Below, piece after piece: positions 1 to 64,000 of a stretch of DNA of 64,000 nucleotides. The stretch comes from Candidatus Brennerbacteria bacterium (GTDB taxonomy: Bacteria > Patescibacteriota > Minisyncoccia > UBA6257 > GWB1-50-10). The position numbers and the translations under genes were made by a program. The notes under the pieces are model-generated. The model saw only the letters and a program-made list of their open reading frames with translations. It searched no databases and was not told where the DNA came from. Numbering within the stretch: position 1 is the stretch's first letter; each line of letters starts with the position of its first letter. The stretch spans positions 5,847 through 69,846 of the forward strand of contig JAZDNP010000013.1 of the NCBI GenBank assembly GCA_043799565.1. Reading direction: 5' to 3'.

Positions 1-111
1 GTGGTCCAAGGGCTTCTCTCAGACGTCGCACCCACAATCCTGGAACTTATGGACATCCCCACCCCACATGAAATGACCGGCACCAGCCTTCTCTCGTACT
101 TTAGGGGTTGA
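1..111 (+). CDS. gpmI: C-terminal fragment of 2,3-bisphosphoglycerate-independent phosphoglycerate mutase (cut by the window start)
   Basis: Frame 1 reads ...LSDVAPTILELMDIPTPHEMTGTSLL... to TGA at 109-111, matching the iPGM C-terminal consensus. Confidence 0.55.
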   Translation: MVQGLLSDVAPTILELMDIPTPHEMTGTSLLSYFRG

Positions 112-133
112 AAGGCATATACTGGAAAAGAAT

Positions 134-496
134 ATGAGATTAGTGGGACGCATTATTTTCTCCGTTGTTTCCAACATGATCGCCCTCTTCGCGGCGGGCG
201 CGTTCATTCCCGAGTTTGCGATCACAAATGAATTCCTACCGCTCGCGGGAGCCGCCGTCATTCTCGCCGCGTTGAACCTCCTTCTTCGCCCCATACTTAA
301 ACTTTTCTTCGGGCCTCTTATGGTGCTCACGTTGGGTCTTTTCTCGGTCGTCGTAAATGGACTTCTTCTCTATGTTCTTGACATCGTGAGCGCTGCCGTT
401 ACCATTCAAGGGTACATGGCGCTCCTTGCGGGGGCGCTTGTCGTAAGTGTCGTGAATGTCGTGCTCCACATGAGCGCAAAACGTATCAGCGACTAA
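134..496 (+). CDS. DUF360/holin-family-4-like small membrane protein
   Basis: 120-aa ORF with about four hydrophobic helices (AGAFIPEF..., LPLAGAAVILAALNLLL...). Confidence 0.45.
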   Translation: MRLVGRIIFSVVSNMIALFAAGAFIPEFAITNEFLPLAGAAVILAALNLLLRPILKLFFGPLMVLTLGLFSVVVNGLLLYVLDIVSAAVTIQGYMALLAGALVVSVVNVVLHMSAKRISD

Positions 497-503
497 CTGC
501 CTT

Positions 504-716
504 ATGCAACCCATACTACAAATCATCACATCGGTTATCGTTATTGGCCTCGTGCTCATTCAGGAGCGTTCTTCCGGCATGTCGGGTATTTTTGGCGGCG
601 GCGGGAGCGGCACCCCTTATTACGCAAGGCGCGGGATGGAGAAGGGAATCTTTTATGGGACCATCGTTGCCGTCGTTCTCTTCGCGGGACTCGCGCTCAT
701 GAGCCTCCTCGCGTAG
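504..716 (+). CDS. secG: preprotein translocase subunit SecG
   Basis: 70 aa with an N-terminal TM helix followed by a Gly-rich GIFGGGGSG segment, then a second TM; typical SecG layout. Confidence 0.55.
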   Translation: MQPILQIITSVIVIGLVLIQERSSGMSGIFGGGGSGTPYYARRGMEKGIFYGTIVAVVLFAGLALMSLLA

Positions 717-735
717 GAGGCTTTGTGCGCACATT

Positions 736-2325
736 ATGAAACTCGTTCGAAGCATCATTGAAGCATGGGGAAGTACCGAGCGCTCTACAGCGCTCGTTTC
801 CGCATTAGTATTCGTAGGGAGCGCGCTCGCGCTCATCACCGTCACGGTTGCCGCTCATTCCACCTTCGTGCCCGTACAAGGAGGTACCTACCGGGAAGGC
901 ATTGTGGGCCAACCAAGCATTGTGAACCCCATTACCTCGGGAAATCCCGCCGATCAGGACCTCTCGGCGCTTCTCTTTGCTCCCATGAAAACGCTCCTCG
1001 CCGCGGCCGAGCAGAGCAAAGACGCCACTACCTACACGTTGAAGCTTTGGGAAAATCTTGTGTGGGAGGATGGGGAACCGCTTACGTCGGACGACCTGAT
1101 CTTCACTATCGGCGTAGCGCAGGAAGCCACAGCCGAATCTTCGTTTGCCGCCGCGCTCCGCGGCGTATCGGTGGAGCGGGTGAGTATGCTTCAAATAAAA
1201 CTCACCTTTCCCACTCCGAACATTTTTTTTAATGACTTCCTTCTCCGTCTCCCGGTGATTCCCGAACACATTTGGGGAAGGATTCCGATAAAGAACTTCC
1301 ATCTCTCCGAATACGCGCTCCAACCTGTGGGGAACGGTCCATATCGCGTCGCTTCATTCTCAAAGGCGAAGGACGGTTTTGTCGGCGAATACCACCTCGT
1401 CCCGAACGAGCGCTACCTCGGCGAAGCGCCTTTCATCACCGATCTCTATATCAAATTCTTTGAAAGTTCCGAAAAGCTTCTTGATGCGTTCCGCTTGAAG
1501 AGGATAAACGGATTCGGATTTCTCCCGCCGTTCCCCGAAGCGCATGAGGTGTTTGAAGGCGCCGGCATTGCGCGTGTTTCGCTCCCCCGATACTACGCGG
1601 TCTTCCTGAACGCCACCGCAAATGACCTGCTCGCCGACTCCAATTTCCGGCTTGCGCTTTCTCGCGCGGTAAACCGCGGCCGCATTGCGGATGAGGTGTT
1701 CCAAGGAGACGCGGAGAGCTATTTCCCTGGGATTACGGCGGAGGATGCGCGGAATATCTTCTCCACCGAGAGCGCCACAAGTGCTCTCGCAAGGGCAAAA
1801 ATCGACGCAGATGCATCGCTCACCCTCACCGTGCCTGACGTACCGTTCCTCGTAAAAGTGGCAGAGATGGTGGTTGCCGATTGGAGCGCCGTGGGCATTC
1901 CTTCGGTAACCATAAAGAAGGTGCCACTCGTCCGTTTCCGCGACGAAGTGCTTGCGCCCCGCGCGTACGAGATGGTACTTGCGCCCCATGCGCTCACCAA
2001 TCCGCAAGACCTCTATCCTTTCTGGCATTCCGTCTCCCGAGGCGCCACGGGAGAGAATTTTTCGCTCTATGCAAACCGCACCACCGACTCGCTCCTTGAG
2101 CGGATACGGAGCGAGGGAGACGCGGAAGCTCGGGCGAATCTCGCGGAACAGGTTGAGACGAACCTCGCGAAGGATCTCCCCGCCGTATTCCTCGTTTCAC
2201 TCCCCTACACGCACGTGCATACCAAAGACCTTGAGGGATTTCCACACGATACTCTCGTTGCACCCTCCGACCGCTTTTTGAATGTCGCTGAGTGGAGTGT
2301 GGCCCGTGTCCGGGTGATTGAGTAG
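736..2325 (+). CDS. extracellular solute-binding protein, ABC transporter family 5 (peptide/nickel type)
   Basis: 529 aa with an N-terminal TM/signal anchor and SBP_bac_5-like composition; the nested overlapping ORFs are GC-frame artefacts. Confidence 0.5.
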   Translation: MKLVRSIIEAWGSTERSTALVSALVFVGSALALITVTVAAHSTFVPVQGGTYREGIVGQPSIVNPITSGNPADQDLSALLFAPMKTLLAAAEQSKDATTYTLKLWENLVWEDGEPLTSDDLIFTIGVAQEATAESSFAAALRGVSVERVSMLQIKLTFPTPNIFFNDFLLRLPVIPEHIWGRIPIKNFHLSEYALQPVGNGPYRVASFSKAKDGFVGEYHLVPNERYLGEAPFITDLYIKFFESSEKLLDAFRLKRINGFGFLPPFPEAHEVFEGAGIARVSLPRYYAVFLNATANDLLADSNFRLALSRAVNRGRIADEVFQGDAESYFPGITAEDARNIFSTESATSALARAKIDADASLTLTVPDVPFLVKVAEMVVADWSAVGIPSVTIKKVPLVRFRDEVLAPRAYEMVLAPHALTNPQDLYPFWHSVSRGATGENFSLYANRTTDSLLERIRSEGDAEARANLAEQVETNLAKDLPAVFLVSLPYTHVHTKDLEGFPHDTLVAPSDRFLNVAEWSVARVRVIE

Positions 2326-2333
2326 CGCCTCTT

Positions 2334-2362
2334 GACTTTTAAAAAGCGTTCTGCTATCATTC
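2334..2362 (+). promoter_or_regulatory. sigma70-like promoter (TTGACT-17-TATCAT)
   Basis: Near-consensus -35 and -10 hexamers with a 17-nt spacer, about 260 nt upstream of tRNA-Leu and the RNase J gene. Confidence 0.35.
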
Positions 2363-2618
2363 TTTTAACGTTTCCTTACTCCTAATTTGTTCATCAAGTA
2401 ATCGATAGGGATCCACAAGTAAGCCCGCACACGAACCTGCGTCTTGTATTCGTACGAATTGATATTGTTAGTGTTCTCGTGTTGTTGGCTTTCTTGTGGA
2501 ATAAATGAGTGATTTGGAGACGTGGCGGAATGGTCCCGATTCGTTCCACGCAAAGCGCGACCACGAATCGAGGATCCACGACTCACGACGTAAGTCGGGG
2601 TCGGGACAGATTAAAAAC

Positions 2619-2702
2619 GGGCAGGTGGCGGAATTGGCAGACGCACAGGCTTCAGGAGCCTGCGGGAGCAATCTCATGAGGGTTCAAGTCCCTCCCTGCC
2701 CA
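2619..2702 (+). tRNA. tRNA-Leu (anticodon CAG), long variable arm
   Basis: Cloverleaf: acceptor GGGCAGG/CCTGCCC, anticodon stem CAGGC/GCCTG with loop TTCAGGA (U33, anticodon CAG), long variable arm, T-arm GAGGG-TTCAAGT-CCCTC, discriminator A; CCA not encoded. Confidence 0.75.
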
Positions 2703-2748
2703 CAGTAGGAAAACAAAAAGTCGAAATATAAGCAAAAACACAGTAAAT

Positions 2749-4626
2749 ATGATGGTAAGTAAAAGTACGGAAGGAAGTCACGGTACCCACCGCGCACCGG
2801 CACATGGGTCTCCTCGCGGAATGGGAGGGGCACGCCTGCCCGCCGATAGGCGCGGTTCGCCGCGCCGTGAGGGCCCCCGGACGCGTGGATTCCACGAAGC
2901 CGCCCGTCCCGCACGGAAAATAACGCACCGCCCTGTTATCACCAATCGCGCGCCTTCGTCGCCCGATGCGGTGCGTTTTGTCGCACTAGGAGGATTGGAG
3001 GAGATCGGAAGGAACATGATGTTCTTTGAGTACAAGGACGAGATCGTGGTCATTGACATGGGGCTCCAGTTCCCCGAGATAGAAACGCCGGGCATTGATT
3101 ACATTATCCCGAACGTCACGTACCTTGAGGAGAAAAAAAAGAATATTAAGGCGGTCATCATCACGCACGGTCACTACGACCACATAGGCGCGATACCTTA
3201 TCTTTTGGAAAAGCTCGGAAACCCTCCGATGTACGCCACGATCCTTACGCGTGAGATTGTGATGAAGCGTCAGGATGATTTCCCGAACTCGCCGAAACCG
3301 AACTTCGTGCTCATTAAGGGCGGCGAAGAGCACAAACTCGGGAACTATTTCTCCGCACGATTTTTTGATGTGGTCCACAACATCCCCGAAGGTATCGGCA
3401 TCATCCTCAAAACGCCTGTGGGGAATGTGCTTCACCCCGGCGAATTTAAGTTTGACTACGACACCGACGGAAAACCAAAAGGTTTGGACACATGGAAGTG
3501 GGCGTGCGAACAGGGCATCCACACCATGATGCTCGATTCCACCGGAGCGGAAACTCCCGGCTACGCGCTCTCGGAGCGCATCGTGGAGGCGGAGCTGGAG
3601 AAGCTATTCAAGACCGCGCCGGGCCGCATCATCGTCGGCACCTTCGCTTCGCTCCTGGACCGCTTGGGCGAAATCGTGAAAATCGCAGAAAAGCTCGGGC
3701 GCAAAGTGGCGCTTTCGGGTTATTCCATGAAATCCAACGTGCAGATCGCTCAGCGGCTCGGCTACTTCAAATTCAACAAGGAAACGATTATTCCGCTTGA
3801 AGAAATAGGGAAATATAAGGACCACGAGATTTTAGTGCTTTCCACGGGCGCGCAGGGTGAACCGAACGCGTCTTTGATGCGTGTCGCGAACGGCGAGCAC
3901 AAACAAATCCGCATCAAGCCGACCGACACGATAGTGCTCTCCTCTTCGGTGGTGCCGGGGAACGAAAAAAGCGTGCAGAACCTGAAAGACAACCTCGCAC
4001 GCTTGGGGGCGACCATCTACCACCACAAAATGTTGGACATCCACTCTTCGGGTCACGCACCGCAGGAAGAGTTGAAAACGGTGATGGGCCTCGTAAAACC
4101 AAAATACTTCCTCCCCATCCACGGGTATTACTTCATGCGGTGGCGGAACGCGAAGCTCGCGCAGGAAGTGATAGGGTTGAAACCCACGGACACGGTGGTG
4201 GCCGACAACGGCCTCGTCGTTGAGATATCGAAAACCGGCATTCGCCTCACCGGCGAAGAGGTGCCTTCGTACTATGTGATGGTGGACGGGCTCGGCGTCG
4301 GCGACGTCGGTGAAGTGGTGCTCCGCGACCGCATTACGCTCGCGCAAGAAGGCATGCTCGTTATCATCATCACGCTCTCTAAGCGCGATGGGCGGATACT
4401 CAAAAACCCCGACATCATCTCACGCGGCTTCATCTACCTTAAAGAGCAACAGGGCCTTTTGGAGGAGATTCGGAAGCACATCCGCGGCATTATCGGACGC
4501 ATTCCCCACTACCAATCGGTGGATGGTGAGTATGTAAAAACGCTCGTCCGCGACCAGATAGGCCAGTTCTTGTTCACCAAGACCAAGCGTAGACCAATGA
4601 TTCTGCCTGTGGTCATAGAGATATAG
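2749..4626 (+). CDS. rnj: ribonuclease J (beta-CASP metallo-beta-lactamase RNase); start uncertain, alternative GTG at 2971
   Basis: HGHYDH motif, beta-CASP and C-terminal domain; the conserved core begins VRFVALGGLEEIGRNMM at 2971. The upstream 74 codons are a GC-rich Arg/Pro/Gly-rich extension. Confidence 0.8.
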   Translation: MMVSKSTEGSHGTHRAPAHGSPRGMGGARLPADRRGSPRREGPRTRGFHEAARPARKITHRPVITNRAPSSPDAVRFVALGGLEEIGRNMMFFEYKDEIVVIDMGLQFPEIETPGIDYIIPNVTYLEEKKKNIKAVIITHGHYDHIGAIPYLLEKLGNPPMYATILTREIVMKRQDDFPNSPKPNFVLIKGGEEHKLGNYFSARFFDVVHNIPEGIGIILKTPVGNVLHPGEFKFDYDTDGKPKGLDTWKWACEQGIHTMMLDSTGAETPGYALSERIVEAELEKLFKTAPGRIIVGTFASLLDRLGEIVKIAEKLGRKVALSGYSMKSNVQIAQRLGYFKFNKETIIPLEEIGKYKDHEILVLSTGAQGEPNASLMRVANGEHKQIRIKPTDTIVLSSSVVPGNEKSVQNLKDNLARLGATIYHHKMLDIHSSGHAPQEELKTVMGLVKPKYFLPIHGYYFMRWRNAKLAQEVIGLKPTDTVVADNGLVVEISKTGIRLTGEEVPSYYVMVDGLGVGDVGEVVLRDRITLAQEGMLVIIITLSKRDGRILKNPDIISRGFIYLKEQQGLLEEIRKHIRGIIGRIPHYQSVDGEYVKTLVRDQIGQFLFTKTKRRPMILPVVIEI

Positions 4627-4635
4627 CCCTCAAAA

Positions 4636-4658
4636 CCCCTCATTTTATGAGGGGTTTT
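4636..4658 (+). terminator. intrinsic terminator after rnj
   Basis: CCCCTCA-TTTTA-TGAGGGG hairpin followed by TTTT. Confidence 0.55.
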
Positions 4659-4664
4659 GGTCTA

Positions 4665-4692
4665 TTGACTTATTTTGTGCATATGGTATACT
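4665..4692 (+). promoter_or_regulatory. strong sigma70-like promoter (TTGACT-16-TATACT)
   Basis: Consensus-like hexamers; drives the ~285-nt untranslated region that ends at the 4945-4983 terminator. Confidence 0.5.
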
Positions 4693-4698
4693 GCAACT

Positions 4699-4983
4699 AG
4701 TAAATTGCTGAGCCAAGACTGTTAGTCCGCCTCCTATCAGCGGAGAGCGCGAAGACACCCGCAGGGAACGAAAATTCCTAATAAGCCGGGCTCCTCATCT
4801 AACCGTCGGATAGAGAACGTTCGGTCCGAACGCAATGGCAATTCTAGACGTTGAGTGGAGCGACAAGTTTTTCAAAGCTCACCGCCTAGGACTCGTCAGA
4901 AACAGACGTCGGCACCGAAGTGTTCTGATGCCTATCATGGAAATGGCCTAGGGAAATCGCTTCCCTAGGCCACTTTGTTTTTA
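4699..4983 (+). ncRNA. unclassified structured RNA of ~285 nt (candidate housekeeping sRNA or leader; family not assignable by eye)
   Basis: No ORF of 60 aa or more. Bounded by a near-consensus promoter and an 11-bp GC-rich terminator hairpin (GGCCTAGGGAA...TTCCCTAGGCC + T-run) with several internal hairpins (CGTTC-GGTCC-GAACG, CTCC-TATCAGC-GGAG). trpS downstream appears to have its own -10 immediately before its ATG. Confidence 0.3.
4945..4983 (+). terminator. intrinsic terminator (11-bp stem, T-run)
   Basis: GGCCTAGGGAA-ATCGC-TTCCCTAGGCC followed by ACTTTGTTTTT. Confidence 0.6.
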
Positions 4984-5020
4984 GTTTTCCGAGGAGGCGA
5001 CTCTGCTCTATACTAACCAT

Positions 5021-6067
5021 ATGAAACCAATCCTAATCTCCGGCATCCAGCCCTCGGGTAAACTCCACCTCGGAAATTACCTTGGGGCATTGAAGCACTT
5101 CGTGGAGCTTCAGAATTCCGGCAAATACCGATGCTTCTTTTTCATCGCGGATCTCCATTCGCTGACCGGAGAATACGCGCCAAAAGAAAAAACGGCACAG
5201 ATTGCGGACCTTATGCGCTCGTACCTCGCCGCAGGCCTCTCTCCAGTTAAGTCCACGCTCTTTCTTCAATCATCCATTCCGGCGCACAGTGAGCTTGCGT
5301 GGATTTTGAATACCATCACGCCAATGGGCGAGCTTCGGCGAATGACACAGTTTAAGGATAAAGCTTCTGATATGGCAAAATCTAAATCAGGAAAAGTGTA
5401 TGAGATTAGTGTTCACGAAAATGCGATGGACCACTGGAAATCATTAATAGATCCGAACGTTGGTCTTTTTAATTACCCCGTCCTCATGGCCGCGGACGTA
5501 CTCCTCTACGACGCGGGTGCGGTGCCGGTGGGCGATGACCAAGACCAACACTTGGAGCTTACACGCACGCTCGCACGGAAATTCAATTCCCGATTTGGCA
5601 AAACCTTTATTGAGCCGAAATCGCTCCACACGGCGGTACCTCGCCTCATGAGCTTGGACGACCCCACAAAAAAGATGTCCAAGTCCCGTCCTGCCGGATG
5701 CCTCTTTATGGACGATTTACCTTTGGTTATACGCGAGAAGCTTGCACATGCGACCACCGATTCGGGACACGAAGTGAAGTATGATGAGAAAAATAAGCCT
5801 GGCATATCCAACCTCCTCACGATTTATTCAGCGCTCACCGACGAGGCGCTACAGTTAACTGTAGCGCGCTATAAGGACAAGGGATACGCGGATTTCAAGC
5901 GCGCCGTGGCGGACGTTGTGGTAAAAGCACTTGCGCCCTACCAAGCTGCAAAGAAAAAACTCTCCTCCCCCACCGCAAAAGCCGCGTTTGCAAAAGGTAA
6001 TAAGGCCGCGATGGTTATCGCGGAAAATAAAATGGTCGAAGTTAAAAAGAAAATTGGGCTAATCTAA
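5021..6067 (+). CDS. trpS: tryptophanyl-tRNA synthetase
   Basis: The class Ic motif QPSGKLHLGNY and KMSKS are both present; 348 aa. TATACT lies 6 nt upstream of the ATG, which makes a leaderless transcript possible. Confidence 0.9.
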   Translation: MKPILISGIQPSGKLHLGNYLGALKHFVELQNSGKYRCFFFIADLHSLTGEYAPKEKTAQIADLMRSYLAAGLSPVKSTLFLQSSIPAHSELAWILNTITPMGELRRMTQFKDKASDMAKSKSGKVYEISVHENAMDHWKSLIDPNVGLFNYPVLMAADVLLYDAGAVPVGDDQDQHLELTRTLARKFNSRFGKTFIEPKSLHTAVPRLMSLDDPTKKMSKSRPAGCLFMDDLPLVIREKLAHATTDSGHEVKYDEKNKPGISNLLTIYSALTDEALQLTVARYKDKGYADFKRAVADVVVKALAPYQAAKKKLSSPTAKAAFAKGNKAAMVIAENKMVEVKKKIGLI

Positions 6068-6068
6068 A

Positions 6069-6308
6069 ATGGAAACTACGAATACAATGGAGATTTCGCC
6101 GAAACTCCGCCTCGCGGCTGCGCTTTTCTGCGGCTTCTTCGGTTTCCTCGGCATCCACCGCTTCTACGTGGGAAAAACCGGCACGGGAATCCTTATGATA
6201 TTGACCGCGGGCGGCTTTGGTATTTGGATCGCCATCGACTTCATCTTCATCGTCCTCGGCCAATTCCGCGACAAAGAGGGCCGCTTGGTTAAGCGTTGGA
6301 TGGACTAG
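6069..6308 (+). CDS. TM2 domain-containing small membrane protein
   Basis: 79 aa with two TM helices and a FLGIHRFYVGKTGTGIL motif typical of the TM2 domain. Confidence 0.55.
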   Translation: METTNTMEISPKLRLAAALFCGFFGFLGIHRFYVGKTGTGILMILTAGGFGIWIAIDFIFIVLGQFRDKEGRLVKRWMD

Positions 6309-7029
6309 ACGGAACGTTTGAACCCGTCAAAAACCACCGAAGCGTATCTGTTGGTACCTCACCTTCCTCGTCGGCGAGGTGTTCTTTTTCTGCGCTCCTC
6401 GTCGCGAGAAATTCGTTGAGCGCGTTCCGTTCTCCTTCCGGAAGGTGCGCGATTTCATCCTCGTCCGCGAGAAGAAATCCTTTGAAAAAGAGCCAGCGTG
6501 GGCTGTGTTCGGCGTTCGGGTCGTTCGGAAGATCGGCAAGCGTAAAATCGGATGAGCTCTTGTCGGTCTCTTGGATATACGCATCAAGCGTTGCGTCTTC
6601 AATACCGTATTCACTCATGTTATCGAATACGTTTTTCAGAAGTTCGTGATGCGCGGTGCGTCCTTCTCCATAGAAAGCCTCGTGAAGACCGGACTCGGGG
6701 TTTGTTTTCTTACGGTCAATAAAAATGACGAAGGCGCGGAATGCCCGCTGTTTCCCTTCGCGCTCGGGCGCAAGATAGCGATGTGCTTCGTCGTCAGGTA
6801 CGCCAAAACTCATACACACATCCTCGCGTGCTTCTTCATACCGCTCGGTCTCGCCACTCGTGTCCATGCGGTGCTCTTTATGGAGCTCGACGTGGAGCGT
6901 CTGCGAAACCTTCGGGATTTCCGCCTCCACAATATGACTGTTCACAATGCGAAGGATGCGGAGTTGCCGCTTCTTTTCCTCCCCTTCTTCCTCTGCAGGC
7001 GCCTTAAATATTTCAAACCTTTTTCCCAT
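6289..7029 (-). CDS. hypothetical acidic protein (no recognisable domain)
   Basis: 246-aa ORF 19 nt downstream of ileS on the same strand. The overlapping 279-aa plus-strand ORF is antisense to ileS and is judged spurious. Confidence 0.4.
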   Translation of the reverse strand: MGKRFEIFKAPAEEEGEEKKRQLRILRIVNSHIVEAEIPKVSQTLHVELHKEHRMDTSGETERYEEAREDVCMSFGVPDDEAHRYLAPEREGKQRAFRAFVIFIDRKKTNPESGLHEAFYGEGRTAHHELLKNVFDNMSEYGIEDATLDAYIQETDKSSSDFTLADLPNDPNAEHSPRWLFFKGFLLADEDEIAHLPEGERNALNEFLATRSAEKEHLADEEGEVPTDTLRWFLTGSNVPSSPSNA

Positions 7030-7047
7030 ATGTTCCGACAGTACCCC

Positions 7048-10000
7048 TTAAACCCTCCTTATCGCAAGCCACGCGGGCCAGTCGCCTATCTTCGTCTGGA
7101 GCTCCACATTATGCTTATGGACACGCCCGAATTCCACCGATTTTGCATTCACCTCGCGCATGAATTCCTTCTCCCGCGAACGGATAACATGGGTAAGCTC
7201 CGGCGGCACCTCGCAATAAACTGTAATAACGTCTTTGGGTGTAAGTTTCGCATCCTGACGCATTCCTTGCACCGTACGAGTGAGTTCGCGGAACCAGCCC
7301 TCTTCCAAAAGTTCATGCGTTATCTTTGTATCAAGCGTGGCGCTTTCTTTCACTTTCGGGTCCACTTTCACTGTTTTCACGTTTACCTCATCCGCAAGTA
7401 TGGAGAGTAGCTCTTTCTTTCCTTTCAACGCCGCTGATTTTACAACCATGAATGCGAGCGGCTGGCGCACTTTGATGCTTGCCTCGGCCCGCCTTGCAAG
7501 ACCCACCGACGCAAGTTGTCTTACTTCATCCATCGCCGCAGCCAGCTTTTTATTAATAAGCTTCTTGTCCGCTTTCGGCCACCATTCAAAATGCACGCTC
7601 TCCACCTCCCCTTTCTTATTGGGCACGAGCGATAGGTAAAGGGCTTCCGCAAAGAACGGAGTGAAGGGCGCCATAAGTTTGGTCAATTCCATAAGTGCAT
7701 ATCCGAGCGTGGCAGACGCGGCACGGTAATCTTTATCTCCGCCAGCCGACGGATCCGGCTTCTGAAGGCGCCGGCGCGAGCGCCTGATGTACCACCGCGA
7801 GAGATCGCCCGCGAACACTTCTATCGTACGCGCCGCGTCCCCCACTTCGTATGATTCAAGCGCCTTCGTTGCCGTATCTTTCGTTTCTTCCAAACGCGAA
7901 ATTATCCACTTGTCCAAAACGCCGTTTGCCGTGGGCCGCTTTCCTATTCCCGCATGTTTCTCCGCATACGTATCGTAGAAAAGATAGGAGTTGTAGACCA
8001 TCATCAAGAATTGGCGAAGTGTTTTCCCGATATCCGCTTCGTCAAATTTCTTCGGCTCGCCCGGCGGATTTACGGAGTAAAGGTACCAGCGCACCGCATC
8101 AATGCCGTATTTCTGTATCATCGCCCACGGATCCACCGTGTTCCCTTTTGACTTGCTCATCTTCTGCCCGTTCTTATCCAACACAAGTCCGAGTGAAATG
8201 ACGTTCTTGTACGAGCGCCCCTTGCCCATCAGCACACCTATCGCAAGAAGTGTATAAAACCATCCGCGCGTTTGGTCCACACCTTCACTGATGTAATCCG
8301 CCGGGTATTCTTTCTTTCCCGCCCCCGCAAACGGCATCGCGCCCGAATCGAACCACACGTCCAACACTTCGGGTATACGTTTCATCGTCCCTTTACACTT
8401 CGCGCATGCGAACGTGACGTCATCCACGTACGGGCGGTGGAGATCCGTTCGGCCTTCGGCGTCGCGCGGCAATGTGCCAGTTCGGACGTTATACCTCTCA
8501 CCTGTTTCCGGGTACACGAGTGAAAGTTGAGCTTCATCTGAAACTCCTTCCAGTGTTCCTTTTAATATCCAAAGTGGGTCCCCGTGGCTTACTACGATGA
8601 TGGTTTTCCTTTGATAGCGCTCGTCAATTGACTGGAACGCCTTCCACATCCGCGCGCGGACGTCATTCCACGTTTCCCCGCCGTGCGGATTTTTATCGAA
8701 CATCTCGTGCTCGCCGTTGAAAAGCTTGTAAAAGTCTTCCGTCGGCTTCCCTGCGACTTTTCCCCCGTCCATGTCCCGAAGGTCCGGCTCAACTGCGAGC
8801 GTACCGCCGAGGACTCCCTGTAGTATCTTCCCCGTTTCTTTGGCGCGCGCGAGATTTGAGGTCACAATATAATCCGGCTTCACTTTTTTCATCGCGAGCG
8901 CGGTGCGCCGCACAGCCACTTCACCTTTTTTGATGAGGTGTGAGGTGAACGCCTTGGTGTCTACCGCCGTTCCGCAAAGGCCGAGGACATTGTGGTCCGC
9001 TTCCCCATGCCGCACGAATATGAAAACATTCCGTCCTCCTGCTCGCTCCTGAACCTCTTCCATACTGCCCAAAACCTCCACATGGTCACATTTTTCGCAC
9101 TGCCAGATAGGCAAAGGCGTTCCCCAGTAGCGGGAACGTGAAATGGCCCAATCCTTAACTTCGCGGAGCCATTCACCGAAGCGACCATCGCGAAGATTTG
9201 CGGGAACCCATTTAATCTTCTTGTTCTCCGAAAGCAATTTTGCACGAAGCTTGGACATCGCGATGAACCATGAGTCACGCGCGTAGTAGAGGAGCGGCGT
9301 TTTACACCTCCAGCAGAAGGGGTACTCGTGCGAGTATTTCTCGGTCTTGAAAAGCAGGCCTTTCTTTTCCAAGTGTCCAAATATCTTCTTCTCGGTCTCA
9401 GACGATTTCACGTAGAGTCCCCAAAACCCTTTCACGTCCACGGTAAATTTCCCCGCCTCGTCCACCGTGTGGCGCGCAGGGAGCCCCACTTTCATGCCTA
9501 GTTGATAATCGTCCTCTCCGTACATCACCGCAGTGTGTACCACGCCCGTGCCGTCCTCCGTCGTCACAAAGTTCGCGGGGTACACCCTGTACGAGGTCTT
9601 TGACTTGAGCGAAGGAACATCAAAAAGCGGCTCATATTCTACACCGATCAAATCTTTCCCTTTCATTTCTCCCACAATCTCGTGCGGCTCGGGAATGACC
9701 GCGATACGTTCTTTTGCGAGAATATAAATCTCCTTCCCCCCCTTCACTTTTACGTACGTCGTTTTCTGGTTGATCGCGAGCGCGACATTGCCCGGCAACG
9801 TCCATGGTGTTGTGGTCCACGAGAGAATAAATGCTTTCAATTTTGGCGCGTAGAATTTCACATAAACCGACGTGTCTTCCACCGTCTCGTATCCAAGCGC
9901 AACTTCATGTGATGCGAGCGTAGTACCGCACCGCGTGCACCAATGCACCACCTTGTGGCCGCGGTAGAGAAGTTTTTTCTTCCATACCTCCTTCAATATC

Positions 10001-10479
10001 CCCCACACCGCCTCCATATAGCGGTTCTCATACGTGATGTACGGGTGGTCCATATCCAGCCAGAACCCCATCCGTTCGGTAAGCTTTTCCCACTCATCTT
10101 TGTATTTCCACACCGACTGCTTGCACTGCGCGTTAAAGGCCGCAATGCCGAACTTTTCAATCTCTTTTTTGGACTTCAGTCCCAGCGCCTTCTCCACTTC
10201 TATTTCCACCGGAAGCCCGTGGGTGTCCCACCCTCCGCGCCGCGGCACGTGGAAACCCTGCATCGTTTTGTACCGGAGCATGATGTCCTTGAACGAGCGC
10301 GCGAGTACATGGTGGAGACCCGGGCGGCCATTCGCGGTAGGAGGGCCTTCGTAGAACACGAACGGTTTTCTCTTCGCGGTCCGCGCCAAACTTTTCTTGA
10401 AAACATCGTTCGCCCGCCAGTACGCAAGTACCTTTTCTTCCACCGCGGGGAGCGAAAATTCCTTGAGATTGCGGAGCAT
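7048..10479 (-). CDS. ileS: isoleucyl-tRNA synthetase (type 2 / eukaryote-like) carrying an inserted histidine-phosphatase (PGAM-like) domain
   Basis: Shows PTANG...LHH, a CP1 editing domain, KMSKS, a WQCEKC...CAKC zinc knuckle and the DVWFDSG block. About 190 aa inserted between the two CxxC pairs carry RHGEADHN and VVSHGD histidine-phosphatase motifs. Confidence 0.9.
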   Translation of the reverse strand: MLRNLKEFSLPAVEEKVLAYWRANDVFKKSLARTAKRKPFVFYEGPPTANGRPGLHHVLARSFKDIMLRYKTMQGFHVPRRGGWDTHGLPVEIEVEKALGLKSKKEIEKFGIAAFNAQCKQSVWKYKDEWEKLTERMGFWLDMDHPYITYENRYMEAVWGILKEVWKKKLLYRGHKVVHWCTRCGTTLASHEVALGYETVEDTSVYVKFYAPKLKAFILSWTTTPWTLPGNVALAINQKTTYVKVKGGKEIYILAKERIAVIPEPHEIVGEMKGKDLIGVEYEPLFDVPSLKSKTSYRVYPANFVTTEDGTGVVHTAVMYGEDDYQLGMKVGLPARHTVDEAGKFTVDVKGFWGLYVKSSETEKKIFGHLEKKGLLFKTEKYSHEYPFCWRCKTPLLYYARDSWFIAMSKLRAKLLSENKKIKWVPANLRDGRFGEWLREVKDWAISRSRYWGTPLPIWQCEKCDHVEVLGSMEEVQERAGGRNVFIFVRHGEADHNVLGLCGTAVDTKAFTSHLIKKGEVAVRRTALAMKKVKPDYIVTSNLARAKETGKILQGVLGGTLAVEPDLRDMDGGKVAGKPTEDFYKLFNGEHEMFDKNPHGGETWNDVRARMWKAFQSIDERYQRKTIIVVSHGDPLWILKGTLEGVSDEAQLSLVYPETGERYNVRTGTLPRDAEGRTDLHRPYVDDVTFACAKCKGTMKRIPEVLDVWFDSGAMPFAGAGKKEYPADYISEGVDQTRGWFYTLLAIGVLMGKGRSYKNVISLGLVLDKNGQKMSKSKGNTVDPWAMIQKYGIDAVRWYLYSVNPPGEPKKFDEADIGKTLRQFLMMVYNSYLFYDTYAEKHAGIGKRPTANGVLDKWIISRLEETKDTATKALESYEVGDAARTIEVFAGDLSRWYIRRSRRRLQKPDPSAGGDKDYRAASATLGYALMELTKLMAPFTPFFAEALYLSLVPNKKGEVESVHFEWWPKADKKLINKKLAAAMDEVRQLASVGLARRAEASIKVRQPLAFMVVKSAALKGKKELLSILADEVNVKTVKVDPKVKESATLDTKITHELLEEGWFRELTRTVQGMRQDAKLTPKDVITVYCEVPPELTHVIRSREKEFMREVNAKSVEFGRVHKHNVELQTKIGDWPAWLAIRRV

Positions 10480-10513
10480 GATTTAATCCAATTGTAGCGA
10501 GAATTGCGCTTCC

Positions 10514-11464
10514 TTGCTACTATTTTTCTATATGGAAACGGCGGGGCTTTCGGTGGCTCTCATCATTCTCTTCTATCTCCTCGGCAAGTCCGCGGACCTT
10601 ATCATCACGAACGTCCGCCGCCTCGGCGAGGCATTGGGGGTGAAAATCTTTGCGTTCGGCATCATTCTCGGCTTCCTTACCTCGTTTCCGGAAATTGCCG
10701 TCGGCATAAACTCGCTTCTTTTGGACGTCCGCGCAATTTCGTTCGGCAATCTCCTGGGAGGCGTTCTCGTAACCTTCGGCCTCATCCTCGGCGCTTCGGC
10801 GATATTGAACCGCTCCATTCAAACCGGCGCGAAGGCGGGAAGTTTTCTCCCCATCGTCATCTTCATCATGGCTCCCCTCCTCTTGGGACTTGATGGCTTC
10901 TTGAGCCGCTTGGATGGCTTCGTGCTCGTCGTAGGATATGCACTGGTGCTCTGGTACCTCCTCGTGCGCGGGCCGCACGAGAAGTTCGAACGCCACGACA
11001 CTATCCGCGGTCTTGCGGAAAAAATACTTTTCATTCTTGTCGGCCTCGGCGCGGTGCTCGTGCTCTCCCACTTCATCATTGATGTCACGTTGCTTCTCAC
11101 AAAAGATTTCGGCATCTCTCCGTTCGTTATCGGCGTGATACTCTTCGGCATCGGCACCAATCTTCCGGAAATCATCGTCGCGTTCCGTGCGTGGAGGCGA
11201 AACGTGGAAGAGCTTTCGCTTTCCAATCTCATCGGGTCAACCATCGCGAACCCCGCGATCGTAGGCATCTTTGCGCTCGTCAAACCCTTCGGCACGGAAG
11301 TGGGCCCCTCCTACTACCTTATTCTCGTGTTCACGCTCGCACTTCTCGCAGTCCTGAACCGCTTCTACGAGACGGACAAAAAACTCACGCGCCTAGAAGG
11401 CGTCGTGCTCGTTGCATTCTATTTTATTTTCGTGGCGTTCGAAGTGGCCTTGTTCAGCCTCTAG
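10514..11464 (+). CDS. Ca2+/cation antiporter (CaCA) family membrane protein
   Basis: Two alpha-repeat-like segments (LTSFPEIAVGI and GIGTNLPEIIVAF) in a ~10-TM protein of 316 aa. Confidence 0.55.
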   Translation: MLLFFYMETAGLSVALIILFYLLGKSADLIITNVRRLGEALGVKIFAFGIILGFLTSFPEIAVGINSLLLDVRAISFGNLLGGVLVTFGLILGASAILNRSIQTGAKAGSFLPIVIFIMAPLLLGLDGFLSRLDGFVLVVGYALVLWYLLVRGPHEKFERHDTIRGLAEKILFILVGLGAVLVLSHFIIDVTLLLTKDFGISPFVIGVILFGIGTNLPEIIVAFRAWRRNVEELSLSNLIGSTIANPAIVGIFALVKPFGTEVGPSYYLILVFTLALLAVLNRFYETDKKLTRLEGVVLVAFYFIFVAFEVALFSL

Positions 11465-11563
11465 CTCTAGCGCTCCAGCTTGTACCTATCGCGAGCCTCA
11501 ATTTTCCGCATATGTTAAAAATTGAGGCGGGGTGAGTCGACCGTATTTTCTCTTCCGAGATGA

Positions 11564-13195
11564 TTACATCTTGGAAGGAGCGGAGATGCCGAGAATGCGG
11601 AAAAGATTTTCAAACACGATGATGCTCCCTTTGACGAGCGCGAGACGTGCAGCGGCGAGCGCGGGGGCTTCTCCTACCACGTGCTCCCTTTCGTAGAAGT
11701 TGTGGAAGGTACGGGCGAGCGTTGACGTGTATTGCGTCAAGCGGTGCACGGCGTAGTCGCTCGCGGCGTCCGAAAGGACCTCGGGGAAGCGTGAGAGCGC
11801 AAAAAGGAGCGCCGCGTCTGCGGGCGTATTCAAGAGCGAGAGGTTGGGTTTCCCTTTTATGTTCTTAGCCTTCACAACCACTGCCTTGGCGCGCACATAG
11901 GCGTATTGGGCATAGTAGACCGGGTTCTTGTTGGAGCGTTCCTTCGCGAGGTCCAGGTTGAAGTCCATATGCGACTCGGGCGCCACGGAGAGGAAGAAGA
12001 AGCGCGCGGCGTCCGCGCCTACTTCCTCCACCACCTCTTCAAACGTCACGAAGTTCCCCTTCCGCTTGGACATTTTCACCTCTTGCCCGCCTCTTAGAAG
12101 GCGGACCGCCTGCGTTATGAGCACGCGGGAGCTCGGGAGGCCTACGAGCTTCGCCGCGGCCTGTATGCGGGCCACGTAGCCGTAGTGGTCGGGGCCCAGG
12201 ATATTTATCTTCGCCTTGAACCCGCGCATCTTCGTCTCAAGGTAGTGGCCGGCATCCGCAAGAAAATAAGTAGGAAATCCACTTTTCGTGATGAGCACAC
12301 GGTCTTTGTCGTCGCCTTCCGCGGTCGTTTTGAGCCACACCCCGCCGTCTTTTTCGTAGACCGCCTTCTTTTTCTTGAACACCGCGAGCGCTTTTTTCGC
12401 GTACCCTTTCGCGTGTATGTTTTTCTCCGACGTGTACCTGTCGAATTTGATGTGCGCTTCTTTTTCCAATGCGCGCTGTATGAGTTTCAGGAAATCCTTC
12501 GCGGCGCGTTCGCCGAGCTTCGCCGGGTCCGCGCGAAGCTTCTTTACGTCCGTTTTATGTTTCGCGGCCCATTCGGAAATATATTCACCTTGGTATAAAT
12601 TTTCATTCTCTGGGCCTTGGGCGACCGTGGAACGGTTTAGCCCGGCGAGAAGCGATTTTCCGAGCGTGAATATCTGGTTCCCTGTGTCGTTCACGTAGTA
12701 TTCGCGCTCCACCGATGCGCCTGCGGCTTGAAGTATGTTCGCAAGCACATCGCCCAAGAATCCGCCGCGGCCGTTCGCGAGCGTGAGAGGTCCGGTGGGA
12801 TTTGCGGAAACAAACTCCACTTGAATTTTCTCACCCTTCCGCGCTTTGGAAGCGCCGTATTTTTTCTTCGCCTTCGCGATAGCGTTCAATTCCTCATGGA
12901 GCGCTTCGGGCGTGAGAAAAAAGTTTATGAAGCCCGGCGCCGCGGCGCGTGCCTCACGGATAACGTCGGACTTAATGGCGGACGCAATCCGCTCCGCAAT
13001 CGCCATCGGCGACTTCCCTTCCTGTTTCGCCAAAGCAAAAGCCACGTTCGTGGCGTAGTGGCCAAATTTGGGGTCTTCAGGAATGGAGAGCGCTACCGCC
13101 ACGTCCTTCGGGACGTGTTTTTCGATGGTTTGGAGAACTTGGTCGCGTATCATTTTACTTGCCATTTCCTTCTTTTTCCATTGTACACCTAACAC
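11564..13195 (-). CDS. argS: arginyl-tRNA synthetase (HIGH motif replaced by TLAN)
   Basis: VEFVSANPTGPL...GRGG block, MSKRKGN and a DALR anticodon-binding C-terminus. The positions where HVGH normally sits read TLAN. Confidence 0.85.
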   Translation of the reverse strand: MLGVQWKKKEMASKMIRDQVLQTIEKHVPKDVAVALSIPEDPKFGHYATNVAFALAKQEGKSPMAIAERIASAIKSDVIREARAAAPGFINFFLTPEALHEELNAIAKAKKKYGASKARKGEKIQVEFVSANPTGPLTLANGRGGFLGDVLANILQAAGASVEREYYVNDTGNQIFTLGKSLLAGLNRSTVAQGPENENLYQGEYISEWAAKHKTDVKKLRADPAKLGERAAKDFLKLIQRALEKEAHIKFDRYTSEKNIHAKGYAKKALAVFKKKKAVYEKDGGVWLKTTAEGDDKDRVLITKSGFPTYFLADAGHYLETKMRGFKAKINILGPDHYGYVARIQAAAKLVGLPSSRVLITQAVRLLRGGQEVKMSKRKGNFVTFEEVVEEVGADAARFFFLSVAPESHMDFNLDLAKERSNKNPVYYAQYAYVRAKAVVVKAKNIKGKPNLSLLNTPADAALLFALSRFPEVLSDAASDYAVHRLTQYTSTLARTFHNFYEREHVVGEAPALAAARLALVKGSIIVFENLFRILGISAPSKM

Positions 13196-13230
13196 AGTAA
13201 ATGCTCGTGGGCTAGGACAAAACTAAAAAC

Positions 13231-13250
13231 GCCGCTTTCAGCGGCGTTTT
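13231..13250. terminator. bidirectional-looking hairpin (GCCGC-TTTCA-GCGGC flanked by A- and T-runs)
   Basis: Sits upstream of the argS start; there is no nearby gene it would obviously terminate. Confidence 0.3.
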
Positions 13251-13395
13251 CGCTGGTGGACATGTCGGAGGCGAACGTCGCTCGCTGCCCTAGCTCCCTT
13301 GCCTTATGGCTGAAATCGTGGTCATATTACTGAAGGAATGGTGGCTGATTTAAAATTGTCTACTCACAAAACCCGACTGAAAGGAGGGACGACCC

Positions 13396-13611
13396 GTGAG
13401 TACCGGCTTGAATCCTGGACAAAATTGTCCTTATTGTGGGGCGAGAATCCCCGAGAACATGTTCGCCAAGCGCCACAGCTGCTCTGCGCTCGAAGAAATG
13501 GGCGATGGATCAGAGAGTAGGCGTGCCGCAGAAAAGAAGCGTCGGGAACGTGAAGACAACAAACCCGGCGGGTACGGCTTGGGGAGTTTCCTACGCGATC
13601 TCTTCAGCTGA
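13396..13611 (+). CDS. small hypothetical protein with a zinc-ribbon-like CPYCG motif
   Basis: 71 aa starting at GTG, 7 nt after a strong SD (AAAGGAGGG), and followed by an intrinsic terminator at 13636-13672. Confidence 0.35.
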   Translation: MSTGLNPGQNCPYCGARIPENMFAKRHSCSALEEMGDGSESRRAAEKKRREREDNKPGGYGLGSFLRDLFS

Positions 13612-13708
13612 AGTATGCTTTCCTTGTTTCACAAGAGCCTATGAGTCAAACTCATGGGCCTTTTTTCGCTCGCGCTGATTTTAGTCACTGTGATACTCTG
13701 AAATTGAT

Positions 13709-14146
13709 ATGGCAACGCTATCGGAAAATAGGCAGGCACGGTTTGACTACGATATACAAGAAACGTATACCGCGGGCGTGGTTTTGACGGGCCACGAGGT
13801 GAAGTCCGCGAAGCTCGGGCGGATGGACCTCGCGGGGGCCAAGGCCATCATCCGGGGCGGGGAGGCGTACCTCGTGGGGGCCTCTATTCACTCATTCCAG
13901 CCCGGGAACGCGCCACAGGGGTACGATGAGGCCCGGACGCGGAAACTGCTCCTCTCGCATGCCGAAATCGCTTACTTGACGGGGAAATTGGAAAGTGGTT
14001 TGACGCTAATTCCCTTGAAGGTGTATACTCACCGCGCGCTTGTGAAAATAGAACTGGGGCTCGGGAAAGTGAGAAAGAAGCACGACAAGCGCGAGGTCAT
14101 TAAAAAGCGTGACGTGGAGCGAGAGCTTCGCCGCGCACATAGCTGA
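13709..14146 (+). CDS. smpB: SsrA-binding protein
   Basis: NRQARFDYDIQETYTAGVVLTGHEVKS... signature; 145 aa. Confidence 0.9.
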   Translation: MATLSENRQARFDYDIQETYTAGVVLTGHEVKSAKLGRMDLAGAKAIIRGGEAYLVGASIHSFQPGNAPQGYDEARTRKLLLSHAEIAYLTGKLESGLTLIPLKVYTHRALVKIELGLGKVRKKHDKREVIKKRDVERELRRAHS

Positions 14147-14147
14147 C

Positions 14148-14466
14148 GGGCATGACGGGCCTTGTTAGCGCGTGAAGTAGAGAGCTTGCAGGCCGAGCCG
14201 ACCATTCGCTCGTAAATCCATGGTCAAACCTAAAACTGCCAACGACAACGTTGCAGCTCCCGCTTACGCTTTCGCGTAAGTAGGACATCGGTTCCCGACG
14301 CCTCATAGGGGTTCACCGGTGTAATAAATGAGGCTCGCCTTCGGTGAGACGGTTCAGTAGCCGAAGGCCAAATTACGAACCATTCGTTCTCGTAAGAGAA
14401 ATAAGCTTGTAGAGGGCTTTTTACCGAAAGCGTTACACTCCGGTTCAACTCCGGACATGTCCACCA
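14148..14466 (+). ncRNA. ssrA: tmRNA (transfer-messenger RNA)
   Basis: The 5' GGGCATG pairs with the 3' CATGTCC (G3-U wobble), followed by a T-arm TCCGG-TTCAACT-CCGGA and ACCA. Internal tag ORF at 14238-14279 encodes ANDNVAAPAYAFA then TAA; terminator hairpin at 14471-14494. Confidence 0.8.
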
Positions 14467-14565
14467 AAAACAAAACCGCCTCTTTGGGCGGTTTTGCACT
14501 TGCGCACTTCCCTCTTCTCCGCTAGAACGAGGGGAGAACTACTCAAACAACTAAAGAGGTGTGCA

Positions 14566-15096
14566 ATGAATGCTGCCGACATTATCACGGAGAAAAAGCT
14601 GACCCCACGCGGTGTGTGGCTCCTCGCCCTTGCGGCCACCATGCTCAACAAGTTGAGACCGGAAGGTGTCCTTAATGAGGACGAGCTGGGAGACCTGGGA
14701 AAGGTGCAGGACCTTCTCCAGACCCTTATCTCCCTTGCACACGTGAAAGAGGGTAAGGAGCATGAGCTCGGAGGTAACGGCCAAGCTTTGGCCGATTCTT
14801 TGTGGCTCCTCGAGCCACTTGAGAAAGCGCTCCAATCCAGTCATGCCCCGGAGTCCACGAACGACCACGGGTCACATTTTCTTGAGCTCCTCTCCCGCAA
14901 GTTTGCGGCCGTCACCGAAGCCGCCGAGCATGGAAAGGCGGTGGTGCAAGAAGACCTGATACAGATCATGGACTTCTTCATCGATCTCGCGAATGAACTG
15001 CAGTCTTTTTCTATAAAGAGTAATGAAGAGGCGGCGGCGGAAGAAGGCCTAATACAGATCAGGAAACTCTTCGTCTGTCCCCCGAATGAACTGTAG
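14566..15096 (+). CDS. hypothetical protein with a tandemly duplicated 3' end
   Basis: 176 aa from an ATG with an AAAGAGG SD. The track ORF begins at 14494 inside the tmRNA terminator, so the later start is preferred. Confidence 0.4.
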   Translation: MNAADIITEKKLTPRGVWLLALAATMLNKLRPEGVLNEDELGDLGKVQDLLQTLISLAHVKEGKEHELGGNGQALADSLWLLEPLEKALQSSHAPESTNDHGSHFLELLSRKFAAVTEAAEHGKAVVQEDLIQIMDFFIDLANELQSFSIKSNEEAAAEEGLIQIRKLFVCPPNEL

Positions 15097-15113
15097 TCTT
15101 TTTCTATGAAGAG
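14950..15113 (+). repeat. imperfect tandem duplication of ~75 bp; its core 30-mers at 14991-15020 and 15084-15113 differ at 2 positions
   Basis: GAATGAACTGCAGTCTTTTTCTATAAAGAG versus GAATGAACTGTAGTCTTTTTCTATGAAGAG. In the second copy CAG has become TAG, creating the stop codon of the ORF. Confidence 0.5.
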
Positions 15114-15120
15114 CGGATGA

Positions 15121-15148
15121 CCAAAGAGCCCGATTTATGGGCTCTTTT
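15121..15148. terminator. hairpin AAAGAGCCC-GATTTAT-GGGCTCTTTT
   Basis: Bidirectional A/T-flanked hairpin after the 14566-15096 ORF. Confidence 0.45.
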
Positions 15149-15531
15149 ATTTCGCCACCACCAACCCCCCACCACAAACATGAGGAATAAGTTTCTGCGA
15201 GCGAATATGGCCGGAGCGGGCGAGAAAATCGTGAGCGAACCGCGTCCCGAGCCAGGACCCCCGCCGACCAGGCGAGTAAGGGTGGCGAGGAGCGAGAGAG
15301 CGAACTTGGATTTTCGCGTGCGAAGGTTTTTGAGCGCGCAGATACTCGTTCCGAAACTTATCCACAGTAGCCGTGAAAGTCGGATGCTATACTAATGTTG
15401 TTCCTTACCAAAGCAATACCGTCCACCGAGTGCTTACAAACACTCGTTTAACTGCAACCCGCAAGGTTGCACAAATGAAACTGTTCATCATGAAGAGGCG
15501 CACCGTTCTACGGAGCGCCTTTTTCTTTTTC

Positions 15532-15852
15532 TTATTTTTGGGCCGCACCCGGCTCGTCGTCCTTGCTTATAATGCGCAAAAGTTCAATGAAGGCGTAAAG
15601 AATGATGGGATACCCCACCATCGCGGAAAACGCATTAAGATCAATGACGCTCCCGTTCCGGAGTATGAAATCGGAGAAAATGCCTGAAAACGGCACCATA
15701 ATGGCGTCCGTAACCGTATAGAGAAGCTCAACAATGGGCGCTATCGCGTTCGCCTCAAGAAATAAAAGAAGCGCCCTGAAACCGAGAAGAAGCTCGGCAA
15801 AGCCGAGGATATATTTCAAATATTTGGCGATAGGGGCGATGGGAAACTGCAT
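15532..15852 (-). CDS. YggT-family small membrane protein (tentative)
   Basis: 106 aa, two or three TM helices, Ycf19/YggT-like size and hydrophobicity pattern. Confidence 0.35.
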   Translation of the reverse strand: MQFPIAPIAKYLKYILGFAELLLGFRALLLFLEANAIAPIVELLYTVTDAIMVPFSGIFSDFILRNGSVIDLNAFSAMVGYPIILYAFIELLRIISKDDEPGAAQK

Positions 15853-15904
15853 AGGGATTTACTTTTCTCAAGTCCTATAATACCATATCCCTATCCGCTA
15901 CCGA

Positions 15905-16396
15905 ATAAATAACCAAATCACCGCGCGGGAACTTAGGGTCATTGACGCGGAGGGGAAAAACCTCGGCGTGCTCTCCTTTGCGGAGGCGCTGAAAAAAGCG
16001 AACGAAGCGGGCCTGGATCTCATTGAGATTACCGCAACCGCGAACCCCCCTATCGCCCGTATCCTCTCCTACGACAAGTTCCGCTATCAGAAGGAAAAGG
16101 AGGAGAAGAAACAGCGGCAGGCGGAGAAGGTGGTGGAACTGAAGCACGTTCGGATAACCCCTCGCGCCGGAAAGAACGACCTTGAGATAAAGGCGAAGAA
16201 GACGGCGGATTTTTTGGAAGAGGGGCACAAAGTGGAACTTATGATATTTTTGCGGGGACGGGAAAAGGGCAAGAAGGAATGGGGGCTCATGAAGCTGAAA
16301 GCGTTCCTCCCTATGATAACCGTGCCGCACGTGATAACGATGGAACCGAAGTTCGCGGGACGAGGATTTGTGATGCAAGTGGAGAAGAAGAAATAA
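15905..16396 (+). CDS. infC: translation initiation factor IF-3 with a non-AUG (ATA) start
   Basis: The in-frame upstream extension reads INNQITARELRVIDAEGKNLGVLSFAEAL..., matching the IF3 N-terminus. The first sense codon is ATA; atypical IF3 starts are the known autoregulatory feature. Confidence 0.75.
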   Translation: MNNQITARELRVIDAEGKNLGVLSFAEALKKANEAGLDLIEITATANPPIARILSYDKFRYQKEKEEKKQRQAEKVVELKHVRITPRAGKNDLEIKAKKTADFLEEGHKVELMIFLRGREKGKKEWGLMKLKAFLPMITVPHVITMEPKFAGRGFVMQVEKKK

Positions 16397-16400
16397 TATT

Positions 16401-16580
16401 ATGACCAAAACAAGGAAAAGCGTCCGCGACCGTGTGCGGGTGACGAAGAACGGAAAGGTGATGCGCCGCGCCATGGCGCTCGGCCACTCGCGCGGAAACA
16501 AAAGTTCAAAGCAAATGCGCCGGAAAAGTTTGGCGCGCGGATTGGACGACGGCGCAAAGATAGTGAGAAAATACCTCTAA
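16401..16580 (+). CDS. rpmI: 50S ribosomal protein L35 (59 aa, below the ORF-track cutoff)
   Basis: MTKTRKSVRDRVRVTKNGKVMRRAMALGHSRGNKSSKQMRRKSLARGLDDGAKIVRKYL, in the conserved infC-rpmI-rplT order. Confidence 0.8.
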   Translation: MTKTRKSVRDRVRVTKNGKVMRRAMALGHSRGNKSSKQMRRKSLARGLDDGAKIVRKYL

Positions 16581-16581
16581 C

Positions 16582-16926
16582 ATGACACGCGTAAAACGGG
16601 GAAAAATTGCACATAAGAAGCGCGAGCAGCTCCTGAAGTTCACTAAGGGATTTAAGTGGGGACGGAAAGCGAAGGAACGCGCCGCAAAGGAAGCGCTCCT
16701 CCACGCGTGGAGCCGGAGCTTTAAGGGAAGAAAAGAAAAGAAACGGGAGTACCGCGCGCTCTGGAATGTCCGGGTAAACGCAGGTGCAAGGGCAGAGGGA
16801 ATGAAGTACAGCACCCTTATCGCCGCATTGAAGAAGAAGGGAGTGAAGTTGGACCGTAAGATACTCGCCATGCTCGCAAAGGACCATCCGGCAGTATTTA
16901 AGAAGGTGGTTGAGTCGGTAAAGTAA
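16582..16926 (+). CDS. rplT: 50S ribosomal protein L20
   Basis: MTRVKRGKIAHKKREQLLKFTKGF... signature; a terminator hairpin follows at 16933-16960. Confidence 0.9.
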   Translation: MTRVKRGKIAHKKREQLLKFTKGFKWGRKAKERAAKEALLHAWSRSFKGRKEKKREYRALWNVRVNAGARAEGMKYSTLIAALKKKGVKLDRKILAMLAKDHPAVFKKVVESVK

Positions 16927-16960
16927 CAGAACAAAAACGCCCCATTTAGGGGCGTTTTTG

Positions 16961-17263
16961 TCACTTTCCAAAGCGTTTCAAATCCACCTTCCCTCTCTCC
17001 ACTACCACTCCTTCCTTTCGAAGGAGTTTAATTTTCGTGTTCGTGCCGCCCGCAAATCCACCGACCGAACCATCGCTTCTCACCACGCGGTGGCACGGCA
17101 CCCTCGGCATCCCAGGGCTTTTGTTCAGCGCATTCCCCACCGCGCGCACGGCGCGGGGGTTATGCAGTAGTTGGGCCAGCTTTTGGTATGTTACGACCCT
17201 GCCGCGGGGAATTTTGGTCGTGAGAGTGTGTACTCTTTCGGTGAACGACGGTGTCGTATGCAC
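16961..17263 (-). CDS. methylated-DNA-protein-cysteine methyltransferase, DNA-binding domain only
   Basis: 100 aa with the PCHRVV active-site motif of Ogt/MGMT; it lacks the N-terminal domain. Confidence 0.6.
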   Translation of the reverse strand: MHTTPSFTERVHTLTTKIPRGRVVTYQKLAQLLHNPRAVRAVGNALNKSPGMPRVPCHRVVRSDGSVGGFAGGTNTKIKLLRKEGVVVERGKVDLKRFGK

Positions 17264-17690
17264 TTTTTACATGACGCTTAAGATTCGGCGCCCGCACGAC
17301 TTTGAGCGCTTCCTTGAGCGCAAACCATCCATATCCTTCGTGGCGCTCTCCTTGGTGATTTGGCGGAACGATTTTCAGCTTCACTTCGGCTTTCTTCGTC
17401 TCCGCGAGATAATAGGTTACCGTTTTCCGTATTTTCTGGCGGTCTCTGACATACGTGAAATGGTCGGCGACGCGGAACCAGCTCCGGAATTGAAGATCCC
17501 GGATGGAGAGCCCCGTTTCTTCTTCCACCTCGCGCAGCGCCGCCTTAAAATTTTTTTCCCCTTCGTTCAGCTTGCCTTTGGGAAAATTCCAATAGGAGCC
17601 GCCGCTGTAGAGGAGTAAAAACTTCGGCCCCTCTTTCGTGCGCCGATAAATAATCATCCCCGCGGATATTTCTCGCTTTTCTTCGGTCAT
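17160..17690 (-). CDS. NUDIX hydrolase
   Basis: Nudix box GKLNEGEKNFKAALREVEEETGL. Start taken at MTEEKREISAGMIIYRR, 2 nt after the upstream gene's stop; its 3' end overlaps the MGMT-like gene by ~104 nt. Confidence 0.6.
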   Translation of the reverse strand: MTEEKREISAGMIIYRRTKEGPKFLLLYSGGSYWNFPKGKLNEGEKNFKAALREVEEETGLSIRDLQFRSWFRVADHFTYVRDRQKIRKTVTYYLAETKKAEVKLKIVPPNHQGERHEGYGWFALKEALKVVRAPNLKRHVKSAYDTVVHRKSTHSHDQNSPRQGRNIPKAGPTTA

Positions 17691-17694
17691 ACGG

Positions 17695-18327
17695 CTATCG
17701 ATGGTGTGCTCCCCGCTCGGGAATGGCATTTTCCGCGGACTCCTTCCTAAACACATAATTCCGAAGCGGGAGAAGAAGAAGTGACGCAAATATGCCGAAA
17801 CATCCCGCGCCGATAAAGATCGCGCGGAATCCGAACGCGTCCACCACGAACCCTCCCACCGCCGCGGCAAACGCATAGGCCATGCCTACCGCAAAAACGC
17901 TCTGCAAACTCCACTCAAACCCTATGCGCCACTTGTCCACGTGGCGGGTAAAGATGGCATACCACCCCGGTACTGCAAATGCCATCGTGAGTCCGAGAAA
18001 TCCCTGGAGTACGTAGATGTGCCACGCTTCGGTCGCAAAAAGATATCCGAACGGAACGAACGCAGAGAAAAAGTATCCGAAGAAAAGCGCCCAAAAATCG
18101 TCCCGCTCTCCGTCGGTTTTATCAAGAAATCGCGCGATGGGAAGTTGCACCAACGACTTCACCACCCAGTAGGTGGTGGTCGCGAGCCCTGCAACCGCCG
18201 CCGAACCCCCCTCAATGCTTCCCATGATGAAGATGGCGAATACCGGACCGAACGAGCCGAATGCGCTGTTGTAGAAGAAATCCACAGCCACAAGTGTTTT
18301 CACTACCCGATTGATGTTGGTGAACAT
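17695..18327 (-). CDS. 6-TM membrane protein resembling half of an MFS transporter
   Basis: 210 aa, about six hydrophobic helices with Gly/Ala-rich helices typical of MFS. Confidence 0.4.
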   Translation of the reverse strand: MFTNINRVVKTLVAVDFFYNSAFGSFGPVFAIFIMGSIEGGSAAVAGLATTTYWVVKSLVQLPIARFLDKTDGERDDFWALFFGYFFSAFVPFGYLFATEAWHIYVLQGFLGLTMAFAVPGWYAIFTRHVDKWRIGFEWSLQSVFAVGMAYAFAAAVGGFVVDAFGFRAIFIGAGCFGIFASLLLLPLRNYVFRKESAENAIPERGAHHR

Positions 18328-18330
18328 AAT

Positions 18331-20832
18331 TTAAGAATGATTTTGGAAAACGAATGCCTCGCCTTCATACACGAGTGAGATCTTCATACCTCGCACCAGC
18401 TCACGCCTCAGTATCTTCTCCGCAAGCACTCCTTTCACGTGCTCCGAAATCGCCTGTCGCAAGGGACGCGCGCCGAACACGGGGCTCCATCCGCGCCGTG
18501 CAACTTCCGCTACCGCGCTTTCATGAATGGTAAGGTTGATGCCGTGGGCCTCCCGCAACGTATCCGAAACCTCCTGGATAAGAATCGCGGCAATCTTCTC
18601 TACCTCGCTTTGCATAAGATTCCGAAAAACAATGATATCAGAAAAACGATTGATAAGCTCCGGCTTGAAATAGGTGGTAAGCCGCTTTTTCAGCTCCAGC
18701 GCAATATCCTCGCTTTTATTCCCTTTTTCTATTTCTTCTTTGATGAAATCCGAGTGGGCGTTGGACGTCGCGATGATGATGGTATTCGTAAAATCCGCGG
18801 TGCGCCCCAAGCTGTCGGTGAGCCGCCCGTCGTCAAACACCTGGAGGAAGAGATTCAAAATGTCCGGGTGTGCCTTTTCAAACTCGTCCAAAAGGATGAG
18901 CGAATAGGGAAGCGCGCGCACCGCATCGGTCAACGCACCCGTCCGTGAACCGTCCGGATTCCCGATAAAACGCTGGATGGAGTCCTTCGTCTGAAACTCC
19001 GACATATCAAAGCGGTGCATCGCGGATGCGGTGTTAAATTGAACTTTGGTAAGTATCTTCGCAAGCTCCGTTTTCCCGACACCCGTCGGTCCCACGAAAA
19101 GGAATGTGGCAATGGGTCCTCCTTTTCGCGTAAGACCGCTCCGATATTCCCGAAGCGCGCGGGATACCGCTTTCACCGCCGCTTCCTGGTTCACAAGGCG
19201 CTCATGAATGATGGATTCAAGATTCAAAAGCTTCTCGGCCTCTTTCTCGCTCGCCGCTTCTATCGGCACCTTGCTTTGCCTCTCCGCTACCGCGATGATA
19301 TGCGACTCGCCAAGTTCGCGCGCATCCTCCGCTGAAGCTTTCGCGAGCGCCTGCTTCAAAAGGTCCAAAGCGCTTCCGGGAAGTATCCGCGTTGCGAAAT
19401 AGCGGTGTGCGAGTTCAACCGCTTTTCTCACCGCACGGAACGTTACCGTTATGTTGAATTCGCGCTCCAAAAGAAGTGAGGTGTAGGTGAGAAAACGCGT
19501 TGCCTCCGCCGGAGTGATTTCGTCCACTTCCACCTTTTCAAACTGCTCCATAAAGTCGGAGCGGGATTCTATAATCTGCTTGAACTCCTTCGGGAACGTT
19601 TCCGCGATAACGGGGATGCTCTCGCTCCCGAGGATGGGAAGGAGCATGTTGATGGGGTCGATGCCTCTTTTTTCCTTGGTGTAAAAAAGTTCGTGCACGT
19701 TCGGTATGGAAAGCACGACATTCCCCGCCGCGAGCACTTCTTCCACGATTTTCTTCATACGTCCCGCCGCTTCCTCCGGCGCTACGTCCCCCACCAGTGC
19801 CCCCACGTGGAGCTCCACGAGGCGCCTATCAAAAAGCGCGGGCGGTACACGGTCTTTGATGATGCGGAACGCGAGGTGTGCGACCATGGTGGACTTTCCG
19901 ACGCCCGGTTCACCCACGAGAAGCGCATTCGGCTTCCCTGGTCTCGCGAGCACTTGGAGTAAATGCTCAAATTCTTTCTCGTGGCCTATAAGGAATCCGA
20001 CCTCCTCGGCCCGCGCAAGGTTGGTAAGGTCAATGCTGTACTGGTCAAGAGTCGGCGTAGGACGAGCGGTCCATGCCCGATTCATGGCACGTTTGCGGAG
20101 CGTGCGTGAGTGATGCGCAAAACCTCCGAGAACCGCGGGGATGCGCCGAAGTCCGGAAAATGTTCTCCGAAATCGGCCAAACACGACCGCTTCAATCGCA
20201 TCTTCCGAACTTATCTCGTGGAGCCCAAAAAGGTTCGGGAGGGGCGCTTTGGGATGTGCGGCAAGCGCGGCAAAAAAGCTCCTCGGCTCCACGAACCGTT
20301 CCTCCGTTCCAAGAGCAACGTAGTACGCACGCACCGCAAGCGTTTCGGCTTCCTTCAAAAGTTCCTCCTTGGACTCATTCCCCTTCCCTTCTTCCGACGA
20401 GAGAAGCGTACCTACTTCCTTCGCAAACACGTCCGGGCGCACGCCAAGCCGGCGAAGCGACTCCTTGATATCCGAGCGATGGGAAAGGTTTGAAAGAAAC
20501 ACGAGCGAGAAATTCTTTCCCGCGCCGAGGGCGTACCGGAACGAACGTTGGAACACGCGGTATGCGGCGGGCGTGAGCGCCTGACGCACATTTACCGAAC
20601 CTTCTTTGAATTCCGCGAGTGTCCGCTCCCCCTCGCGCAAATGGAACACACGGTCAATAAGAAAAAGCGCAATAAATACTCCGAGTGCACGGGCTGAAAC
20701 GGCATCGGTGGTGAGAAGCACCACGGCCGCCCCGATGAGTGCCGCGTACGATACCGCGGTAAACAGACGCACTAGGAATTCTCCTCCCGTACTGAATCCA
20801 AAACGTGCGTCGCGAAAGAAAATGTTCGTCAT
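18331..20832 (-). CDS. Clp-family double-AAA+ ATPase (ClpA/ClpC-like) with an N-terminal membrane anchor
   Basis: D1 Walker A LVGEPGVGKST; D2 Walker A FVGPTGVGKTE, Walker B ILLDEFEKAHPD, sensor GARPLRQAI. Two TM helices replace the Clp N-domain. The D1 Walker B region reads VVLSIPNVHE, with no hhhhDE. Start taken at MTNIFF (20832), whose ATG overlaps the upstream gene's stop (ATGA). Confidence 0.8.
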   Translation of the reverse strand: MTNIFFRDARFGFSTGGEFLVRLFTAVSYAALIGAAVVLLTTDAVSARALGVFIALFLIDRVFHLREGERTLAEFKEGSVNVRQALTPAAYRVFQRSFRYALGAGKNFSLVFLSNLSHRSDIKESLRRLGVRPDVFAKEVGTLLSSEEGKGNESKEELLKEAETLAVRAYYVALGTEERFVEPRSFFAALAAHPKAPLPNLFGLHEISSEDAIEAVVFGRFRRTFSGLRRIPAVLGGFAHHSRTLRKRAMNRAWTARPTPTLDQYSIDLTNLARAEEVGFLIGHEKEFEHLLQVLARPGKPNALLVGEPGVGKSTMVAHLAFRIIKDRVPPALFDRRLVELHVGALVGDVAPEEAAGRMKKIVEEVLAAGNVVLSIPNVHELFYTKEKRGIDPINMLLPILGSESIPVIAETFPKEFKQIIESRSDFMEQFEKVEVDEITPAEATRFLTYTSLLLEREFNITVTFRAVRKAVELAHRYFATRILPGSALDLLKQALAKASAEDARELGESHIIAVAERQSKVPIEAASEKEAEKLLNLESIIHERLVNQEAAVKAVSRALREYRSGLTRKGGPIATFLFVGPTGVGKTELAKILTKVQFNTASAMHRFDMSEFQTKDSIQRFIGNPDGSRTGALTDAVRALPYSLILLDEFEKAHPDILNLFLQVFDDGRLTDSLGRTADFTNTIIIATSNAHSDFIKEEIEKGNKSEDIALELKKRLTTYFKPELINRFSDIIVFRNLMQSEVEKIAAILIQEVSDTLREAHGINLTIHESAVAEVARRGWSPVFGARPLRQAISEHVKGVLAEKILRRELVRGMKISLVYEGEAFVFQNHS

Positions 20833-21182
20833 TGGCTTTGGGGTACAAATGCGAGCACGAGAAGGAGCGGAGGGATGAGAAGCCATACTATGTACGCACC
20901 AAGCGCCACCACCAAGAAAACCGCGTAAATCGCGCTCGCGACGAGAAAACGGAGGCTCCGGAACATAAACCCGAGTACGTACCCGACGATAGAATAGTCG
21001 CCGTAGAGCGGATGGAAAAGATGCCGCGCGGTGATACGCCACGCGAAAAAGTAGTCCAACCGCTCAAGACGGTTCAGCACAAAATTGAAGTAGATCTTTG
21101 CGCTCTTTACGTACCAATGACGGAGAAATTCCGCTATTCGGTATACCGCTCGGCGGAACACATATATAAGTGCCGCACTCAT
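20829..21182 (-). CDS. small membrane protein translationally coupled to the Clp-like ATPase
   Basis: 117 aa with two C-terminal TM helices; the stop/start overlap is caATGAcg. Confidence 0.4.
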   Translation of the reverse strand: MSAALIYVFRRAVYRIAEFLRHWYVKSAKIYFNFVLNRLERLDYFFAWRITARHLFHPLYGDYSIVGYVLGFMFRSLRFLVASAIYAVFLVVALGAYIVWLLIPPLLLVLAFVPQSQ

Positions 21183-21190
21183 CCCGCTTA

Positions 21191-21817
21191 TTATGGCGAG
21201 AATAAGGTCTTTTGAGAAGAAGGTGATTTGCTTTCGGAAGGCACCGCCCCGCCCCGAGAAAGCTCTTCGTAGCGGGTAAGGATGTCGGGCAATTTCGTGA
21301 AACTTCCGCGAAGGAGCGTGAGCGTTCCCGTGCCCCGAAGTGCTGCCGCAGGATGGAACATGGGATATACGAGATAATCCCCTACCCTGAAAAGTTTCCC
21401 TTGGTCACGACTTATCTTCCCGGTTGGCAAAAAATAGTTCATGGAAAAGCGGCCAAGCGGCGCAATAATCTTCGGCCTCAAAATTTCCAGCTGGCGTGCA
21501 AGATACGGACGGTACGCCTCGATTTCTTCAGGGCTCGGGTCGCGGTTGTCGGGCGGGCGGCGCTTCACGATGTTCGTGATGTACACCTCGCTGCGCTTCC
21601 AGCCGAGTTCCTCAATGAGTTTATTCAAAAGTTGTCCTGCGCGCCCCACGAAAGGACGTTTTTGTAGATCTTCGTTCATCCCCGGTGCTTCGCCGATGAA
21701 ACACACCGCCGCATCGGGGCTCCCCTCGCCAAACACGAGGTTTGCACCCCGCAACGGAAGCTCGGCTTCGCGTTCCATTTCCACTTCCAACGCCTTCAGT
21801 GCTTCAACCTTATTCAT
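21191..21817 (-). CDS. uracil-DNA glycosylase, family 4
   Basis: GEAPGMNEDLQKRPFVGRAGQLL motif and the HPAAALR-type C-terminal motif. Confidence 0.8.
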   Translation of the reverse strand: MNKVEALKALEVEMEREAELPLRGANLVFGEGSPDAAVCFIGEAPGMNEDLQKRPFVGRAGQLLNKLIEELGWKRSEVYITNIVKRRPPDNRDPSPEEIEAYRPYLARQLEILRPKIIAPLGRFSMNYFLPTGKISRDQGKLFRVGDYLVYPMFHPAAALRGTGTLTLLRGSFTKLPDILTRYEELSRGGAVPSESKSPSSQKTLFSP

Positions 21818-21821
21818 AGTG

Positions 21822-21893
21822 TGCCCTCATGAGGAGTCGAACCTCAATTTCCAGCTTCGGAGGCCAGCGTCCTATCCATTGAACGATGAGGGC
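21822..21893 (-). tRNA. tRNA-Arg (anticodon CCG)
   Basis: Reverse complement folds as acceptor GCCCUCA/UGAGGGC, anticodon loop CUCCGAA (U33, CCG, A37), T-arm UGAGG-UUCGACU-CCUCA, discriminator A. Confidence 0.7.
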
Positions 21894-23151
21894 CTTGCGC
21901 CCATAGTATCCCCAAAACGCCCCACAACATCAACCTCCCCGCGGGAAGCGTCCAGAGAAAATGATCAAAGAGACCGGCAATGAGAAGCGCAACGAAAAGC
22001 GCGCCGATCGCTCCCCGCTCAAGTGTCGGCATGCCGCTCCGGAGAAGTATGAGCACAGAACTCGCGATAATTGCGAGGAAGAGTACGAGTCCCACGATGC
22101 CGGTCTCCGCGCCGATTAAAAGATAAAGATTGTGAATGGGTTGCACTTCGTACGCGCGCACGAGACCGCGTGCCCGATACAATCCTTCAGCCTCCGCCTG
22201 CCCCATCGCATTCCCTATCCCCACCCCTTCGGGATGCCGGAGCATGAGAGAAAGCGCGATGCCGTTATATGCAAGGCGTGAACTCACCGATGGCTCGGAA
22301 AACGAAACGGACGCCCGGGGCATAACCACCCACGAAAACATTCCAAAAAGCGCGAATGCCGATATAGCGAGCGTAAGTAAAAGAGAAACCGCGCGCCGCC
22401 GAAATACCTTATCGGAATATCCCACGAAAAGGAGGAACGCGAGACCGAAGAAGGCCGCAAGCCATCCCGACCGCGAGAAGGTGAGCGTGAGACCAAGAAG
22501 TAAGACGAATAAAATACCTCCCAACGCTCCGCGGAGAAGCGGGCGCTCCTGCTTCAGGAAAAGGAACCCTGAAGCACACGAAGCGAGCGCGAGGAAAAGC
22601 GCCAATATATTCGCGTGCGCCATGGTGCCGTAGGCACGGAGGAAACGCGAACCTTCGGCCGCGATGCGCGCCACCCCTGTCGTTTCCGCCGTAATGGCCG
22701 ACTCGCCAAGATAGCGGAGTCCTACACTCTCGCCGGTCAAAAACTGAAGCGTGCCGACCGCGGCCTGAAAAAGTCCGCTCCCCACAAGCGCCCATGCAAC
22801 ATCACGCCACGAAACAAGCCCTCGTTCAAATCCCGCACGGACAGCCGCCCACGCAAGAAGTCCGAACGCAAAACGTCCCGCATGGAGAAGCGAAAGCGGT
22901 GCAAGACCCGAAAGCGCAGGTGAAAGAAACGCGAGCGCGGCGAATGCGCCGAGCACCACGGGAATTTCATACTTCACATTCTTCAAAAAGAGTGCGAGGA
23001 GGATAAGAAGGAGGTCCGTCCCATAGAGAAACACACTTCCATATTCCGAGATGCCCCCACCTCCATCGCCGATAAACTTTCTCGTTCCGAGTGGTATTGC
23101 AATAAAAAGACCTATGAGGAGGGTGCGCGTAATGATATTTCTAGTATTCAT
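21844..23151 (-). CDS. O-antigen ligase / Wzy-family polytopic membrane protein
   Basis: About 10 TM helices and an HNLYLLIGAETGIVG Wzy_C-like block. Start taken at MNTRNI (23151); the 3' end overlaps tRNA-Arg by ~50 nt. Confidence 0.55.
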   Translation of the reverse strand: MNTRNIITRTLLIGLFIAIPLGTRKFIGDGGGGISEYGSVFLYGTDLLLILLALFLKNVKYEIPVVLGAFAALAFLSPALSGLAPLSLLHAGRFAFGLLAWAAVRAGFERGLVSWRDVAWALVGSGLFQAAVGTLQFLTGESVGLRYLGESAITAETTGVARIAAEGSRFLRAYGTMAHANILALFLALASCASGFLFLKQERPLLRGALGGILFVLLLGLTLTFSRSGWLAAFFGLAFLLFVGYSDKVFRRRAVSLLLTLAISAFALFGMFSWVVMPRASVSFSEPSVSSRLAYNGIALSLMLRHPEGVGIGNAMGQAEAEGLYRARGLVRAYEVQPIHNLYLLIGAETGIVGLVLFLAIIASSVLILLRSGMPTLERGAIGALFVALLIAGLFDHFLWTLPAGRLMLWGVLGILWAQGPHRSMDRTLASEAGN

Positions 23152-23305
23152 ATGAGTTCGAAATGCACCACGATAAAATAAAAAAGGCCCGTTCCCGCGC
23201 CTATTCGCGTCACCACGTACGGCAACGCAAATACTCCTCCATAATGACGACCCCCGCGAGCGTACTCGCGGCGAGCGCGACCCGGTGCACGCATAGCGCA
23301 AAACC

Positions 23306-23596
23306 TTACGCCTCGTACACGTGGTCGCCCTCTCTGACCTTTCCTTCCACCTTAATGCCTACTTCCTGGCCCTTCTTCGCTTCAGGAATATCTTGGTGGT
23401 CATATTGCATTGAGCGGATGGATTCCGAAAAGTCGGTGGTAGCGCCCTTGAAGCGTACCTTGGTTCCTACCGCAACGGTTTTCGCAAATCGCACAATCGC
23501 GACGTTGATACCGCCGAAGTAGTGAGTCACTTCACCGATAGGCTTCCCTTCTGGTGCAGAATTTTTCTTTGAGAAAAGTGATGAAAAAAATCCCAT
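23306..23596 (-). CDS. small hypothetical protein (beta-barrel-like, unassigned)
   Basis: 96-aa ORF with no recognisable family. Confidence 0.3.
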   Translation of the reverse strand: MGFFSSLFSKKNSAPEGKPIGEVTHYFGGINVAIVRFAKTVAVGTKVRFKGATTDFSESIRSMQYDHQDIPEAKKGQEVGIKVEGKVREGDHVYEA

Positions 23597-23606
23597 TGAT
23601 TGTTAT

Positions 23607-24230
23607 TTACAGTATTCGACCTTTGACTCCATATTTCTCCTCCTCTGATTCTACGAGGTCTAGGAGGCGAGTAACAAGTGTCTCAGAATCCTTCGCAAAT
23701 ACCACCTTTCCCATCCCGCGGTGGGATTTCATAAGGAGCTCACGGATAAGGTCCGCAGTGCCTCCCGAGCCCTCAAGAACTCCGACCGGCTTCTGGTCCT
23801 CAAAAGCGATGGTGAACTCGTTCAGGGTTCCGATGCGCCCACATACCACGATGATTGCGTCCGAAGAGCGCGTGAGAAGCAGGTTTCGCCCCGAGTAATC
23901 AAACCCCGTGTAAACCACCACGTCGTGGTAATCCAGTGGCAATCGGTAGGTTTTCACATGCGCCACCTTGGATGACGCGGGCGAAAGCCCTATCACGGTG
24001 CCTCCCGCCGCTTTTGCTCCCTTCGCCGCCCAGTAAGGAATGCCCGTCGTAGCTCCTGTCATGAGCACGAGCCCATGTTGCGCAATAATCTTCCCCAATT
24101 CCTCCGCGCGTTCAAGCGCATCGGGAGGGCAGTGTCCGGTTTCCGCTGCACCCGAAACACAAAACTTGTACTTCAAACTGTGCCGGTGATTTCCGTGGTT
24201 CCGTTCGGGAACCGCTTTCTTTGTCGCCAT
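23607..24230 (-). CDS. LOG/TIGR00725-family Rossmann-fold nucleotide-binding protein
   Basis: GATTGIPYWAAKGAKAAGGTVIGLSP and VVCGRIGTLNEF blocks resemble the LOG-family PGGxGTxxE region. Start taken at MATKK (24230). Confidence 0.5.
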   Translation of the reverse strand: MATKKAVPERNHGNHRHSLKYKFCVSGAAETGHCPPDALERAEELGKIIAQHGLVLMTGATTGIPYWAAKGAKAAGGTVIGLSPASSKVAHVKTYRLPLDYHDVVVYTGFDYSGRNLLLTRSSDAIIVVCGRIGTLNEFTIAFEDQKPVGVLEGSGGTADLIRELLMKSHRGMGKVVFAKDSETLVTRLLDLVESEEEKYGVKGRIL

Positions 24231-24237
24231 GAAGAGA

Positions 24238-25596
24238 TTATAACACCGCCACTTCTCCCGGTGAGGGAATATACGCGGCGATAGCGAGTTCATCACGCAT
24301 TTTTTGCGAAAGCGCGTTCGCCTCCTCCTCTTCTCCTTGCACCACGAACGCTCTCCGGAGTTTCCCGCGCGCATCATGGAGCCAAGCAAGAAGTTGCGGC
24401 TGGTCGGCATGCGCGGAATATCCAGAAATCTGCATCGTGTGTGCACGCGCGGGAATTTTTACGCCATTGATAGTCACCTCCTTTGCGCCGTCCAAAATGA
24501 TACGCCCTAAAGAACCCTTCGCCTGGTATCCCACAAAAAATATCGTGCTCTTCGGATCGGGGAGATAGCGCATCTCATGGCGCAGGATGCGGCCTCCTTG
24601 CGACATTCCCGAGCCCGCAATTATCACTTTCGGCGCAGGTACATCATTAATGGCAATGGATTGCTCCCGCGTAAGCGTCATGGCTAACCCAGGAAAATTG
24701 AATATTGCATCCCCTCCTTTCGCCGCCGCGATCGACTCACGGCTAAAATAAAGCGGATCGCGCGAATATTTTTCGTAGACGGCGGTTACCCTTATCGCAA
24801 GGGGGCTGTCAATGAAAATAGGGATGCGGGGAATGCGCCCCTCTTCCACCAATGTATTCAGCTCGTAGAGAAGTTCCTGGGTACGCTCCAGCGCGAACGC
24901 AGGGATCATCAGCACTCCCTTGTTTGCTGAGGTCTCTTCAATGAGGTTTTCCAATGTTTCGCGCCGCGTATCAACGGAATCGTGAATCCGGCCTCCATAC
25001 GCCGACTCCACAAGAACAAAATCCGTATCCGCAGGAAGCGGCTCCCGGGGAAGGATGAAAGGCGCGGGGCTATTTCCAAGGTCCCCCGAAAATACCACCC
25101 TCTTTCCTTCCGCATTGATTGCAATGAACGACGAACCGAGAATATGACCCGCGTCAAAAAATTCAATAGTGAAGGGACCTACTTTGAACGGCTCGTGGTA
25201 GCGCATTCCCCGCCAAAGCCCCACCGCGCGCGCCACGTCCTCCGCGGTGTAGAGCGGAGGGCGGTGCTTATCCTCCGCTTCCTCGCCGAGAATATGTTCG
25301 GAATCCAAAAGGAGCGTTTCCGCAAAGTCGCGGGTCGGCGGCGTGGAAAATATTGGGCACGCGAGGCCGTCACGCACGAGCTTCGGGATGCGTCCCACGT
25401 GGTCAATGTGCGCGTGAGTGACGAGGAGCGCCGACAATTCTTTCGGCTCATACGCGAAGGGCTTCCAGTTTGCCTCCTCCGCATACCGACCACCTTGAGA
25501 AAGCCCGCAGTCAATGAGAATTTTTGCCCCGCCGGATTCCAACATGTATTCCGCACCGGTCACTGACTTTGCGCCTCCGAAGAACGTAAGGGTCAT
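24238..25596 (-). CDS. beta-CASP metallo-beta-lactamase-fold RNA/DNA nuclease (second paralog in the window)
   Basis: LVTHAHIDHVGRIP HxHxDH motif and beta-CASP C-terminal region. Start taken at MTLTFFGG. Confidence 0.65.
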   Translation of the reverse strand: MTLTFFGGAKSVTGAEYMLESGGAKILIDCGLSQGGRYAEEANWKPFAYEPKELSALLVTHAHIDHVGRIPKLVRDGLACPIFSTPPTRDFAETLLLDSEHILGEEAEDKHRPPLYTAEDVARAVGLWRGMRYHEPFKVGPFTIEFFDAGHILGSSFIAINAEGKRVVFSGDLGNSPAPFILPREPLPADTDFVLVESAYGGRIHDSVDTRRETLENLIEETSANKGVLMIPAFALERTQELLYELNTLVEEGRIPRIPIFIDSPLAIRVTAVYEKYSRDPLYFSRESIAAAKGGDAIFNFPGLAMTLTREQSIAINDVPAPKVIIAGSGMSQGGRILRHEMRYLPDPKSTIFFVGYQAKGSLGRIILDGAKEVTINGVKIPARAHTMQISGYSAHADQPQLLAWLHDARGKLRRAFVVQGEEEEANALSQKMRDELAIAAYIPSPGEVAVL

Positions 25597-26786
25597 AGTT
25601 TGAGTATACTTTTTATTTCGTTCTTTTCGTTCCAAGGTATCACCTCCTCTCCCGCCATATGAATGGTGGTTTCGCTCCCTTTCCCCGTGGCAACCACCGC
25701 GTCGCCTGCGCGCGCTCCGGAGAGCGCCTCTTTGAGCGCCTCGCGCCTATCAAGCACGATGCGTGCCTTCCCCCGCTCGGCCTTCGGAATGCCTTCCATG
25801 ATTTCCCTCACAATTCCCTCGGGCGATTCGTCGTAAGGGTCTTCGTTCGTGAGAATTATTTCGTCACAAAACGTTGCGGCCACCCGTCCCATCTCCGGAC
25901 GCTTCCATTTGTCCCTTCCCCCCCCGGCGGCTCCCAAAACACAAATAAGGCGTCCGCTATGTTCACTCTTCAAAAATTCATACGCGCGCGTAAGCGAGTC
26001 GGGAGTATGCGCATAGTCCACCATCGCCGCGAATGGTTCTCGCACTATATATTCGAGCCGCCCGGGAATTCCGGGGAATGCGTTGAGCGCTTCTCGAATA
26101 ATGTGCCGGGGTATATTTTTCGCCTCGGCATACGCGGTAGCAAGCGCCGCGTTTTCAAGGTTCACCGGCGCAGAAATCCAACCTTTCTCCAATTGAAGCT
26201 CGGCCCCAAGTGTTTTTGCGGAAACGGAAATTTCCCTTACTCCCCCACTCCGCGCTGCTTCAAGAAATAGGAACGAAGCGGCATCGTCCTTGTTTGCCAC
26301 CGCAATTTTTTGACGCTTGGGAGATGCGGCAAGCATGCGGAAAAACCCTAATTTGGCTTCACGGTACGCTTCGAACGACCCATGCGATTCAATATGCTCG
26401 GGAGCAAGGTTTGTAAAAACGCCTCCGTCCCACTCAATAAAGCGCGCACGGTGTTGAATTATCCCCTGCGAAGTTACTTCAACAAAGGCGTAGCGACACC
26501 CTTGGTCGGCAGCTTTTCTCAAAAACCGCTGGAGCTGCCCGCGTCCGGGCATGCTATTCCCCGTTCGATTTATTTCAACCGCTCCTCCTATTTTCATCCG
26601 CACGGAGGAAATGAAAGCGGTTTTTTTGCCCGCCGCGTCAAACACGGCGGCCAAAAGTTCCACGGTAGTAGACTTCCCCTTCGTGCCCGTCACACCCACA
26701 ACGGTAAGTTCGCGGCTTGGATTTCTATAGAGCAGGTTTGCGAGGTGTGCAAACGCAAAATGATACTTTTCCTTAATCAACATCAT
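25593..26786 (-). CDS. murE: Mur ligase, MurE-like (UDP-MurNAc-L-Ala-D-Glu:diamino acid ligase) lacking the N-terminal domain
   Basis: P-loop VTGTKGKST, NLAPEHIESHGSFEAY and a DYAHTPDSL signature. Only 397 aa. Confidence 0.55.
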   Translation of the reverse strand: MMLIKEKYHFAFAHLANLLYRNPSRELTVVGVTGTKGKSTTVELLAAVFDAAGKKTAFISSVRMKIGGAVEINRTGNSMPGRGQLQRFLRKAADQGCRYAFVEVTSQGIIQHRARFIEWDGGVFTNLAPEHIESHGSFEAYREAKLGFFRMLAASPKRQKIAVANKDDAASFLFLEAARSGGVREISVSAKTLGAELQLEKGWISAPVNLENAALATAYAEAKNIPRHIIREALNAFPGIPGRLEYIVREPFAAMVDYAHTPDSLTRAYEFLKSEHSGRLICVLGAAGGGRDKWKRPEMGRVAATFCDEIILTNEDPYDESPEGIVREIMEGIPKAERGKARIVLDRREALKEALSGARAGDAVVATGKGSETTIHMAGEEVIPWNEKNEIKSILKL

Positions 26787-27373
26787 GATGACCTGCGCGC
26801 GAGCGCTTTCAGGGCGTCCCGGATGCGCGTCTCGGCGGTAATTCCCTGGGGAGAGGCGGGGAGCGATGAGAGAACGTTCTTAACACTGTCGCGCGCGTAC
26901 CCGAGATTCACGAGTACCTCCTCCACTTCATGGTCACGGTCCATGGCCGCGGTGCGCTCTTTTGACGCGGGGGCTGCAATTTTCGTCGAAAGCTCCAGTA
27001 CGATGCGTTCCGCGGTCTTCTTCCCTATCCCCGGCGTTTTGGTAAGGAGGTCGGTGCGCCGTTCAAAAATCGCTGCCATAAGATTCTCCGGCGTCTCGGC
27101 GTCCAATACCCCGAGCGCGGTTTTCGGCCCCACGCCCGCCACGGAGTTCAGAAGCTCAAAAAGCGCGAGCGATTGCGCTTCCAAAAATCCGAAAAGTTCC
27201 ACTCGTTCTTCACGAAGGTAGAAATGCGTATATAACATAACCTCCTCGCCAGTTTTTGGAAGCGCGGCAAGCGCACGCGGATTCATTTGAACAAGAAGCC
27301 CGATGCCGTGGCAATCCACCACTGCGGCGTGTTCGTGACGTGCGGTAAGTATTCCCCGAAGTGTGTGTATCAT
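26783..27373 (-). CDS. ruvA: Holliday junction DNA helicase RuvA
   Basis: MIHTLRGIL...GIGLLV..., HhH motifs GVGPKTALGVLD; 196 aa. Confidence 0.8.
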   Translation of the reverse strand: MIHTLRGILTARHEHAAVVDCHGIGLLVQMNPRALAALPKTGEEVMLYTHFYLREERVELFGFLEAQSLALFELLNSVAGVGPKTALGVLDAETPENLMAAIFERRTDLLTKTPGIGKKTAERIVLELSTKIAAPASKERTAAMDRDHEVEEVLVNLGYARDSVKNVLSSLPASPQGITAETRIRDALKALARRSS

Positions 27374-27434
27374 TCCGCTTCATTATAATCCGAAAAAGTT
27401 GACTTCGCTCCCCTCGTCCGCTTTAATGAACCGT

Positions 27435-27695
27435 ATGCCACGAACGAAATCCGCGAAGAAAGCGCTTCGCCAGAATGCACGGCGCCGCACCCAAAATGTC
27501 ACGCGCCGCACCCACATACGCGATGCGGTAAAGCTGTACAAGAAAGCGGCGGGGGGCAAGGATACCGCCGAAGCGCTTGCCGCGCTTTCCCGCGCCTATC
27601 AGGCCCTGGATAAGATGGCGAAAGTGGGCCTCATCAAAAAAGGCAAAGCGCGCCGGCTTAAATCACGTCTTGCAAAAAAACTTCCGCGCGGCTAA
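27435..27695 (+). CDS. rpsT: 30S ribosomal protein S20
   Basis: MPRTKSAKKALRQNARRRTQNVTRRTHIR... signature. The track ORF start at 27363 is an upstream over-extension. Confidence 0.8.
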   Translation: MPRTKSAKKALRQNARRRTQNVTRRTHIRDAVKLYKKAAGGKDTAEALAALSRAYQALDKMAKVGLIKKGKARRLKSRLAKKLPRG

Positions 27696-28518
27696 CCGCC
27701 GGACTCCCTGAAGCGCTCACCGCAAAATCGGTGAGCGCTTCTTCATATTCCAGTTTCCCGCTCTTTACGGCGATATCGTACGCCGCAAGTGCAACCACGG
27801 AAGCCCCCGAAATCGCGTATGCAACGGTGTTGAAAATCCTCGCCGCGGGCTCGGGCCCCAAGAAGAGACGCTCAAGCGCGGTGAGGCGCTCCAATGGGCT
27901 TACCCCCGCATAAACAGGCCGAAGGCCACTATAGAGTTCTTCCGAGGGGAGCCATGCGGTAAGGCGTTCAAGATTTTCCCTCGTCACGGGAGAAGGAAAT
28001 GACGCGAGCGCTATGCGGTCCAGCTCCGAGGACGCACGCGCGCTCCGCAACGGCAGCGACTCTAAATAGTTCAGAAAAAAACTAAAGGCGGCGGGTTCAA
28101 ATGCGATTCCCCGCGTCTTCGCCTCACGCATCACAAAAACTTCCAAAATTCGCCCCGCAAGCTCATTAAATTCCTGCCGCCCCACGCCTTCATGCGCGAG
28201 AAACGGAAATGTTTCGGTAGGGTCTTTCTCCGCCGAAAGTATCACCACAACTCCCTTCGTTTCTGCCGCCTCTTTCAACGCTTCGCCCCATCCTTTTTCT
28301 TCGGCTGCGACCGGTTCGCGCACGAAGAGCACTTTGGAGTCCACGAATATGGACGGCTGGCGAAGAAAGTCCCGCGCATTCGTCCACTCTTCGGGATTTT
28401 CCTCAAGGTCTATTGAGAGCAAGTCCGCGAGCGGATACTTCGCGCGATAGGTCGCGATGAGCGCTTTCGCCTTTTCCATGCGGCGGTAGGAATCGGGGCC
28501 GAAAAGAAGAATGACCAT
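27658..28518 (-). CDS. holA: DNA polymerase III delta subunit (tentative)
   Basis: About 287 aa with a clamp-loader delta-like N-terminus (VILLFGPDSYRR...). Start taken at MVILLFG. Confidence 0.45.
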   Translation of the reverse strand: MVILLFGPDSYRRMEKAKALIATYRAKYPLADLLSIDLEENPEEWTNARDFLRQPSIFVDSKVLFVREPVAAEEKGWGEALKEAAETKGVVVILSAEKDPTETFPFLAHEGVGRQEFNELAGRILEVFVMREAKTRGIAFEPAAFSFFLNYLESLPLRSARASSELDRIALASFPSPVTRENLERLTAWLPSEELYSGLRPVYAGVSPLERLTALERLFLGPEPAARIFNTVAYAISGASVVALAAYDIAVKSGKLEYEEALTDFAVSASGSPAVSRAEVFLQDVI

Positions 28519-28591
28519 AACGCCTCCATTATAAATGACAAAAGAGAAACCCGCTTCAATCTGAAGCGGGCTCCCGAACATATGAATCCAT

Positions 28592-29047
28592 CTACTGCCC
28601 CACTCGAAAGATAAGCCTGTTCGTCTTCGCCTTCGGATCCAGATTCTGGAGTTCCAGTATCGCGTGGACCTCTCTCCCTTGAACTAATTGGCCAGTATTC
28701 AGGGAGTGACCGTTGTTGTGGAAATTCCAGACCATGGTCGCCGAACGAACCGCAGGCTCAAACGGCATCATGGATGCGGTGACCGGTATGCGCCGATGCG
28801 TCTGCGAAAAAACGGGATAGCGTCCGGGGATCGTCAGTGTGGCGTCCGGCGGAATCATATAGGTCGTGGGATCACCCCCGACCACGATCTTTGCCGAATG
28901 CGGCACGTCATTCCGGATTACGAGCGTTGCGTCTTCGCAGTACCCGTACACCCAGAATTCTTTCGAGGTCGCCATCTTTCCGACCCCACATCCGCCAAGC
29001 ATCGTCGCGAAAGCGACAAGCGCAAACAGCACAGTGAGTTGTTTCAT
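28592..29047 (-). CDS. hypothetical lipoprotein
   Basis: Signal peptide with lipobox MLGGCG; 151 aa. Confidence 0.45.
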   Translation of the reverse strand: MKQLTVLFALVAFATMLGGCGVGKMATSKEFWVYGYCEDATLVIRNDVPHSAKIVVGGDPTTYMIPPDATLTIPGRYPVFSQTHRRIPVTASMMPFEPAVRSATMVWNFHNNGHSLNTGQLVQGREVHAILELQNLDPKAKTNRLIFRVGQ

Positions 29048-29153
29048 GACACATCTCCTTTAATTGTTCTGTTTGTATTATATCACCAAATAGCGAAAAA
29101 GTCAAATGTTCCTCGTTTCTGCCCCGTTAAAACGCTACAATATAGAGGAACTC

Positions 29154-30833
29154 ATGCTCCAAACAAAGGCACTTGAAGAAAAACTCGCCAAGCAGCGGAA
29201 GGTGGCCGAAGAAGCGGACGCCAAACGCCGGGCAGAAGCCCTGAAACTTCCCTATTTGGACCTCATATCGGTGAAGGTACCGACCGAGATAAAGGCGATG
29301 CAGTTGGTGCCCGAGGCGGAGGCGAAGGAGGCACTTCTTGTCCCTATCCAGCTTGCACGGAAAAAGCTTATTGTCGCCGCGTTCAATCCGGAAAAGCCGG
29401 AGGCAAAAGCCATACTTGAGCGTCTCAAAAAGACGTACACCGTAGAAACGGTGGTGTCCTCGCTTTCGTCCCTCACGCACGGATGGAGTTACTACAAGTA
29501 TGTCGCCGCAGAAGAAAAGGAGATAAGCGGGAGGGTACAGATCGACCACGCGCGGCTTGGCGATCTCATGGGCCAGATGAAAAACCTTGAGGACGTGAAG
29601 CGCGCCATCGCGGAATTCAAAAGCCCTCTCACTTCTGAAATGCTAGAAATCGTCATCGCGGGCGCTATGGCACTCCGCGCTTCCGACATCAACCTGGAAC
29701 CGCGCGAAGGCGGAGGCACGCTCCGCTACCGCATTGACGGCCTCCTCTATATTGCCTACGACGGATTTGCGGCACATGTGTACCACTCGCTCGTCACGCG
29801 CGTAAAACTTCTCTCCAACCTGAAACTGAACGTCGCAGACGAACCGCAGGACGGTCGCTTCACCATAGACCTTGAAGACCGCGACATTGAGGTGCGTACC
29901 TCGCTCATCCCCTCCGAATACGGGGAGACATCCGTGATGCGGATACTGGACCCGAACGCACTTAAGGTAAACCTGGAAGACCTCGGCTGGCGGGCGGACG
30001 ACCTCGCAATTGTGCAGGGAGAAATAAAAAAACCGAACGGTTTGGTGTTGAATACCGGTCCTACCGGGAGCGGAAAAACCACCACACTCTACGCGTTCCT
30101 CAAACACGTGTGGAAACCTGAAATAAAGGTGATTACGGTAGAAGACCCCATCGAATACCACCTCCAAGGAATATCACAAACCCAGGTGGACCCCGAAGCG
30201 AACTACACCTTCGCGTCTGGCCTTCGCGCGATACTGCGACAGGACCCGAATATCATCCTCGTCGGCGAGATACGCGACAAAGAGACCGCGGAGATAGCTT
30301 TGAATGCTTCGCTTACGGGCCACATCGTGTTTTCCACGCTCCACACGAACGACGCGGTAGGCGCGGTCCCCCGCCTTTTGGATCTTGGCATCCAACCACA
30401 AATATTGGGCCCTTCACTTACCCTCATCATCGCGCAACGACTCGTTCGCATACTTTGCAAGCACTGCCGCGTGCCCTCACCGCTTGGCAAAGAGGACGCG
30501 GAACGAATTAAAAAACTTCTCGCGGAACTTCCCGCACGCGTGGACCGCACCCCATACGCAAAACCTACGGTCTTCCAACCGAAAGGATGCGCTGAATGTA
30601 AGAATCTCGGTTACCACGGGCGAACGTCCATATTCGAACTTTTCGCCATCACGAAAGAAATAGAGGAAATGATATATAAAAATCCGACCGAAATAGACCT
30701 CGCGCGCTTGGCACGCGAGGGGGGAATGACTACAATGCAGGAAGACGGCACACTCAAAGTTCTCCAAGGTATCACCTCTTTTGACGAGGTGGAGCGTGTC
30801 ACCGGACCACTTTTGTGGCGCGGCGCAAAATAA
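29154..30833 (+). CDS. pilB: GspE/PilB-family type II/IV secretion ATPase
   Basis: Walker A GPTGSGKTTT, Asp/His boxes, C-terminal CxxC...CxxC. Start taken at MLQTKALEE, preceded by an AGAGGA SD. Confidence 0.8.
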   Translation: MLQTKALEEKLAKQRKVAEEADAKRRAEALKLPYLDLISVKVPTEIKAMQLVPEAEAKEALLVPIQLARKKLIVAAFNPEKPEAKAILERLKKTYTVETVVSSLSSLTHGWSYYKYVAAEEKEISGRVQIDHARLGDLMGQMKNLEDVKRAIAEFKSPLTSEMLEIVIAGAMALRASDINLEPREGGGTLRYRIDGLLYIAYDGFAAHVYHSLVTRVKLLSNLKLNVADEPQDGRFTIDLEDRDIEVRTSLIPSEYGETSVMRILDPNALKVNLEDLGWRADDLAIVQGEIKKPNGLVLNTGPTGSGKTTTLYAFLKHVWKPEIKVITVEDPIEYHLQGISQTQVDPEANYTFASGLRAILRQDPNIILVGEIRDKETAEIALNASLTGHIVFSTLHTNDAVGAVPRLLDLGIQPQILGPSLTLIIAQRLVRILCKHCRVPSPLGKEDAERIKKLLAELPARVDRTPYAKPTVFQPKGCAECKNLGYHGRTSIFELFAITKEIEEMIYKNPTEIDLARLAREGGMTTMQEDGTLKVLQGITSFDEVERVTGPLLWRGAK

Positions 30834-30847
30834 AAATCGCACCGTAA

Positions 30848-30985
30848 GATCTGTGGGCGTAAACCAGGGAATGGCTCACAAAACTCCTTATGCTACGCAT
30901 AAAGAGGAAGGATCTTCCTGAGGAGTGCTCCCGCCTGAGCCGAAGCGTCCTAGGACTACAGAAGTATCCGTATACCCACAGGTCT
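30848..30985 (+). ncRNA. unexplained structured intergenic element (candidate small RNA)
   Basis: AAGATCTGTGGG at 30848-30859 is complementary to CCCACAGGTCTC at 30973-30984, closing ~125 nt that holds several small hairpins (ATGC-TAC-GCAT, GGAAG-GAT-CTTCC). There is no credible ORF. Confidence 0.25.
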
Positions 30986-31030
30986 CATAGTGCGATCTTC
31001 TAACTAGGATACTAGCATAAAGAAAATAAA

Positions 31031-32053
31031 ATGTCAATCCCCACCTCTTCCCCAGCTTCTCCACAGGAGAATACATCGCCGGACGATGCGGCGCTTGAGC
31101 TTACCCTCCGCCCCACAAAATGGGACGAATATGTAGGCCAGGAGAAGGTAAAACGGAATCTCCGCCTTATTATTGATGCGGCAAAAAACCGCGATGAGGC
31201 GCCCGATCACCTCCTTTTCTACGGTCAGGCGGGATTGGGAAAAACCACACTTGCACACCTCATCGGCCACGAGACGGGCGCCCACATCCACACGACTGCG
31301 GGTCCCGCGCTTGAGAAGGCGGGCGACATCGCCGCCATTCTCTCCAACCTTGAACCGCGCGACATCCTTTTCATCGACGAGGCACACCGCCTCAACAAGC
31401 TCGCCGAAGAAATACTTTACCCCGCGATGGAAGCGCGTAAACTCCATCTCGTGATGGGAAAGGGACCTTCCGCACGCGCGTTCTCGCTCGACCTTCCTCC
31501 GTTCACCGTCATCGCCGCAACCACGCGCGTGAATCTTCTTTCTTCGCCGTTTCGCTCGCGTTTCGGCGCAACCTTCCGGCTCGATTACTATCAACCCAAA
31601 GATATTGAGCAAATCCTTGCGCGCTCCGCGAACATACTCGGCGTCACACTCACCGAAGAAGGCCGCGCGCTCCTTGCGCGTGCTGCACGCTTCACTCCAC
31701 GCACCGCGAACCGTCTTTTGAAACGCGCACGCGATTATGCGGAGGTGCACGGTACAGGGATGGTGGACGGGGCCGCCGTTACTGCAATGCTTGGAATGTT
31801 TGAAATTGACCCAATAGGACTCGAAGAAGCGGATCGCGAGCTCCTCCGCATACTTATCACAAAATGGAACGGAGGTCCGGTGGGCCTCAAAGCGCTCGCC
31901 ACTGCTATGAACGAGGACCCGGGGACAGTTGAGGACGTCTACGAGCCGTTTCTCATGAAAATGGGGTTCCTCCACAGGACCCCCGCAGGACGGGTGGCGA
32001 CGAAAGACGCGTATACACACCTCGGACTTCCCCCGCACCCTTCCCTTATTTAG
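31031..32053 (+). CDS. ruvB: Holliday junction DNA helicase RuvB
   Basis: AAA+ Walker A GQAGLGKTTLAH, Walker B FIDEAHRL and a winged-helix C-terminus. Confidence 0.9.
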   Translation: MSIPTSSPASPQENTSPDDAALELTLRPTKWDEYVGQEKVKRNLRLIIDAAKNRDEAPDHLLFYGQAGLGKTTLAHLIGHETGAHIHTTAGPALEKAGDIAAILSNLEPRDILFIDEAHRLNKLAEEILYPAMEARKLHLVMGKGPSARAFSLDLPPFTVIAATTRVNLLSSPFRSRFGATFRLDYYQPKDIEQILARSANILGVTLTEEGRALLARAARFTPRTANRLLKRARDYAEVHGTGMVDGAAVTAMLGMFEIDPIGLEEADRELLRILITKWNGGPVGLKALATAMNEDPGTVEDVYEPFLMKMGFLHRTPAGRVATKDAYTHLGLPPHPSLI

Positions 32054-32060
32054 TAATTTC

Positions 32061-32522
32061 ATGCGTATCGTCTCCCCTTCGCTTCGCACTACCCATCTCC
32101 TCGCGGGGGCGCTCGCAAAAGAACTCGCACTCCGCCCTCCCCGCCTCCCCCACGCCACCGCAATCGCGCTTGAGGGCCCTTTGGGCGGCGGGAAGACCAC
32201 ATTTGCGCAGGGGTTCGCACGCGCACTTGGTGTAAAACGAAATCTCCCGAGCCCAACATTCACGCTCATCCGTCGATACGCGATAAAGAAGGGCCACTAC
32301 CGCCACCTCTTCCATATAGACGCGTACCGGTTAAAGGATGGAAGCGTAAAAAATCTCGCGCCACTCGGCATCAAGGAGGAATTTTTGGACCCCAAGAATC
32401 TTTTCGTTATCGAATGGGCTGACCGCATCACGCGGGCGCTTCCCAAGAACTTTATGCGCGTTACGTTCCGCCACGTGCGGACCGACCCGGCGTCCCGCAT
32501 ACTCACATTCAAATCAGTATGA
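32061..32522 (+). CDS. tsaE: tRNA t6A biosynthesis ATPase TsaE (YjeE)
   Basis: GPLGGGKTTFAQG P-loop and the PSPTFTL motif. Confidence 0.7.
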   Translation: MRIVSPSLRTTHLLAGALAKELALRPPRLPHATAIALEGPLGGGKTTFAQGFARALGVKRNLPSPTFTLIRRYAIKKGHYRHLFHIDAYRLKDGSVKNLAPLGIKEEFLDPKNLFVIEWADRITRALPKNFMRVTFRHVRTDPASRILTFKSV

Positions 32523-35008
32523 AGAATACAAACTGCGTTTTATTGATAGACTCGCATGCGCTCATCCATCGCGCGTTCCACGCACTTCCGCCGCTTACCG
32601 GACCGAGCGGCGAACCGACGGGAGCGCTCTACGGCCTTGCGCGCATTCTTCTCAAGGTGGTGGGGCGGGGAGAGTTTACGCATATTTTTGCTGCATTCGA
32701 CCGTCCAGAACCGACCCACCGCAAGGATGCGTTCGCTGATTACAAAGCTCACCGCCCCAAAGCCGCCGACGAGCTCGTAACCCAATTGATTGAAGCTAGA
32801 GAACTCTTCCGTACATTCGGCATTCCCGTGGTGGAAGTTCCGAAGATGGAGGCGGACGATATCATCGGCACGCTTGCAACACGCTTTGCGAAAGAAGGCA
32901 ACCACGTGAAAATCCTCACAGGCGACCTTGATGCGCTGCAGCTCGTAAAAGACCCAGTAATCGCGGTAGAAACCTTTAAAAAGGGGGTATCGGAAACCTT
33001 TATCTATGATGAAGCGGCGGTGCGGGAACGCTACGGTTTTGGCCCCGAACACGTTACCGACCTTAAAGGAATCATGGGGGATGCCTCCGACAACATTAAA
33101 GGCGTCCCGGGAGTCGGCGAAGGAAGCGCGTTGAAACTCGTAAGCACGTATGGTGGTCTGGAGGATATATATAAAGCATTGGGGAAAGAAGGAACGGAGG
33201 CGGCCGCGAAACACGCGGGCATTCAGACACGCTTCACAAAAATAATGGCCAAACACGAAAAAGAAGCGTTTTTTTCGAGAAAGCTCGCGACCATCGATAC
33301 CGCCGTTCCGATTAAAATCGCGCTCCAAGAAGGAAGGTTTACGGAAGTCCCGAAGCTCGCGGTCACGGCATATTTTTCTCGCATGGGGTTTGAAAGCCTT
33401 GTAAAAAGTTTTGCTGACGAAGCTATGCACCAACCAACAGCACCTGATACGGACGGAGTAGAAAATCCTGCTTTCCCTCCCGGCACGGTATTCGTAAAAA
33501 ACGCGGAAGATGCGAAAAAACACATTAAGCTTCTCTCCCAAGAAGAGGAGAAGGTCGCGTACGGATGGAAGGAAATATTGAAGGCGCTCAGGAACGATTC
33601 AATAAAGATACGCGGCCCCCTTTTTGACCTCTCCGTTGCGGGCTGGATGTTGGAGCCCGAAGGAACGGACTTTTCCCGCGAAGCGCTCATACCACGCTTC
33701 CTTCGGTCCGATGAGCCATCCGATGCCGCGCTTTACCGCCTCCTCAAGAAAAAACTTTCCACGTATGGGCTTGCGTACGTGTTTGAGGAAATTGAGATGC
33801 CGCTCGTGCCAATTCTTGCGGAAATGGAACGTACGGGAATCTCCGTAAACGAGAAAAGGCTGCAGGAACTCGGCCGCACCATGCGCACGGAATTAAAAGA
33901 TTTGGAACAGCGCATCTACCGGGAAGCGGGGGGTCCTTTCAATGTGAACTCTCCCCGTCAGGTTGCCGAAGTGCTTTTTGAGCGTCTTAAACTAGGAACC
34001 GAGAAAAAACGAAGAACACGCACCGGTCAGCGTCGCACCGGAAAGGATATCCTTTTGGAACTCGGGAACGCCCACCCTCTCATACCGCTCCTTTTGGAAT
34101 ATCGAGAGACGTTCAAAATATTTTCAAGTTTTGTGGAGCCGCTCTCCGCGGCGAGAGCAGACGACGGGAGGGTTCATACTACCTTTCTCCAAACCGGCAC
34201 CGCGACCGGCCGGCTCTCCTCGGAACGCCCCAACCTCCAAAATATTCCCCAAGGATCAAAGTGGGCCACTTCGCTCCGAAGTTCGTTCATAGCACCAAAA
34301 GACCACATATTTGCTTCATTTGATTATTCCCAACTCGAACTTCGACTCCTTGCGCACACATCGGGCGATGAGGCCTTGAGGCGCGCCTTCAAAGAAGGGC
34401 AGGACATTCACCGACTGACTGCCGCCAAGGTTTTTTCCGTCCCACCTTCCGATGTCACTCCCTCCATGCGCCGCACCGCAAAAACGCTCAATTTCGGCAT
34501 CGTGTACGGCATGGGAGCGCGCGCATTTGCAGCATCAAGCGGCCTTCCTCTTTCCGAGGCAAAACGTTTTATGGAGGAATACTTCCGCCAATTCCCCGGC
34601 GTGAGAAAATGGCAAGAGCGTGTAAAGGAGGAGGCGAAGACGCAAGGGTACGTGACAAATGAAAACGGGCGACGAAGATGGTTCTCCGCCGCGGGAAAAC
34701 GCGGATATATGGGAGAAGTGGAACGCGCCGCCATTAATATGCCTCTCCAATCGTTCGGCGCTGACATCATTAAGCTTGCGATGATACAAGCCTCAATTCT
34801 TACCTCCTCTCCCGGATACCACGATGCACGTATGGTGCTCTCCATCCACGACGAATTGCTCTTCGAAATGCCGCGCGGTATGCTAAACACGCTCGGCCCC
34901 ATCATTCGTGAACATATGGAGTCGGTCGCAAAGCTTTCCATACCGCTCCGCGTGGATATACAGACAGGACTCGATTGGGGAACGATGGAATCTTGGCGGC
35001 AAAAATAA
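32519..35008 (+). CDS. polA: DNA polymerase I
   Basis: 5' nuclease N-terminus (LIDSHALIHRAFHAL), motif A DYSQLELRLLAH, motif B RRTAKTLNFGIVYG, motif C HDELLFE. Confidence 0.9.
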   Translation: MKNTNCVLLIDSHALIHRAFHALPPLTGPSGEPTGALYGLARILLKVVGRGEFTHIFAAFDRPEPTHRKDAFADYKAHRPKAADELVTQLIEARELFRTFGIPVVEVPKMEADDIIGTLATRFAKEGNHVKILTGDLDALQLVKDPVIAVETFKKGVSETFIYDEAAVRERYGFGPEHVTDLKGIMGDASDNIKGVPGVGEGSALKLVSTYGGLEDIYKALGKEGTEAAAKHAGIQTRFTKIMAKHEKEAFFSRKLATIDTAVPIKIALQEGRFTEVPKLAVTAYFSRMGFESLVKSFADEAMHQPTAPDTDGVENPAFPPGTVFVKNAEDAKKHIKLLSQEEEKVAYGWKEILKALRNDSIKIRGPLFDLSVAGWMLEPEGTDFSREALIPRFLRSDEPSDAALYRLLKKKLSTYGLAYVFEEIEMPLVPILAEMERTGISVNEKRLQELGRTMRTELKDLEQRIYREAGGPFNVNSPRQVAEVLFERLKLGTEKKRRTRTGQRRTGKDILLELGNAHPLIPLLLEYRETFKIFSSFVEPLSAARADDGRVHTTFLQTGTATGRLSSERPNLQNIPQGSKWATSLRSSFIAPKDHIFASFDYSQLELRLLAHTSGDEALRRAFKEGQDIHRLTAAKVFSVPPSDVTPSMRRTAKTLNFGIVYGMGARAFAASSGLPLSEAKRFMEEYFRQFPGVRKWQERVKEEAKTQGYVTNENGRRRWFSAAGKRGYMGEVERAAINMPLQSFGADIIKLAMIQASILTSSPGYHDARMVLSIHDELLFEMPRGMLNTLGPIIREHMESVAKLSIPLRVDIQTGLDWGTMESWRQK

Positions 35009-35013
35009 AAACT

Positions 35014-36165
35014 ATGTGGGAAAAAATACATTCACTATTCCGCTCGTTCCGGTCTTTAAAAAATGAGCGCGCGGAAACCGGAACACTTTTCCAAACTCCC
35101 ATTGAGGAGGTCCTTTCGGGCTTCCCCGACGCAGCGATGCTTTACGATGCAAATTTCAGCATTCTTTCGTTCAACGGCGCGGCGGAAAAACTTTTTGGCG
35201 TCAGCCGTGAAGAGGTGCGGGGCGTTCACATTGACCCGGGGTGGGTAGAGCGTCCTCACTATCGCCTCCTCGCGCAAATTCTCTTTCCTTCACTCGCTCC
35301 CGCAAGCGTGGAACGCTCCGAAACGGGCACGTGGCCGCAGATTGTGGCACTCACTTTTGAAGATCCGCATCGAGAGCTTATTGCGCACACCATCCGCATC
35401 GCCGACTCGTCGGGAAATCCGACTGCATTCGTGAAGCTCGTTCGCGATGAAACCCGCTCAAAAGAGGTTCTTTCCACACGGAATGAGTTCGTCGGCATTG
35501 CCGCGCACCAACTTCGCACTCCACTCACCGCACTAAAATGGTCCCTGGAGAGTATTGGGGGGGCAGCGGAGAAAAACGAAGGAACGGGAACGCTGGTGAA
35601 GGATTCTCTTTCGCTCGTCGATAGATGCCTTAAGATCGTCAATGATTTTCTTGATGCCGCAAAAATTGAAGAGGGAAAGTTTGGATTTGAATATGAAGAA
35701 ACCGACCTCGTGAACCTCCTTGAGACTCTCATCGGCATTATTACGCCCATCGCGAAGCAGTACGGGGTCTCCGTCTATTTCGACCACGAAGGACTTGCGA
35801 CTCTCCCCCTTTCCCTTGACCCCTCCCGCCTCGGTACCGCGTTCTTGAACCTCCTTGATAACGCCGTTCGCTATAACGTGAAAGGAGGAAAAGTGACCGT
35901 AGGGATCAAAAAAGGAGCGGAATCAGTAAGGATATCAGTTTCGGATACCGGCATCGGCATCCCCAAAGGAGAAGAACGGAAATTGTTCCAAAAATTGGAG
36001 CGCGGGACGAACGCCATCCAAGTTGAGCCGAACGGAAGTGGTCTCGGACTCTACATTGCGAAGAATATTGTGGAGGGCCACGGGGGTACGATAGAGGTGG
36101 CCTCCGAGGCGGAACGCGGTACCACATTTGTGGTGACGCTCCCTCTCCGAAAAAAGAACGCCTGA
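35014..36165 (+). CDS. sensor histidine kinase (PAS + HisKA + HATPase_c), no adjacent response regulator
   Basis: H-box AAHQLRTPL, N-box LLDNAVRYN, G-boxes DTGIGIP and GSGLGLYIAK. Confidence 0.75.
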   Translation: MWEKIHSLFRSFRSLKNERAETGTLFQTPIEEVLSGFPDAAMLYDANFSILSFNGAAEKLFGVSREEVRGVHIDPGWVERPHYRLLAQILFPSLAPASVERSETGTWPQIVALTFEDPHRELIAHTIRIADSSGNPTAFVKLVRDETRSKEVLSTRNEFVGIAAHQLRTPLTALKWSLESIGGAAEKNEGTGTLVKDSLSLVDRCLKIVNDFLDAAKIEEGKFGFEYEETDLVNLLETLIGIITPIAKQYGVSVYFDHEGLATLPLSLDPSRLGTAFLNLLDNAVRYNVKGGKVTVGIKKGAESVRISVSDTGIGIPKGEERKLFQKLERGTNAIQVEPNGSGLGLYIAKNIVEGHGGTIEVASEAERGTTFVVTLPLRKKNA

Positions 36166-36174
36166 ACAACCTCA

Positions 36175-36648
36175 ATGAGAATCGTCGGCATTGATCCGGG
36201 GTATGCACGCATCGGATACGCGCTCATTACCGCAAACGGAAACGCGCTTCGTTGTGAAACTATGGGAACGTGGGAGATTCCACCCGCCGCGTCACCTAAG
36301 CGCCTCGCCGAACTCGAATCGGCTCTTTCAGCGTTCCTAAAAGACGCGCATGCAGACCGCATCGGTATAGAGCGCCTCTTCTTTTCCGCGAACAAGCGCA
36401 CCGCGATGGCAGTATCCGAAGCGCGGGGGGTCATCCTTCTCGCGGCGGGAAAGATGGGAGTACCCATCATTGAACTTACCCCCAATGAAGTGAAGCGCGC
36501 CGTTACGGGCGACGGCACCGCTCCCAAGCCCGCAGTCGCGAAAATGGCGAGATGGATACTTCAACTTACCGATACGAAAGGTTTGGACGACACGACCGAC
36601 GCGCTTGCAATAGCCATCGCCACCGCAAAGCCGAATTTGAAGTATTGA
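36175..36648 (+). CDS. ruvC: crossover junction endodeoxyribonuclease RuvC
   Basis: MRIVGIDPGYARIGYAL...; 157 aa with an RNase H-like fold signature. Confidence 0.85.
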   Translation: MRIVGIDPGYARIGYALITANGNALRCETMGTWEIPPAASPKRLAELESALSAFLKDAHADRIGIERLFFSANKRTAMAVSEARGVILLAAGKMGVPIIELTPNEVKRAVTGDGTAPKPAVAKMARWILQLTDTKGLDDTTDALAIAIATAKPNLKY

Positions 36649-36987
36649 CACGCGTTCATCTCTGGCTATACTAGTCACGCATTTATAAAAAGGTCGCTTA
36701 TCATGCTTCTTTTCACATGACCGACACATTGCTCCGCATGACCTACCTCGGCGACGGCATTTCCACCGACGAGGAGGGGACAGAAGACGAAACTGAAAAG
36801 GACGGGGAAGGTCCGTTCTCTCCCCTTCCTGTAGAGGAGGAAATCCCGGAAGTAAAAGACCCCTTAGAAAGTCCCGACGAAGTATAATGGCGGGAGCATT
36901 CCCACGTGCGGCTTTGTGCCTCCGCGAAAGCGCGGAGGCTTTCTGTTTGTTTCTTTCAAGCAGAAAAATCGTTACTATTGAGAAGAC

Positions 36988-39519
36988 ATGATGGGAATCT
37001 TCCAAAAAGCACAAAAGCGGCGCAAGAAGGTTTCGTGGTTGGTTTTTTGGGGATCTTCACTCCTTCTCGCGATGGCAGTAGGCAGTGTGGTATGGGCATT
37101 TTTCACGGTTCAATCCCTCCCCTCGCCCGACAATTTCCGCGAACGCCAAATTAGCCAGTCCACCAAGCTTTACGACCGGACTGGTGAGCACCTTCTCTAT
37201 GAAATCCACGGCAACGAGAAACGCACGGTAATCGCTTTTGAAGAGGTTCCTCTTCACGTTAAAAATGCCACGCTCGCCGCAGAAGATGCGGAATTCTACC
37301 ACCAACCCGCGTTCGACTGGCGCGGTATTCTCCGTGCTTTTATTGCCAACATCCAGGAGGGTCGCACCGTACAGGGCGGCTCGACTATTACCCAGCAGCT
37401 TGCGAAGAACGCGTTTCTCACGTCCGAAAAAACTTACATCCGAAAGATTAAAGAACTTATCCTCGCGCTGGAGTTTGAGGATCAATATTCCAAGGATGAG
37501 ATTTTCGGATTTTATCTGAACCAGATCCCTTACGGCTCCAACGCCTACGGGGTTGAAGCGGCAAGTCAAACCTACTTCGGTAAATCGGTGCGCGCTCTCT
37601 CGCTCGCGGAAGCAGCCACGCTTGCGGCGCTTCTCAAAGCTCCTTCGTATTATTCTCCCTGGGGTTCGCATATCGCCGACCTCATGGCGCGCAAGGACTA
37701 CGTACTGGACCGCATGGCCGAGCTCGGGTTAGTCTCCATGAAAGAGCGCGATGAAACGAAAAAGGTGACGCTCGTATTCGCGCCTCCTTCGCTCGGCACC
37801 ATCGCCGCCCCCCATTTCGCGCTCGCAGTGAAGGAATACCTCGTGGGCCGTTATGGGGAGCAAGTTATTGAGGGTGGGGGACTTAAAGTTATCACCACTC
37901 TTGACGTCGAGCTCCAAAACCTCGCGGAGATCGCGGTAAAAGACGGCTCCGCAAGAAACGTGGAGCTTTATGGAAGCGCAAACGCGTCATTGGTCGCGCA
38001 AGACCCAAAAACTGGCCAGGTACTTGCCGTCGCCGGCTCCAAAGACTACTTTTCACCGCCAGAACCGGAAGGGTGCGCTCCGGGTTCTATCGGCGAAACG
38101 AGCTGCCAATTTGAGGGGAACTTCAATGTCGCGACTCAAGGTCTCCGCCAACCAGGCTCCGCGTTGAAGCCTTTCGTCTACCTTACCGCGTTCGAAAAGG
38201 GATACACGCCGGACACCATACTCTTTGACGTTTCTACGGAATTTGATGTTCGCGATGATCCAGAAACGAGCTATCGGCCCGTAAACTTCGACGGCGCCAC
38301 AAGGGGTCCCGTAAAGATGCAGGACGCGCTCGCGCAATCACTCAACATCCCCGCGGTAAAAACATTGTACCTTGCGGGCTTTGACGATGTTTTAAAAAAA
38401 TTGCACGCGTACGGCATCACTACACTTCAGGAACGTTGGCGCTACGGGCTTTCCCTCACGTTGGGCGGCGGTGAAGTAAAACTTATCGACCTCGTGAATG
38501 CTTACGCTACCCTTTCACAAAGCGGGGTTCGCCACGAACAAGCTCTCGTGCTCCGCGTGGAAGATTCGTCGGGGCGGGTAATCGAAGAATATCACGACAC
38601 CACCAAGCGGGTGGACGATGGGAGCGCCGCAAACCTTATCACGCGTATTCTCTCCGACTCTGACCTCCGCTATCCTATTTTCCGAAGCTCGAATGCTCTC
38701 ACCGTATTCCCCGACTACGAGGTTGCGCTTAAAACCGGCACCAGCGAGGACCATCGCGACGCGTGGACGGTTGGATACACTCCATTTCTTACCGTAGGCG
38801 TCTGGGCAGGAAACAACAACAACCAGGCAATGATACGCCAAGGTTCCAGCATTCTCGCTGCAGTCCCAGTATGGAATGCGTTTATGAAAGAGGCCCTCTT
38901 AAAATACCCTCCCGAACCTTTTACGCGCCCCGCACCGCTCTCTACCCCTTCCAAACCAATGCTTGATGGGAAGTGGAACGTGGTTGCCTCCGGACCGGGC
39001 GGCTCCTTCCCACAGATACACTCGATTCTCTACTACGTGGACCGAAAAAATCCGTTAGGGCCTATCCCGGAGAATCCCGGGAACGATTCACAATTCAAGA
39101 ACTGGGAAGAGTCCGTCATCTCATGGGCAAGTGTCAACATGCCAAATTTCTCCCTATATAACGCCCCACTCCCGGAGGGTGCGGCATTCTCCGGGTCTTC
39201 TTCTCAGATCGCCCCTACCAGAACAACACAACAGGGAGAGTTGTCGGTGGAAAGCTTAACCCCCGCAAATGGCACGTTTTTGGATGGCCCCCTTTCGGTT
39301 GGTGCGACCATACGCGCACGAGACGAAGACCTCTCAAAAGTGGAGCTGTATTTCAATAGGCGCCTGATCCACTCGGTTAATGTGTGGGGAAATACATATC
39401 ACTATCAGTACACCATTCCAATACCGCTCGAACTCCAAAATTCCGTGGAAGTTCGCGCATATACGAGAAGCGGTGTGAGCGCTTCTCGAACCAATGTCTT
39501 CTTCAAATCTGGAGAGTAG
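36988..39519 (+). CDS. class A penicillin-binding protein (glycosyltransferase + transpeptidase)
   Basis: GT51 motifs EDAEFYHQ and GGSTITQQLAKN; transpeptidase GSALKP (SxxK), SxN and KTG. Confidence 0.85.
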   Translation: MMGIFQKAQKRRKKVSWLVFWGSSLLLAMAVGSVVWAFFTVQSLPSPDNFRERQISQSTKLYDRTGEHLLYEIHGNEKRTVIAFEEVPLHVKNATLAAEDAEFYHQPAFDWRGILRAFIANIQEGRTVQGGSTITQQLAKNAFLTSEKTYIRKIKELILALEFEDQYSKDEIFGFYLNQIPYGSNAYGVEAASQTYFGKSVRALSLAEAATLAALLKAPSYYSPWGSHIADLMARKDYVLDRMAELGLVSMKERDETKKVTLVFAPPSLGTIAAPHFALAVKEYLVGRYGEQVIEGGGLKVITTLDVELQNLAEIAVKDGSARNVELYGSANASLVAQDPKTGQVLAVAGSKDYFSPPEPEGCAPGSIGETSCQFEGNFNVATQGLRQPGSALKPFVYLTAFEKGYTPDTILFDVSTEFDVRDDPETSYRPVNFDGATRGPVKMQDALAQSLNIPAVKTLYLAGFDDVLKKLHAYGITTLQERWRYGLSLTLGGGEVKLIDLVNAYATLSQSGVRHEQALVLRVEDSSGRVIEEYHDTTKRVDDGSAANLITRILSDSDLRYPIFRSSNALTVFPDYEVALKTGTSEDHRDAWTVGYTPFLTVGVWAGNNNNQAMIRQGSSILAAVPVWNAFMKEALLKYPPEPFTRPAPLSTPSKPMLDGKWNVVASGPGGSFPQIHSILYYVDRKNPLGPIPENPGNDSQFKNWEESVISWASVNMPNFSLYNAPLPEGAAFSGSSSQIAPTRTTQQGELSVESLTPANGTFLDGPLSVGATIRARDEDLSKVELYFNRRLIHSVNVWGNTYHYQYTIPIPLELQNSVEVRAYTRSGVSASRTNVFFKSGE

Positions 39520-40629
39520 CTATTCTTTAATGGGCATCACCACGTAGGTAAGGTGGGTGGCGCTTGGATCTTTTATCACCACCGGACGATCGGATGTGTT
39601 TACACCCAACACCACATTCGCACCGTTATAAATTTTCAATCCGTCAAAAAGGTAGCGCCAGTTGAATGCGGCGGAAAACTTTTCTCCTTTCATCTTCAAG
39701 GGAATATGATATTTATTCTCTCCGAGCGTTGCATCACTTGAGGAAAGCTCTAAAGATTTTTTATTTTCCGAAACGGTAAGTGTAATGTCGTTTGCGCGTC
39801 CGGAAAATGAACTGGTCAGTTTGATTGCTTGCATAAGCTCTTCGCGGCCGATGGTTGCCTCATTCTTTACTTCCTTCGGAATGATCGCGTGATACTCGGG
39901 AAATCTCCCATCAACGAGGCGCGAGATGATACGCGTCGTGGCAGTTTTGAAAAGCACCTGGTTCACGTCCACCGTAACTTCCACCAAGGCGTCTTTCCCT
40001 TTTCCTTGAACAATGCGGAGAACTTCTTCGGTTGTTTTAAGAGGCACGATGGCATCCATTCCGTGCACCGCAAGCTCCTTACTCACTAAAACATATTCGG
40101 ATAGACGGAAACTGTCTGTCGCAACGAACGTAACGCCGTTTTCGTGAAACCGGAAAAGAACTCCGCTTATTTCAGGGCGAATATCGGTGTACTGGGTCGC
40201 CACTACTACGCTTTCCAGTGCATCCGCAAGCACGCTCGCGTTGAACACTGCCGTTTTCGCACTCTCAGCCACAGAGGGAATGAGGGGGTATTCTTTCGGA
40301 TCCTGCGCTTGAATTTGCGCCTCGTAATTGTCGGTGGTCAGAATAAGCTTTCTCCCGCTTCGCTCCAGGGTTATCCGTTCTGCCCCTACATTTTTCACGA
40401 TGGTGTTCAGGATGCCGAACGGGCATGTCACCTCTCCGGTCTCAAGAACCTTGCCTGAAACTTCGTGCGTAATTGCAAGCTCAAGATTGGTCGCGGTAAG
40501 CGTTACATTCCCTTCACGCGCTGAGATGAGCATATTTTTTAAGATAGGGAGGTTTACGCTTCCTCCCACTGCGCGCTCTACCGCAGCAAGTCCGGAAAGA
40601 AGGTTGTCTCTGAGTACTACTATTTTCAT
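39520..40629 (-). CDS. dnaN: DNA polymerase III beta sliding clamp
   Basis: 369 aa with a three-domain clamp signature, MKIVVLRDNLLSGL... Confidence 0.85.
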   Translation of the reverse strand: MKIVVLRDNLLSGLAAVERAVGGSVNLPILKNMLISAREGNVTLTATNLELAITHEVSGKVLETGEVTCPFGILNTIVKNVGAERITLERSGRKLILTTDNYEAQIQAQDPKEYPLIPSVAESAKTAVFNASVLADALESVVVATQYTDIRPEISGVLFRFHENGVTFVATDSFRLSEYVLVSKELAVHGMDAIVPLKTTEEVLRIVQGKGKDALVEVTVDVNQVLFKTATTRIISRLVDGRFPEYHAIIPKEVKNEATIGREELMQAIKLTSSFSGRANDITLTVSENKKSLELSSSDATLGENKYHIPLKMKGEKFSAAFNWRYLFDGLKIYNGANVVLGVNTSDRPVVIKDPSATHLTYVVMPIKE

Positions 40630-40779
40630 ATTAATAAGAAGAGTAGGAGAAGAAGTAGAGGATGTGGATATGTGGAAAGCTCCTTAATTCGTTTACCTTA
40701 CTTGGGTTTTCTTTAGTGATGATACTGGATAAAAGGGGGAAGAAAAATATTTTGCGGGGATAACTTCCGAAAAGTTTGT
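40630..40779. promoter_or_regulatory. candidate oriC DnaA-box cluster (dnaA-dnaN intergenic)
   Basis: Several DnaA-box-like 9-mers (TGTGGATAT, TGTGGAAAG, GGATAAAAG, GTTATCCCC) in 150 bp between dnaA and dnaN. Confidence 0.3.
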
Positions 40780-42167
40780 TTACTTGTACACACGTTCCTT
40801 AATAAGCATTATCTTTTGATTCAACGCGGGGTTCTGATTAATCTCACGATTTATTTTCTCATATGCATGAATTGCTGTCGTGTGGTCCCTTTTCCCCAGC
40901 TTCTCCCCAATGTGAGGGTAAGAAAGTTTTAATACATCACGGAGAAGAAACATGGCAATTTGGCGTGGTTCCACCACTTCTTGTTTACGGCACCGATTGA
41001 TAAGGTCGGAAACCGGAACCTCGAAGAATTCCGCAACGGTCCTTATCACATCTGTAGCGCTCACGTTTTTTGACGTTACTTGCGTAGTTTCATTTATAAT
41101 TTCATCCAATTTTTTTGGATCCAAAATTCCTCCTCTGTGCTGATGGAGGAAAAGAACTTTATTCAGCACCCCTTCAAGCTCGCGAATGTTTTTTGAACTT
41201 TCGCCGCAATGTGGGTGAGAATTTTATCATCCAACTGAACGCCTAATTCCTGAACTTTTGCCCGTAGAATAGCGAGGCGCATCTCGTAATCCGGGTAGGT
41301 AACGTCCGCAATCATACCGCCCTCAAAGCGCGACCTGAGCCGTTCTTCAAGTGTGGGAATTGCCGCAGGGGGCCTATCGGAGGATATGATTATTTGCTTC
41401 GAGTGTTCGTAAAGGGCGTTAAATGTATAGAAAAACTCAAGTTCTGTGGTGGTTTTTCCTCCAATAAACTGGATGTCATCGATAATAAGCACGTCCACGT
41501 CCCGGTATTTTTTCTTCATATCCTCCATCCGTTTGTTGCGGACTGACCAGACTACGTCGTTGATAAATTTTTCGGAAGAAACATATAACACGCGGTTTCT
41601 TCCACCTGTGTGTTTTGCGATGGCGTTGCCGGCCGCTTGGAGGAGATGGGTTTTCCCGAGCCCCACCCCGCCGTAGAGGAACAGCGGGTTATATTTTTTC
41701 CCTACCGCACCAATGATTGCTTGAACCGCGGCATACGCGAGCTCGTTGGAAGAGCCGACAATAAAATTTTCAAACGTATAGCGCGGATTAAGGTTTGTGA
41801 CCGGATCCACTTTCAATTCAGTAATGGGAAGTTGTGACCGCTCCTCGGTCAAAGGAGTTGCGGAAGGGATTTTAGTGGTTGCCACGCGCGCGGGGACTTC
41901 GCGTGCGCCCGTCAAAACCACATAATCAACATTTCGGATGGAGCTGTCTAAATTGCGGAGCGATCCCAAAATTAGTTTGTGGTAACGATTCCTTACCCAC
42001 TCCTTGGCGAAGTTGTTGGGGAGGCCCACCAGCGCCACTCCCTCGCGCTCATTTCGTTCTACCAACTCGCTATTCTTTAACCAGGTGATAAAGTTCGGTT
42101 TGGAGATTTGGAGCTCTATCTCCCCCAAAGTCGCCTTCCAGAGTTCTTTCGGGTTCATGGTACCCAC
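40780..42167 (-). pseudogene. dnaA: chromosomal replication initiator DnaA, frameshifted at an A6 homopolymer (T-run at plus 41189-41194)
   Basis: Domains I-III sit in ORF 41163-42167 (Walker A GGVGLGKTHLL) and domain IV in ORF 40780-41169 (DHTTAIHA). Adding one A restores ...KVQKNIRELEGVLNKVL.... Confidence 0.8.
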
Positions 42168-42304
42168 ATAATACTCGCGACCTACACGTGGAGCAAGACG
42201 TTCGCGTCAATGCGAATGTGCGTGGGAGGTGCATAGTGTGTTGATAATTTTTCAAACGTATCAAACGTTGAATTTTCCGGAATTCCATAGTACCATTCCC
42301 TCAT

Positions 42305-42442
42305 ATGAGCGTTACCTACCAACCTAACCGCCGAAAGCGAAAGAAAACCCACGGGTTTCTTGTTCGCACTAAGACCTCAAGCGGACGTGCATTGCTGCGC
42401 CGGCGGAGGAGAAAGGGGCGGCGGCGCCTCTCCCCACGCTAA
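42305..42442 (+). CDS. rpmH: 50S ribosomal protein L34 (45 aa, below the ORF-track cutoff)
   Basis: [45 protein letters not shown], in the conserved rpmH-rnpA-yidC order. Confidence 0.8.
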
Positions 42443-42443
42443 A

Positions 42444-42737
42444 ATGGTCATCCCCCCTCCGCTCCTTAGGGTGCGGAGCGCCAGCTCCGACTCGCGCGGA
42501 GCGAGGCGAGTGCCTCGCGGCAAGAAGGGAAGAATAGTGATCATCACGGTGTCGCGGAAGGCGGCACCTCTCGCGGTCACGAGGAACCGTATTCGGAGAC
42601 GGATACGGGCAGGGCTCGCGAAGGCGGGTATAACGCCGAAAAACGCGATAATGATAGTCGGGACCGCACAGGTAGCGGAGGCCCCATTTCCTAGGTTGGT
42701 AGAAGAAATAAAGAACGTCCTTCACCCTTATGAGTAA
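42444..42737 (+). CDS. rnpA: ribonuclease P protein component
   Basis: RVRSASSD..., VSRKAAPLAVTRNRIRRRIR signature. Start taken at MVIPPP, immediately after the rpmH stop. Confidence 0.75.
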   Translation: MVIPPPLLRVRSASSDSRGARRVPRGKKGRIVIITVSRKAAPLAVTRNRIRRRIRAGLAKAGITPKNAIMIVGTAQVAEAPFPRLVEEIKNVLHPYE

Positions 42738-43410
42738 TCTTTTTCACGCATACATCTACAACCCCGTTTTTGAGGTGTTGGTGTGGATATACCAAACCGT
42801 GCCACTCCACGACCTCGGTATTTCCATCATCCTTCTCACGTTCGCGGTTCGGATAGTCCTTCTCCCTCTTTTTTGGAAGAGCGCGAAAGATCAGAGTATT
42901 CTTCAAACGCTTCAACCAAAGGTAAAAGAGATCCAAGACAACCACAAAGGTGACCACGAAGCGCAGGGGCGCGCACTTATGGCGCTCTACAAAGAACACC
43001 GTGTAAACCCCCTCTCCGGTATATTTTTTCTCATTCTCCAATTGCCGGTGTTCATCGCCCTTTTTCAGATATTTACCAGAGAGCTCGGGAATGTGTTATT
43101 TGACTCGCATACCTTTCTTGGGTTAATAAATCTAGATGAGAAGAGCATTGTAATAGCGCTTCTCGCCGCAGGGTTGCAGTATGTGCAGGCGCGGCTTATG
43201 CCGCAGGGTAAGGGGACGGAAGGGTCCTCGGCAAAGATGACAAAGTTTTTTGGGCTTGTGATGGGCCCCGCTATCTCACTCATCGTGCTTACCTCACTCC
43301 CTTCCGCGCTCGGCATCTACTGGGTCGCGTCAACAGTATTTTCCATCGGCCAACAACTCGTTATCAATAAAAGCATCAAGAAAGAAATTCCCGAAACTAT
43401 CGCTAAATAA
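42730..43410 (+). CDS. yidC: membrane protein insertase YidC/Oxa1 (short form)
   Basis: 226 aa with five TM helices and a conserved YidC core. Confidence 0.8.
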   Translation: MSNLFHAYIYNPVFEVLVWIYQTVPLHDLGISIILLTFAVRIVLLPLFWKSAKDQSILQTLQPKVKEIQDNHKGDHEAQGRALMALYKEHRVNPLSGIFFLILQLPVFIALFQIFTRELGNVLFDSHTFLGLINLDEKSIVIALLAAGLQYVQARLMPQGKGTEGSSAKMTKFFGLVMGPAISLIVLTSLPSALGIYWVASTVFSIGQQLVINKSIKKEIPETIAK

Positions 43411-43411
43411 T

Positions 43412-43840
43412 ATGGAACAAATTGTGGAAAAAGTAACAATGCTACTCACCCGGATGGGATTTTCCGAGGTACGAGTAGAGGTGGAGGAGGAACACCGGAA
43501 AATCGGCACCCATATTGGCGATGGTCTTACGCGTGAGGAAATCGGGTTCATGCTTCCCGCGCTGGAGCATGTGGTGAATCTTATGATGCGGCACGAAAAA
43601 CTCCCTCCGTATGTGGTGGATGTAAACTACTACCGAAAAGAGCGTGAACGTCTCATTGCGGAACTTGCGCGTGCGGCGGCGCGAAAAGCAGTCGCGACAA
43701 AGACGGAGGTGGAACTTCCGCCGATGAACGGATACGAGAGGCGATTGGTGCACGTAGAAATTGCCACTCACCCCGAGCTTGTTACGGAGAGCGTGGGAAC
43801 GGGGAAAGAGCGCCGCGTAATTATCAAGCGGATTCCTTAA
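43412..43840 (+). CDS. Jag/KhpB-type R3H RNA-binding protein
   Basis: C-terminal R3H block PMNGYERRLVHVEIATHPELVTESVG. Confidence 0.7.
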   Translation: MEQIVEKVTMLLTRMGFSEVRVEVEEEHRKIGTHIGDGLTREEIGFMLPALEHVVNLMMRHEKLPPYVVDVNYYRKERERLIAELARAAARKAVATKTEVELPPMNGYERRLVHVEIATHPELVTESVGTGKERRVIIKRIP

Positions 43841-43846
43841 TTTCCG

Positions 43847-44980
43847 CTAATCAAGTTCAAGCCGGTAGAGGAGGTCGGTGTAGCGGTCTATAAAATAGAC
43901 CGCGTTTTCGTTCGCGCGAACGCGCGAGGCATCAAATGTCGTTTCACCCACACTTCCCCACGGAGATGAGACGTCCTCAATTGAACGGGTTGAGGTTGCG
44001 ATGCTACCGAGCACAAAAACGTCCTCCGACCTAGTTTTTTGCATAAGGTAACTGTTCAATATGGCGTCGGTGTGCTCTGGCGGACCTTCTTTCGGTACGA
44101 AGCAGAAAAGCTTCATGTTATTTACCGCGCATTTGTCGGGGAATGTATAAAAAGGGAAAGCTACGGATCCTCCGAACGAACTATCAAGAAGCGAAGTTCC
44201 CTGTTCGCTTGTGAATTTCAAAAACGAATCGCGCGCTGTGGAAGCAGGGACAATCCACAGGTCCTGTGTGGGAGTGAAAAGCACGTTCAACGCGCGAGAA
44301 GACGGCTCCAGTTTCCATACGCGATTTTCAAAAAGCGAAGAAGGGCGCTCAAGGATAAACGTGTCTCCAGTTTTGGAGGTCACGAATATTACATCTTCCA
44401 TGCGGAAATCGCGTACCACCACCATATAAATAAGAGGTGTTTTTGATATGTCCACGAAGGAGAGGTTTGCGTCGTTCCCGCTCCGCACCGTTGCGATAAG
44501 CTCGTTCGGGTTCCTTCCCCACCCTGCATTTGTTATCTCTCGAGCAAGCGGACGCCATACCGAATCAACGGTATCAAAAATGGCCCATTGGGGAGAGGAA
44601 GGATTTCCGAAGGAAACAAGGAGACGACGTCCATCGGCGGACGGCTCTGTGCGGTTCAGAGCAGTGATGGCTTGGCGGGATATCTCAAGGTCCGGTCCGT
44701 CTTTTACCGCGTAGACGTAACCTTCAGGAGTGATGTAATAAACTTCCCCGGTTTCCGGGACAAGCCAGTAATCAAACGCCGTATGGTCGGATATCACGGT
44801 CGGCGTAGAAAGCGAGGAAGAGTTATTAGTTTCAGTTGATGTGGAAGTTGGAGCGCCGCCATTCCCCGGTGGGACGTTAGCTGGAGGTTCGGCAATAAAA
44901 AGCCACCAGAGGAAATAGATTACTACGCCGACCACTATTGCGATTCCGATTACGGTGAGAATTTTGTAAAGCGGTTTCAT
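43847..44980 (-). CDS. hypothetical membrane-anchored extracytoplasmic protein (last gene of the T4SS-like operon)
   Basis: N-terminal TM followed by a 340-aa extracytoplasmic domain with no recognisable family. Confidence 0.4.
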   Translation of the reverse strand: MKPLYKILTVIGIAIVVGVVIYFLWWLFIAEPPANVPPGNGGAPTSTSTETNNSSSLSTPTVISDHTAFDYWLVPETGEVYYITPEGYVYAVKDGPDLEISRQAITALNRTEPSADGRRLLVSFGNPSSPQWAIFDTVDSVWRPLAREITNAGWGRNPNELIATVRSGNDANLSFVDISKTPLIYMVVVRDFRMEDVIFVTSKTGDTFILERPSSLFENRVWKLEPSSRALNVLFTPTQDLWIVPASTARDSFLKFTSEQGTSLLDSSFGGSVAFPFYTFPDKCAVNNMKLFCFVPKEGPPEHTDAILNSYLMQKTRSEDVFVLGSIATSTRSIEDVSSPWGSVGETTFDASRVRANENAVYFIDRYTDLLYRLELD

Positions 44981-44986
44981 GATGAG

Positions 44987-46051
44987 CTATGGGCAACTCT
45001 TGGCGCTGAGGTGGAGGTGTCCCGCGCCGGCTTCATACCGCGCGCCATTACACTGTTGGTATCCGTTCGTGACTGCGAATCCCGCCGCGTCCGCCGCAGA
45101 GGTGAACTGCGCGAGGTATTGGCAATCCGTGCCAGAAAGGTATCTCCGGTTATCAATAATGACGGTCACATCCACGCTACACCCGTTGTAATGACCCGCC
45201 GACTCAAAAGAAGCTGTGGGCGGGTATGCCTCAATGATTCGCCATTTCATGACAATATCTCTCCCGAACAACCCCGCATCCGCAACCTTGATACCACTTG
45301 CTCCCGATATCGTTGTGTTTAATCGTGCTAGAGCGGAGTTGGTTTTCGGATTCACGATGCAATTTGATGGCTCTCCGCCCCATCGACACTTCCCCGGTTG
45401 CATAGGGAAAACTCCGTTAAGCTCGGCGCAGTTCGTGCAACTGGCGCGAATGATGCACGCGCGTAGTTGCGCGGGAGACGGTGCGGGCACGAGGGTGGTG
45501 CAGTATGCAAACTCACGCGCTCTTGTGGTTGACGCGTTTTGGAGTTCCTCGTCGGTGATTGGGAGTGTTTGATTCTCGCCGGGGATAAGTTGGTCAGCGG
45601 ACACGCCTTCTTTTTCAATGCCGCCGAGCTGGATTCTTTCTGGTCCCGCAATTTCTCCAAATCTTTGGGTAATCCGCGGGTTTACGGTGTTGAGAATGAG
45701 ATAGGAGCCAAAAAGAAGTACGATACCCCACATCGCCGACGTAATCATGTCTTTTCCTTCTTGCTGGCGGGTGGTGCTTCCTCCCGCGAATGTGTAAAAA
45801 AGCGAGCCGACGACGATAATACCTACCGCAAGTACGCCGGCAATGGCGAGTGCTATCTGATATACACGAGCGATATAAGCTGCGGGATTTGCCTCAATCC
45901 CAATATTGTTGTCGGAAACGCAGGAAATCCCTGTCGGGCACTGAATATCGGGCAAATCAAAGGATGCCGCAAGCGCGGGCAAATTTCCCGCAAGAAAGGC
46001 GACCGCAAAAACTATCGCAAAAACTATCGGAAAAAAAGGTTGATATTTCAT
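44987..46051 (-). CDS. VirB2/TrbC-like pilin candidate with a Cys-rich C-terminal domain
   Basis: Signal peptide, two adjacent hydrophobic helices as in T4SS pilins, then a ~200-aa tail carrying about 12 Cys. Confidence 0.4.
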   Translation of the reverse strand: MKYQPFFPIVFAIVFAVAFLAGNLPALAASFDLPDIQCPTGISCVSDNNIGIEANPAAYIARVYQIALAIAGVLAVGIIVVGSLFYTFAGGSTTRQQEGKDMITSAMWGIVLLFGSYLILNTVNPRITQRFGEIAGPERIQLGGIEKEGVSADQLIPGENQTLPITDEELQNASTTRAREFAYCTTLVPAPSPAQLRACIIRASCTNCAELNGVFPMQPGKCRWGGEPSNCIVNPKTNSALARLNTTISGASGIKVADAGLFGRDIVMKWRIIEAYPPTASFESAGHYNGCSVDVTVIIDNRRYLSGTDCQYLAQFTSAADAAGFAVTNGYQQCNGARYEAGAGHLHLSAKSCP

Positions 46052-46743
46052 GGTTCAATAGAAAATTGTGCACGCGTAGCCGCGATTTCTTGAAGGTTTC
46101 TCTGGTTTTGCGCTTCTAGAGAGACTGAGAATGTTCGCGGGGCGAGGTTGGAGCTTCCGGAGACGGTAAGTTCCGTGTCGCTTCCGACGCTTTGACGCAT
46201 TCCATCCACGGTCCATGCGAAAGAAAGGTCCGAAAGCGAGGAAAGGTTGAAAAAGAATGGCACGGCACGGAGCGTCATCGTGCCGCCGCTCCCTCTCCCT
46301 CCACGGTAAGGCGCATCGATAACCAGGATGGGTTGTACAGTCGGGATGCGGAGCGAGGTTTCGATTGTTTCCGCGCCGTGGAAAGCGGAAACGTGTACAA
46401 AGTGCGCATCACCGGGCCCTTTTGTCGCAGTAAATGTCGCCTGTTTCACACCGCGGCCGCCACCAATGAACTTTCCATCAACTTCCCACAATATCTCCGT
46501 CTGCGAAAGGTCCAACAACACCCCGTTCTTTGTCGCTTCCACTGCGACTGAAATGGGAGAGGTAAGCGAAGGGAGCGCTTTTCCTTTGAAAAAGGCCGGA
46601 TAGAAGTTGGAAGCTTTCCATGTAATGAACGCTTGGCTTAATGATGTCTGCGCGGAGACTCCCGCGTACCAGATTGCAATGGAAACGAGAACAGCTAAAG
46701 TGATGATAATGTTTTTTTTCATGCCGCTTTCTTTGCTCCCCAT
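46048..46743 (-). CDS. hypothetical secreted/anchored protein (T4SS-like operon)
   Basis: N-terminal TM; 231 aa; overlaps its neighbours by 4 nt and ~25 nt, consistent with operon packing. Confidence 0.4.
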   Translation of the reverse strand: MGSKESGMKKNIIITLAVLVSIAIWYAGVSAQTSLSQAFITWKASNFYPAFFKGKALPSLTSPISVAVEATKNGVLLDLSQTEILWEVDGKFIGGGRGVKQATFTATKGPGDAHFVHVSAFHGAETIETSLRIPTVQPILVIDAPYRGGRGSGGTMTLRAVPFFFNLSSLSDLSFAWTVDGMRQSVGSDTELTVSGSSNLAPRTFSVSLEAQNQRNLQEIAATRAQFSIEP

Positions 46744-47258
46744 TTTTCCTGAATCCTTTTACTTTGCGCTTCATGTTCTTCCTTCGTTAGCCCTTTTTTC
46801 TCATCGTTTCCCTCAACCTCTTCCCGCGCGGTGCGGTACATGGTACGCGCTTCCTTCGCCGCCGCGAATGTACCTCGTGTTTCCTTCACATCCTTCAGCT
46901 TTTTCACGTCCATTTTACCCAATGTAACTGCGGTAGTCACGAGGCCGAACTTCTCCGGGTGGTTTTCCATGTAGACCGAGGCAAGGAAAGTGAATATTTG
47001 GGTGGGAACGAACGGTATGATTTGCGTTGCAATTGGTACAAGGAATCGGCGAACAAGATTTGCGCTCGCAGTTGCGCCTTTTAGCTGGAACCAGAGCGTA
47101 AAGAGAAGCCAGGAGAGGGATTGGATGACGAACCCCCCCACGCCCGCGAGAAGATCGGCGAAGGCGCTTACAATATCAATGAGGAGCGCAATCATGCTCC
47201 CGAATATAATTTCCACTAGATTGAATTTTGGTCCGTCCATAAAATGATTATTGATCAA
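46719..47258 (-). CDS. small polytopic membrane protein (T4SS-like operon)
   Basis: 179 aa with three or four TM helices and a charged C-terminus. Confidence 0.4.
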   Translation of the reverse strand: MINNHFMDGPKFNLVEIIFGSMIALLIDIVSAFADLLAGVGGFVIQSLSWLLFTLWFQLKGATASANLVRRFLVPIATQIIPFVPTQIFTFLASVYMENHPEKFGLVTTAVTLGKMDVKKLKDVKETRGTFAAAKEARTMYRTAREEVEGNDEKKGLTKEEHEAQSKRIQEKWGAKKAA

Positions 47259-47261
47259 TGA

Positions 47262-49019
47262 TCATTGATTACTTTTCAACCCCTTTATCTCCAACATTTG
47301 CTCGGGGTTCGTGGTAATAATCTGATCCTCGGTGTAGGAGGCGATGATCTTGACCGCGACGTGTTTGAGTCCCGCAAAGAAGAGCCCCTCCCCCACCCCC
47401 GCCTCAAGGAGAAGCATCTTTTCTCCGTCGGTGAGGTCAAATGCGCCCGCTACCGCATCAATTGAGGTTGGCGATTGTTTCATAAGGAGCTGGATGGACG
47501 AGTTGGTGACGATGGGGCGCCCATATTCTGACCGGAGGAAATCCTCCACGTCCTGCGTAATGGTGGTGATGCCGAGGTAGTATTTCCTGGCGCGCTTTAC
47601 GAGGCCGAAGAGGAAAGACGCGGAGTCCTTATATTTCATCATCCACCACGCCTCATCAATGATGAGGAGGCGGCGCTTAAGTTCGGAGCGCACCAGATTC
47701 CACACGAAGTTCAGCACGATGTACATTGCGATAGGGCGAAGTTCCTCTTCTAGGTCGCGGATGGAGAAAACGATAAGGCGGTTTTTTACGTCAATGTTGG
47801 TCGGCGCGTTTGTGAATCCGGCGTAAGATCCCTTCACAAACTTTTCCAAACGTTGGCCAATACCGCGTCCGCCATCCGTGTTCGTCAGCACCGTTTGAAG
47901 ATCTCCCAAAAGCGGAGGATTCAATTCTTTGATACTGCCGAAGTTTTCCGCAGTGATGTCGCGGGATGCGTAGGTTTCGGTGATGGCGCGGTCCAAAAGT
48001 GAGTCCTCTTCGGGCGTTACCGCGCCGAGCATGAGTTTCACGAGGCCGGTAAGGTTTAGAACATGCGATTTGAAAACGTCCGCAGGCTCTTCCCCTTCCG
48101 GAATAAGCGGAATATCAAAAGGATTTATGTGGTTTGGTGAAGTGAGGGAAATCTTAAAATAGCTTCCGCCGACCGCGTTCGCAAGGTTTTGATACTCGTT
48201 CTCCGGGTCTATAACGATCACGTCGGTGCCGAGCATCATGGTGCGGAGGATCTCTAGTTTTGTTGCATACGACTTGCCGGAACCTGATTTTGCAAAAACC
48301 ACCGCGTTCGCATTTTCCAGCGAGAAGCGGTCAAAAATGATGAGCGATTGGTTGTGGAGATTAATGCCGTAGAGAATACCCTTGTCGGAGGTAAGATCGG
48401 GCGAGACGAACGGAAAAAGCGAAGAAACAGGGCCGGAATTCATCGGCGTATTAATGGAAAGCTTGTCCAGTCCGGTAGGGAGCGCCGAAAGGAAGGCCTC
48501 ATCCTGCCGGAAGAGCGCCGGTTTCACGTTCACAAGCCGTGATTCAAGAGTAGATTGTATTTTGTCCTCCAGTTTTGTAAGCTCCTCCACGGATTTCCCG
48601 TAGAGCGTGATGTAAACGCCAACCTTAAAGAGTTTTTCCTGCGCTTGTTGGAGCGTGTCGCGGAGGCTTTCTAGGTCACGGTATGCCGTTTCAAGCATGG
48701 GGTCCCGCACGAGCCCCTTCTCTTCCCGCTCCATTGTTTCCGCCTGCACTTGCGCCACTTTTTTGCGTAGGTTCTTAAGCGCCGTACCGGTGTCGGTTGG
48801 ATGGATGAAGATGGCGATATCAAGCATCTCCGGCATGTTGATTAGTGGAGAGAACCAGCCGCTCGCGACGTAACGTGGATAGGTGAAGAGAAAAAGAGTT
48901 TTTGTATAGTAGTCGCCCAACTTCAGATAATTGGACGACACTTCAGCGCCGGCAGGAGCAATAACACTTCCCATATCCTCGGAAGACGGTTCGTACGCTT
49001 TCGGTGTTTTTATCTCCAT
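47262..49019 (-). CDS. virB4: VirB4/TrbE-family T4SS ATPase, C-terminal NTPase part
   Basis: Walker A AKSGSGKS, Walker B/DEAW block LLIIDEAWWMM, and C-terminal TQDVEDF. Confidence 0.8.
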   Translation of the reverse strand: MEIKTPKAYEPSSEDMGSVIAPAGAEVSSNYLKLGDYYTKTLFLFTYPRYVASGWFSPLINMPEMLDIAIFIHPTDTGTALKNLRKKVAQVQAETMEREEKGLVRDPMLETAYRDLESLRDTLQQAQEKLFKVGVYITLYGKSVEELTKLEDKIQSTLESRLVNVKPALFRQDEAFLSALPTGLDKLSINTPMNSGPVSSLFPFVSPDLTSDKGILYGINLHNQSLIIFDRFSLENANAVVFAKSGSGKSYATKLEILRTMMLGTDVIVIDPENEYQNLANAVGGSYFKISLTSPNHINPFDIPLIPEGEEPADVFKSHVLNLTGLVKLMLGAVTPEEDSLLDRAITETYASRDITAENFGSIKELNPPLLGDLQTVLTNTDGGRGIGQRLEKFVKGSYAGFTNAPTNIDVKNRLIVFSIRDLEEELRPIAMYIVLNFVWNLVRSELKRRLLIIDEAWWMMKYKDSASFLFGLVKRARKYYLGITTITQDVEDFLRSEYGRPIVTNSSIQLLMKQSPTSIDAVAGAFDLTDGEKMLLLEAGVGEGLFFAGLKHVAVKIIASYTEDQIITTNPEQMLEIKGLKSNQ

Positions 49020-49023
49020 ATTG

Positions 49024-49671
49024 TTATTCTTTACTTACCACCCGCTTTCCCTCCACGAGTTCGGGATTATACAGGTTATAAAAGAGTTCCACCAAAGCAT
49101 CATTTTCCAACGGTGCCGCGCGAAGTCCTATTTGAGAAAGTCCATCTATCACCTGGTTTACGCGCCGTTCAAGTTGAGAAAGAGTTTCCTGCGAGCTTTC
49201 TTCGTGCAACGTTGAGCCAGGAGCAGCTTTCCTGAAGAGGGACAAAAGCCCTCCTGCCTTACCGGCGGGAATTATGGATTCGTACGGCACTACGGTAAAA
49301 AAAGTTTTTGAGATAATGGCATTTTCCTCCACAAACGTGCGGATGAATTCCACGTACTCGCCTATCTGTATCTTTAAAAGTTCGCTTGGTTCCTTCTCCA
49401 TATGTGTGCGCATGGAAGCAAGGTACGCGTCCACATTCACTTTGCGCGAGTGGATAAAGAACTGGACCGAAAAATCCAAGGTGTTGAGAAAACTTTGGAA
49501 ACTTCCGAGAATAAGTCCCTGTTCCGCCTCGGATTTCAGGTCAAAGTTTACACCGCTCACAATGAGTACACGGCGCACCCCCCCACTTTTTAAATACAGT
49601 ACGCCATCTCGTATCTCCTTTATATCAACGAGCGCTTGGGTCGGCGTGGTGGGTTCCTTCTGCATAGACAC
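49024..49671 (-). CDS. VirB4 N-terminal domain encoded as a separate ORF (split VirB4)
   Basis: The pattern LVDIKEIRDGVLYLKSGGVRRVLIVSGVNFDLKSEAEQ...FLNTLDFSVQFFIHSRK is typical of the VirB4/TrbE N-terminus. A stop and 11 nt separate it from the ATPase ORF, which is in a different frame. Confidence 0.55.
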   Translation of the reverse strand: MSMQKEPTTPTQALVDIKEIRDGVLYLKSGGVRRVLIVSGVNFDLKSEAEQGLILGSFQSFLNTLDFSVQFFIHSRKVNVDAYLASMRTHMEKEPSELLKIQIGEYVEFIRTFVEENAIISKTFFTVVPYESIIPAGKAGGLLSLFRKAAPGSTLHEESSQETLSQLERRVNQVIDGLSQIGLRAAPLENDALVELFYNLYNPELVEGKRVVSKE

Positions 49672-49683
49672 AGTTTATAGGCG

Positions 49684-50187
49684 TTACGTCTTATAATCCA
49701 CCCGCTTCGCGACTTTTTTCTCTCCCGTGAGATAGGTAACGACCTCGTATTGTTTTTCCTGTTTTTTCATTTCGGGAAGGCGAGAAAAAATCTTTCCCGT
49801 TGTGATTTGAAGTGCGAGAGATCTCAACGTTTCTTCTATCCCCATTTTCCTCCGAAGCGCTTCAATTTTTTGGAGCTCTGCGACCCCGGGAAGCGTAGTT
49901 TCGGGGAGCATGCGCGACCATGTGTACACGCGCGGTTTCCAGTAATACGCAAGCGCAGAGCGGAGCACTGCCGGGAGCGGTTGGGCATTGATTTTTATGA
50001 ATGCCAATCCGATAGCTATTGCGGCTACGAGAAGCGTGATAAGGAGCCAAAGAAAGAACGTGAAGACGTAGAAGGAGGCGAAGCTTATCCCCACCGCGGC
50101 GGCGAGATAGAGAAATTGGGGGAGCGTGAGGAACCCCACCACCTTTGGTTGTTCATCAATGAACTGCGGAATTTGGAATGTTGCCAT
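49684..50187 (-). CDS. PrgI/VirB3-like small membrane protein
   Basis: FLTLPQFLYLAAAVGISF followed by two TM helices; this layout immediately upstream of VirB4 is classic. Confidence 0.5.
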   Translation of the reverse strand: MATFQIPQFIDEQPKVVGFLTLPQFLYLAAAVGISFASFYVFTFFLWLLITLLVAAIAIGLAFIKINAQPLPAVLRSALAYYWKPRVYTWSRMLPETTLPGVAELQKIEALRRKMGIEETLRSLALQITTGKIFSRLPEMKKQEKQYEVVTYLTGEKKVAKRVDYKT

Positions 50188-50193
50188 AACGCA

Positions 50194-51138
50194 TTAACGA
50201 AGGTCTACCACATTTCCTTCTACATTAGGTAGCCCGCCTGTTCCTGAGGACAGCGGACTTATTTTGGGAAGAGGCGGAAGGGACTCGCTCTTTTTTATCT
50301 GAAGTGGCGTTTCTTTAGTCTGGGTAGAGGGTTGCTCAGGAATAAGCGGCGACATTGCGACTTTAGGTGCCACCAAAGTTTTCCCGAACGTTTCCAGATT
50401 GATGAATTCTCCGCCCGTACCGGGCGAGAGATTGGTGCGGTATTCGCTGTAATGTACCACCTTCCCCTCCTCTTTGGTTGGTTTGCTCGCTGGAGCTTTA
50501 GCGTCGGAGGGCGTTTCTATGGTTGCACGAGGTGCCGGGGCGAACTCCCCTTGTTTTGGTTTGAAAAGCCCGAAGGGAAGCGAAAATCCCCTCATTGATT
50601 CCTTTCTCGTTTCACCCGAGAGTGCCTTTTCTTCATGAAGGACGAACGGTGCGTTTGAGGGAGATGCCCCTTTTCCTGCCGAGGCGGGAATCAATACGGA
50701 GGAGGGGCGGTCCTTGAATCTGAGAAATGAAGGAGTCCCTAAGCCCCTGGGTTTTGATTCAGGAGATGACGATTCCCTCGTTTCGCGCACATCTTCTCCC
50801 GCAAGGGCAGGCTGGTAGAACTCATCGAGTTCTGTTTCAACTCGGGAGAACACCTTTCTCCCTATTTCCTCGGTGATAGATTGAGCGATCTTTGTATCGA
50901 GGTTCGCGCCTTGTTCGATCTCTCGCGCAAGGTCGGTGCGGTGGATGAACCCGAAGAACACCGCGGCGGTGAGCGCCAAAACTTTATCGGTTTTTTTTTG
51001 GTCAAGATGGTGAGCATCCGCGATTGACTGCAACACCCCGCCTATTTCAAGAGAAAATGCAAGGTTGCGGATTGACTCCGGCAGAGCATCAAGCCGTTCA
51101 AGAAATTTATTTTTCGATACGGTAAACATTCTCTGCAT
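50194..51138 (-). CDS. hypothetical protein with a disordered Pro/Ser-rich C-terminus (T4SS-like operon)
   Basis: 314-aa ORF with no recognisable motifs. Confidence 0.35.
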   Translation of the reverse strand: MQRMFTVSKNKFLERLDALPESIRNLAFSLEIGGVLQSIADAHHLDQKKTDKVLALTAAVFFGFIHRTDLAREIEQGANLDTKIAQSITEEIGRKVFSRVETELDEFYQPALAGEDVRETRESSSPESKPRGLGTPSFLRFKDRPSSVLIPASAGKGASPSNAPFVLHEEKALSGETRKESMRGFSLPFGLFKPKQGEFAPAPRATIETPSDAKAPASKPTKEEGKVVHYSEYRTNLSPGTGGEFINLETFGKTLVAPKVAMSPLIPEQPSTQTKETPLQIKKSESLPPLPKISPLSSGTGGLPNVEGNVVDLR

Positions 51139-51143
51139 TTCTT

Positions 51144-53114
51144 TTACGGCGTGCTAGGAGGTGGTGATGGTGGTGGAGGCGGTGCGGCTGCCGGTGTTGC
51201 GGGCGCCGCCGCGGTCCCTGTGTCGTAGAGACGGAGCGAAGCAATTTGGTTTTGCACTTTAGCGAGCTTGTCTGCTGCTTTCACATTCCCTTCAGCGATA
51301 AGTTGCGCTCCGACCGCATCAATCGTCACATCGAGTCGTTCAAACCCTGCGCCTTTGACGTTCCGGAAGAGCTTTGCGACGTCGGCAGGTACATTCACTG
51401 CGATTCCATGTACGAGCGCTTGGCGGAAGGCATCGCTCATTTCTTTCGTCGTGCCCGCCCCTAACTGTTCGATGATCGCTTTTCCAAAAGTGTCGTTTGT
51501 TGGGAGCTTCGGGATTTCATCCGGTTTGAGTTTCTCGATCCACGCCGCCATTGCATCGTCGAGTTTCTTTTTATCCTCCGGCTTTGACATATCACCAGAT
51601 CTCAATATATCGGCAGATGCGAGATCCATACCTGCGGCGACCTCAAACCCTTTCCACTGCCGCGATTCCTTTCCATAGTACGACTCGAAAACCTCCTTGT
51701 TCTTTTGCGTCACATTACCCAGTACATCAGGTTTCCCAGTAGTGCGATTTTGAATGAGTCCCACCGTGCCATTTTTCGCGAGGCGCTCCATAGCGGCGAC
51801 TTTCTCTGGAGCGGAAAGCGTATCCAGGTTTTTAGCAAGATGCGCATCCCCGTATTTCTTGAGCCGTTTGTCGGCATCATCGACAAGCCCGCGTCGCAGA
51901 ACGTCTGCCTGACCGCCTAACGCCATTCCCATGCGCTTAAAGCCTGGAATCCGCTGCAGCCTGCCTGCAAGGCCGGTTCCAAGCTTGGACTCGAGCGCTC
52001 GAGCGCCAGCTTGTTTTGCCTGTCTACCTGCCCACGCTTGGGCACCAGTCTTAGCTTTGTTTGCGATGGCCATACCAATATTTGCTCCCGCAACTCCCAT
52101 TTTCTGCGCAACGATGAGTCCACCAAGCATAATGCCAGCGAGTACAAACATTTGAACACCTTGGGACATGATGCTTATGAGGCCCGCATCAAAAAAATTG
52201 GAACCATCTGCAACGGGCGCAGGTTTTCCTCCCATAGCTTCCAGTGCCGCGAATGCGAGGTAGATGAAAAACGTTGCGATGGGTGCAAAAGTGGCCCACT
52301 TAATAAAATCTTTCCACCAATCTTGGAAGTAGTTTCCGAGGTTCGGCATGACCCAGAAGAGCCATATGATGGGTGCGGTAATACCGAGGAAGGTGAGATG
52401 CAGGTAGCGGAGCAGCAGCATAATAGCAAAAGTGCCGACGACCACAACGCTCAAAAATACGAATACGACATTAAAAATTTGGCCGGCGATGAGATTGAAA
52501 AGTCCTGCGCCGAAAGTACTGATGGCGCCTGCGGCACTTTCGAAGTTTTGCGGGTCGTTTAATCGCTGGGGATTGAATGCGCCTGCGAGCGCGGCGCCGA
52601 GGCCGTTAGGACTCGGAATCCGGTTGAGGAAAAATGCGGTAAAAACGTTCGTGAACTGAAGCACCGCGCCTGCGATCGCAAGCGAGAAATTCACTAGAAT
52701 TGCCGCCGCAATGAGCCGGACCAAAAGCTTCTGGCTTCCATATTTTTCAACGCGAAACATTACACCGAAAGCGATGACGATAATAATAAGCACGAACCCG
52801 AGATTTGCGAGGTCGCGCATAATCTCCCATCCGATTTCAACAAGCTTGTTCTGCGGGTCGAACACTTGGAGGTTCAGATCCATCATGATCCCCGCGATCC
52901 ACGAAAAAAGATTCAGCACGAGTCCTCCGAGGAACCCAATGATGTATGCAACCACGCCAAACGCTTTCCCTATGACGTAACCGGCAATATCACCGATATT
53001 AAAAAGATCGCCGAGGAAGGATGTTTGTGCGTGGGCTGCGAGTGGAAACGCAAGTATTCCTCCTGCAATAAGGAGGAAGAAGAACACGCGAGAATATGAG
53101 GAAAACAATTTCAT
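51144..53114 (-). CDS. VirB6/TrbL-like polytopic membrane protein
   Basis: Signal peptide, then about eight TM helices and a large C-terminal soluble region. Start taken at MKLFSSY; the track ORF extends 36 codons upstream. Confidence 0.5.
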   Translation of the reverse strand: MKLFSSYSRVFFFLLIAGGILAFPLAAHAQTSFLGDLFNIGDIAGYVIGKAFGVVAYIIGFLGGLVLNLFSWIAGIMMDLNLQVFDPQNKLVEIGWEIMRDLANLGFVLIIIVIAFGVMFRVEKYGSQKLLVRLIAAAILVNFSLAIAGAVLQFTNVFTAFFLNRIPSPNGLGAALAGAFNPQRLNDPQNFESAAGAISTFGAGLFNLIAGQIFNVVFVFLSVVVVGTFAIMLLLRYLHLTFLGITAPIIWLFWVMPNLGNYFQDWWKDFIKWATFAPIATFFIYLAFAALEAMGGKPAPVADGSNFFDAGLISIMSQGVQMFVLAGIMLGGLIVAQKMGVAGANIGMAIANKAKTGAQAWAGRQAKQAGARALESKLGTGLAGRLQRIPGFKRMGMALGGQADVLRRGLVDDADKRLKKYGDAHLAKNLDTLSAPEKVAAMERLAKNGTVGLIQNRTTGKPDVLGNVTQKNKEVFESYYGKESRQWKGFEVAAGMDLASADILRSGDMSKPEDKKKLDDAMAAWIEKLKPDEIPKLPTNDTFGKAIIEQLGAGTTKEMSDAFRQALVHGIAVNVPADVAKLFRNVKGAGFERLDVTIDAVGAQLIAEGNVKAADKLAKVQNQIASLRLYDTGTAAAPATPAAAPPPPPSPPPSTP

Positions 53115-53118
53115 GCGG

Positions 53119-55209
53119 TTATGAAGACGGTGGCGGCGTCCAACTGCATGAGTAGGAACCGAGCTGGCAGGCTTGGCGGGCCTGGCCGGTCGTTGTGAGC
53201 TGCTGGGTAAGGAGCGTTTCAAGCTCTAGCTGGCTCACGATGGTGGTCGCAAGGTAGCTCTGTGTGGTACCAAGCGCGCTCACAAATGACTGAAGCTCGG
53301 ATTCCAAAAGATTGGAATTAGCATTGAATTCCCGCTCAATATCTGCCGTTCCTTCAAGCGTTTTTGTGAGATTGGTCCGGTTGGTAGTGAACTGGACGGA
53401 ACGAATTTGAGCGAGAATGAGCGTGGAGGAAGTGCTGCCGCATGCCGCGCCGGAGTTTATATTGTGAGGAATTTCACAATCTACTGAAAGGGCCGTGGAA
53501 GTCGCAATAAGTTCTTTATTGAGCGCAATGAGGCGAGTGAGTGTTGTACTTGCGGACGCCACTTTGGTGCGTATGTCGGGAATTTGCCGTCGGATTTCGG
53601 TTTTGAGCTGTGCGGTGAAGTTTGTAGAAGATGTGAACTCGGAACCGTAGCCGCTGAATGGATCAGCGTCGGTGTATTGTGTCGGGGCCCGTCCCGTGGT
53701 GGTTTCACTGCGCAATCTGGTCGGGCTTCCACGGAGCCCCTTCACCCCCTCTTTGATGATGCGGTTTATTGCGGCATCAAATACCGCATTGGAGTATTTT
53801 GAAAGGTCATTTGCACTTGCGAGGTGTTGAGTGTCGGCGATGAGCGCTACGCCTGCAATTTGCTGCGTGCCTGCGGGTGGAATGGTAATTTCCTCACGAG
53901 AGCATGTGAAGACGACGGAGCCGCCTCCCAAGGCGCTCGCAACACTTTCGTACGCCGCACTTCCCGACGCCGGAGGAAAGAGTGGGTTGGGATAGTCGAA
54001 ATCACTACTGTTCACAGCTCGCCTAGTTTCCTTTGAGCGGCCGCTTAACGTAAGCGCAAAACTTGTCGCGGTCCATTCCAAACACTGGACGACTGGTTTG
54101 TAGCCACCACCCGCGGATGCAAGAAGGGCCGCTTCCCCTTTTTTCTTTGCGGTTTGGCGCATAACCTCGTCCTGCGTGGCAAAGAGTGAACCAGCGAAAT
54201 TATTGTTAGGACTGAACGATTCTGCGTATGCAAGCGGTCCACCCGCAGAAAAGTCGTCATAAAATCCTTGGATATTTTCTACAATATCATCCAACGTGCA
54301 GCTCGCACTTTCCGAAAATTTTGGGATGGGAGCGAGAAGTGGGGGTATGCGAGCGCGGAGCGGCGAGCAGAGTTCCGCAAGGCCAAGTTCACGTGCGGTG
54401 TCGCCGACCGCCGCCTGCCCCGCTTCCTCAAGAAAGTCGCCGAAGTTTGTGATGAATTTGGGGTCGCGTCCATCCGATATCCAACCGACAATGTCGTCGG
54501 TCATGCGATCCAAAAGGCGCTTCCGGAATTTTCCAAGCGCGATTTTAAATGCCTCATCTTTAATCGCCTTCATGCAGTTTCCAAACTGTATCTTTTCCGT
54601 TTCTTTAAGTTGCTTGCCCGTTTCCTCCACTTGCTGTGGCCCCCCTCCTCCCCCGCCGAAGATGTCGCCAAGCCCGAGCGCATCTCCAATACCGCTAAGT
54701 GCGCTACCCAAGCCAGGAATGGCCAAATCAAGCCCCAAACTCGCTAAATTTTTAATCCCGAGCTCTTTCCCCAGTAATTTAACCGCACCTTTTCCTAAAT
54801 CCTTAACCGCGCCTAAGGCCTTATCTCCTATTTGGTCAACCGCTGCGTCCACAGTGCATTGCTTCACCGCATTTGCAGTAGATGGAGTTTCGCCGGTGCT
54901 TATAGGAGCAGGGGCAACCGGAGATACGCGGCGGTTACAAGCGAAAATGGGGAACGTAAAGATTCTCTTGTAATACTCAAAGTCCGGAGAGCCGATCGCT
55001 GGAGGAACTTCAGGGTCTTCGTACGGGAAAAGAAAATTTACCGGCACTACAATTTCCGAAAAAATCCCATCGCTCTTTCTTGTGCCGCTTATTTTCCAAT
55101 CAAGGCAAGTGTCACCCGCCGTTTGTGCAAAAACTGAGGGAATGGTGCCAAAAGGCGCAATGAGCATCGCGGCTACGAGTAGGGATAAAATTTTGAAGAA
55201 AATACGCAT
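53119..55209 (-). CDS. large secreted protein (T4SS-like operon), unknown function
   Basis: Signal peptide; 696 aa with Gly-rich linkers and a coiled-coil-like C-terminus. Confidence 0.4.
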   Translation of the reverse strand: MRIFFKILSLLVAAMLIAPFGTIPSVFAQTAGDTCLDWKISGTRKSDGIFSEIVVPVNFLFPYEDPEVPPAIGSPDFEYYKRIFTFPIFACNRRVSPVAPAPISTGETPSTANAVKQCTVDAAVDQIGDKALGAVKDLGKGAVKLLGKELGIKNLASLGLDLAIPGLGSALSGIGDALGLGDIFGGGGGGPQQVEETGKQLKETEKIQFGNCMKAIKDEAFKIALGKFRKRLLDRMTDDIVGWISDGRDPKFITNFGDFLEEAGQAAVGDTARELGLAELCSPLRARIPPLLAPIPKFSESASCTLDDIVENIQGFYDDFSAGGPLAYAESFSPNNNFAGSLFATQDEVMRQTAKKKGEAALLASAGGGYKPVVQCLEWTATSFALTLSGRSKETRRAVNSSDFDYPNPLFPPASGSAAYESVASALGGGSVVFTCSREEITIPPAGTQQIAGVALIADTQHLASANDLSKYSNAVFDAAINRIIKEGVKGLRGSPTRLRSETTTGRAPTQYTDADPFSGYGSEFTSSTNFTAQLKTEIRRQIPDIRTKVASASTTLTRLIALNKELIATSTALSVDCEIPHNINSGAACGSTSSTLILAQIRSVQFTTNRTNLTKTLEGTADIEREFNANSNLLESELQSFVSALGTTQSYLATTIVSQLELETLLTQQLTTTGQARQACQLGSYSCSWTPPPSS

Positions 55210-55212
55210 GAA

Positions 55213-55983
55213 TTAAAGATTCGCGCTTTTCAGATTTGCTACCAGAGTTACCATAAGCGCATCTTCCTCGTCCGCGGTTATGGAAAGCGAATCTACCGCG
55301 GCTACAACCTTCAACGGGTCCTCCCCGCTTTGAAGGATGTGGCTTGCAATCGTCGCGCGCTTTTGCCATAAGTTCATGAGTCCAAGGTGAAATGGAACGA
55401 GCGGCGAAGGGACGGTAATGGTAAGAAGGTCGCCCGCGTAGGCGGCCATTGCGTTGCGATGTAGTCGGAGCGGTGTTTCATCCCCCTCGCTTACAAACTT
55501 TGCGACCGCAGTCAGAAGAAACTCATTCACATTCCGAAAACGTTCGGCTTGAATTTGCGCGAGAGCGACGAAGTAACGTGCAAGCTCCTCTTTGTCTTTG
55601 AGCGGCGCGGTGCGGAGATCCTGTACCGTGTATGTCTTGAAAATTAAAGGAATCTCCACAACTTTTGCGATGATGGACTCCACCGTGCCTTCCGGCGGGA
55701 GCGCAATAGCTCTAGCGTCGCTTCCTGGCTGGTTCAGCTTGAGTATTTCTTCGCCGTAGCGCTGTGCAACGAGTTCGGTAAGATTCGTATCAGCGCCCTC
55801 TCCCAAAAAGCCCTGGAGGGCGGAGCCGCTTTCTCCGTAGGCGAATGCGGAACCGTTCCCTCCTCCCGCAGAAATAGTGAGAGCTTCGTTGCTGCTAACT
55901 GAAGTGGCAGCAAGCCGAGTAATAGAAAATGCACCAACCAATCCTCCCGCGAGGACGAGTATCGCGATGGTTTTCCTTCTCAT
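55213..55983 (-). CDS. secreted hypothetical protein (first visible gene of the T4SS-like operon)
   Basis: Signal peptide; 256-aa ORF. Confidence 0.4.
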   Translation of the reverse strand: MRRKTIAILVLAGGLVGAFSITRLAATSVSSNEALTISAGGGNGSAFAYGESGSALQGFLGEGADTNLTELVAQRYGEEILKLNQPGSDARAIALPPEGTVESIIAKVVEIPLIFKTYTVQDLRTAPLKDKEELARYFVALAQIQAERFRNVNEFLLTAVAKFVSEGDETPLRLHRNAMAAYAGDLLTITVPSPLVPFHLGLMNLWQKRATIASHILQSGEDPLKVVAAVDSLSITADEEDALMVTLVANLKSANL

Positions 55984-55989
55984 TTCCCA

Positions 55990-56805
55990 TCAATTATACA
56001 CCATTTTTACGAGCATTTTGACGTGTTCGGGTGTGAGAAGAGCGGCGCGCGCATTTTCTTTGACTCCGAGTGCGCGTACAAGTGTTTTTGCGTGCTCTTC
56101 CGTGGTTGAAAATCCCTCACGGATATTGTTCAAAAGTGTTTTTCTGGGATGTCGGAACGCGATTTTTGCAATTTCAAAGCAATGAGGTGTCCACGCCGGC
56201 AAAATATTGGAATTTGGTGTGAGAGTAAGGAGCGCAGATGTAACTTTTGGAGGTGGCGAAAAGGCTCCGCGCGGGACAGTAAAGACAATTTTCGGCTTTG
56301 CCCACCCTTGGAGCGTCATCGCAAGAAGATTCATTTGAGGCGGTGCCGTGCAGGCACGTTCTGCGACCTCTTTTTGAATAAGGAGAGCGATTTTTGCGAC
56401 TGATAGGCCGCCACTGACCACTAGGTCGCCGATGAGGCGGAGAAGAAAACCGGTGAGATAGTAAGGAATATTTCCGGTAATAGAACAACCCGCCACAAGG
56501 GACGGGTGGCTAGCGGCGAGCGGAGCAAGAACCTTGCGAACGTCGCCTTCAATGATTTCAATATTTTTTTGCCCTTCGTATTTTGTGCGGAGGAACGAAA
56601 CAAGTGTGCGGTCCCGCTCAATCGCGATTATCTGCTTTGCGCCCGCGCCAAGAAGCGCGTCGGTTAGCTCTCCATGCCCTGGGCCAATCTCGACTACGCA
56701 GTCGCTCGTTACTAGTTTTTCGCCATCAGTCGCTAAGACCTCGCGCGCGATGTGAGCGAGTATGTCTTTGTCTTTTAGAAAATGTTGTCCGAGCCGAGTC
56801 CCCAT
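55990..56805 (-). CDS. rsmA: 16S rRNA (adenine1518/1519-N6)-dimethyltransferase
   Basis: HFLKDKDILAHIA and the SAM-binding VVEIGPGHGELT motif. Confidence 0.85.
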   Translation of the reverse strand: MGTRLGQHFLKDKDILAHIAREVLATDGEKLVTSDCVVEIGPGHGELTDALLGAGAKQIIAIERDRTLVSFLRTKYEGQKNIEIIEGDVRKVLAPLAASHPSLVAGCSITGNIPYYLTGFLLRLIGDLVVSGGLSVAKIALLIQKEVAERACTAPPQMNLLAMTLQGWAKPKIVFTVPRGAFSPPPKVTSALLTLTPNSNILPAWTPHCFEIAKIAFRHPRKTLLNNIREGFSTTEEHAKTLVRALGVKENARAALLTPEHVKMLVKMVYN

Positions 56806-56806
56806 A

Positions 56807-58347
56807 TTATTCCTGTTTTACACGATATTGGAGTGCTTCAGCGAGGTGAGGTGCTGAAACCTGCGCGGCACGGTCGAGGTCAGCGATAGTGCGCGCGACC
56901 TTGAGAACGCGGTAGTAACCGCGCGGTGAGAGAAGAGAGCGATCGAGCGCGCGTTTCAAAAGAATATCGGCATCATTTTCCAACGTTACGAATTGTTCCA
57001 CCTCTTTTGAGCTCATCTCGCTATTTGAGAAGAGCGGGCGCTCATTACCCTTGAATCGTTCCGCTTGGAAATCGCGTGCGGCATGGACGCGCGCGCGGAA
57101 ACGTTCATCGTTCCCTCTCTCGCTGCCGCTCGACGCATGAAGCTCTTCGGTGCTTATGCGCGGTACCTGAAGTTGGATATCAATCCGGTCTAAAAGTGGT
57201 CCCGAAATTTTACGCTGATAGCGGAAAACTTCCGCGGCGCTACAACGGCATTCATGGACTGGATCTTCAAAGTATCCGCACGGGCATGGGTTCATTGCGG
57301 CAATGAGCGCAAAACGTGCAGGAAATATCAGTGTTTTTTTCGCTCGCGCAATCTGAATTTCTCCGTTTTCCAAAGGCTGACGAAGTCCTTCCAAAACATC
57401 GCGATGGAATTCTGGGAATTCATCCATAAAAAGCACTCCACGATGCGCAAGAGAAACTTCTCCGGGACGCGGAGATGTGCCTCCTCCGAGTATTGCGACT
57501 GCGGAAGCGGTGTGATGCGGCGCTCGGAACGGGCGAAAGTTCACGAGCGGATTTTGTGCGGTGAGGCCCGCAGCGCTCCATATTCTTGTGGTATGGAGCA
57601 TTTCCTCGTCGGTAGGTGGAGGGAGAATCCCTGCGAACGCCTCCGCGAGCATCGTCTTCCCGGTGCCCGGAGGACCCGAGAGGAGCACGTTATGACCTCC
57701 CGCCGCTGCGACGAGGAGTGCGCGCTTTGCCGTTTCGTGGCCGCGAATATCTGCGAATGATGTTTTGCTCTGGTTTGCGCGTGGGATGAGCTGAGTTTTG
57801 GGAAGCGGTTGAATAAGCACACTCCCCTCAAGGTGCGCCACCACATCGCGGAGCGTAGCGACGGGGAATACGCGTATATCCGGAATGGCGGCGGCCTCTG
57901 GAGCGTTTTCTTGCGGAACAAAAAGTTCTTTGAACCCGTGTTCTTTCGCGAAGAGCGCAATATTCAAAGCGCCCGTGACCGCGCGCAGTGCGCCGTCAAG
58001 TGACAGCTCTCCGATAAATAGTTTGCGAGAAGCATCAAACGGTTTTATTTGTTCGCTCGCGAGAAGATACGCGAGCGCAATCGCGAGATCAAAGTGTGAG
58101 CCAGTTTTCTTTATATCGGCAGGAGCGAGATTTATGGTGATGCGCCGGTTCTCGCGCGTGGGAGGGCGAACGCCGATATGTTTGAGTGCCGAATTCACTC
58201 GTTCCTTTGATTCCGCTACCGCCTTGTCGGCAAGTCCGACGATGGTGAATGAATGGAGGCCGACGTTCAGGTCGGCCTCCACCTCGATCGCGTTCGCATC
58301 GATGCCATCCAGCTCCGCAGTGAAGAGCTTAGGAACTGTGGTCACAC
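56807..58347 (-). CDS. YifB/ComM-family Mg-chelatase-like AAA+ ATPase
   Basis: Lon-like N-terminal domain and AAA+ Walker A LLSGPPGTGKTMLA. A probable GTG start overlaps the dksA-like stop (GTGTGA); the track ORF extends upstream to 58522. Confidence 0.7.
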
Positions 58348-58677
58348 TTTCTTTTGCTTGCAGGTCTTGCAGTGAGATGATTCCGGATCCACCGCAAGGA
58401 GTTCCGGTTCCATCTCTTTGCCGCACGACTCGCAGACGCCGTAGGTTCCAATGTTGATTTTCGCGAGCGCAAGCCGCACACGCGCAAGTTGGCGGCCAAG
58501 GACACGCTTCAGCCCTATCCATGTTCCAAACTCTTCCGCCTCATCCGCCTCCTCCTCAAAGTGGTCGGTTTCGTCGCCGAAATTCAAATCCTTTTTGAAG
58601 TCCGCGAGTTGCACCTCAAGCTTCTCTTCTTTCTCCTTCAGCTTCGCTTCCAATTTTTTGCGATCATCTCCTTTCAT
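58342..58677 (-). CDS. DksA/TraR-family C4 zinc-finger protein
   Basis: Coiled-coil N-terminus and a CESCGKEMEPELLAVDPESSHCKTC C4 finger. Confidence 0.6.
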   Translation of the reverse strand: MKGDDRKKLEAKLKEKEEKLEVQLADFKKDLNFGDETDHFEEEADEAEEFGTWIGLKRVLGRQLARVRLALAKINIGTYGVCESCGKEMEPELLAVDPESSHCKTCKQKKV

Positions 58678-58843
58678 CCCGTTTAGAAATAATAGAGCAT
58701 GCTCGACCGCTTTGTGTTTGCGAGTTTCTGCTTTTGGAGGTTCATAAACATTATGGTAATGCTACCAAGATTTCTAACGGGATTCATGTCGTTAAAAATA
58801 GTCCGCCGAGAGGCGGATGTCAAAGCCCGTATTATGGCGTTCC

Positions 58844-59977
58844 CTAGAAACCGAGCAGTTCCGCCGCGGCTTCGGCACCGGTGAGGTTCGTAGAGAGGAG
58901 GAGATTCCGACCAAACCATGTGTAGGAAAAAGTAGCTCCGGGGGCCTCAAATGACACCTGGGATGCCGGTTTTTCGCGCACGCTCCCATCAACCCACACC
59001 CCCTTCTCACCCGGGTCCTCAAGGAAGAAGTTCGCTAGGTCGGGGTTTGCTTGAAGCGTGCCCATCCCGTCCTGTACTGGTCCTATGGGCGCACCCGCTC
59101 TGAGCTGGACCACCATGCCGAACCAGGTACCGCTGGGCTCCGCATAGGTGAAATACGTGGCATCCTCGTCGAATGAAGAAAGGAGAGAGGAGGTAAAGAA
59201 GGTCGGCGCAATGAGGGTTGCGAGTTTTGAGAATGGAAGTATGTTCCCGGACGGCATCTTAACGACCACTTCGCTCATGAGAGGCGTGGCGACAGAGCCG
59301 GAAGGAAGCGCGGATTTAAAAGCCTGAAGCGTTGGCGCGGTAAGGATAACTTCGGTGACAGTGTCGGCTCTTGTCGTGAAAAGTGAATCGTGAGAAGAGA
59401 CGCCTTGAATGCCGCTCCATGGATCTACCACAGGCGTTTCGGGAGCTTCTCCGGTGGAAGTCGCTGATTCTTCAAACGGGTGGATTCCCGAAGTTCCGGA
59501 ATTTTCCGGCTCGGGAAGAACGGGAGCCGCGGGTGGAGGCGTTACTGCCGGAACTTCTCCCATAAAAAGTGGATAGACGAAGAAATATCCGATGGCACCG
59601 AGTGCGACCACAATGAGAAACGAAAGAACCGCAACAAAGATTTTTTTACCTCCCGTTTTAGGCGTTGCGGGCGGAATGATCGGCGAAGACGGGATGCTTA
59701 AAGATGGGGGCATGCCACCTACCGGTGGGACCGGAGGGGCGCCGCCTACCCTTGGGAATGTCCCACTCACCGCAATACCGGGAGGAGGAACAATGGGTTT
59801 TACGGGCGATGGCGTGTAAGGAGCAGGTTCGGAACCTCCCGTGCTTCGAATTGAGCCGAGGTCGGAAGAGAACGTGCGCGTTTCAAGCGACGGAGAAGGA
59901 GGTGTCACGGGACGGGGTGCGAGCGGTGACTCCCCCTCTCCAGTCCCTATTTGTGGCTTAAATGAGGATCCTTCCAT
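58844..59977 (-). CDS. hypothetical membrane protein with a Pro-rich cytoplasmic N-terminus
   Basis: Single TM near residue 115, then a 250-aa extracytoplasmic domain. Confidence 0.4.
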   Translation of the reverse strand: MEGSSFKPQIGTGEGESPLAPRPVTPPSPSLETRTFSSDLGSIRSTGGSEPAPYTPSPVKPIVPPPGIAVSGTFPRVGGAPPVPPVGGMPPSLSIPSSPIIPPATPKTGGKKIFVAVLSFLIVVALGAIGYFFVYPLFMGEVPAVTPPPAAPVLPEPENSGTSGIHPFEESATSTGEAPETPVVDPWSGIQGVSSHDSLFTTRADTVTEVILTAPTLQAFKSALPSGSVATPLMSEVVVKMPSGNILPFSKLATLIAPTFFTSSLLSSFDEDATYFTYAEPSGTWFGMVVQLRAGAPIGPVQDGMGTLQANPDLANFFLEDPGEKGVWVDGSVREKPASQVSFEAPGATFSYTWFGRNLLLSTNLTGAEAAAELLGF

Positions 59978-60028
59978 ATGGAGGGATTATAGCACGTTCT
60001 GAATTCGGCGCTTCTGTGGAAAACTTTT

Positions 60029-62077
60029 TTACTTTCCCTCAAGCCGCTTCAGGGAAAGCGCGATGCGGTCGCCTTCCACCCTCACCACGAGCGCTTTCAC
60101 CTTGTCGCCCATATGTACTACGTCTTCTACCTGTTTTACGAATCCTTCGCGAAGCTCGGAAACGTGTATCATGCCGTCACGCCCACCCCCGAGGTCCACA
60201 ATGGCGCCGAATTCCAGTATTTTCACAATGTTGCCCTCCACCACATCGCCGGGCTCATAGTCCTTTACCAGACTTGAGACCATTTCATATGCGGCTTTTG
60301 CGTGCTCCGCATTCACGCTTGCGATGAACACGCTCCCGTCGTCTTCAATGGAGATTTCCACGTCGCCGCCCGCGGTCTCCACCATGCCGTTGATGGTTTT
60401 CCCGCCCGGTCCTATGACGAGCCCGATCTTTTCTACCGGAACGGTGAGAGTAAGAATGCGGGGCGCGAACGATGAAAGTTCCGCGCGGGGCGCCGCAAGC
60501 GCGCCGGTAACCGTTTTCAAAATATGAAGACGTGCCTTCTTTGCATCCGCGATTGTCGCCTTAAATATGTCTTCGGTGATGCCCACTATCTTCGTGTCCA
60601 TTTGTATCGCGGTCACGCCGTTTTCGGTCCCGGCAACTTTAAGATCCATGTCACCGTAGTGATCCTCCGGTCCTTGAATGTCGGTCAAAACCTTGAAAGC
60701 ACCTTTTCCGTCCGTCATAAGACCCATCGCGATGCCCGCCACATGCTTTTTCATCGGCACTCCCGCATCCATGAGTGCAAGACATGTTGCGCACGCCGAA
60801 GCCATGGAGGACGAGCCGTTGGAAGAAAGGGTTTCGGCAACCACGCGAATGGTGTACGGGAATTCCGTCTTCGGAGGAATTAGGTTTCTTACCGCCTTTG
60901 AGGCAAGATTGCCGTGTCCTATCTCGCGCCTTCCGGGGCCGCGCGAGCGCTTTGCTTCACCTGTGGAAAATCCAGGGAAATTGTAGTGGAGCATAAAGCG
61001 CTGATGGGTGATGCCTTCCATACTTTCCACGAGTTGTTCACCTGCGGGGCTTGCGAGCGTGACCACCGCAAGCACTTGCGTATCACCGCGCATGAAAAGC
61101 GCGGAACCGTGCGTACGTTTGAAAAGTCCGACTTCCGCATACAGAGGTCGCACTTCGTCCAGTTTTCTCCCGTCAGGACGTTCATCACGCGCCATTATTC
61201 CTTCGCGCACGTGGGCGTCCACCGCATCCTCAAATATTTGGTCGGCGTTTCCGATATGCGGTGCGGTTGTCTCGTTCTCGGCGAGCGCCGCCATGAGCAA
61301 CTGTTTCAACTCTTCAAGCTTCTTTTCTTTTATCGCCGCTGCGAGTTTGTCTTTCAGGAACTCATGCACCGCGCGAACGGTTTCGCCGTCGTGCTCGGAA
61401 ACGAGGTTCTCCATTTTCGGCTTTCCGATTTCGCCCACAATTTTCTCCTGGAATGCGATAAGCCGATCTATCTCGCGCTGTCCTTTTACAAAAAGCTCCG
61501 CTGCTTTGTCTTCCGCGATTTCAACTCCCTCAAACTCAATCATATTCACCTTTGCCTTCGGACCCGCGAAGAGCGCGTGGTAGCGGAGCGAGCCGTCTTC
61601 GTTTTTTTCGATGAAAGGAACGCCTGCTACGGGGCCATTCCAGGGAATGTCGGAAATGGAAAGCGCCGCGGAGGTCGCAAGGAGCGAGAGCGCATCGGGG
61701 TCGTGCACTTCGTCGTATGAAAGAATGGTAATGGTTACCTGCACTTCGCGGCGAAGACGGGCGTCAAAAAGGGGACGAATGGTGCGGTCAATGAGGCGTG
61801 CGGAAAGCGTGGCCTCGTCCGTAGCTCTCCCTTCGCGGCGCACAAAACGGCTTCCGAGTATCTTCCCTGCCGCATAGAAACGTTCCTCGTAATCCACCGT
61901 GAGCGGGAAATAATCGCCGGACGTTTCCTTGTTTCCTAAGACGACGGTAGCGAGCACTATCGTGTCGCCATGCTTTCCGATGACTGCACCGTTCGCCTGG
62001 TGTGCAATTTCCGAAACCTCCAATGTAACGAGGTCTCCTCCGAGCTCTGTTTCAAATATTTTCCTGTTGAGTTTCAT
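60029..62077 (-). CDS. pnp: polyribonucleotide nucleotidyltransferase (PNPase)
   Basis: Two RNase PH domains, KH and a C-terminal S1 domain (GDVVEGNIVKILEFGAIVDLGGG). Confidence 0.9.
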   Translation of the reverse strand: MKLNRKIFETELGGDLVTLEVSEIAHQANGAVIGKHGDTIVLATVVLGNKETSGDYFPLTVDYEERFYAAGKILGSRFVRREGRATDEATLSARLIDRTIRPLFDARLRREVQVTITILSYDEVHDPDALSLLATSAALSISDIPWNGPVAGVPFIEKNEDGSLRYHALFAGPKAKVNMIEFEGVEIAEDKAAELFVKGQREIDRLIAFQEKIVGEIGKPKMENLVSEHDGETVRAVHEFLKDKLAAAIKEKKLEELKQLLMAALAENETTAPHIGNADQIFEDAVDAHVREGIMARDERPDGRKLDEVRPLYAEVGLFKRTHGSALFMRGDTQVLAVVTLASPAGEQLVESMEGITHQRFMLHYNFPGFSTGEAKRSRGPGRREIGHGNLASKAVRNLIPPKTEFPYTIRVVAETLSSNGSSSMASACATCLALMDAGVPMKKHVAGIAMGLMTDGKGAFKVLTDIQGPEDHYGDMDLKVAGTENGVTAIQMDTKIVGITEDIFKATIADAKKARLHILKTVTGALAAPRAELSSFAPRILTLTVPVEKIGLVIGPGGKTINGMVETAGGDVEISIEDDGSVFIASVNAEHAKAAYEMVSSLVKDYEPGDVVEGNIVKILEFGAIVDLGGGRDGMIHVSELREGFVKQVEDVVHMGDKVKALVVRVEGDRIALSLKRLEGK

Positions 62078-62084
62078 GAAATGT

Positions 62085-62630
62085 TTATTTCGCCTGCCGC
62101 GCCGTTCCTTTCTCCTTCCGCTCCCGGATCTTCAAAAGAATACGTGGAATGGTTTCAATGTCGGTGAATCGGTCGACCGATTCTTTGAGTTTCGCCGAGG
62201 CACTTCTCCGAAACGCGACTGCCTCCACCTGGCGCCCGAGTCCCCACTTCAGGTATTCCACGAGCGGCACAAAATCGCCGTCGCCGGTAACAAGAATGAT
62301 GGCGTCAACGCTGGAAGCCAAACGTACCGCATCTATCGCCATGCCGATGTCCCAATCCGCTTTTTTGGACCCATCGGGATAGATTTGAAGGTCCTTCAAG
62401 CGAAGCTCAAATCCCGTCTGTTTCAGCGCTTCAAAAAACGATTCCTCACCGAGCGCGGTGTCGCTTTTCACCACGTACGCGACGGCGCGAAGCAAAGGAC
62501 GGTTTCCCACCGCCACCCGGAGGAGTTCTTTGAAATTTACGCGCGCGTGATAAAGATTTTTCGCGGAATGATAGACATTCTGGACATCCACGAATATCGC
62601 TACCCGCTGATCGGAGTATGGAACGGCCAT
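62085..62630 (-). CDS. NYN-domain (LabA-like) putative nuclease
   Basis: IFVDVQNVY... and LVTGDGDF motifs. It sits between rpsO and pnp. Confidence 0.6.
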   Translation of the reverse strand: MAVPYSDQRVAIFVDVQNVYHSAKNLYHARVNFKELLRVAVGNRPLLRAVAYVVKSDTALGEESFFEALKQTGFELRLKDLQIYPDGSKKADWDIGMAIDAVRLASSVDAIILVTGDGDFVPLVEYLKWGLGRQVEAVAFRRSASAKLKESVDRFTDIETIPRILLKIRERKEKGTARQAK

Positions 62631-62632
62631 TT

Positions 62633-62896
62633 TCAGGCGAGCTCGAGCTTTTTCACGAGCTTCGTATAAACCGGCTCATTCTCCCGCTTCACATATGCGA
62701 GGAATTTACGGCGTTTTCCCACCATCATAAGGAGCCCTCGGCGAGAATGGTGGTCCTTCTGGTGCTTCTTCAAATGGTCGGCAAGCGCCTTGATTTGGCG
62801 CGTCAAAAGGGCGACCTGAACCTCGGCCGAACCTGTATCCGTGTCGTGCCGCTGGTGTTCCTTCACCGACGTTTGTTTTTGTCTCTTTGAGAGCAT
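62633..62896 (-). CDS. rpsO: 30S ribosomal protein S15
   Basis: 87 aa with an S15 signature (...[16 protein letters not shown]...). Confidence 0.85.
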
Positions 62897-63050
62897 GCGA
62901 AAGGCATTCTAGCAGTGATTTTTTGAGGTGTCAATAATTACCGCCCGTTTTCCGATAGAAATTTCTGTTGGAAAACGGACGAGTGATTTTTAGTCGGATT
63001 TTTCCGATTGAAAATCATTGTTTTGCGACAGGAGAAGGTATACTGGTTCT

Positions 63051-63932
63051 ATGACCGAGATGGAAAAACTGGTGAAAGAATACCTGGACTACCTTGAAAT
63101 AGAAAAGGGACACTCAAGAAAAACACAGGAAAACTACGGTCGGTATCTTGCTGTATTCATTAAAGAGGCGGGAGTGAAAACGGCCCGCGCCATTACGCAG
63201 GATGTGGTTCGGAAGTTCCGACTTACCCTTGCGCGGAAGGACTTGAAGAAGGTGACGCAGAGCTATTATGTCATCGCGCTCCGTAATTTCCTAAAATATC
63301 TCATTCGACGGGGAATGGAAGTGCTGTCGCCCGAGACCATAGAGTTGCCAAAGATAGCGCGGCGCGATATCAAGGTGCTTTCTTACGACGAGCTGGAGCG
63401 GCTTCTCGCTTCTCCGAAAGGGAACGACCTCCGTGCGTTCCGTGACCGCGCGATATTGGAAACATTTTTCTCCACCGGACTCCGGCTTTCGGAACTCTGC
63501 GCACTCCCCCGCTACCTTGACCTTACCCGGGGAGAACTTTCCGTACGCGGGAAGGGCGAAAAAGTGCGCATGGTGTTTATATCCGAGCGTGCGAAGAAAA
63601 CATTGAAAGAATATTTGGATAAGCGTCCCGACACTGAGGAAAAACTTTTTGTGAGTTTGAGCCGTGCGGGGAAAGTGTTGGGTCCCATCACTCCGCGCGC
63701 GGTAGAACGTCTTGTGGAACTTCATGCGAGAAAGGCGGGCATCGCGGAACGCGTCCATCCGCACGAACTGCGGCACTCATTTGCCACCGACCTTCTTGTG
63801 AACGGCGCCGACCTTCGTTCGGTGCAGGAACTTTTGGGGCATGCGAACGTTGCGACGACGCAGATCTACACTCACTTGACCAACAAAGAGCTTCGCGAGG
63901 TACACAAATCGTTCCACGGTCGCCGGCGCTAG
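63051..63932 (+). CDS. xerC: tyrosine recombinase XerC/XerD
   Basis: C-terminal catalytic HELRHSFATDLL...GH...Y block. ATG at 63051 lies 6 nt after a TATACT -10; the track TTG start at 63018 and ATG at 63060 are alternatives. Confidence 0.8.
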   Translation: MTEMEKLVKEYLDYLEIEKGHSRKTQENYGRYLAVFIKEAGVKTARAITQDVVRKFRLTLARKDLKKVTQSYYVIALRNFLKYLIRRGMEVLSPETIELPKIARRDIKVLSYDELERLLASPKGNDLRAFRDRAILETFFSTGLRLSELCALPRYLDLTRGELSVRGKGEKVRMVFISERAKKTLKEYLDKRPDTEEKLFVSLSRAGKVLGPITPRAVERLVELHARKAGIAERVHPHELRHSFATDLLVNGADLRSVQELLGHANVATTQIYTHLTNKELREVHKSFHGRRR

Positions 63933-64000
63933 TTGACCTTGCGGCACGCGGGGCGTACGGTGGAGTCATCTCTTTCACAAATTGACCAAGGGAGGCCATA

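Follow-up and report, generated by a model that had tools for sequence, protein, structure and literature searches.

A promoter-to-terminator unit between rnj and trpS of a Candidatus Brennerbacteria bacterium as a candidate stand-alone small RNA gene

Results

Architecture of the rnj-trpS intergenic region

The locus considered here lies in a stretch of 64,000 nt from contig JAZDNP010000013.1 of a Candidatus Brennerbacteria bacterium, called the window below, and all positions refer to it unless a locus is named. The TrpRS that it encodes (5021-6067) is identical to P0001, a protein annotated in a Candidatus Brennerbacteria MAG, which places the window in a CPR/Paceibacteria genome. The local gene order is a gene for an SBP_bac_5 protein, tRNA-Leu (2619-2702), rnj (ending at 4626), the unit under study, trpS (5021-6067), a gene for a TM2 protein, two small genes and ileS on the minus strand, and the same order is kept in relatives. 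The rnj terminator hairpin (4631-4659, plus strand) is a perfect 13-bp inverted repeat followed by TTTTGG, with terminator-like matches.

A preliminary description of this DNA, made from the letters alone, had placed a promoter-to-terminator unit of ~285 nt between rnj and trpS, and the anatomy is real. The near-consensus sigma70 promoter that it named, TTGACT-16-TATACT, is present at 4665-4692 (plus strand) and consists of TTGACT (4665-4670), a 16-nt spacer and TATACT (4687-4692), with TGg before the -10 box (TG-n-TATACT). This promoter, P1, matches the TTGACA/TATAAT consensus at 10 of 12 positions; when the window was scanned against that consensus, TATACT being additionally allowed, only 11 sites on both strands (128 kb of strand sequence) reached the cut-off of at least 10/12. 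At the other end, an intrinsic terminator (4944-4986, plus strand) is formed by a stem-loop (4944-4972; loop of 5 nt) and the U-rich tail CTTTGTTTTT, with a hairpin energy of -21.8 kcal/mol. The “11-bp GC stem” of the preliminary description is a stem of 12 bp with seven GC pairs, which we regard as close enough. With a start near 4699, taken as 7 nt past the -10 box, and an end near 4980-4985, the predicted RNA would measure ~280-285 nt, its body spanning 4699-4943 (plus strand) without a credible ORF.

The window contains further near-consensus promoters. Among the sites with at least 10/12 matches, one (14000-14029, plus strand) lies within the ORF preceding tmRNA, ~120 nt ahead of the tmRNA gene. 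Near-consensus promoters were also seen at 62934-62906 (minus strand), ~275 nt ahead of the gene start at 62630 (minus strand), and at 2332-2360 (plus strand), ~260 nt upstream of tRNA-Leu; the long untranslated stretches after these two might hold further RNAs. A perfect 12/12 promoter is found at 36645-36672 (plus strand), upstream of the gene at 36988. The octamers CATATGGT (4680-4687) and ACCATATG (5016-5023) were considered as a terminal inverted repeat marking a mobile-element end and rejected, as the match of 8 nt is at chance level and contains the palindrome CATATG.

The earlier statement that the unit has no ORF holds almost entirely: both strands do contain ORFs of 34-44 aa, but none is credible. 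All of them lack a Shine-Dalgarno (SD) sequence, neither the ORFs nor the six-frame peptides of the unit had a Pfam match, and a search with the concatenated translations against 5.8 billion proteins gave no relative, even at E<=10; these peptide searches served both as a proxy for nucleotide homologues and as a pseudogene test. The 38-codon ORF at 4835-4951 (plus strand) has one Trp codon, and its end, ATG GAA ATG GCC TAG (4937-4951), lies inside the 5' arm of the terminator. It is probably not translated. A search of the unit for tRNA or tmRNA found neither.

The start of trpS

Downstream of the terminator, trpS has its own -10 box (5009-5023 with the start, plus strand): TATACT at 5009-5014 is followed after 6 nt by the ATG at 5021, with no adjacent SD, as had been described. 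TATACT stands 6-9 nt ahead of the trpS ATG, again without SD, in the related loci L161, L163, L164, L168 and L169, and the same position holds TAGAAT in L167 and TACAAT in L166. Since the box is also conserved in relatives that do not carry the unit, trpS is probably leaderless and transcribed from its own promoter, as the preliminary description had proposed, and the unit is not needed as a trpS leader. The -35 region of this proximal promoter is poor in the window. TATAAT or TATACT 6-9 nt before an ATG without SD is also found at the gene starts 59977, 55983 and 27373 (all minus strand), a pattern suggesting that this genome has many leaderless mRNAs.

Two observations on trpS itself may be added. 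The TrpRS of the window has an internal insertion of ~22 aa, SGKVYEISVHENAMDHWKSLIDP, which among the best 40 homologues examined is common only to P0019, whose locus (L170) is without the RNA unit. Further, the distant relative L042 carries UGGGGA three times in tandem, with a period of 9 nt, immediately upstream of trpS (~2490-2520), which could be a protein- or ribosome-binding array.

Predicted fold

The body of the RNA (4699-4943) folds like shuffled sequence, with z-scores of -0.54 (plus strand) and -0.09 (minus strand), so the “many local hairpins” noted earlier do not go beyond chance; the z=-2.4 of the whole unit is due to the terminator. The minimum free energy (MFE) fold consists of two domains plus the terminator, with internal loops of at most 6 nt and no central bubble. 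A long imperfect hairpin at 4803-4940 (plus strand) is confined to the 3' half of the body (4801-4943, z=-1.85), and there the MFE and centroid structures are nearly identical. A body without unusual structure is more in line with a base-pairing small RNA than with a ribozyme or riboswitch.

An anti-SD-like element complementary to a site past the terminator had also been pointed out. The pair exists as a perfect 8-nt complementarity between CGCCTCCT (4728-4735) and AGGAGGCG (4992-4999), the latter within the SD-like GAGGAGGCG (4991-4999, plus strand) in the trpS promoter spacer, 24 nt ahead of the ATG. The pairing does not exceed chance, however, with two perfect 8-nt pairs within 461 nt against ~1.6 expected by our own estimate, and the 3' partner is located past the terminator.

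Searches for known RNA families

The Infernal/Rfam covariance scan suggested in the preliminary description covered 37 related loci besides the window and the unit, both at gathering thresholds and with a cut-off of E<=10. In the window it returned tmRNA and two tRNAs; a sub-threshold fluoride-riboswitch match at 52476-52538 was discarded as a false positive because it falls within a 692-aa ORF on the other strand. In the unit (searched as 4550-5100 and as 4693-4990), neither mode gave any match to the models of T-box, RNase P (RF00010/RF00011), SRP (RF00169/RF01854) or 6S RNA (RF00013 and relatives).

The permissive mode was validated by a divergent T-box at locus L086, which scored 43.7 bits (E=2e-8). 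That element is obvious, with AAGGGUGGUACCACGG followed by a terminator, and still falls below the gathering score of 93 bits; gathering thresholds thus miss real T-boxes of CPR (Patescibacteria) genomes, which calls for sub-threshold searches backed by a positive control. The T-box leaders of the metagenome loci L086 (1821-2215) and L087 (~2330-2790, found by motif scan only) lie 0.35-0.85 kb upstream of trpS, in L086 with a small ORF in between, and their homology to each other is clear (alignment score 558 vs ~263 for shuffles). Homology of the unit to these leaders was rejected, the resemblance (CCGGGCUCCUC...UAACC...GGAUA) being at shuffle level.

Motif searches agreed with the models. 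Contiguous T-box sequences occur upstream of trpS in 10 loci, several with GAAUGG(A/G)C specifier loops, whereas the contiguous T-box sequence AGGGUGGNACCGCG (UGGN bulge) is absent from 4665-4986 at up to three mismatches. By eye, CAA-UGG-C can be seen at 4835-4843 after AGAGAA and a 6-bp hairpin, with no distal platform and no model support. At 4853-4891 (plus strand), GAGTGGAG ... TCACCGCCTAGGA are the only motifs shared with the unit of L168 and, when joined, resemble the T-box sequence: GAGUGG and CACCGC correspond to the two halves of GGGUGG-C-ACCGC and stand 16-21 nt apart. This split GAGUGG...CACCGC pattern occurs 12 times in the 2.1 Mb of sequence searched, and the helices around it do not reproduce an antiterminator. 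When the 3' arm of the terminator was withheld, the best other partner of the 5' arm reached only ~-4 kcal/mol, compared with -21.8 for the terminator; termination therefore looks constitutive. A T-box variant, which the preliminary description had kept as an option, is thus not supported: no T-box model match at E<=10 in the unit or in L168 despite the L086 control, no contiguous T-box sequence and no antiterminator in the unit.

The housekeeping RNAs that it had also named fared no better. The RNase P motifs CR-I (GAGGAAAGUCCGGGC) and CR-V (ACAGAANCCGGCUUA) are absent from the unit, and the SRP domain IV motif GGUCCGGAAGGAAGCAGC from the whole window, each at up to three mismatches. A 6S RNA is disfavored by a fold without rod and central bubble, and RNase P by the size of the unit, the missing P4 strands, a z-score near zero and an unrelated unit of 165 nt in L168.

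Distribution of the unit among related loci

In the closest relatives (L161, L163, L164 and L167; TrpRS 72-75% identical), the rnj-trpS spacer measures 63-102 nt and contains nothing but the terminator of rnj and the promoter of trpS. The unit is likewise missing from L170, L172/L173 and L174. Nine related loci lack it, the spacers of the closest relatives spanning 34-102 nt in loci that are otherwise syntenic, and most of the 32 loci with adjacent rnj and trpS are without it. Searches of the unit with blastn and nhmmer against 175 loci gave no match, nor did searches of phage and plasmid collections or of viral contigs, the latter with three 18-20-mers. The preliminary description had named the lack of both a covariance-model match and conservation upstream of trpS as findings against its reading, and this is largely what we found: no model matches the unit, and the region is not conserved in the nearest relatives.

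At the more distant locus L168 (TrpRS 66% identical), a comparable unit of ~165 nt occupies the same site, with TTGACA-16-TGcTATACT, a body of ~130 nt, a terminator and then TATACT-6-ATG. The two promoters with their flanks are identical at ~38 of 43 positions. The promoter of the unrelated L086 T-box leader is equally similar, so this likeness may reflect the promoter consensus only. The bodies have in common only GAGTGGAG and TCACCGC(n)TAGGA; their similarity is not significant, with p~0.06 in a test for colinear matches and local alignments not above shuffles. Locus L118 (331-470), where trpS is likewise leaderless, may hold a third, weaker promoter-RNA-hairpin unit in the rnj-trpS spacer: its promoter-like element reads TTGAAA-15-TGcTATTAT, and its hairpin has a stem of 13 bp, a loop of 23 nt and a short U-run, neither feature being called by the consensus scanner.

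The spacer also takes up unrelated DNA. A gene with a PaaX_M domain lies in it in L166 (1464-2300) and, in the opposite orientation, in L169 (633-1385), where palindromes of ~33 nt, CTGTATACAATCTCACGATCGTGAGATTGTATA and a variant of it, stand on either side of the gene. In L166, a duplicated 27-nt fragment of the trpS 5' end directly follows the rnj stop codon. These insertions and the duplication mark the rnj-trpS spacer as a recurrent insertion site. The unit shows no similarity to the PaaX_M genes and is not a remnant of such a cassette.

A candidate antisense stretch against ileS

Potential targets were searched by ungapped complementarity scoring, as duplex folding gave unrealistic duplexes with long loops. 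The best antisense match among 49 gene 5' regions of the window pairs a stretch of 21 nt (4759-4779, plus strand) with positions +17 to +37 of the ileS mRNA (window 10443-10463; codons 6-13), at 19 of 21 positions and with 11 contiguous pairs. The stretch is mostly unpaired in the MFE fold, 4767-4777 entirely so. This match, found post hoc, was equalled in 2 of 60 shuffles (p~0.03) and is not an outlier across all strands, a better match to a non-mRNA strand existing elsewhere in the window; we regard 4759-4779 as a weak candidate seed against ileS. The unit is not a remnant of the ileS 5' end, with which it has in common only the 6 aa EFSFPA.

The product of ileS (7048-10479, minus strand) has a feature of its own: the IleRS of the window contains a histidine-phosphatase domain (PF00300, His_Phos_1) inserted between two tRNA-synt_1 segments, including an RHG motif (FIFVRHGEADHN). 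The same insertion is found in the IleRS of L161, L163, L164, L166, L168, L170, L172 and L174.

Discussion

The best-supported reading of the unit is a stand-alone RNA gene, as the preliminary description had preferred over a T-box attenuator: it is discrete, has its own promoter and terminator, lacks a credible coding frame and an antiterminator, and is separate from the promoter of trpS. More specifically, we put the probability at about one half that it is a separate non-coding gene of ~280 nt for a constitutively terminated, fast-evolving and lineage-restricted small RNA. Its transcription, the position of its ends and any regulatory role are what we infer from the sequence. The predicted RNA would start at a strong sigma-70-type promoter of its own and always end at its own intrinsic terminator, and the unit would owe its place between the rnj terminator and the conserved leaderless trpS promoter to insertion or retention in only a few lineages of this Paceibacteria group. 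It would stand outside described RNA families and change fast in sequence. If active at all, it would most likely pair, as a small regulatory RNA, with other transcripts via a short unpaired stretch, for which the start of the ileS coding region is the best candidate in the window.

In kind, such a unit is ordinary. With trans-acting, base-pairing intergenic sRNAs it has in common a sigma-70 promoter of its own, the lack of an ORF, a strong intrinsic (Rho-independent) terminator, a length within 50-400 nt, rapid sequence turnover, a patchy occurrence across relatives and a short, accessible stretch with complementarity to an mRNA 5' coding region. It differs from typical representatives in being a predicted RNA with a candidate seed, in its length of ~280 nt, which is on the long side, and in its host, a member of the CPR.

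Two rivals are serious. The first, which we consider unlikely, is a functionless scar, i.e., 320 nt of leftover foreign or decayed DNA at the insertion hot spot, whose ends may yield a neutral transcript. Such a scar would account for the absence of the unit from all closest relatives with their spacers of 34-102 nt, for a body that folds like shuffled sequence and for the lack of conservation between the bodies of the window and L168, and the same spacer received the PaaX_M cassettes of L166 and L169 and, in L166, the duplicated trpS fragment. However, chance is unlikely to preserve a near-consensus promoter with an extended -10 box together with a perfect terminator in a genome this compact, L168 shows the same architecture again, and no similarity to the PaaX cassette, phages, plasmids, viral contigs or any protein betrays a foreign origin.

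The second, to which we give a rather small probability, is a non-classical cis-acting leader or attenuator of trpS, possibly a highly derived or decayed T-box. Transcripts from P1 would either stop at the terminator or read into trpS, depending on tRNA-Trp, Trp or the translation of a tiny uORF overlapping the 5' arm of the terminator. The position of the unit immediately upstream of trpS on the same strand, the analogous units of L168 and, less clearly, L118, and the poor -35 region of the proximal promoter would all suit such a device, as would the fact that the only two motifs shared with L168, GAGUGG(AG) and (U)CACCGC, match the halves of GGGUGG-C-ACCGC from trpS T-boxes. Likewise, short ORFs of the form AUGGAR...UAR-GG are present in all three units and abut the 5' arm of the terminator in the window and L118, although that of the window has neither an in-frame Trp codon nor an SD. 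What speaks against an attenuator is that no T-box model matched at E<=10 despite the positive control, that we found no antiterminator excluding the terminator, that the helix around the motif in L168 does not overlap its terminator, that similarity to the L086 and L087 leaders is lacking and that most relatives conserve the trpS -10 box without any leader.

T-box leaders (RF00230) resemble the unit in their position upstream of an aminoacyl-tRNA synthetase gene on the same strand, the terminator at the end, UGG triplets and the two T-box sequence halves. In the unit, these halves are ~20 nt apart, and it differs further by the apparent lack of Stem I and of a GAA-UGG-R specifier loop, by the lack of an antiterminator overlapping the terminator and of any model score, as well as by the separate leaderless promoter of trpS downstream of the terminator. 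Leader-peptide attenuators, such as E. coli trpL and pheM or Streptomyces trpRS1, likewise feature a short ORF before a terminator that precedes a Trp-related gene, and in the unit the stop codon of this ORF (4835-4951) falls in the terminator 5' arm. Here, however, the single Trp codon lies 90 nt before the terminator, and tandem regulatory codons, an SD, an alternative (competing) 2:3 hairpin and conservation of the ORF in L168 are all missing; a leader-peptide attenuator is not supported.

A more speculative proposal, which we consider improbable, is that the units of the window and L168 represent a new kind of much-reduced, T-box-derived element responsive to Trp or tRNA-Trp, with the UGG and CACC parts of the acceptor-binding bulge split by an inserted hairpin, or else a terminated RNA acting in trans on the ileS mRNA.

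A very divergent housekeeping RNA (6S-like, or a reduced RNase P or SRP) missed by the Rfam models is highly improbable: the promoter is comparable to the best of the window, one of which lies upstream of tmRNA, no RNase P, SRP or 6S gene was found elsewhere in the 64 kb, and the RNase P RNAs of CPR bacteria can be very divergent and fall below Rfam thresholds (PMC8172020), but no model matched at E<=10, the CR-I, CR-V and SRP domain IV motifs are absent from the unit, its z-score is near zero, its fold lacks rod and central bubble, the unit of L168 at the same position has only ~165 nt of unrelated sequence, and the unit is not conserved at the locus. The specific identities as T-box, 6S, SRP or RNase P are consequently not supported.

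To our knowledge, the regulatory RNAs of the CPR (Patescibacteria) are almost uncharted, and we know of no characterised sRNA regulator in this group. With its strong promoter and clean terminator beside a leaderless synthetase gene, the predicted orphan RNA offers metatranscriptome studies a concrete candidate to check. If the suggested action in trans on ileS proved true, it would link the expression of two aminoacyl-tRNA synthetase genes in a CPR bacterium.

Follow-up and report, generated by a model that had tools for sequence, protein, structure and literature searches.

A histidine phosphatase domain embedded in the type-2 isoleucyl-tRNA synthetase of a Candidatus Brennerbacteria bacterium

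The ileS locus and its insert

The window, that is, the whole 64,000-nucleotide stretch of Candidatus Brennerbacteria DNA analyzed here, encodes on its minus strand a type-2 isoleucyl-tRNA synthetase (IleRS) with an embedded phosphatase domain. The initial annotation had described the ileS ORF as continuous over 1143 aa, and this was confirmed; the product has the same sequence as NCBI protein P0066, which is annotated as 'class I tRNA ligase family protein [Candidatus Brennerbacteria bacterium]'. The features of the locus are given below, with conservation counted over 200 homologues.

11564..13195, minus strand: argS (arginyl-tRNA synthetase), on the strand of ileS and upstream of it; part of an argS-(phosphatase)-ileS neighbourhood conserved in relatives
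7048..10479, minus strand: ileS, 1143 aa
9040..10479, minus strand: N-terminal part of IleRS, aa 1-480, comprising one half (the first) of the Rossmann/HUP catalytic fold, CP1 and its editing domain, and the connective region that leads to the first zinc knuckle
10309..10320, minus strand: class I signature G54-L55-H56-H57, read directly from the sequence, in the swapped form GxHH and not HxGH
9088..9105, minus strand: first zinc knuckle WQCEKC, aa 459-464 (C461 in 197/200, C464 in 195/200)
8446..9039, minus strand: the insert, aa 481-678, about 198 aa; linker, histidine-phosphatase domain, C-terminal strand (TGE..) and return linker
8530..9021, minus strand: His_Phos_1 (PF00300) domain proper, aa 487-650, as delimited by the Pfam profile
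8989..9012, minus strand: RHGEADHN, aa 490-497, with R490 and the nucleophile H491 (both 200/200), G492 (186/200) and N497 (169/200)
8845..8847, minus strand: R545, second phosphate-pocket arginine, in the motif S541-x3-R545-x3-T549 (S541 and R545 200/200)
8773..8775, minus strand: D569, general acid/base position (Glu in 185/200, Asp in 15/200 including the window copy)
8578..8595, minus strand: VVSHGD, aa 629-634, with the second catalytic histidine H632 (200/200)
7051..8445, minus strand: C-terminal part of IleRS, aa 679-1143, comprising the remaining half of the catalytic fold, the anticodon-binding domain and the type-2 C-terminal domain
8395..8406, minus strand: second zinc knuckle CAKC, aa 692-695 (C692 in 196/200, C695 in 197/200)
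8149-8163, minus strand: KMSKS, aa 773-777

Judged by its conserved residues, the synthetase itself is intact, since the GxHH signature, KMSKS, the editing motifs and the zinc ligands are all kept. Specifically, alignment A1 shows no variation at G54, H56 and H57, and KMSKS and the editing-domain motifs WTTTPWT (from W221) and GTGVVH..D324 are invariant or nearly so. Brkic et al. 2023 (PMC10485003) describe the GxHH form in IleRS2 as functional and link it to mupirocin hyper-resistance. The protein scores 881.3 bits against the TIGR00392 ileS equivalog, whose cut-off is 621.4, in two stretches that flank the insert (NCBIfam), and it matches the Thermus thermophilus IleRS 1ILE at E=1e-235. The best PDB matches of the IleRS body are 1ILE and the Priestia megaterium IleRS2 8C8W, with TM scores of 0.82-0.91 normalized to the target (Foldseek). 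With the type-2 C-terminal domain DUF5915 present at aa 969-1142, preceded by Anticodon_1 (Pfam), and with IleRS2 among the nearest structures, the enzyme is a type-2 IleRS. The curated ileS_w_GNAT model (NF040702) was rejected as an identity for the window protein (328 bits against a cut-off of 1999).

The boundaries of the insert follow from alignment to 1ILE, in which residues 3-480 of the query correspond to T. thermophilus residues 3-480, and residues 679-1000 to 489-819, so that about 198 residues stand in place of an 8-residue stretch. The distance from knuckle to knuckle is 227 residues in the window IleRS versus 37 in the T. thermophilus enzyme (C464 to C502, homologous numbering), the latter being longer than the 20-30 aa that the initial annotation had taken as normal for this loop. 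Across the 200 homologues the same segment measures 207-245 aa. The insertion had been placed at 8440-9030, which corresponds to aa 484-680, and WQCEKC, RHGEADHN, VVSHGD and CAKC all lie where that annotation had put them.

Fold, class and catalytic residues of the insert

A profile search and a structure prediction had been suggested as checks, and both speak for a genuine, in-frame insertion into an essential type-2 IleRS. The flanks pass the ileS equivalog. The insert scores 108.8 bits on PF00300, whose gathering cut-off is 21.7 (E=3.6e-31), and covers positions 2-165 of the 194 in the profile; this match is nested between two tRNA-synt_1 pieces, after which Anticodon_1 and DUF5915 follow. 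AF2 modeling gave a pLDDT of 85-97 over the insert in the context of the full-length protein, and a model of the insert by itself reached a pLDDT of 85.5 and a pTM of 0.83. These models predict that the insert forms a PhoE-like domain that folds independently. Foldseek matched it to PhoE, iPSP, Rv2419c, TIGAR, CobC and the dPGMs with TM scores of 0.70-0.78 and a probability of 1.00, and its nearest solved structures are all phosphomonoesterases of about 200 aa. The profile, the RHG motif, the phosphate-pocket residues and the alpha/beta PGM-like fold together place the domain in branch 1 of the histidine phosphatase superfamily.

Within this superfamily the insert falls below the cut-off of every curated functional subfamily in NCBIfam. 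The dPGM identity, assessed with NF038349, TIGR01258 and related equivalogs, was rejected on scores of 68 against a cut-off of 225 (dPGM_arch), 27.7 against 81.7 (pgm_1) and 41 against 261 (GpmB); moreover, the domain of about 165 aa aligns better to phosphatases of about 200 aa than to mutases of about 230-250 aa. CobC (TIGR03162; 59.4 against 162.9), the phosphohistidine phosphatase SixA (TIGR00249; 16.8 against 74.5) and the phosphoserine phosphatase PspA (NF045917; 50 against 350) were rejected in the same way. Because the insert lies under all of these cut-offs, a specificity cannot be transferred to it by homology.

The residues expected of an active site are retained. In addition to those listed above, E602 is kept in 199/200 and R610 in 198/200 homologues, and yet identity to the window protein averages only 34% over the insert as compared with 60% over the IleRS core. 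As read from this alignment, the catalytic residues are shown to be under strong purifying selection, while the remainder of the domain changes more quickly than the core of the synthetase. The window copy has a private T516I substitution in the LTxxG motif as well as E569D, and these changes could mean that its activity is altered or weaker. Taken together, the residues and the predicted fold suggest that the insert is a complete, apparently active histidine phosphatase of branch 1.

Spread of the domain and its free-standing relatives

A survey of homologues had likewise been called for, and it revealed that the insertion is clade-wide. PF00133 and PF00300 occur together in 120/120 of the best database homologues; the 80 related GTDB species loci each have exactly one copy at the same site (80/80); and IleS fusions make up 130 among the best 150 clusters at 50% identity (HMMER). 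Insert-bearing groups include Brenner-, Jorgensen-, Wolfe-, Lipton- and Yanofskybacteria and others, in hundreds of independent assemblies from various studies and environments. A search with the insert only, against a word-indexed database of 5.8 billion proteins, gave only generic free-standing phosphatases at no more than 36% identity, with neither an IleS nor the query's own protein among them; the reading of the insert as a singleton was overturned by the full-length search, an exhaustive HMMER search and a genome scan, which showed that the first result came from the way in which that search selects its candidates. The source is a metagenome-assembled genome, in which a chimeric contig or a two-gene read-through might produce such an ORF. 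An exact-sequence look-up of the protein found nothing, perhaps owing to the stop codon in the query, although the protein is present in NCBI. We give this explanation virtually no credence, since the same one-frame IleRS-insert-IleRS architecture recurs in hundreds of independent assemblies, and zinc ligands are conserved on either side of the insert. The chimeric misassembly against which the initial annotation had warned is thus contradicted.

The domain is not confined to the site seen in the window. It was found at four IleRS sites (the window's and three more), all in or beside the catalytic core, and some lineages carry tandem arrays of 2-4 copies within IleRS, with the full catalytic set present in every complete copy of the multi-copy proteins. 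Some IleRS also contain NUDIX, P-loop-kinase or GNAT inserts alongside the phosphatase domain, and one variant includes an IS200-like transposase segment. The P-loop kinase insert of variant P0314 matches AAA_18, AAA_33 and Zeta_toxin weakly and comes from one contig, which we consider too thin a basis for an argument in terms of an end-healing kinase-phosphatase pair.

Multiple sites, arrays of up to 3-4 copies per gene and the transposase segment are what might be expected of a selfish in-frame mobile domain, spreading parasitically within or between ileS genes in the manner of inteins or in-frame repeat elements. We regard such an origin as highly improbable. The whole-protein Pfam scan found no Hint/intein or homing-endonuclease family, and the junctions (...GGRN|VFIF... 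and ...EGRT|DLHRP...) lack the nucleophilic residues that an intein requires (C/S/T at its N-terminus; HN followed by C/S/T at its C-terminus), in agreement with the earlier claim that neither an intein nor a frame change is involved. No direct or inverted repeats bracketing the insert were found, and its GC content (0.53-0.58) is the same as in the remainder of the gene. Furthermore, the single copies in the species loci have diverged along with their hosts, and a mere spacer would not need strictly conserved catalytic residues.

The subfamily to which the insert belongs also contains a large family of free-standing proteins of about 190 aa, which score 180-220 bits against the insert HMM, equal to genuine inserts. 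In 10/10 distinct cases examined, the free-standing gene adjoins argS and/or ileS, and the phosphatase usually lies 0-20 nt upstream of ileS; the extremes of the spacing are an overlap of 11 nt and a gap of 20 nt. The ileS gene beside it encodes 946-966 aa and is devoid of PF00300. A search of the 64-kb window and of the flanks of the 80 insert-bearing loci found no free-standing subfamily copy; the only other match near these loci was a weak partial ORF at the end of locus L042 (48.6 bits). These data show that the free-standing and inserted states are mutually exclusive in the loci examined. A neighbour-joining tree of the domain sets the subfamily apart from the outgroups and groups 66/70 free-standing proteins together, and is compatible with either insertion or fission having come first. 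A role in anti-phage defence was rejected, as PADLOC-DB profiles matched neither the insert nor a free-standing relative, nor the 246-aa ORF that lies downstream.

This gene linkage bears on whether the phosphatase has anything to do with aminoacylation. An ordinary metabolic phosphatase (for phosphoserine, a riboflavin-pathway intermediate or a sugar phosphate, for example) might have hitch-hiked in the ileS operon, with fusion doing nothing more than securing co-expression in a tiny genome. Its nearest folds are indeed small-molecule metabolic phosphatases (9MMH, a riboflavin-pathway HFP; iPSP; Rv2419c; PhoE), the neighbourhood consists of housekeeping genes, and the several sites and tandem copies imply that exact geometry is not critical. 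The adjacency of phosphatase and ileS could also be partly historical, argS-ileS synteny being common in the clade anyway (27/60 insert-bearing loci with enough upstream sequence). An accident of this kind, however, should fuse operon neighbours end to end, whereas 130/130 fusions are internal and at four independent sites; a simple N-terminal read-through, which given the gene order would be the easiest accident, was seen in 0 of the 130 fusions examined. The linkage to ileS is moreover retained in lineages whose IleS, with the insert left aside, shares only 39-52% identity with that of the window, and IleRS is the sole synthetase with the domain among those in the examined loci, where ArgRS, TrpRS and class II enzymes are without it. 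We therefore consider hitch-hiking unlikely, if still worth keeping in mind.

The net charge of the free-standing members raises a further alternative, namely that the domain was recruited as a structural or ligand-binding module, gripping tRNA phosphate for instance, and no longer turns over a substrate. Per 100 aa, the free-standing members have a net charge of +8.9 versus -2.4 for generic PhoE-like proteins, and in 3/4 genomes their basicity exceeds that of neighbouring proteins; T516I and E569D in the window copy would also fit a module of this kind. Against it, the inserted copies, at +2.1, do not differ from their hosts and are not basic, and part of the free-standing basicity is due to low-GC, lysine-rich proteomes, which makes net charge a weak proxy for RNA binding. 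In 200/200 homologues and in every tandem copy, the two histidines and the two arginines never vary and the acid is either Glu or Asp, as is characteristic of an active site that works; a nucleophile, an acid and a second histidine would together be needless for mere binding. A module without catalysis is therefore very unlikely.

A proposed partner of IleRS and its relation to known systems

We propose that the insert is probably a catalytically competent, PhoE-like phosphomonoesterase that serves as a dedicated partner of IleRS in Parcubacteria, a group of the candidate phyla radiation. In some lineages it would act as a separate protein of about 190 aa, whose gene follows argS and directly precedes ileS, often with an overlap; in a large subclade, including the Brennerbacteria genome of the window, the same domain would be built into IleRS. 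Its host site would be a surface loop that the two zinc knuckles hold, within the connective region that precedes the second half of the catalytic fold; at this position the domain may fold on its own and leave the synthetase undisrupted. There it would hydrolyze a phosphate monoester on a substrate met at or near the IleRS catalytic core.

As to that substrate, we tentatively favor a small phosphorylated nucleotide or metabolite tied to the IleRS reaction or to its inhibition. The initial annotation had suggested a phosphorylated nucleotide, an adenylate-related substrate or a regulatory module. An aminoacyl-adenylate is a mixed anhydride and an unlikely substrate for the histidine-phosphatase fold. 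A 2'- or 3'-terminal phosphate at the tRNA acceptor end is a doubtful candidate. The use of several insertion loops and the tandem amplification argue against one precise geometry relative to the tRNA end, and we know of no member of the histidine phosphatase superfamily that acts on RNA ends. A phospho-residue on IleRS (or ArgRS) itself seems less probable again.

A related, rather unlikely idea is that the phosphatase provides quality control or protection, acting on a macromolecular phosphate at the active-site region of IleRS. It might take a blocking 2'/3'-(pyro)phosphate off the CCA end of tRNA(Ile), thereby repairing tRNA damaged by a toxin or nuclease, or it might reverse an inhibitory phosphorylation of the synthetase, such as other class I synthetases undergo at the hands of HipA-type kinases. 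Were this so, it would keep IleRS, and perhaps ArgRS, of Parcubacteria running under attack, and the P-loop kinase, NUDIX and GNAT domains that are occasionally inserted as well would belong to the same end-processing or counter-defence toolkit.

Whichever substrate applies, aminoacyl-tRNA synthetases rank with the most thoroughly studied enzymes, IleRS is a textbook case for editing and antibiotic resistance, and a second, apparently active phosphatase center has no place in the known aminoacylation and editing cycle. The domain persists throughout a major radiation of ultra-small bacteria, organisms that in other respects lose genes at a rapid pace. That it is kept, and repeatedly re-inserted around the catalytic core, suggests an unrecognized step coupled to Ile-tRNA synthesis, which could clear or produce a phosphorylated small molecule, condition the tRNA end or protect against a toxin that phosphorylates. 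Since some genomes have the gene beside ileS and others the domain inside IleRS, the question can be addressed directly with recombinant proteins. There is also a practical consequence for annotation: because the NCBI name is often just that of a class I tRNA ligase family protein, reconstructions of candidate phyla may wrongly call IleRS missing.

With its PhoE/YhfR-type relatives (iPSP, Rv2419c, CobC, TIGAR and 9MMH), the insert has in common the fold, the small size and the set of RHG, two arginines, acid and second histidine, and like them it is without the dPGM-specific insertion and tail. It differs from them in sequence, with identities of 21-25% in the Foldseek matches, and in features of its own subfamily: N484, D536, K625, I627, the SH[GE][DY]PLW motif and the C-terminal TGE(L)R strand. 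In addition, the subfamily is embedded in or coupled to IleRS, which known PhoE-type members are not. Conversely, the window IleRS shares full-length homology, fold and both zinc sites with 1ILE and with the P. megaterium IleRS2 structures 8C8U-8C9D, and has the type-2 (eukaryote-like, mupirocin-resistant) form of the enzyme in common with them; it differs from IleRS2 in having about 198 extra residues that form a putative second enzyme between the knuckles of the second zinc site.

Our literature searches, together with term searches in recent papers on IleRS evolution and structure, found no mention of an IleRS with a phosphatase; nor did we find a curated model for IleS with a histidine phosphatase or a solved IleRS with the insert. 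The principle of a synthetase with an accessory domain is known, and a histidine phosphatase in IleRS is apparently undescribed. The CP1 editing domain and ileS_w_GNAT, the latter curated by NCBIfam, are likewise cases of a synthetase with an extra enzymatic module; here, unlike in ileS_w_GNAT, the module is a phosphatase, and to our knowledge phosphatase chemistry has no role in the aminoacylation cycle. The actinobacterial bifunctional RNase H/acid phosphatase (NF005567; Rv2228c type) likewise joins His_Phos_1 to a nucleic-acid enzyme, and it ranks with the best NCBIfam matches of both the insert (56 bits) and the free-standing form (87 bits), each far below the cut-off of 326. We know of no settled functional link between its RNase H and phosphatase parts. 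In proteins of that type the phosphatase is joined end to end to a different partner enzyme, whereas in the window IleRS it is inserted into a loop.

The histidine-phosphatase domain of the window IleRS

The initial annotation described a continuous isoleucyl-tRNA synthetase (IleRS) ORF whose zinc-knuckle loop contains an in-frame PGAM-like histidine phosphatase. The ORF and all of the motifs it named were found exactly, and the following features were located on the minus strand of the window:

7048-10479, minus strand: ileS ORF, 1143 aa, uninterrupted
9088-9105, minus strand: WQCEKC motif, aa 459-464
8989-9012, minus strand: RHGEADHN motif, aa 490-497
8578-8595, minus strand: VVSHGD motif, aa 629-634
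8395-8406, minus strand: CAKC motif, aa 692-695
aa 773-777, minus strand: KMSKS motif

The presence of a histidine-phosphatase domain inside this IleRS was confirmed. In a Pfam scan, His_Phos_1 (PF00300) spans aa 487-650 (108.8 bits, gathering score 21.7, E=3.6e-31), tRNA-synt_1 is matched in two pieces (E=7e-118), and Anticodon_1 and DUF5915 are also matched; the excised insert segment by itself scores 111.6 bits against His_Phos_1. The flanks likewise proved to be IleS, the whole protein passing the NCBI curated ileS equivalog (TIGR00392) with 881 bits against a cut-off of 621. T. thermophilus IleRS (1ILE) is collinear with the window protein (E=1e-235): residues 3-480 correspond to 1ILE 3-480 and residues 679-1000 to 1ILE 489-819, and therefore about 198 insert residues stand in place of eight. 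By residue number, the four cysteine pairs of the window protein coincide with those that form both Thermus zinc sites. The insertion falls within the second zinc module, in the part of the connective region that comes just ahead of the second half of the catalytic fold.

The whole protein was modelled by AlphaFold2 from a 75-sequence alignment (mean pLDDT 88.4, pTM 0.79). The predicted body superposes on type-2 IleRS structures (TM 0.82-0.91, normalised to target), and the insert shows the expected beta-alpha pattern with pLDDT 85-97. Modelled by itself, the insert is also predicted to fold as a separate domain (pLDDT 85.5, pTM 0.83). This model resembles phosphomonoesterases of ~200 aa, with nearly equal scores (TM 0.70-0.78, 21-25% identity), among them 9MMH (a riboflavin-pathway histidine-family phosphatase), PhoE/YhfR, metal-independent phosphoserine phosphatase, Rv2419c, TIGAR and CobC, whereas the longer dPGM mutases score behind them. 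PhoE is the best solved relative by sequence (E=2.4e-7). The insert scores well short of the cut-offs of all NCBIfam functional equivalogs (dPGM, CobC, SixA, PspA, GpmB, RNase H/acid phosphatase). It belongs to the histidine-phosphatase superfamily and to no characterised subfamily.

To assess conservation, we aligned 200 IleS (120 database proteins and 80 locus ORFs, sets that overlap in part), in all of which the knuckle-to-knuckle segment is 207-245 aa. R490, H491, S541, R545 and H632 are conserved in 200/200, E602 in 199/200 and R610 in 198/200, while position 569 is Glu in 185 and Asp in 15. Mean identity to the window copy is 34% in the insert and 60% in the IleRS core. Such a fast-evolving domain with a frozen active site bears the sequence signature of retained catalysis. 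A non-catalytic binding module is thus quite improbable, given the frozen catalytic set. The window copy has Asp at 569, which recurs in several lineages, and a private Ile at aa 516 (8932-8934, minus strand) in the LTxxG motif, where 193 of the 200, including all close relatives, have Thr. T516I may reflect either a true variant, with changed activity, or an error in the MAG consensus; together with Asp569, it is worth weighing when a protein is picked for assays.

The IleRS body is intact too, with little or no variation in its signature motif, KMSKS, editing-domain motifs and zinc ligands. Its class I 'HIGH' signature is a swapped GLHH (GxHH; aa 54-57, 10309-10320, minus strand), of which G54, H56 and H57 do not vary among the 75 aligned sequences of the clade; the host synthetase is of type 2. 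GxHH has been shown to give IleRS2 mupirocin hyper-resistance (Brkic et al. 2023, PMC10485003), and we therefore predict that these Parcubacteria IleRS would be hyper-resistant.

Distribution and further insertions

With one genome scanned per GTDB species, 305 related ileS loci were identified, of which the top 80 come exclusively from Patescibacteria/Parcubacteria-type MAGs (labelled Brenner-, Jorgensen-, Wolfe-, Lipton-, Yanofsky-, Azam- and Doudnabacteria, Paceibacterota and others), with IleS of about 1150-1200 aa. A full-length protein search returned the window protein itself (database protein P0066, 100% identical) and 119 further clusters at 52-82% identity, each carrying both PF00133 and PF00300. 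The insertion is thus widely shared among homologues, and that it is an assembly artefact is scarcely credible. A selfish in-frame element is very unlikely: no repeats bracket the insert, its composition is not shifted (its GC content equals that of the remaining ileS gene), and all 80 species loci have a single copy at a single site.

When 1.84 billion cluster representatives were searched exhaustively by HMMER with the insert as query, 322 matched at E≤1e-10; the top 150 comprise 130 IleS that contain the domain and 20 proteins without IleS flanks. A word-indexed protein search with the insert alone (242 aa) returned only generic phosphatases of ~200 aa at ≤36% identity and missed every IleS fusion, even the window protein, whereas the full-length and exhaustive searches found hundreds. 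Negatives from short divergent queries in this word-indexed search should not count as absence. NCBI names the window protein 'class I tRNA ligase family protein [Candidatus Brennerbacteria bacterium]', and many relatives likewise only 'class I tRNA ligase family protein', despite passing TIGR00392.

Domain mapping with HMMs of the IleRS core and insert showed that other lineages carry the phosphatase at three additional positions: around reference residue 425; around 722-730, the loop that follows the second knuckle; and around 850-860, at the junction of the catalytic core and the anticodon-binding domain. Five IleS (P0270, P0307, P0308, P0315 and P0292) carry the phosphatase at further sites and/or in tandem, in 2 to 3-4 copies. 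P0308 has a tandem array of two, and P0292 at least three tandem copies at the window's site and one elsewhere; all complete copies in multi-copy IleS keep the catalytic residues. Single IleS carry a further domain alongside the phosphatase. On one contig, P0314 (locus L096, 5001-9188) has a small P-loop kinase of AAA_18/AAA_33/zeta-toxin type at about reference aa 725; P0332 has a NUDIX domain at the start of CP1; and P0235, a truncated protein that may represent a disrupted gene, has a GNAT domain and an IS200-like Y1 transposase segment. In these bacteria IleRS seems especially prone to the insertion of enzyme domains.

A free-standing phosphatase beside ileS

The exhaustive-search matches include proteins of ~190 aa, 33-39% identical to the insert, that share its subfamily-specific motifs (SHGDPLW, P.GGESW.DV and a C-terminal TGELR strand) and score 180-220 bits against an HMM built from inserts, equal to genuine inserts. 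This free-standing family is large (>120 clusters at E<1e-70 in a profile search); some members are labelled Parcubacteria by NCBI, and a few are auto-annotated by JGI as 'isoleucyl-tRNA synthetase'. The NCBI and JGI misnaming could mislead automated metabolic reconstructions. In a rough neighbour-joining tree, which does not say whether the inserted or the free-standing state is ancestral, the subfamily stands apart from generic phosphatases, and 66 of 70 free-standing members fall in one clade.

All ten distinct free-standing members placed on contigs adjoin argS and/or ileS. On four long contigs the order is SmpB, argS, 0-2 small ORFs, phosphatase, ileS, small ORF and recO, and the ileS product is 946-966 aa without PF00300. 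From phosphatase stop to ileS start, the six loci measured range from an 11-nt overlap to a 20-nt gap. Two of these insert-less IleS share 49-52% identity with the window protein over the region that excludes the insert; both have its GxHH and zinc knuckles and a short loop at the insertion point. Conversely, neither the 64-kb window nor the stretch within ~6 kb of ileS at the 80 loci that bear the insert has a free-standing copy of this subfamily, bar a weak partial ORF at the end of locus L042. In the window, argS (11564-13195, minus strand) lies upstream of ileS in the same orientation, as it does in 27 of the 60 insert-bearing loci with enough upstream sequence. Thus one locus exists in two states, with the phosphatase as a separate gene or an embedded domain, and the two occur together in no locus examined. 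Fusion together with conserved adjacency is classical evidence of a functional link.

Several other features of these loci were observed. A tmRNA gene (14148-14466, plus strand) lies just past argS in the window and SmpB, the tmRNA partner protein, takes the equivalent argS-side position in relatives; therefore, a translation-rescue/argS/ileS neighbourhood seems conserved. Directly downstream of ileS is a strongly acidic ORF of 246 aa (6289-7029, minus strand) with no Pfam or PADLOC match, and in relatives a small unannotated ORF likewise follows ileS, ahead of recO. At locus L081, an insert-less ileS beside a free-standing phosphatase is called as two ORFs, split by one in-frame TGA exactly where the CWRC zinc motif has its invariant Trp (YPHC*RCHTPL; about 4347-4373, minus strand), which suggests either that this organism reads TGA as sense (code 4 or 25) or a sequencing error; the second zinc site cysteines are absent from this IleS.

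Possible function and relation to known synthetases

We consider the domain to be probably an active phosphomonoesterase that works together with IleRS, and propose that it would dephosphorylate a substrate in the company of the synthetase, as a separately encoded partner or, in the window, as a built-in domain. An unrelated housekeeping phosphatase, merely co-expressed with IleRS, is unlikely and ranks first among the rivals, before the non-catalytic module, the selfish element and the artefact, in that order. Against it, the insertions are solely internal and cluster around the catalytic core; a simple N-terminal read-through, the easiest accident given the gene order, accounts for 0 of 130 fusions; and the ileS linkage persists across IleS lineages only 39-52% identical to the window protein.

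For a phosphomonoesterase acting with IleRS, the substrate tentatively favoured is a small phosphorylated compound that would be handled close to the synthetic site, because the structural neighbours point that way and various sites of insertion and numbers of copies are tolerated. The tRNA acceptor end, with a terminal phosphate, is a less probable candidate, and a phospho-residue on the synthetase a decidedly doubtful one; either, if true, would be the more striking result. The free-standing proteins have an unusually basic composition, which weakly favours a nucleic-acid or protein partner, with genome composition accounting for part of the basicity.

In the searchable literature we found no mention of a histidine phosphatase in or beside IleRS, nor is there one in the main text of a 2026 preprint annotating the domain architectures of 96,219 IleRS sequences. 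The sequences are public with automatic Pfam labels, yet, as far as can be told, the architecture has not been described or studied. The domain is genuine and old; it is under selection, genetically coupled to an essential enzyme and spread widely through one of the major bacterial radiations. Extra catalytic modules have precedent among synthetases, and for IleS NCBIfam maintains a curated 'ileS with GNAT' model.

Follow-up and report, generated by a model that had tools for sequence, protein, structure and literature searches.

The window analyzed here, 64,000 nucleotides (64 kb) of a contig from a Candidatus Brennerbacteria bacterium, contains two overlapping genes on the reverse strand that encode a small protein of 117 aa and a large Clp/Hsp100-like ATPase, followed closely by a gene for a half-size MFS membrane protein. 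The features of this region, all on the reverse strand, are as follows.

20829-21182, reverse strand: gene of the small partner protein, 117 aa (ORF call)
18331-20832, reverse strand: ATPase ORF, 833 aa, stop included in the coordinates; Clp/Hsp100-like double AAA+
20638-20832, reverse strand: conserved N-terminal motif (residues 1-22) and hydrophobic helical hairpin, ending LFLxDRxxH (hydropathy, AF2)
20155-20580, reverse strand: divergent Clp_N of two four-helix repeats, residues 85-226 (profile, PF02861, AF2)
20047-20154, reverse strand: linker between N-domain and D1, residues 227-262, motifs LGGFA and MNRAWTARPTP (AF2, conservation)
19318-20046, reverse strand: D1 AAA+ module, residues 263-505, a degenerate, putative pseudo-ATPase ring (ClpB/ClpC alignment)
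19888-19914, reverse strand: D1 Walker A GEPGVGKST, intact (coordinates verified)
19759-19797, reverse strand: D1 pore loop LVGDVAPEEAAGR, without Tyr (alignment)
19690-19719, reverse strand: D1 Walker B site VVLSIPNVHE, P-N in place of D-E (alignment)
19531-19557, reverse strand: D1 arginine-finger site DFMEQFEKV, E-Q in place of R-R (alignment)
18622-19197, reverse strand: D2 AAA+ large domain, residues 546-737 (PF07724, E 7e-50)
19066-19092, reverse strand: D2 Walker A GPTGVGKTE (coordinates verified)
18928-18963, reverse strand: D2 pore loop GNPDGSRTGALT, shortened, without GYVG (alignment)
18868-18894, reverse strand: D2 Walker B LLDEFEKAH (coordinates verified)
18334-18621, reverse strand: D2-small domain (ClpB_D2-small) with sensor-2 GARPLR (PF10431, E 6e-18)
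17695-18327, reverse strand: half-size MFS membrane protein, 210 aa (PF07690, E 2e-16)

The ATPase ORF starts with an ATG at 20832 and ends with a stop codon at 18331-18333. An initial annotation made from the sequence had correctly recognized two AAA+ modules in its product and gave a length of 834 aa, which counts the stop codon; the protein has 833. The ATG shares bases with the TGA of the 117-aa ORF (21182-20829), so that the reported ATGA overlap is indeed present, and the motifs GEPGVGKST, GPTGVGKTE, LLDEFEKAH and GARPLRQ were found with verified coordinates. Taken alone, the overlap is weak evidence for a link between the two genes, because tight gene spacing is common in the compact genomes of Patescibacteria. 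A GTG start at 21042 would give 903 aa but was rejected, since the extension would overlap with the small gene in a different reading frame and since the N-termini of homologs correspond to M71 of the 903-aa ORF (the ATG at 20832). Residues 1-69 are considered to be translated because they are conserved at the protein level in homologs. The NCBI name of the ATPase is 'ATP-dependent Clp protease ATP-binding subunit [Candidatus Brennerbacteria bacterium]', and JGI/NCBI annotations across the family read Clp protease ATP-binding subunit, ClpA or ClpC. The half-size MFS gene starts 3 nt past the ATPase stop (junction TAA-ATT-ATG), and its Pfam match spans profile positions 6-175 of 347 (PF07690). 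The gene may be an operon partner; a homolog comes after the ATPase gene in 15 of 65 loci.

By sequence and fold the ATPase is a double-ring Clp/Hsp100 class I AAA+ protein, and its assignment in the initial annotation as a double-AAA+ Clp-like ATPase is supported by domain matches, alignment and Foldseek alike. The domain order is hydrophobic hairpin, Clp_N, conserved linker, D1, D2 and D2-small. Pfam matches were obtained to PF07724 AAA_2 (E 7e-50), PF17871 AAA_lid_9 (4e-9) and PF10431 ClpB_D2-small (6e-18), and the best structural matches of the ATPase model were ClpC (top) and ClpB, with E values down to 1e-55. The best sequence match was ClpB of T. thermophilus (1qvr) with 1.2e-113, D2 alone contributing 272 bits; ClpC was matched with an overall E of 1e-112, and ClpA of E. 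coli (1ksf) in one continuous alignment over residues 261-824. Scores remained below the equivalog cut-offs for ClpB (TIGR03346, 462.7 vs 1232.1; PRK10865, 405.1 vs 1417), ClpA (TIGR02639, 418.9 vs 993.15; PRK11034, 330 vs 1350) and ClpV/TssH (TIGR03345, 387.5 vs 884.95). A ClpV/TssH identity was also rejected on account of the neighboring genes (UDG, MFS, NUDIX, IF3 and L20), which provide no type VI secretion context. An anti-phage defense AAA+ system was discarded as well: PADLOC gave only partial AAA-domain matches (DolB, PDC-M37B) and none for the small protein, and the conserved synteny is housekeeping in character. No published description of the ATPase/small-protein family was found in full-text literature searches.

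The two N-terminal hydrophobic helices proposed initially are seen at about residues 23-41 and 47-63 by hydropathy and at 15-41 and 47-65 in the AF2 model, downstream of the true start; the second is short, with about 15-17 residues. Among homologs, F57 and H64 of the hairpin do not vary, and L58, D60 and R61 hardly vary. Nearly all family loci have one or two hydrophobic segments ahead of Clp_N and the canonical Clp controls have none; the hairpin, as predicted from hydropathy, is taken to be a membrane anchor. It does not replace the Clp N-domain, as had been claimed, since a Clp_N is kept after it. A family profile of residues 70-262 matches both repeats of the ClpC, ClpA and ClpB N-domains (E 9.7e-15 to 1e-6) and is closest to ClpC (E about 1e-14). 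PF02861 (Clp_N) is matched directly by 18 of 51 family members; the query ATPase as a single sequence gave no Pfam match to Clp_N. In the AF2 model the domain consists of eight helices with a pLDDT of 81-91, falling to 74-78 in residues 141-160. The linker that follows is predicted to be disordered (pLDDT <50 at residues 232-255) and yet ranks second in conservation among the segments of the ATPase, with a column mean of 0.78 vs 0.85 for D2. Its LGGFA motif was considered as a displaced ClpP-docking motif and not adopted, as it lies on the wrong ring face and is confined to a Paceibacteria-type clade. In related lineages, 9 of 10 N-termini matched PF00684 (DnaJ-type CXXCXGXG zinc finger), which was the best match in 7, at E values of 1e-5 to 0.06 that are under the gathering threshold. 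This zinc finger is N-terminal and occurs within the same overall architecture.

Residues of the two rings were aligned by phmmer with ClpB of T. thermophilus and ClpC of S. aureus. In D1, 'VLSIPNVHE' aligns with 'ILFIDELHT', and the Walker B aspartate and glutamate are therefore replaced by P377 and N378, which bears out the loss of the DE pair suspected initially. Of 119 full-length homologs (53-100% identity), 108 have P at position 377 and 90 have N at position 378, and because the state recurs among them it is no sequencing error. The KYRGEFE pore loop of ClpB/ClpC has become DVAPEEA, with the tyrosine gone, and ERRFQ has become MEQFE, with both arginine fingers lost. The degenerate states of D1 and of the D2 loop described below recur across the 119 homologs and nearly all of 73 genome loci, while seven canonical Clp controls kept the standard motifs, including YRGEFE and GYVGY. 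Judging from these motifs, D1 is very probably unable to hydrolyze ATP; a hydrolysis-deficient D1 had been proposed from the Walker B site, and the absence of both arginine fingers adds to that. Fused Microgenomates-type members carry D-E, E-E, D-D or N-E at the Walker B site, and D1 inactivity is therefore not uniform in the family. The Walker A lysine is R or I in some lineages. D1 is nevertheless strongly constrained (conservation 0.75 vs 0.85 for D2) and would therefore be functional and not decaying. The initial annotation had not noted that D1 lacks its arginine fingers or that the pore tyrosines are gone from both rings.

D1 abuts D2 in the alignment, leaving ClpB residues 422-518 (the M-domain) without a counterpart, and anchor motifs of D1 and D2 are 63 residues apart vs 119 in a ClpC-type control; alignment and spacing thus agree with the earlier observation that a ClpB-type M-domain is missing. 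The ClpB M-domain is required for DnaK-coupled disaggregation, and because it is absent here no coupling to DnaK is expected. Opposite the ClpP-docking loop of ClpC ('RFAGFGG') the alignment shows a gap, an [ILV]-G-[FL] tripeptide was not found in residues 686-724, and no ClpP was detected among the ORFs scanned within the window.

In D2, Walker A, Walker B, sensor 1 (N691), the arginine finger (R729) and sensor 2 are invariant in the 119 homologs and 73 loci. Its pore loop, GAPPGYVGYEEGG in ClpB/ClpC, is aligned with GNPDG--SRTG, and the 7-residue deletion takes out the GYVG tyrosine. The remaining loop is polar (P-D-G-x-R/K-T/S-G) and varies from lineage to lineage; an aromatic residue is kept in a few deep-branching members (PPGY in L052, PGF in L033). 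Hsp100/Clp motors are the textbook case of a ring through which polypeptides are drawn by tyrosines in the pore loops, and known protein-translocating AAA+ motors use aromatic or hydrophobic residues at these loops. Since aromatic loops are absent from both rings, processive threading of polypeptides appears improbable. The role of aromatic pore-loop residues in substrate translocation by Clp/Hsp100 proteins has been described (PMC5425593).

In the small protein, a long amphipathic helix at the N-terminus, which carries an invariant RHWY motif, is followed by a PLYxDYS loop and then by a long, hydrophobic C-terminal helix. Its AF2 model (pLDDT 90.6) places the helices at residues 2-46 and 65-112, and the only strongly hydrophobic segment, 85-103, lies inside the second of them. 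Hydropathy and AF2 thus give one clear hydrophobic helix and not the two transmembrane helices assigned before. No family was found in Pfam, NCBIfam or PADLOC, and Foldseek of the model against the PDB returned nothing better than E 3.5, corresponding to a generic helical hairpin. A profile search of 1.84 billion representatives yielded 356 representatives of the family at E<=1e-3, among the best 150 of which nearly all were about 105-125 aa long; only stand-alone proteins of about 115 aa and truncated fusion fragments were retrieved. A 1540-aa match (P0256) was dismissed as a low-complexity eukaryotic repeat. In 53 of 73 family loci the small-protein HMM matched the same-strand ORF directly upstream of the ATPase, with gaps mostly between -23 and +19 nt, and in 6 further loci the small protein is fused in frame to the ATPase, making 59 of 73 in all. 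It was never matched beside a lone canonical Clp gene. The small protein is therefore an obligate genomic partner of the ATPase: most lineages have the two genes side by side, and some have them fused. The link is firmer than the overlap at this locus implies. Of the initial description as a membrane-tethered unfoldase/disaggregase pair, the membrane hairpin and the link to the partner are thus supported; the unfoldase/disaggregase label is doubtful because pore aromatics, M-domain and ClpP-docking loop are all absent.

The degenerate ATPases form a monophyletic paralogous family seen only in Patescibacteria-type genomes. In an NJ tree, which carries no support values, all 76 family sequences fell into one clade that excluded the 8 canonical sequences and had patescibacterial canonical Clp genes as its sister group.

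Among known systems, ClpC (B. subtilis/S. aureus; PDB 3j3s, 6em8, 9rai) shares the order Clp_N, D1, D2 and D2-small and a TPTLD motif ahead of D1. The ATPase differs from ClpC by the hydrophobic hairpin at its N-terminus and by the small membrane protein dedicated to it, and it lacks the coiled-coil M-domain, the ClpP-docking loop, the D1 D-E pair and arginine fingers, and the pore tyrosines. With ClpB (T. thermophilus 1qvr; E. coli) it has the lack of a ClpP loop in common but differs in having neither an M-domain nor the GYVG loop of D2, in its predicted membrane anchor and in its degenerate D1. As in E. coli ClpA (1ksf), D1 is joined straight to D2 and an M-domain is absent; ClpA, however, is soluble, carries an IGL loop for docking to ClpP, and has tyrosines in its pore loops and active motifs in D1. 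FtsH and Msp1 (the latter in PMC7018516), both membrane-anchored AAA+ extractors, have an N-terminal transmembrane anchor that sets an AAA+ ring beneath the membrane, an arrangement resembling that predicted here. They differ in having one AAA module of the classic clade with aromatic pore loops, FtsH also containing a protease domain, and both were absent from the retrieved ATPase homologs. Torsins of the eukaryotic ER and nuclear envelope are Clp/Hsp100 relatives that associate with membranes by way of an N-terminal hydrophobic segment, lack aromatic pore loops and depend on the transmembrane cofactors LAP1/LULL1 (PMC5425593). A Hsp100 derivative that does not thread and is regulated by a membrane partner would be a functional analog of Torsin-LAP1/LULL1. 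In contrast to the ATPase, Torsin is a single, luminal AAA+ module whose arginine finger is supplied by the cofactor, whereas the ATPase has two rings, a Clp_N and its own invariant D2 arginine finger (R729), and its partner is a 117-aa helical protein without an AAA-like fold. We found no evidence of common descent of Torsin and the ATPase beyond the Clp/Hsp100 superfamily, and the ATPase does not share the single-module organization of Torsin.

The annotation as a Clp protease subunit is thus doubtful, and the pair is probably a new kind of membrane-bound, ATP-driven remodeling machine. The reading that we favor, with a probability of roughly 0.55, is that the pair encodes an ATPase complex of the Hsp100 type, specific to Patescibacteria, which forms a ring tethered to the membrane, is driven by D2 and has an inactive D1. 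D1 would be a non-hydrolyzing ring with a role in assembly or regulation, and nucleotide is probably still bound by it. D2 would be the sole motor and, because its arginine finger acts in trans, would work in an oligomeric ring (hexamer). The N-terminal hairpins and the partner helix might hold this ring beneath the cytoplasmic membrane, toward which the Clp_N domains would point, and the small protein might be a stoichiometric subunit that acts as assembly factor, adaptor or regulator. Such a machine would be independent of ClpP and uncoupled from DnaK, and its D2 ATP cycles would more likely remodel or pull membrane-proximal clients, or its own membrane partner. The non-threading mode, for which the missing aromatic pore-loop residues are the sole basis, is probable, and other gripping chemistry is possible. 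Our best guess for the process served is protein quality control, because related lineages carry the DnaJ-type CXXCXGXG zinc finger at their N-terminus.

It might be argued that the ATPase does thread its clients and in this way extracts or disaggregates membrane proteins, in the manner of a protease-less FtsH or of Msp1; it would then grip them by non-aromatic loops or by the N-domains and the conserved linker. The membrane anchor, the retained substrate-binding Clp_N and the intact D2 motor agree with this, as do the zinc fingers of the relatives, which suggest unfolded-protein clients, and the aromatic D2-loop residue of some deep-branching relatives. However, known translocating AAA+ motors rely on aromatic or hydrophobic pore loops (for Clp/Hsp100, PMC5425593), and a D2 loop that is 7 residues shorter, polar and lineage-variable makes such an extractor unlikely. 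The database names could also be correct, the protein being an unfoldase of the ClpC/ClpA type that feeds ClpP and is merely tethered to the membrane. ClpC and ClpA are among the best sequence and fold matches, and the N-domain profile is nearest to ClpC, but with the docking loop missing at its canonical D2 position, both pore-loop tyrosines gone and ClpA scores far under the equivalog cut-offs (418.9 vs 993; PRK11034, 330 vs 1350) we regard this as very improbable. Even less credible is a catalytically silent, Clp-derived scaffold or decoy, of the kind represented by other degenerate Hsp100 relatives. The degenerate D1 and the replacement of its Walker A lysine by R or I in some lineages would suit it, but the D2 catalytic residues are invariant across 119 homologs and 73 loci, which is the signature of an active ATPase and therefore argues against it.

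Two further readings place more weight on the membrane part. The ATPase might be the cytoplasmic motor of a membrane conduit in which six hairpins and six partner helices form a membrane ring, with D2 cycles that gate or drive the movement of a cargo, either through the membrane or inside it, perhaps in concert with the half-size MFS protein. The obligate and sometimes fused membrane partner, the half-MFS gene 3 nt downstream (conserved in 15 loci) and the precedent of PTEX HSP101 (PDB 6e10), a Hsp100 joined to a membrane pore that is among the sequence matches, speak for such a conduit. The MFS neighbor is nonetheless found in a minority of loci, a pore-forming domain is not recognizable and the fold of the small protein, a simple hairpin of helices, has no structural match, so that this reading is speculative and decidedly improbable. 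Hardly more probable is an unrecognized, near-universal AAA+ membrane machine of Patescibacteria in which a non-threading D2 ring moves six hairpins and six partner helices. Its ATP-driven motion might serve to gate a membrane process, to assemble it or to power it; this could be the translocation or extraction of non-canonical cargo or the control of a surface structure for the episymbiotic lifestyle. If true, bacteria would have a counterpart to the way in which Torsins work, which is itself still unexplained.

In the favored complex driven by D2, a paralog has kept an intact D2 under strong selection with the gripping loops missing from both rings, and the pair would be a natural test of what a Hsp100 ring does without threading. 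Since 'Clp protease ATP-binding subunit' is the label carried across Patescibacteria, the proteolytic capacity inferred for these organisms is inflated. The conservation of the pair across a very large and little-understood radiation, mostly uncultured and with tiny genomes, means that it is likely important to the biology of these cells.

Conserved neighbors other than the partner show only lineage-restricted synteny across the family loci, with UDG in 12, the half-size MFS in 15, PolX in 18 and NUDIX, L20 and IF3 in 20 loci each. Three apparently conserved neighbor clusters were discarded because they consisted of antisense ORFs inside the ATPase gene. In three loci (L056, L071 and L075) a canonical Clp gene adjoins the degenerate ATPase.

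Judged from its sequence, the ATPase is a Clp/Hsp100 protein by descent. It matched AAA_2, AAA_lid_9 and ClpB_D2-small in Pfam and the ClpB, ClpA, ClpK, ClpV and ClpG models in NCBIfam, each far under the equivalog cut-off (462.7 versus 1232 for ClpB, 418.9 versus 993 for ClpA). Searches with phmmer against PDB sequences returned ClpB 1qvr (1.2e-113), ClpC 6em8 (1.2e-112) and ClpA 1ksf (1.3e-89). The small ORF next to it is a 'hypothetical protein' in NCBI. All motif coordinates were re-translated and verified, and the features of the locus are as follows.

20832 (ATG) to TAA 18333-18331, minus strand: ATPase ORF, 833 aa (834 codons with stop)
21182-20829, minus strand: small-protein ORF, 117 aa, its TGA overlapped by the ATPase ATG in ccaATGAcg
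20047-20154, minus strand: Clp_N-D1 linker, ATPase residues 227-262, with motifs LGGFA and MNRAWTARPTP
17695-18327, minus strand: half-size MFS protein, 210 aa, MFS_1 profile match, starting 3 nt past the ATPase stop

The ATPase had been described as an 834-aa protein, a length that counts the stop codon of a correctly placed ORF, and its start does overlap the small ORF as ATGA. The start at 20832 agrees with the homologues, which begin at the matching residue (M71 of a 903-aa upstream-extended ORF). The 903-aa version, from a GTG at 21042, disagrees with them and runs into the small gene in a different frame, and was rejected. Genes are tightly packed, with 8 nt between the end of a uracil-DNA glycosylase gene and the small ORF. 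The half-size MFS protein covers only positions 6-175 of the 347 in the MFS_1 profile. In 15 of 65 family loci the ATPase gene is followed by a homologue in the same orientation, and the MFS protein may belong to the same operon or module.

Residue-level phmmer alignment to the PDB sequences set the D1 Walker B stretch 'VLSIPNVHE' opposite 'ILFIDELHT', with P377-N378 in place of the D-E pair, and offered no other D-E pair in D1 for this role, so the degenerate Walker B of the initial annotation is borne out. Three further changes had not been mentioned there: the D1 pore loop 'AKYRGEFEERLK' has become 'DVAPEEAAGRMK', with the tyrosine gone; the D1 arginine-finger pair 'ERRFQ' has become 'MEQFE'; and the D2 pore loop 'GAPPGYVGYEEGGQLT' has become 'GNPDG----SRTGALT', which removes GYVG (a deletion of 7 residues in the family alignment and of 4 positions in the pairwise one). 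D2 retains its Walker A, Walker B and sensor 2 GARPLR, all three as originally read, together with sensor 1 N691 and arginine finger R729. The alignments also agreed with the reported lack of a long M-domain: D1 abuts D2, and ClpB residues 422-518 and the ClpC M-domain were unmatched. A suggested check for a ClpP-docking loop found none, the ATPase being gapped opposite the ClpC 'RFAGFGG' insertion.

Errors do not explain these motif losses, which are shared across the family. Of 119 full-length homologues (53-100% identity, every source Patescibacteria-type), 108 have P at position 377 and 90 have N at 378, the D1 arginine-finger site is (E/D)-Q in nearly all, none has an aromatic residue in the D1 pore loop, and the D2 pore loop follows the consensus G-[TN]-P-D-G-[ES]-[RK]-T-G. 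A genome scan gave 80 loci, 73 of the family type and seven canonical Clp genes that served as internal controls (L066, L071, L073, L075, L077, L079, L080). The controls have FIDE(L/I)H(T/Q) as D1 Walker B (VFLDELHT in L066), keep the R-R pair (ERRFQ; three have ARRFQ), and carry an aromatic residue or His ahead of RGEFEER (RGDFEER in L066) in the D1 pore loop and GYVGY, GYVGH or GYIGH in the D2 loop. Essentially universal in the wider family are a D1 without arginine fingers or pore tyrosine and a short, non-aromatic D2 loop, the exceptions for the latter being L052, which keeps PPGY, and L033, with PGF. The D1 Walker B is more variable: the Paceibacteria-type clade has IPN or IPD and other lineages IDN, IEN or IKN, with D-E, E-E, D-D or N-E persisting in the fused clade of Microgenomates type. 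R or I replaces the Walker A lysine of D1 in some lineages. Mean column conservation in the close family is 0.75 for D1 versus 0.85 for D2; D1 is nearly as conserved and is therefore a constrained pseudo-ATPase module and not a decaying one.

Two N-terminal transmembrane helices, as initially proposed, are predicted by hydropathy (about residues 23-41 and 47-63) and by the AF2 model (mean pLDDT 78.5; helices 15-41 and 47-65). They lie inside the ORF and not upstream of the true start, since residues 1-69 are conserved as protein (F57 and H64 invariant; F19, R22, Y29, L58, D60 and R61 almost invariant). Ahead of the N-domain, almost every family locus has one or two hydrophobic segments, and no control has any. 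The helices do not, as had been thought, replace the Clp N-domain, which is retained: a profile built from residues 70-262 of 51 family members matched ClpC over both repeats (E 9.7e-15 to 1e-12, positions 22-150 on ClpC 6-137), ClpA at ~1e-9 and ClpB at ~1e-6 to 1e-12, and 18 of the 51 individually matched Pfam Clp_N. The model shows eight helices here (pLDDT 81-91, dipping to 74-78 at residues 141-160). The following linker is predicted to be disordered (pLDDT <50 at residues 232-255), and its conservation of 0.78 is the second highest of the ATPase segments; MNRAWTA-like sequence occurs family-wide and LGGFA only in the Paceibacteria-type clade. It could be a docking motif for a further partner.

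In about 21 loci two CxxC motifs lie ahead of the transmembrane segments. DnaJ_CXXCXGXG was the best Pfam match for seven of ten N-termini tested, and PF00684 was detected in nine of the ten under the gathering threshold (E 1e-5 to 0.06). A conserved (F/Y)YWG motif after the zinc finger is the counterpart of the YFKEPRL-type motif at the N-terminus of the ATPase in the window. DnaJ-type CXXCXGXG zinc fingers sit in non-Paceibacteria lineages of the family (loci L028, L030-L033, L035-L037, L042-L044, L046, L049, L051, L053, L054, L059, L063, L067, L076).

The small protein belongs to no family in Pfam, NCBIfam or PADLOC, and Foldseek found no meaningful structural match to its model (pLDDT 90.6), in which an amphipathic helix (2-46) and a loop (54-64) precede a 48-residue helix (65-112). 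Only the C-terminal end of that last helix, residues 79-112 with P104-P105, is strongly hydrophobic, so the earlier two-TM description is not supported. Invariant residues are R21-H22-W23-Y24, D43, P58-L59-Y60, D62, G71, R75, Y86, Y97 and W100. A profile search of 1.84 billion representatives gave 356 relatives at E<=1e-3, and nearly all of the best 150 stand alone at about 105-125 aa. When every ORF of the 80 loci was searched with the HMM, the co-occurrence proposed for checking was found in most of the 73 family loci: in 53 the match is the ORF immediately preceding the ATPase gene in the same orientation (gap mostly -23 to +19 nt, four loci >100 nt), and six carry it in frame within the ATPase ORF as a fusion (L038, L045, L050, L055, L061, L064). 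Fourteen have no match, eight of these being cut by a contig end just upstream. None was found upstream of a canonical Clp gene; in L075 the match lies between the canonical Clp and a second, degenerate copy. Fusions that arose independently in several assemblies, and adjacency that is nearly universal, argue strongly that ATPase and small protein are a single functional unit.

A neighbour-joining tree of the D1-D2 core, computed without support values, united 76 of 76 family sequences and excluded eight canonical ones; in this same tree the sister group was the Patescibacteria canonical Clp genes of L056, L071 and L075. In these loci the degenerate gene has the canonical one upstream, 21 nt away in L056 and ~2.4 kb away in L071, and in L075 only the small-protein ORF separates the two (neighbours at L056:2351-7740, L071:3205-10554 and L075:2669-8164). 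These canonical copies have all catalytic and pore-loop motifs and seemingly neither M-domain nor ClpP loop. Since both types occur in the same locus, the family is a distinct paralogue able to coexist with normal Clp and not simply the sole Hsp100 of its lineage.

What the sequences establish is the architecture, the state of each motif, the linkage to the small protein and the paralogy. From these we favour, at a probability of roughly 0.55, a non-threading, membrane-tethered remodelling ATPase in an obligate complex with the small protein. D1 would be unable to hydrolyse ATP, as the initial annotation had supposed, because acidic pair and arginine fingers are both absent; it probably binds nucleotide and would form a ring for assembly or regulation. 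D2 would be the sole motor; its arginine finger works in trans, so that D2 must sit in an oligomeric ring. The hairpins and the small-protein helix would tether this ring beneath the membrane, with the Clp_N domains toward it. The Clp_N domain, with the DnaJ-type zinc fingers of relatives, points to membrane-proximal proteins as the probable clients.

The earlier proposal of a membrane-tethered unfoldase/disaggregase pair thus stands for the predicted tether and the pairing and is doubtful for the activity. Without an M-domain the ATPase cannot be a DnaK-coupled disaggregase of the ClpB type, and since neither ring has aromatic pore loops, whose importance for Clp/Hsp100 proteins has been summarised (PMC5425593), processive threading is unlikely. 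A true extractor that grips unconventionally is nevertheless the main rival, with perhaps a one-in-five chance. A motor serving a membrane conduit is doubtful. The identical NCBI protein is named 'ATP-dependent Clp protease ATP-binding subunit [Candidatus Brennerbacteria bacterium]', but a ClpP partner is improbable, as the lack of a docking loop makes feeding ClpP unlikely. An inert scaffold is the least probable; the D2 catalytic residues are invariant across the 119 homologues.

Compared with known systems, the ATPase differs from ClpB in lacking the M-domain and from ClpA and ClpC in lacking the ClpP loop, in each case also scoring under the cut-off; for ClpV both cut-off and gene context fail, and functional Hsp100s generally have the D1 catalytic features and pore tyrosines that are absent here. 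The nearest functional analogy is the Torsin system: Torsins are membrane-associated Clp/Hsp100 relatives that have no aromatic pore loops and need transmembrane cofactors (PMC5425593). Since they have a single module and no arginine finger of their own, and the ATPase differs in both, this is analogy and not membership. Full-text searches of the literature turned up no account of the family. The combination is unusual and testable, and its function is one that we infer: D2 remains an intact motor, both rings have lost their gripping loops, the ATPase carries a membrane anchor, and the small membrane partner is obligate and in some loci fused. These traits are conserved across a major bacterial radiation.

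Elsewhere in the window, a 1143-aa IleRS-like class I aminoacyl-tRNA synthetase (7048-10479, minus strand; tRNA-synt_1 and Anticodon_1) carries an insertion at residues 487-650, a domain of the histidine phosphatase superfamily (His_Phos_1, E 3.6e-31). The dnaA gene (40780-42167, minus strand) is apparently in two overlapping ORFs, one of 334 aa with the N-terminal and ATPase domains (41163-42167) and one of 129 aa with the C-terminal DNA-binding domain (40780-41169), a split due either to a frameshift or to misassembly near 41165; the gene sits in the dnaA-dnaN origin region, where GC content falls to 0.47. Large ORFs of 377, 354, 231, 215, 314, 692, 696 and 256 aa without Pfam match (43847-55983, minus strand) flank a TraG/VirB4-like P-loop ATPase (47262-49019), and this cluster may encode a still uncharacterised surface apparatus of secretion or conjugation-like type. 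A PilB-like type II/IV secretion ATPase (29106-30833, plus strand; T2SSE and MshEN domains) points to a type IV pilus, a system common in Patescibacteria.
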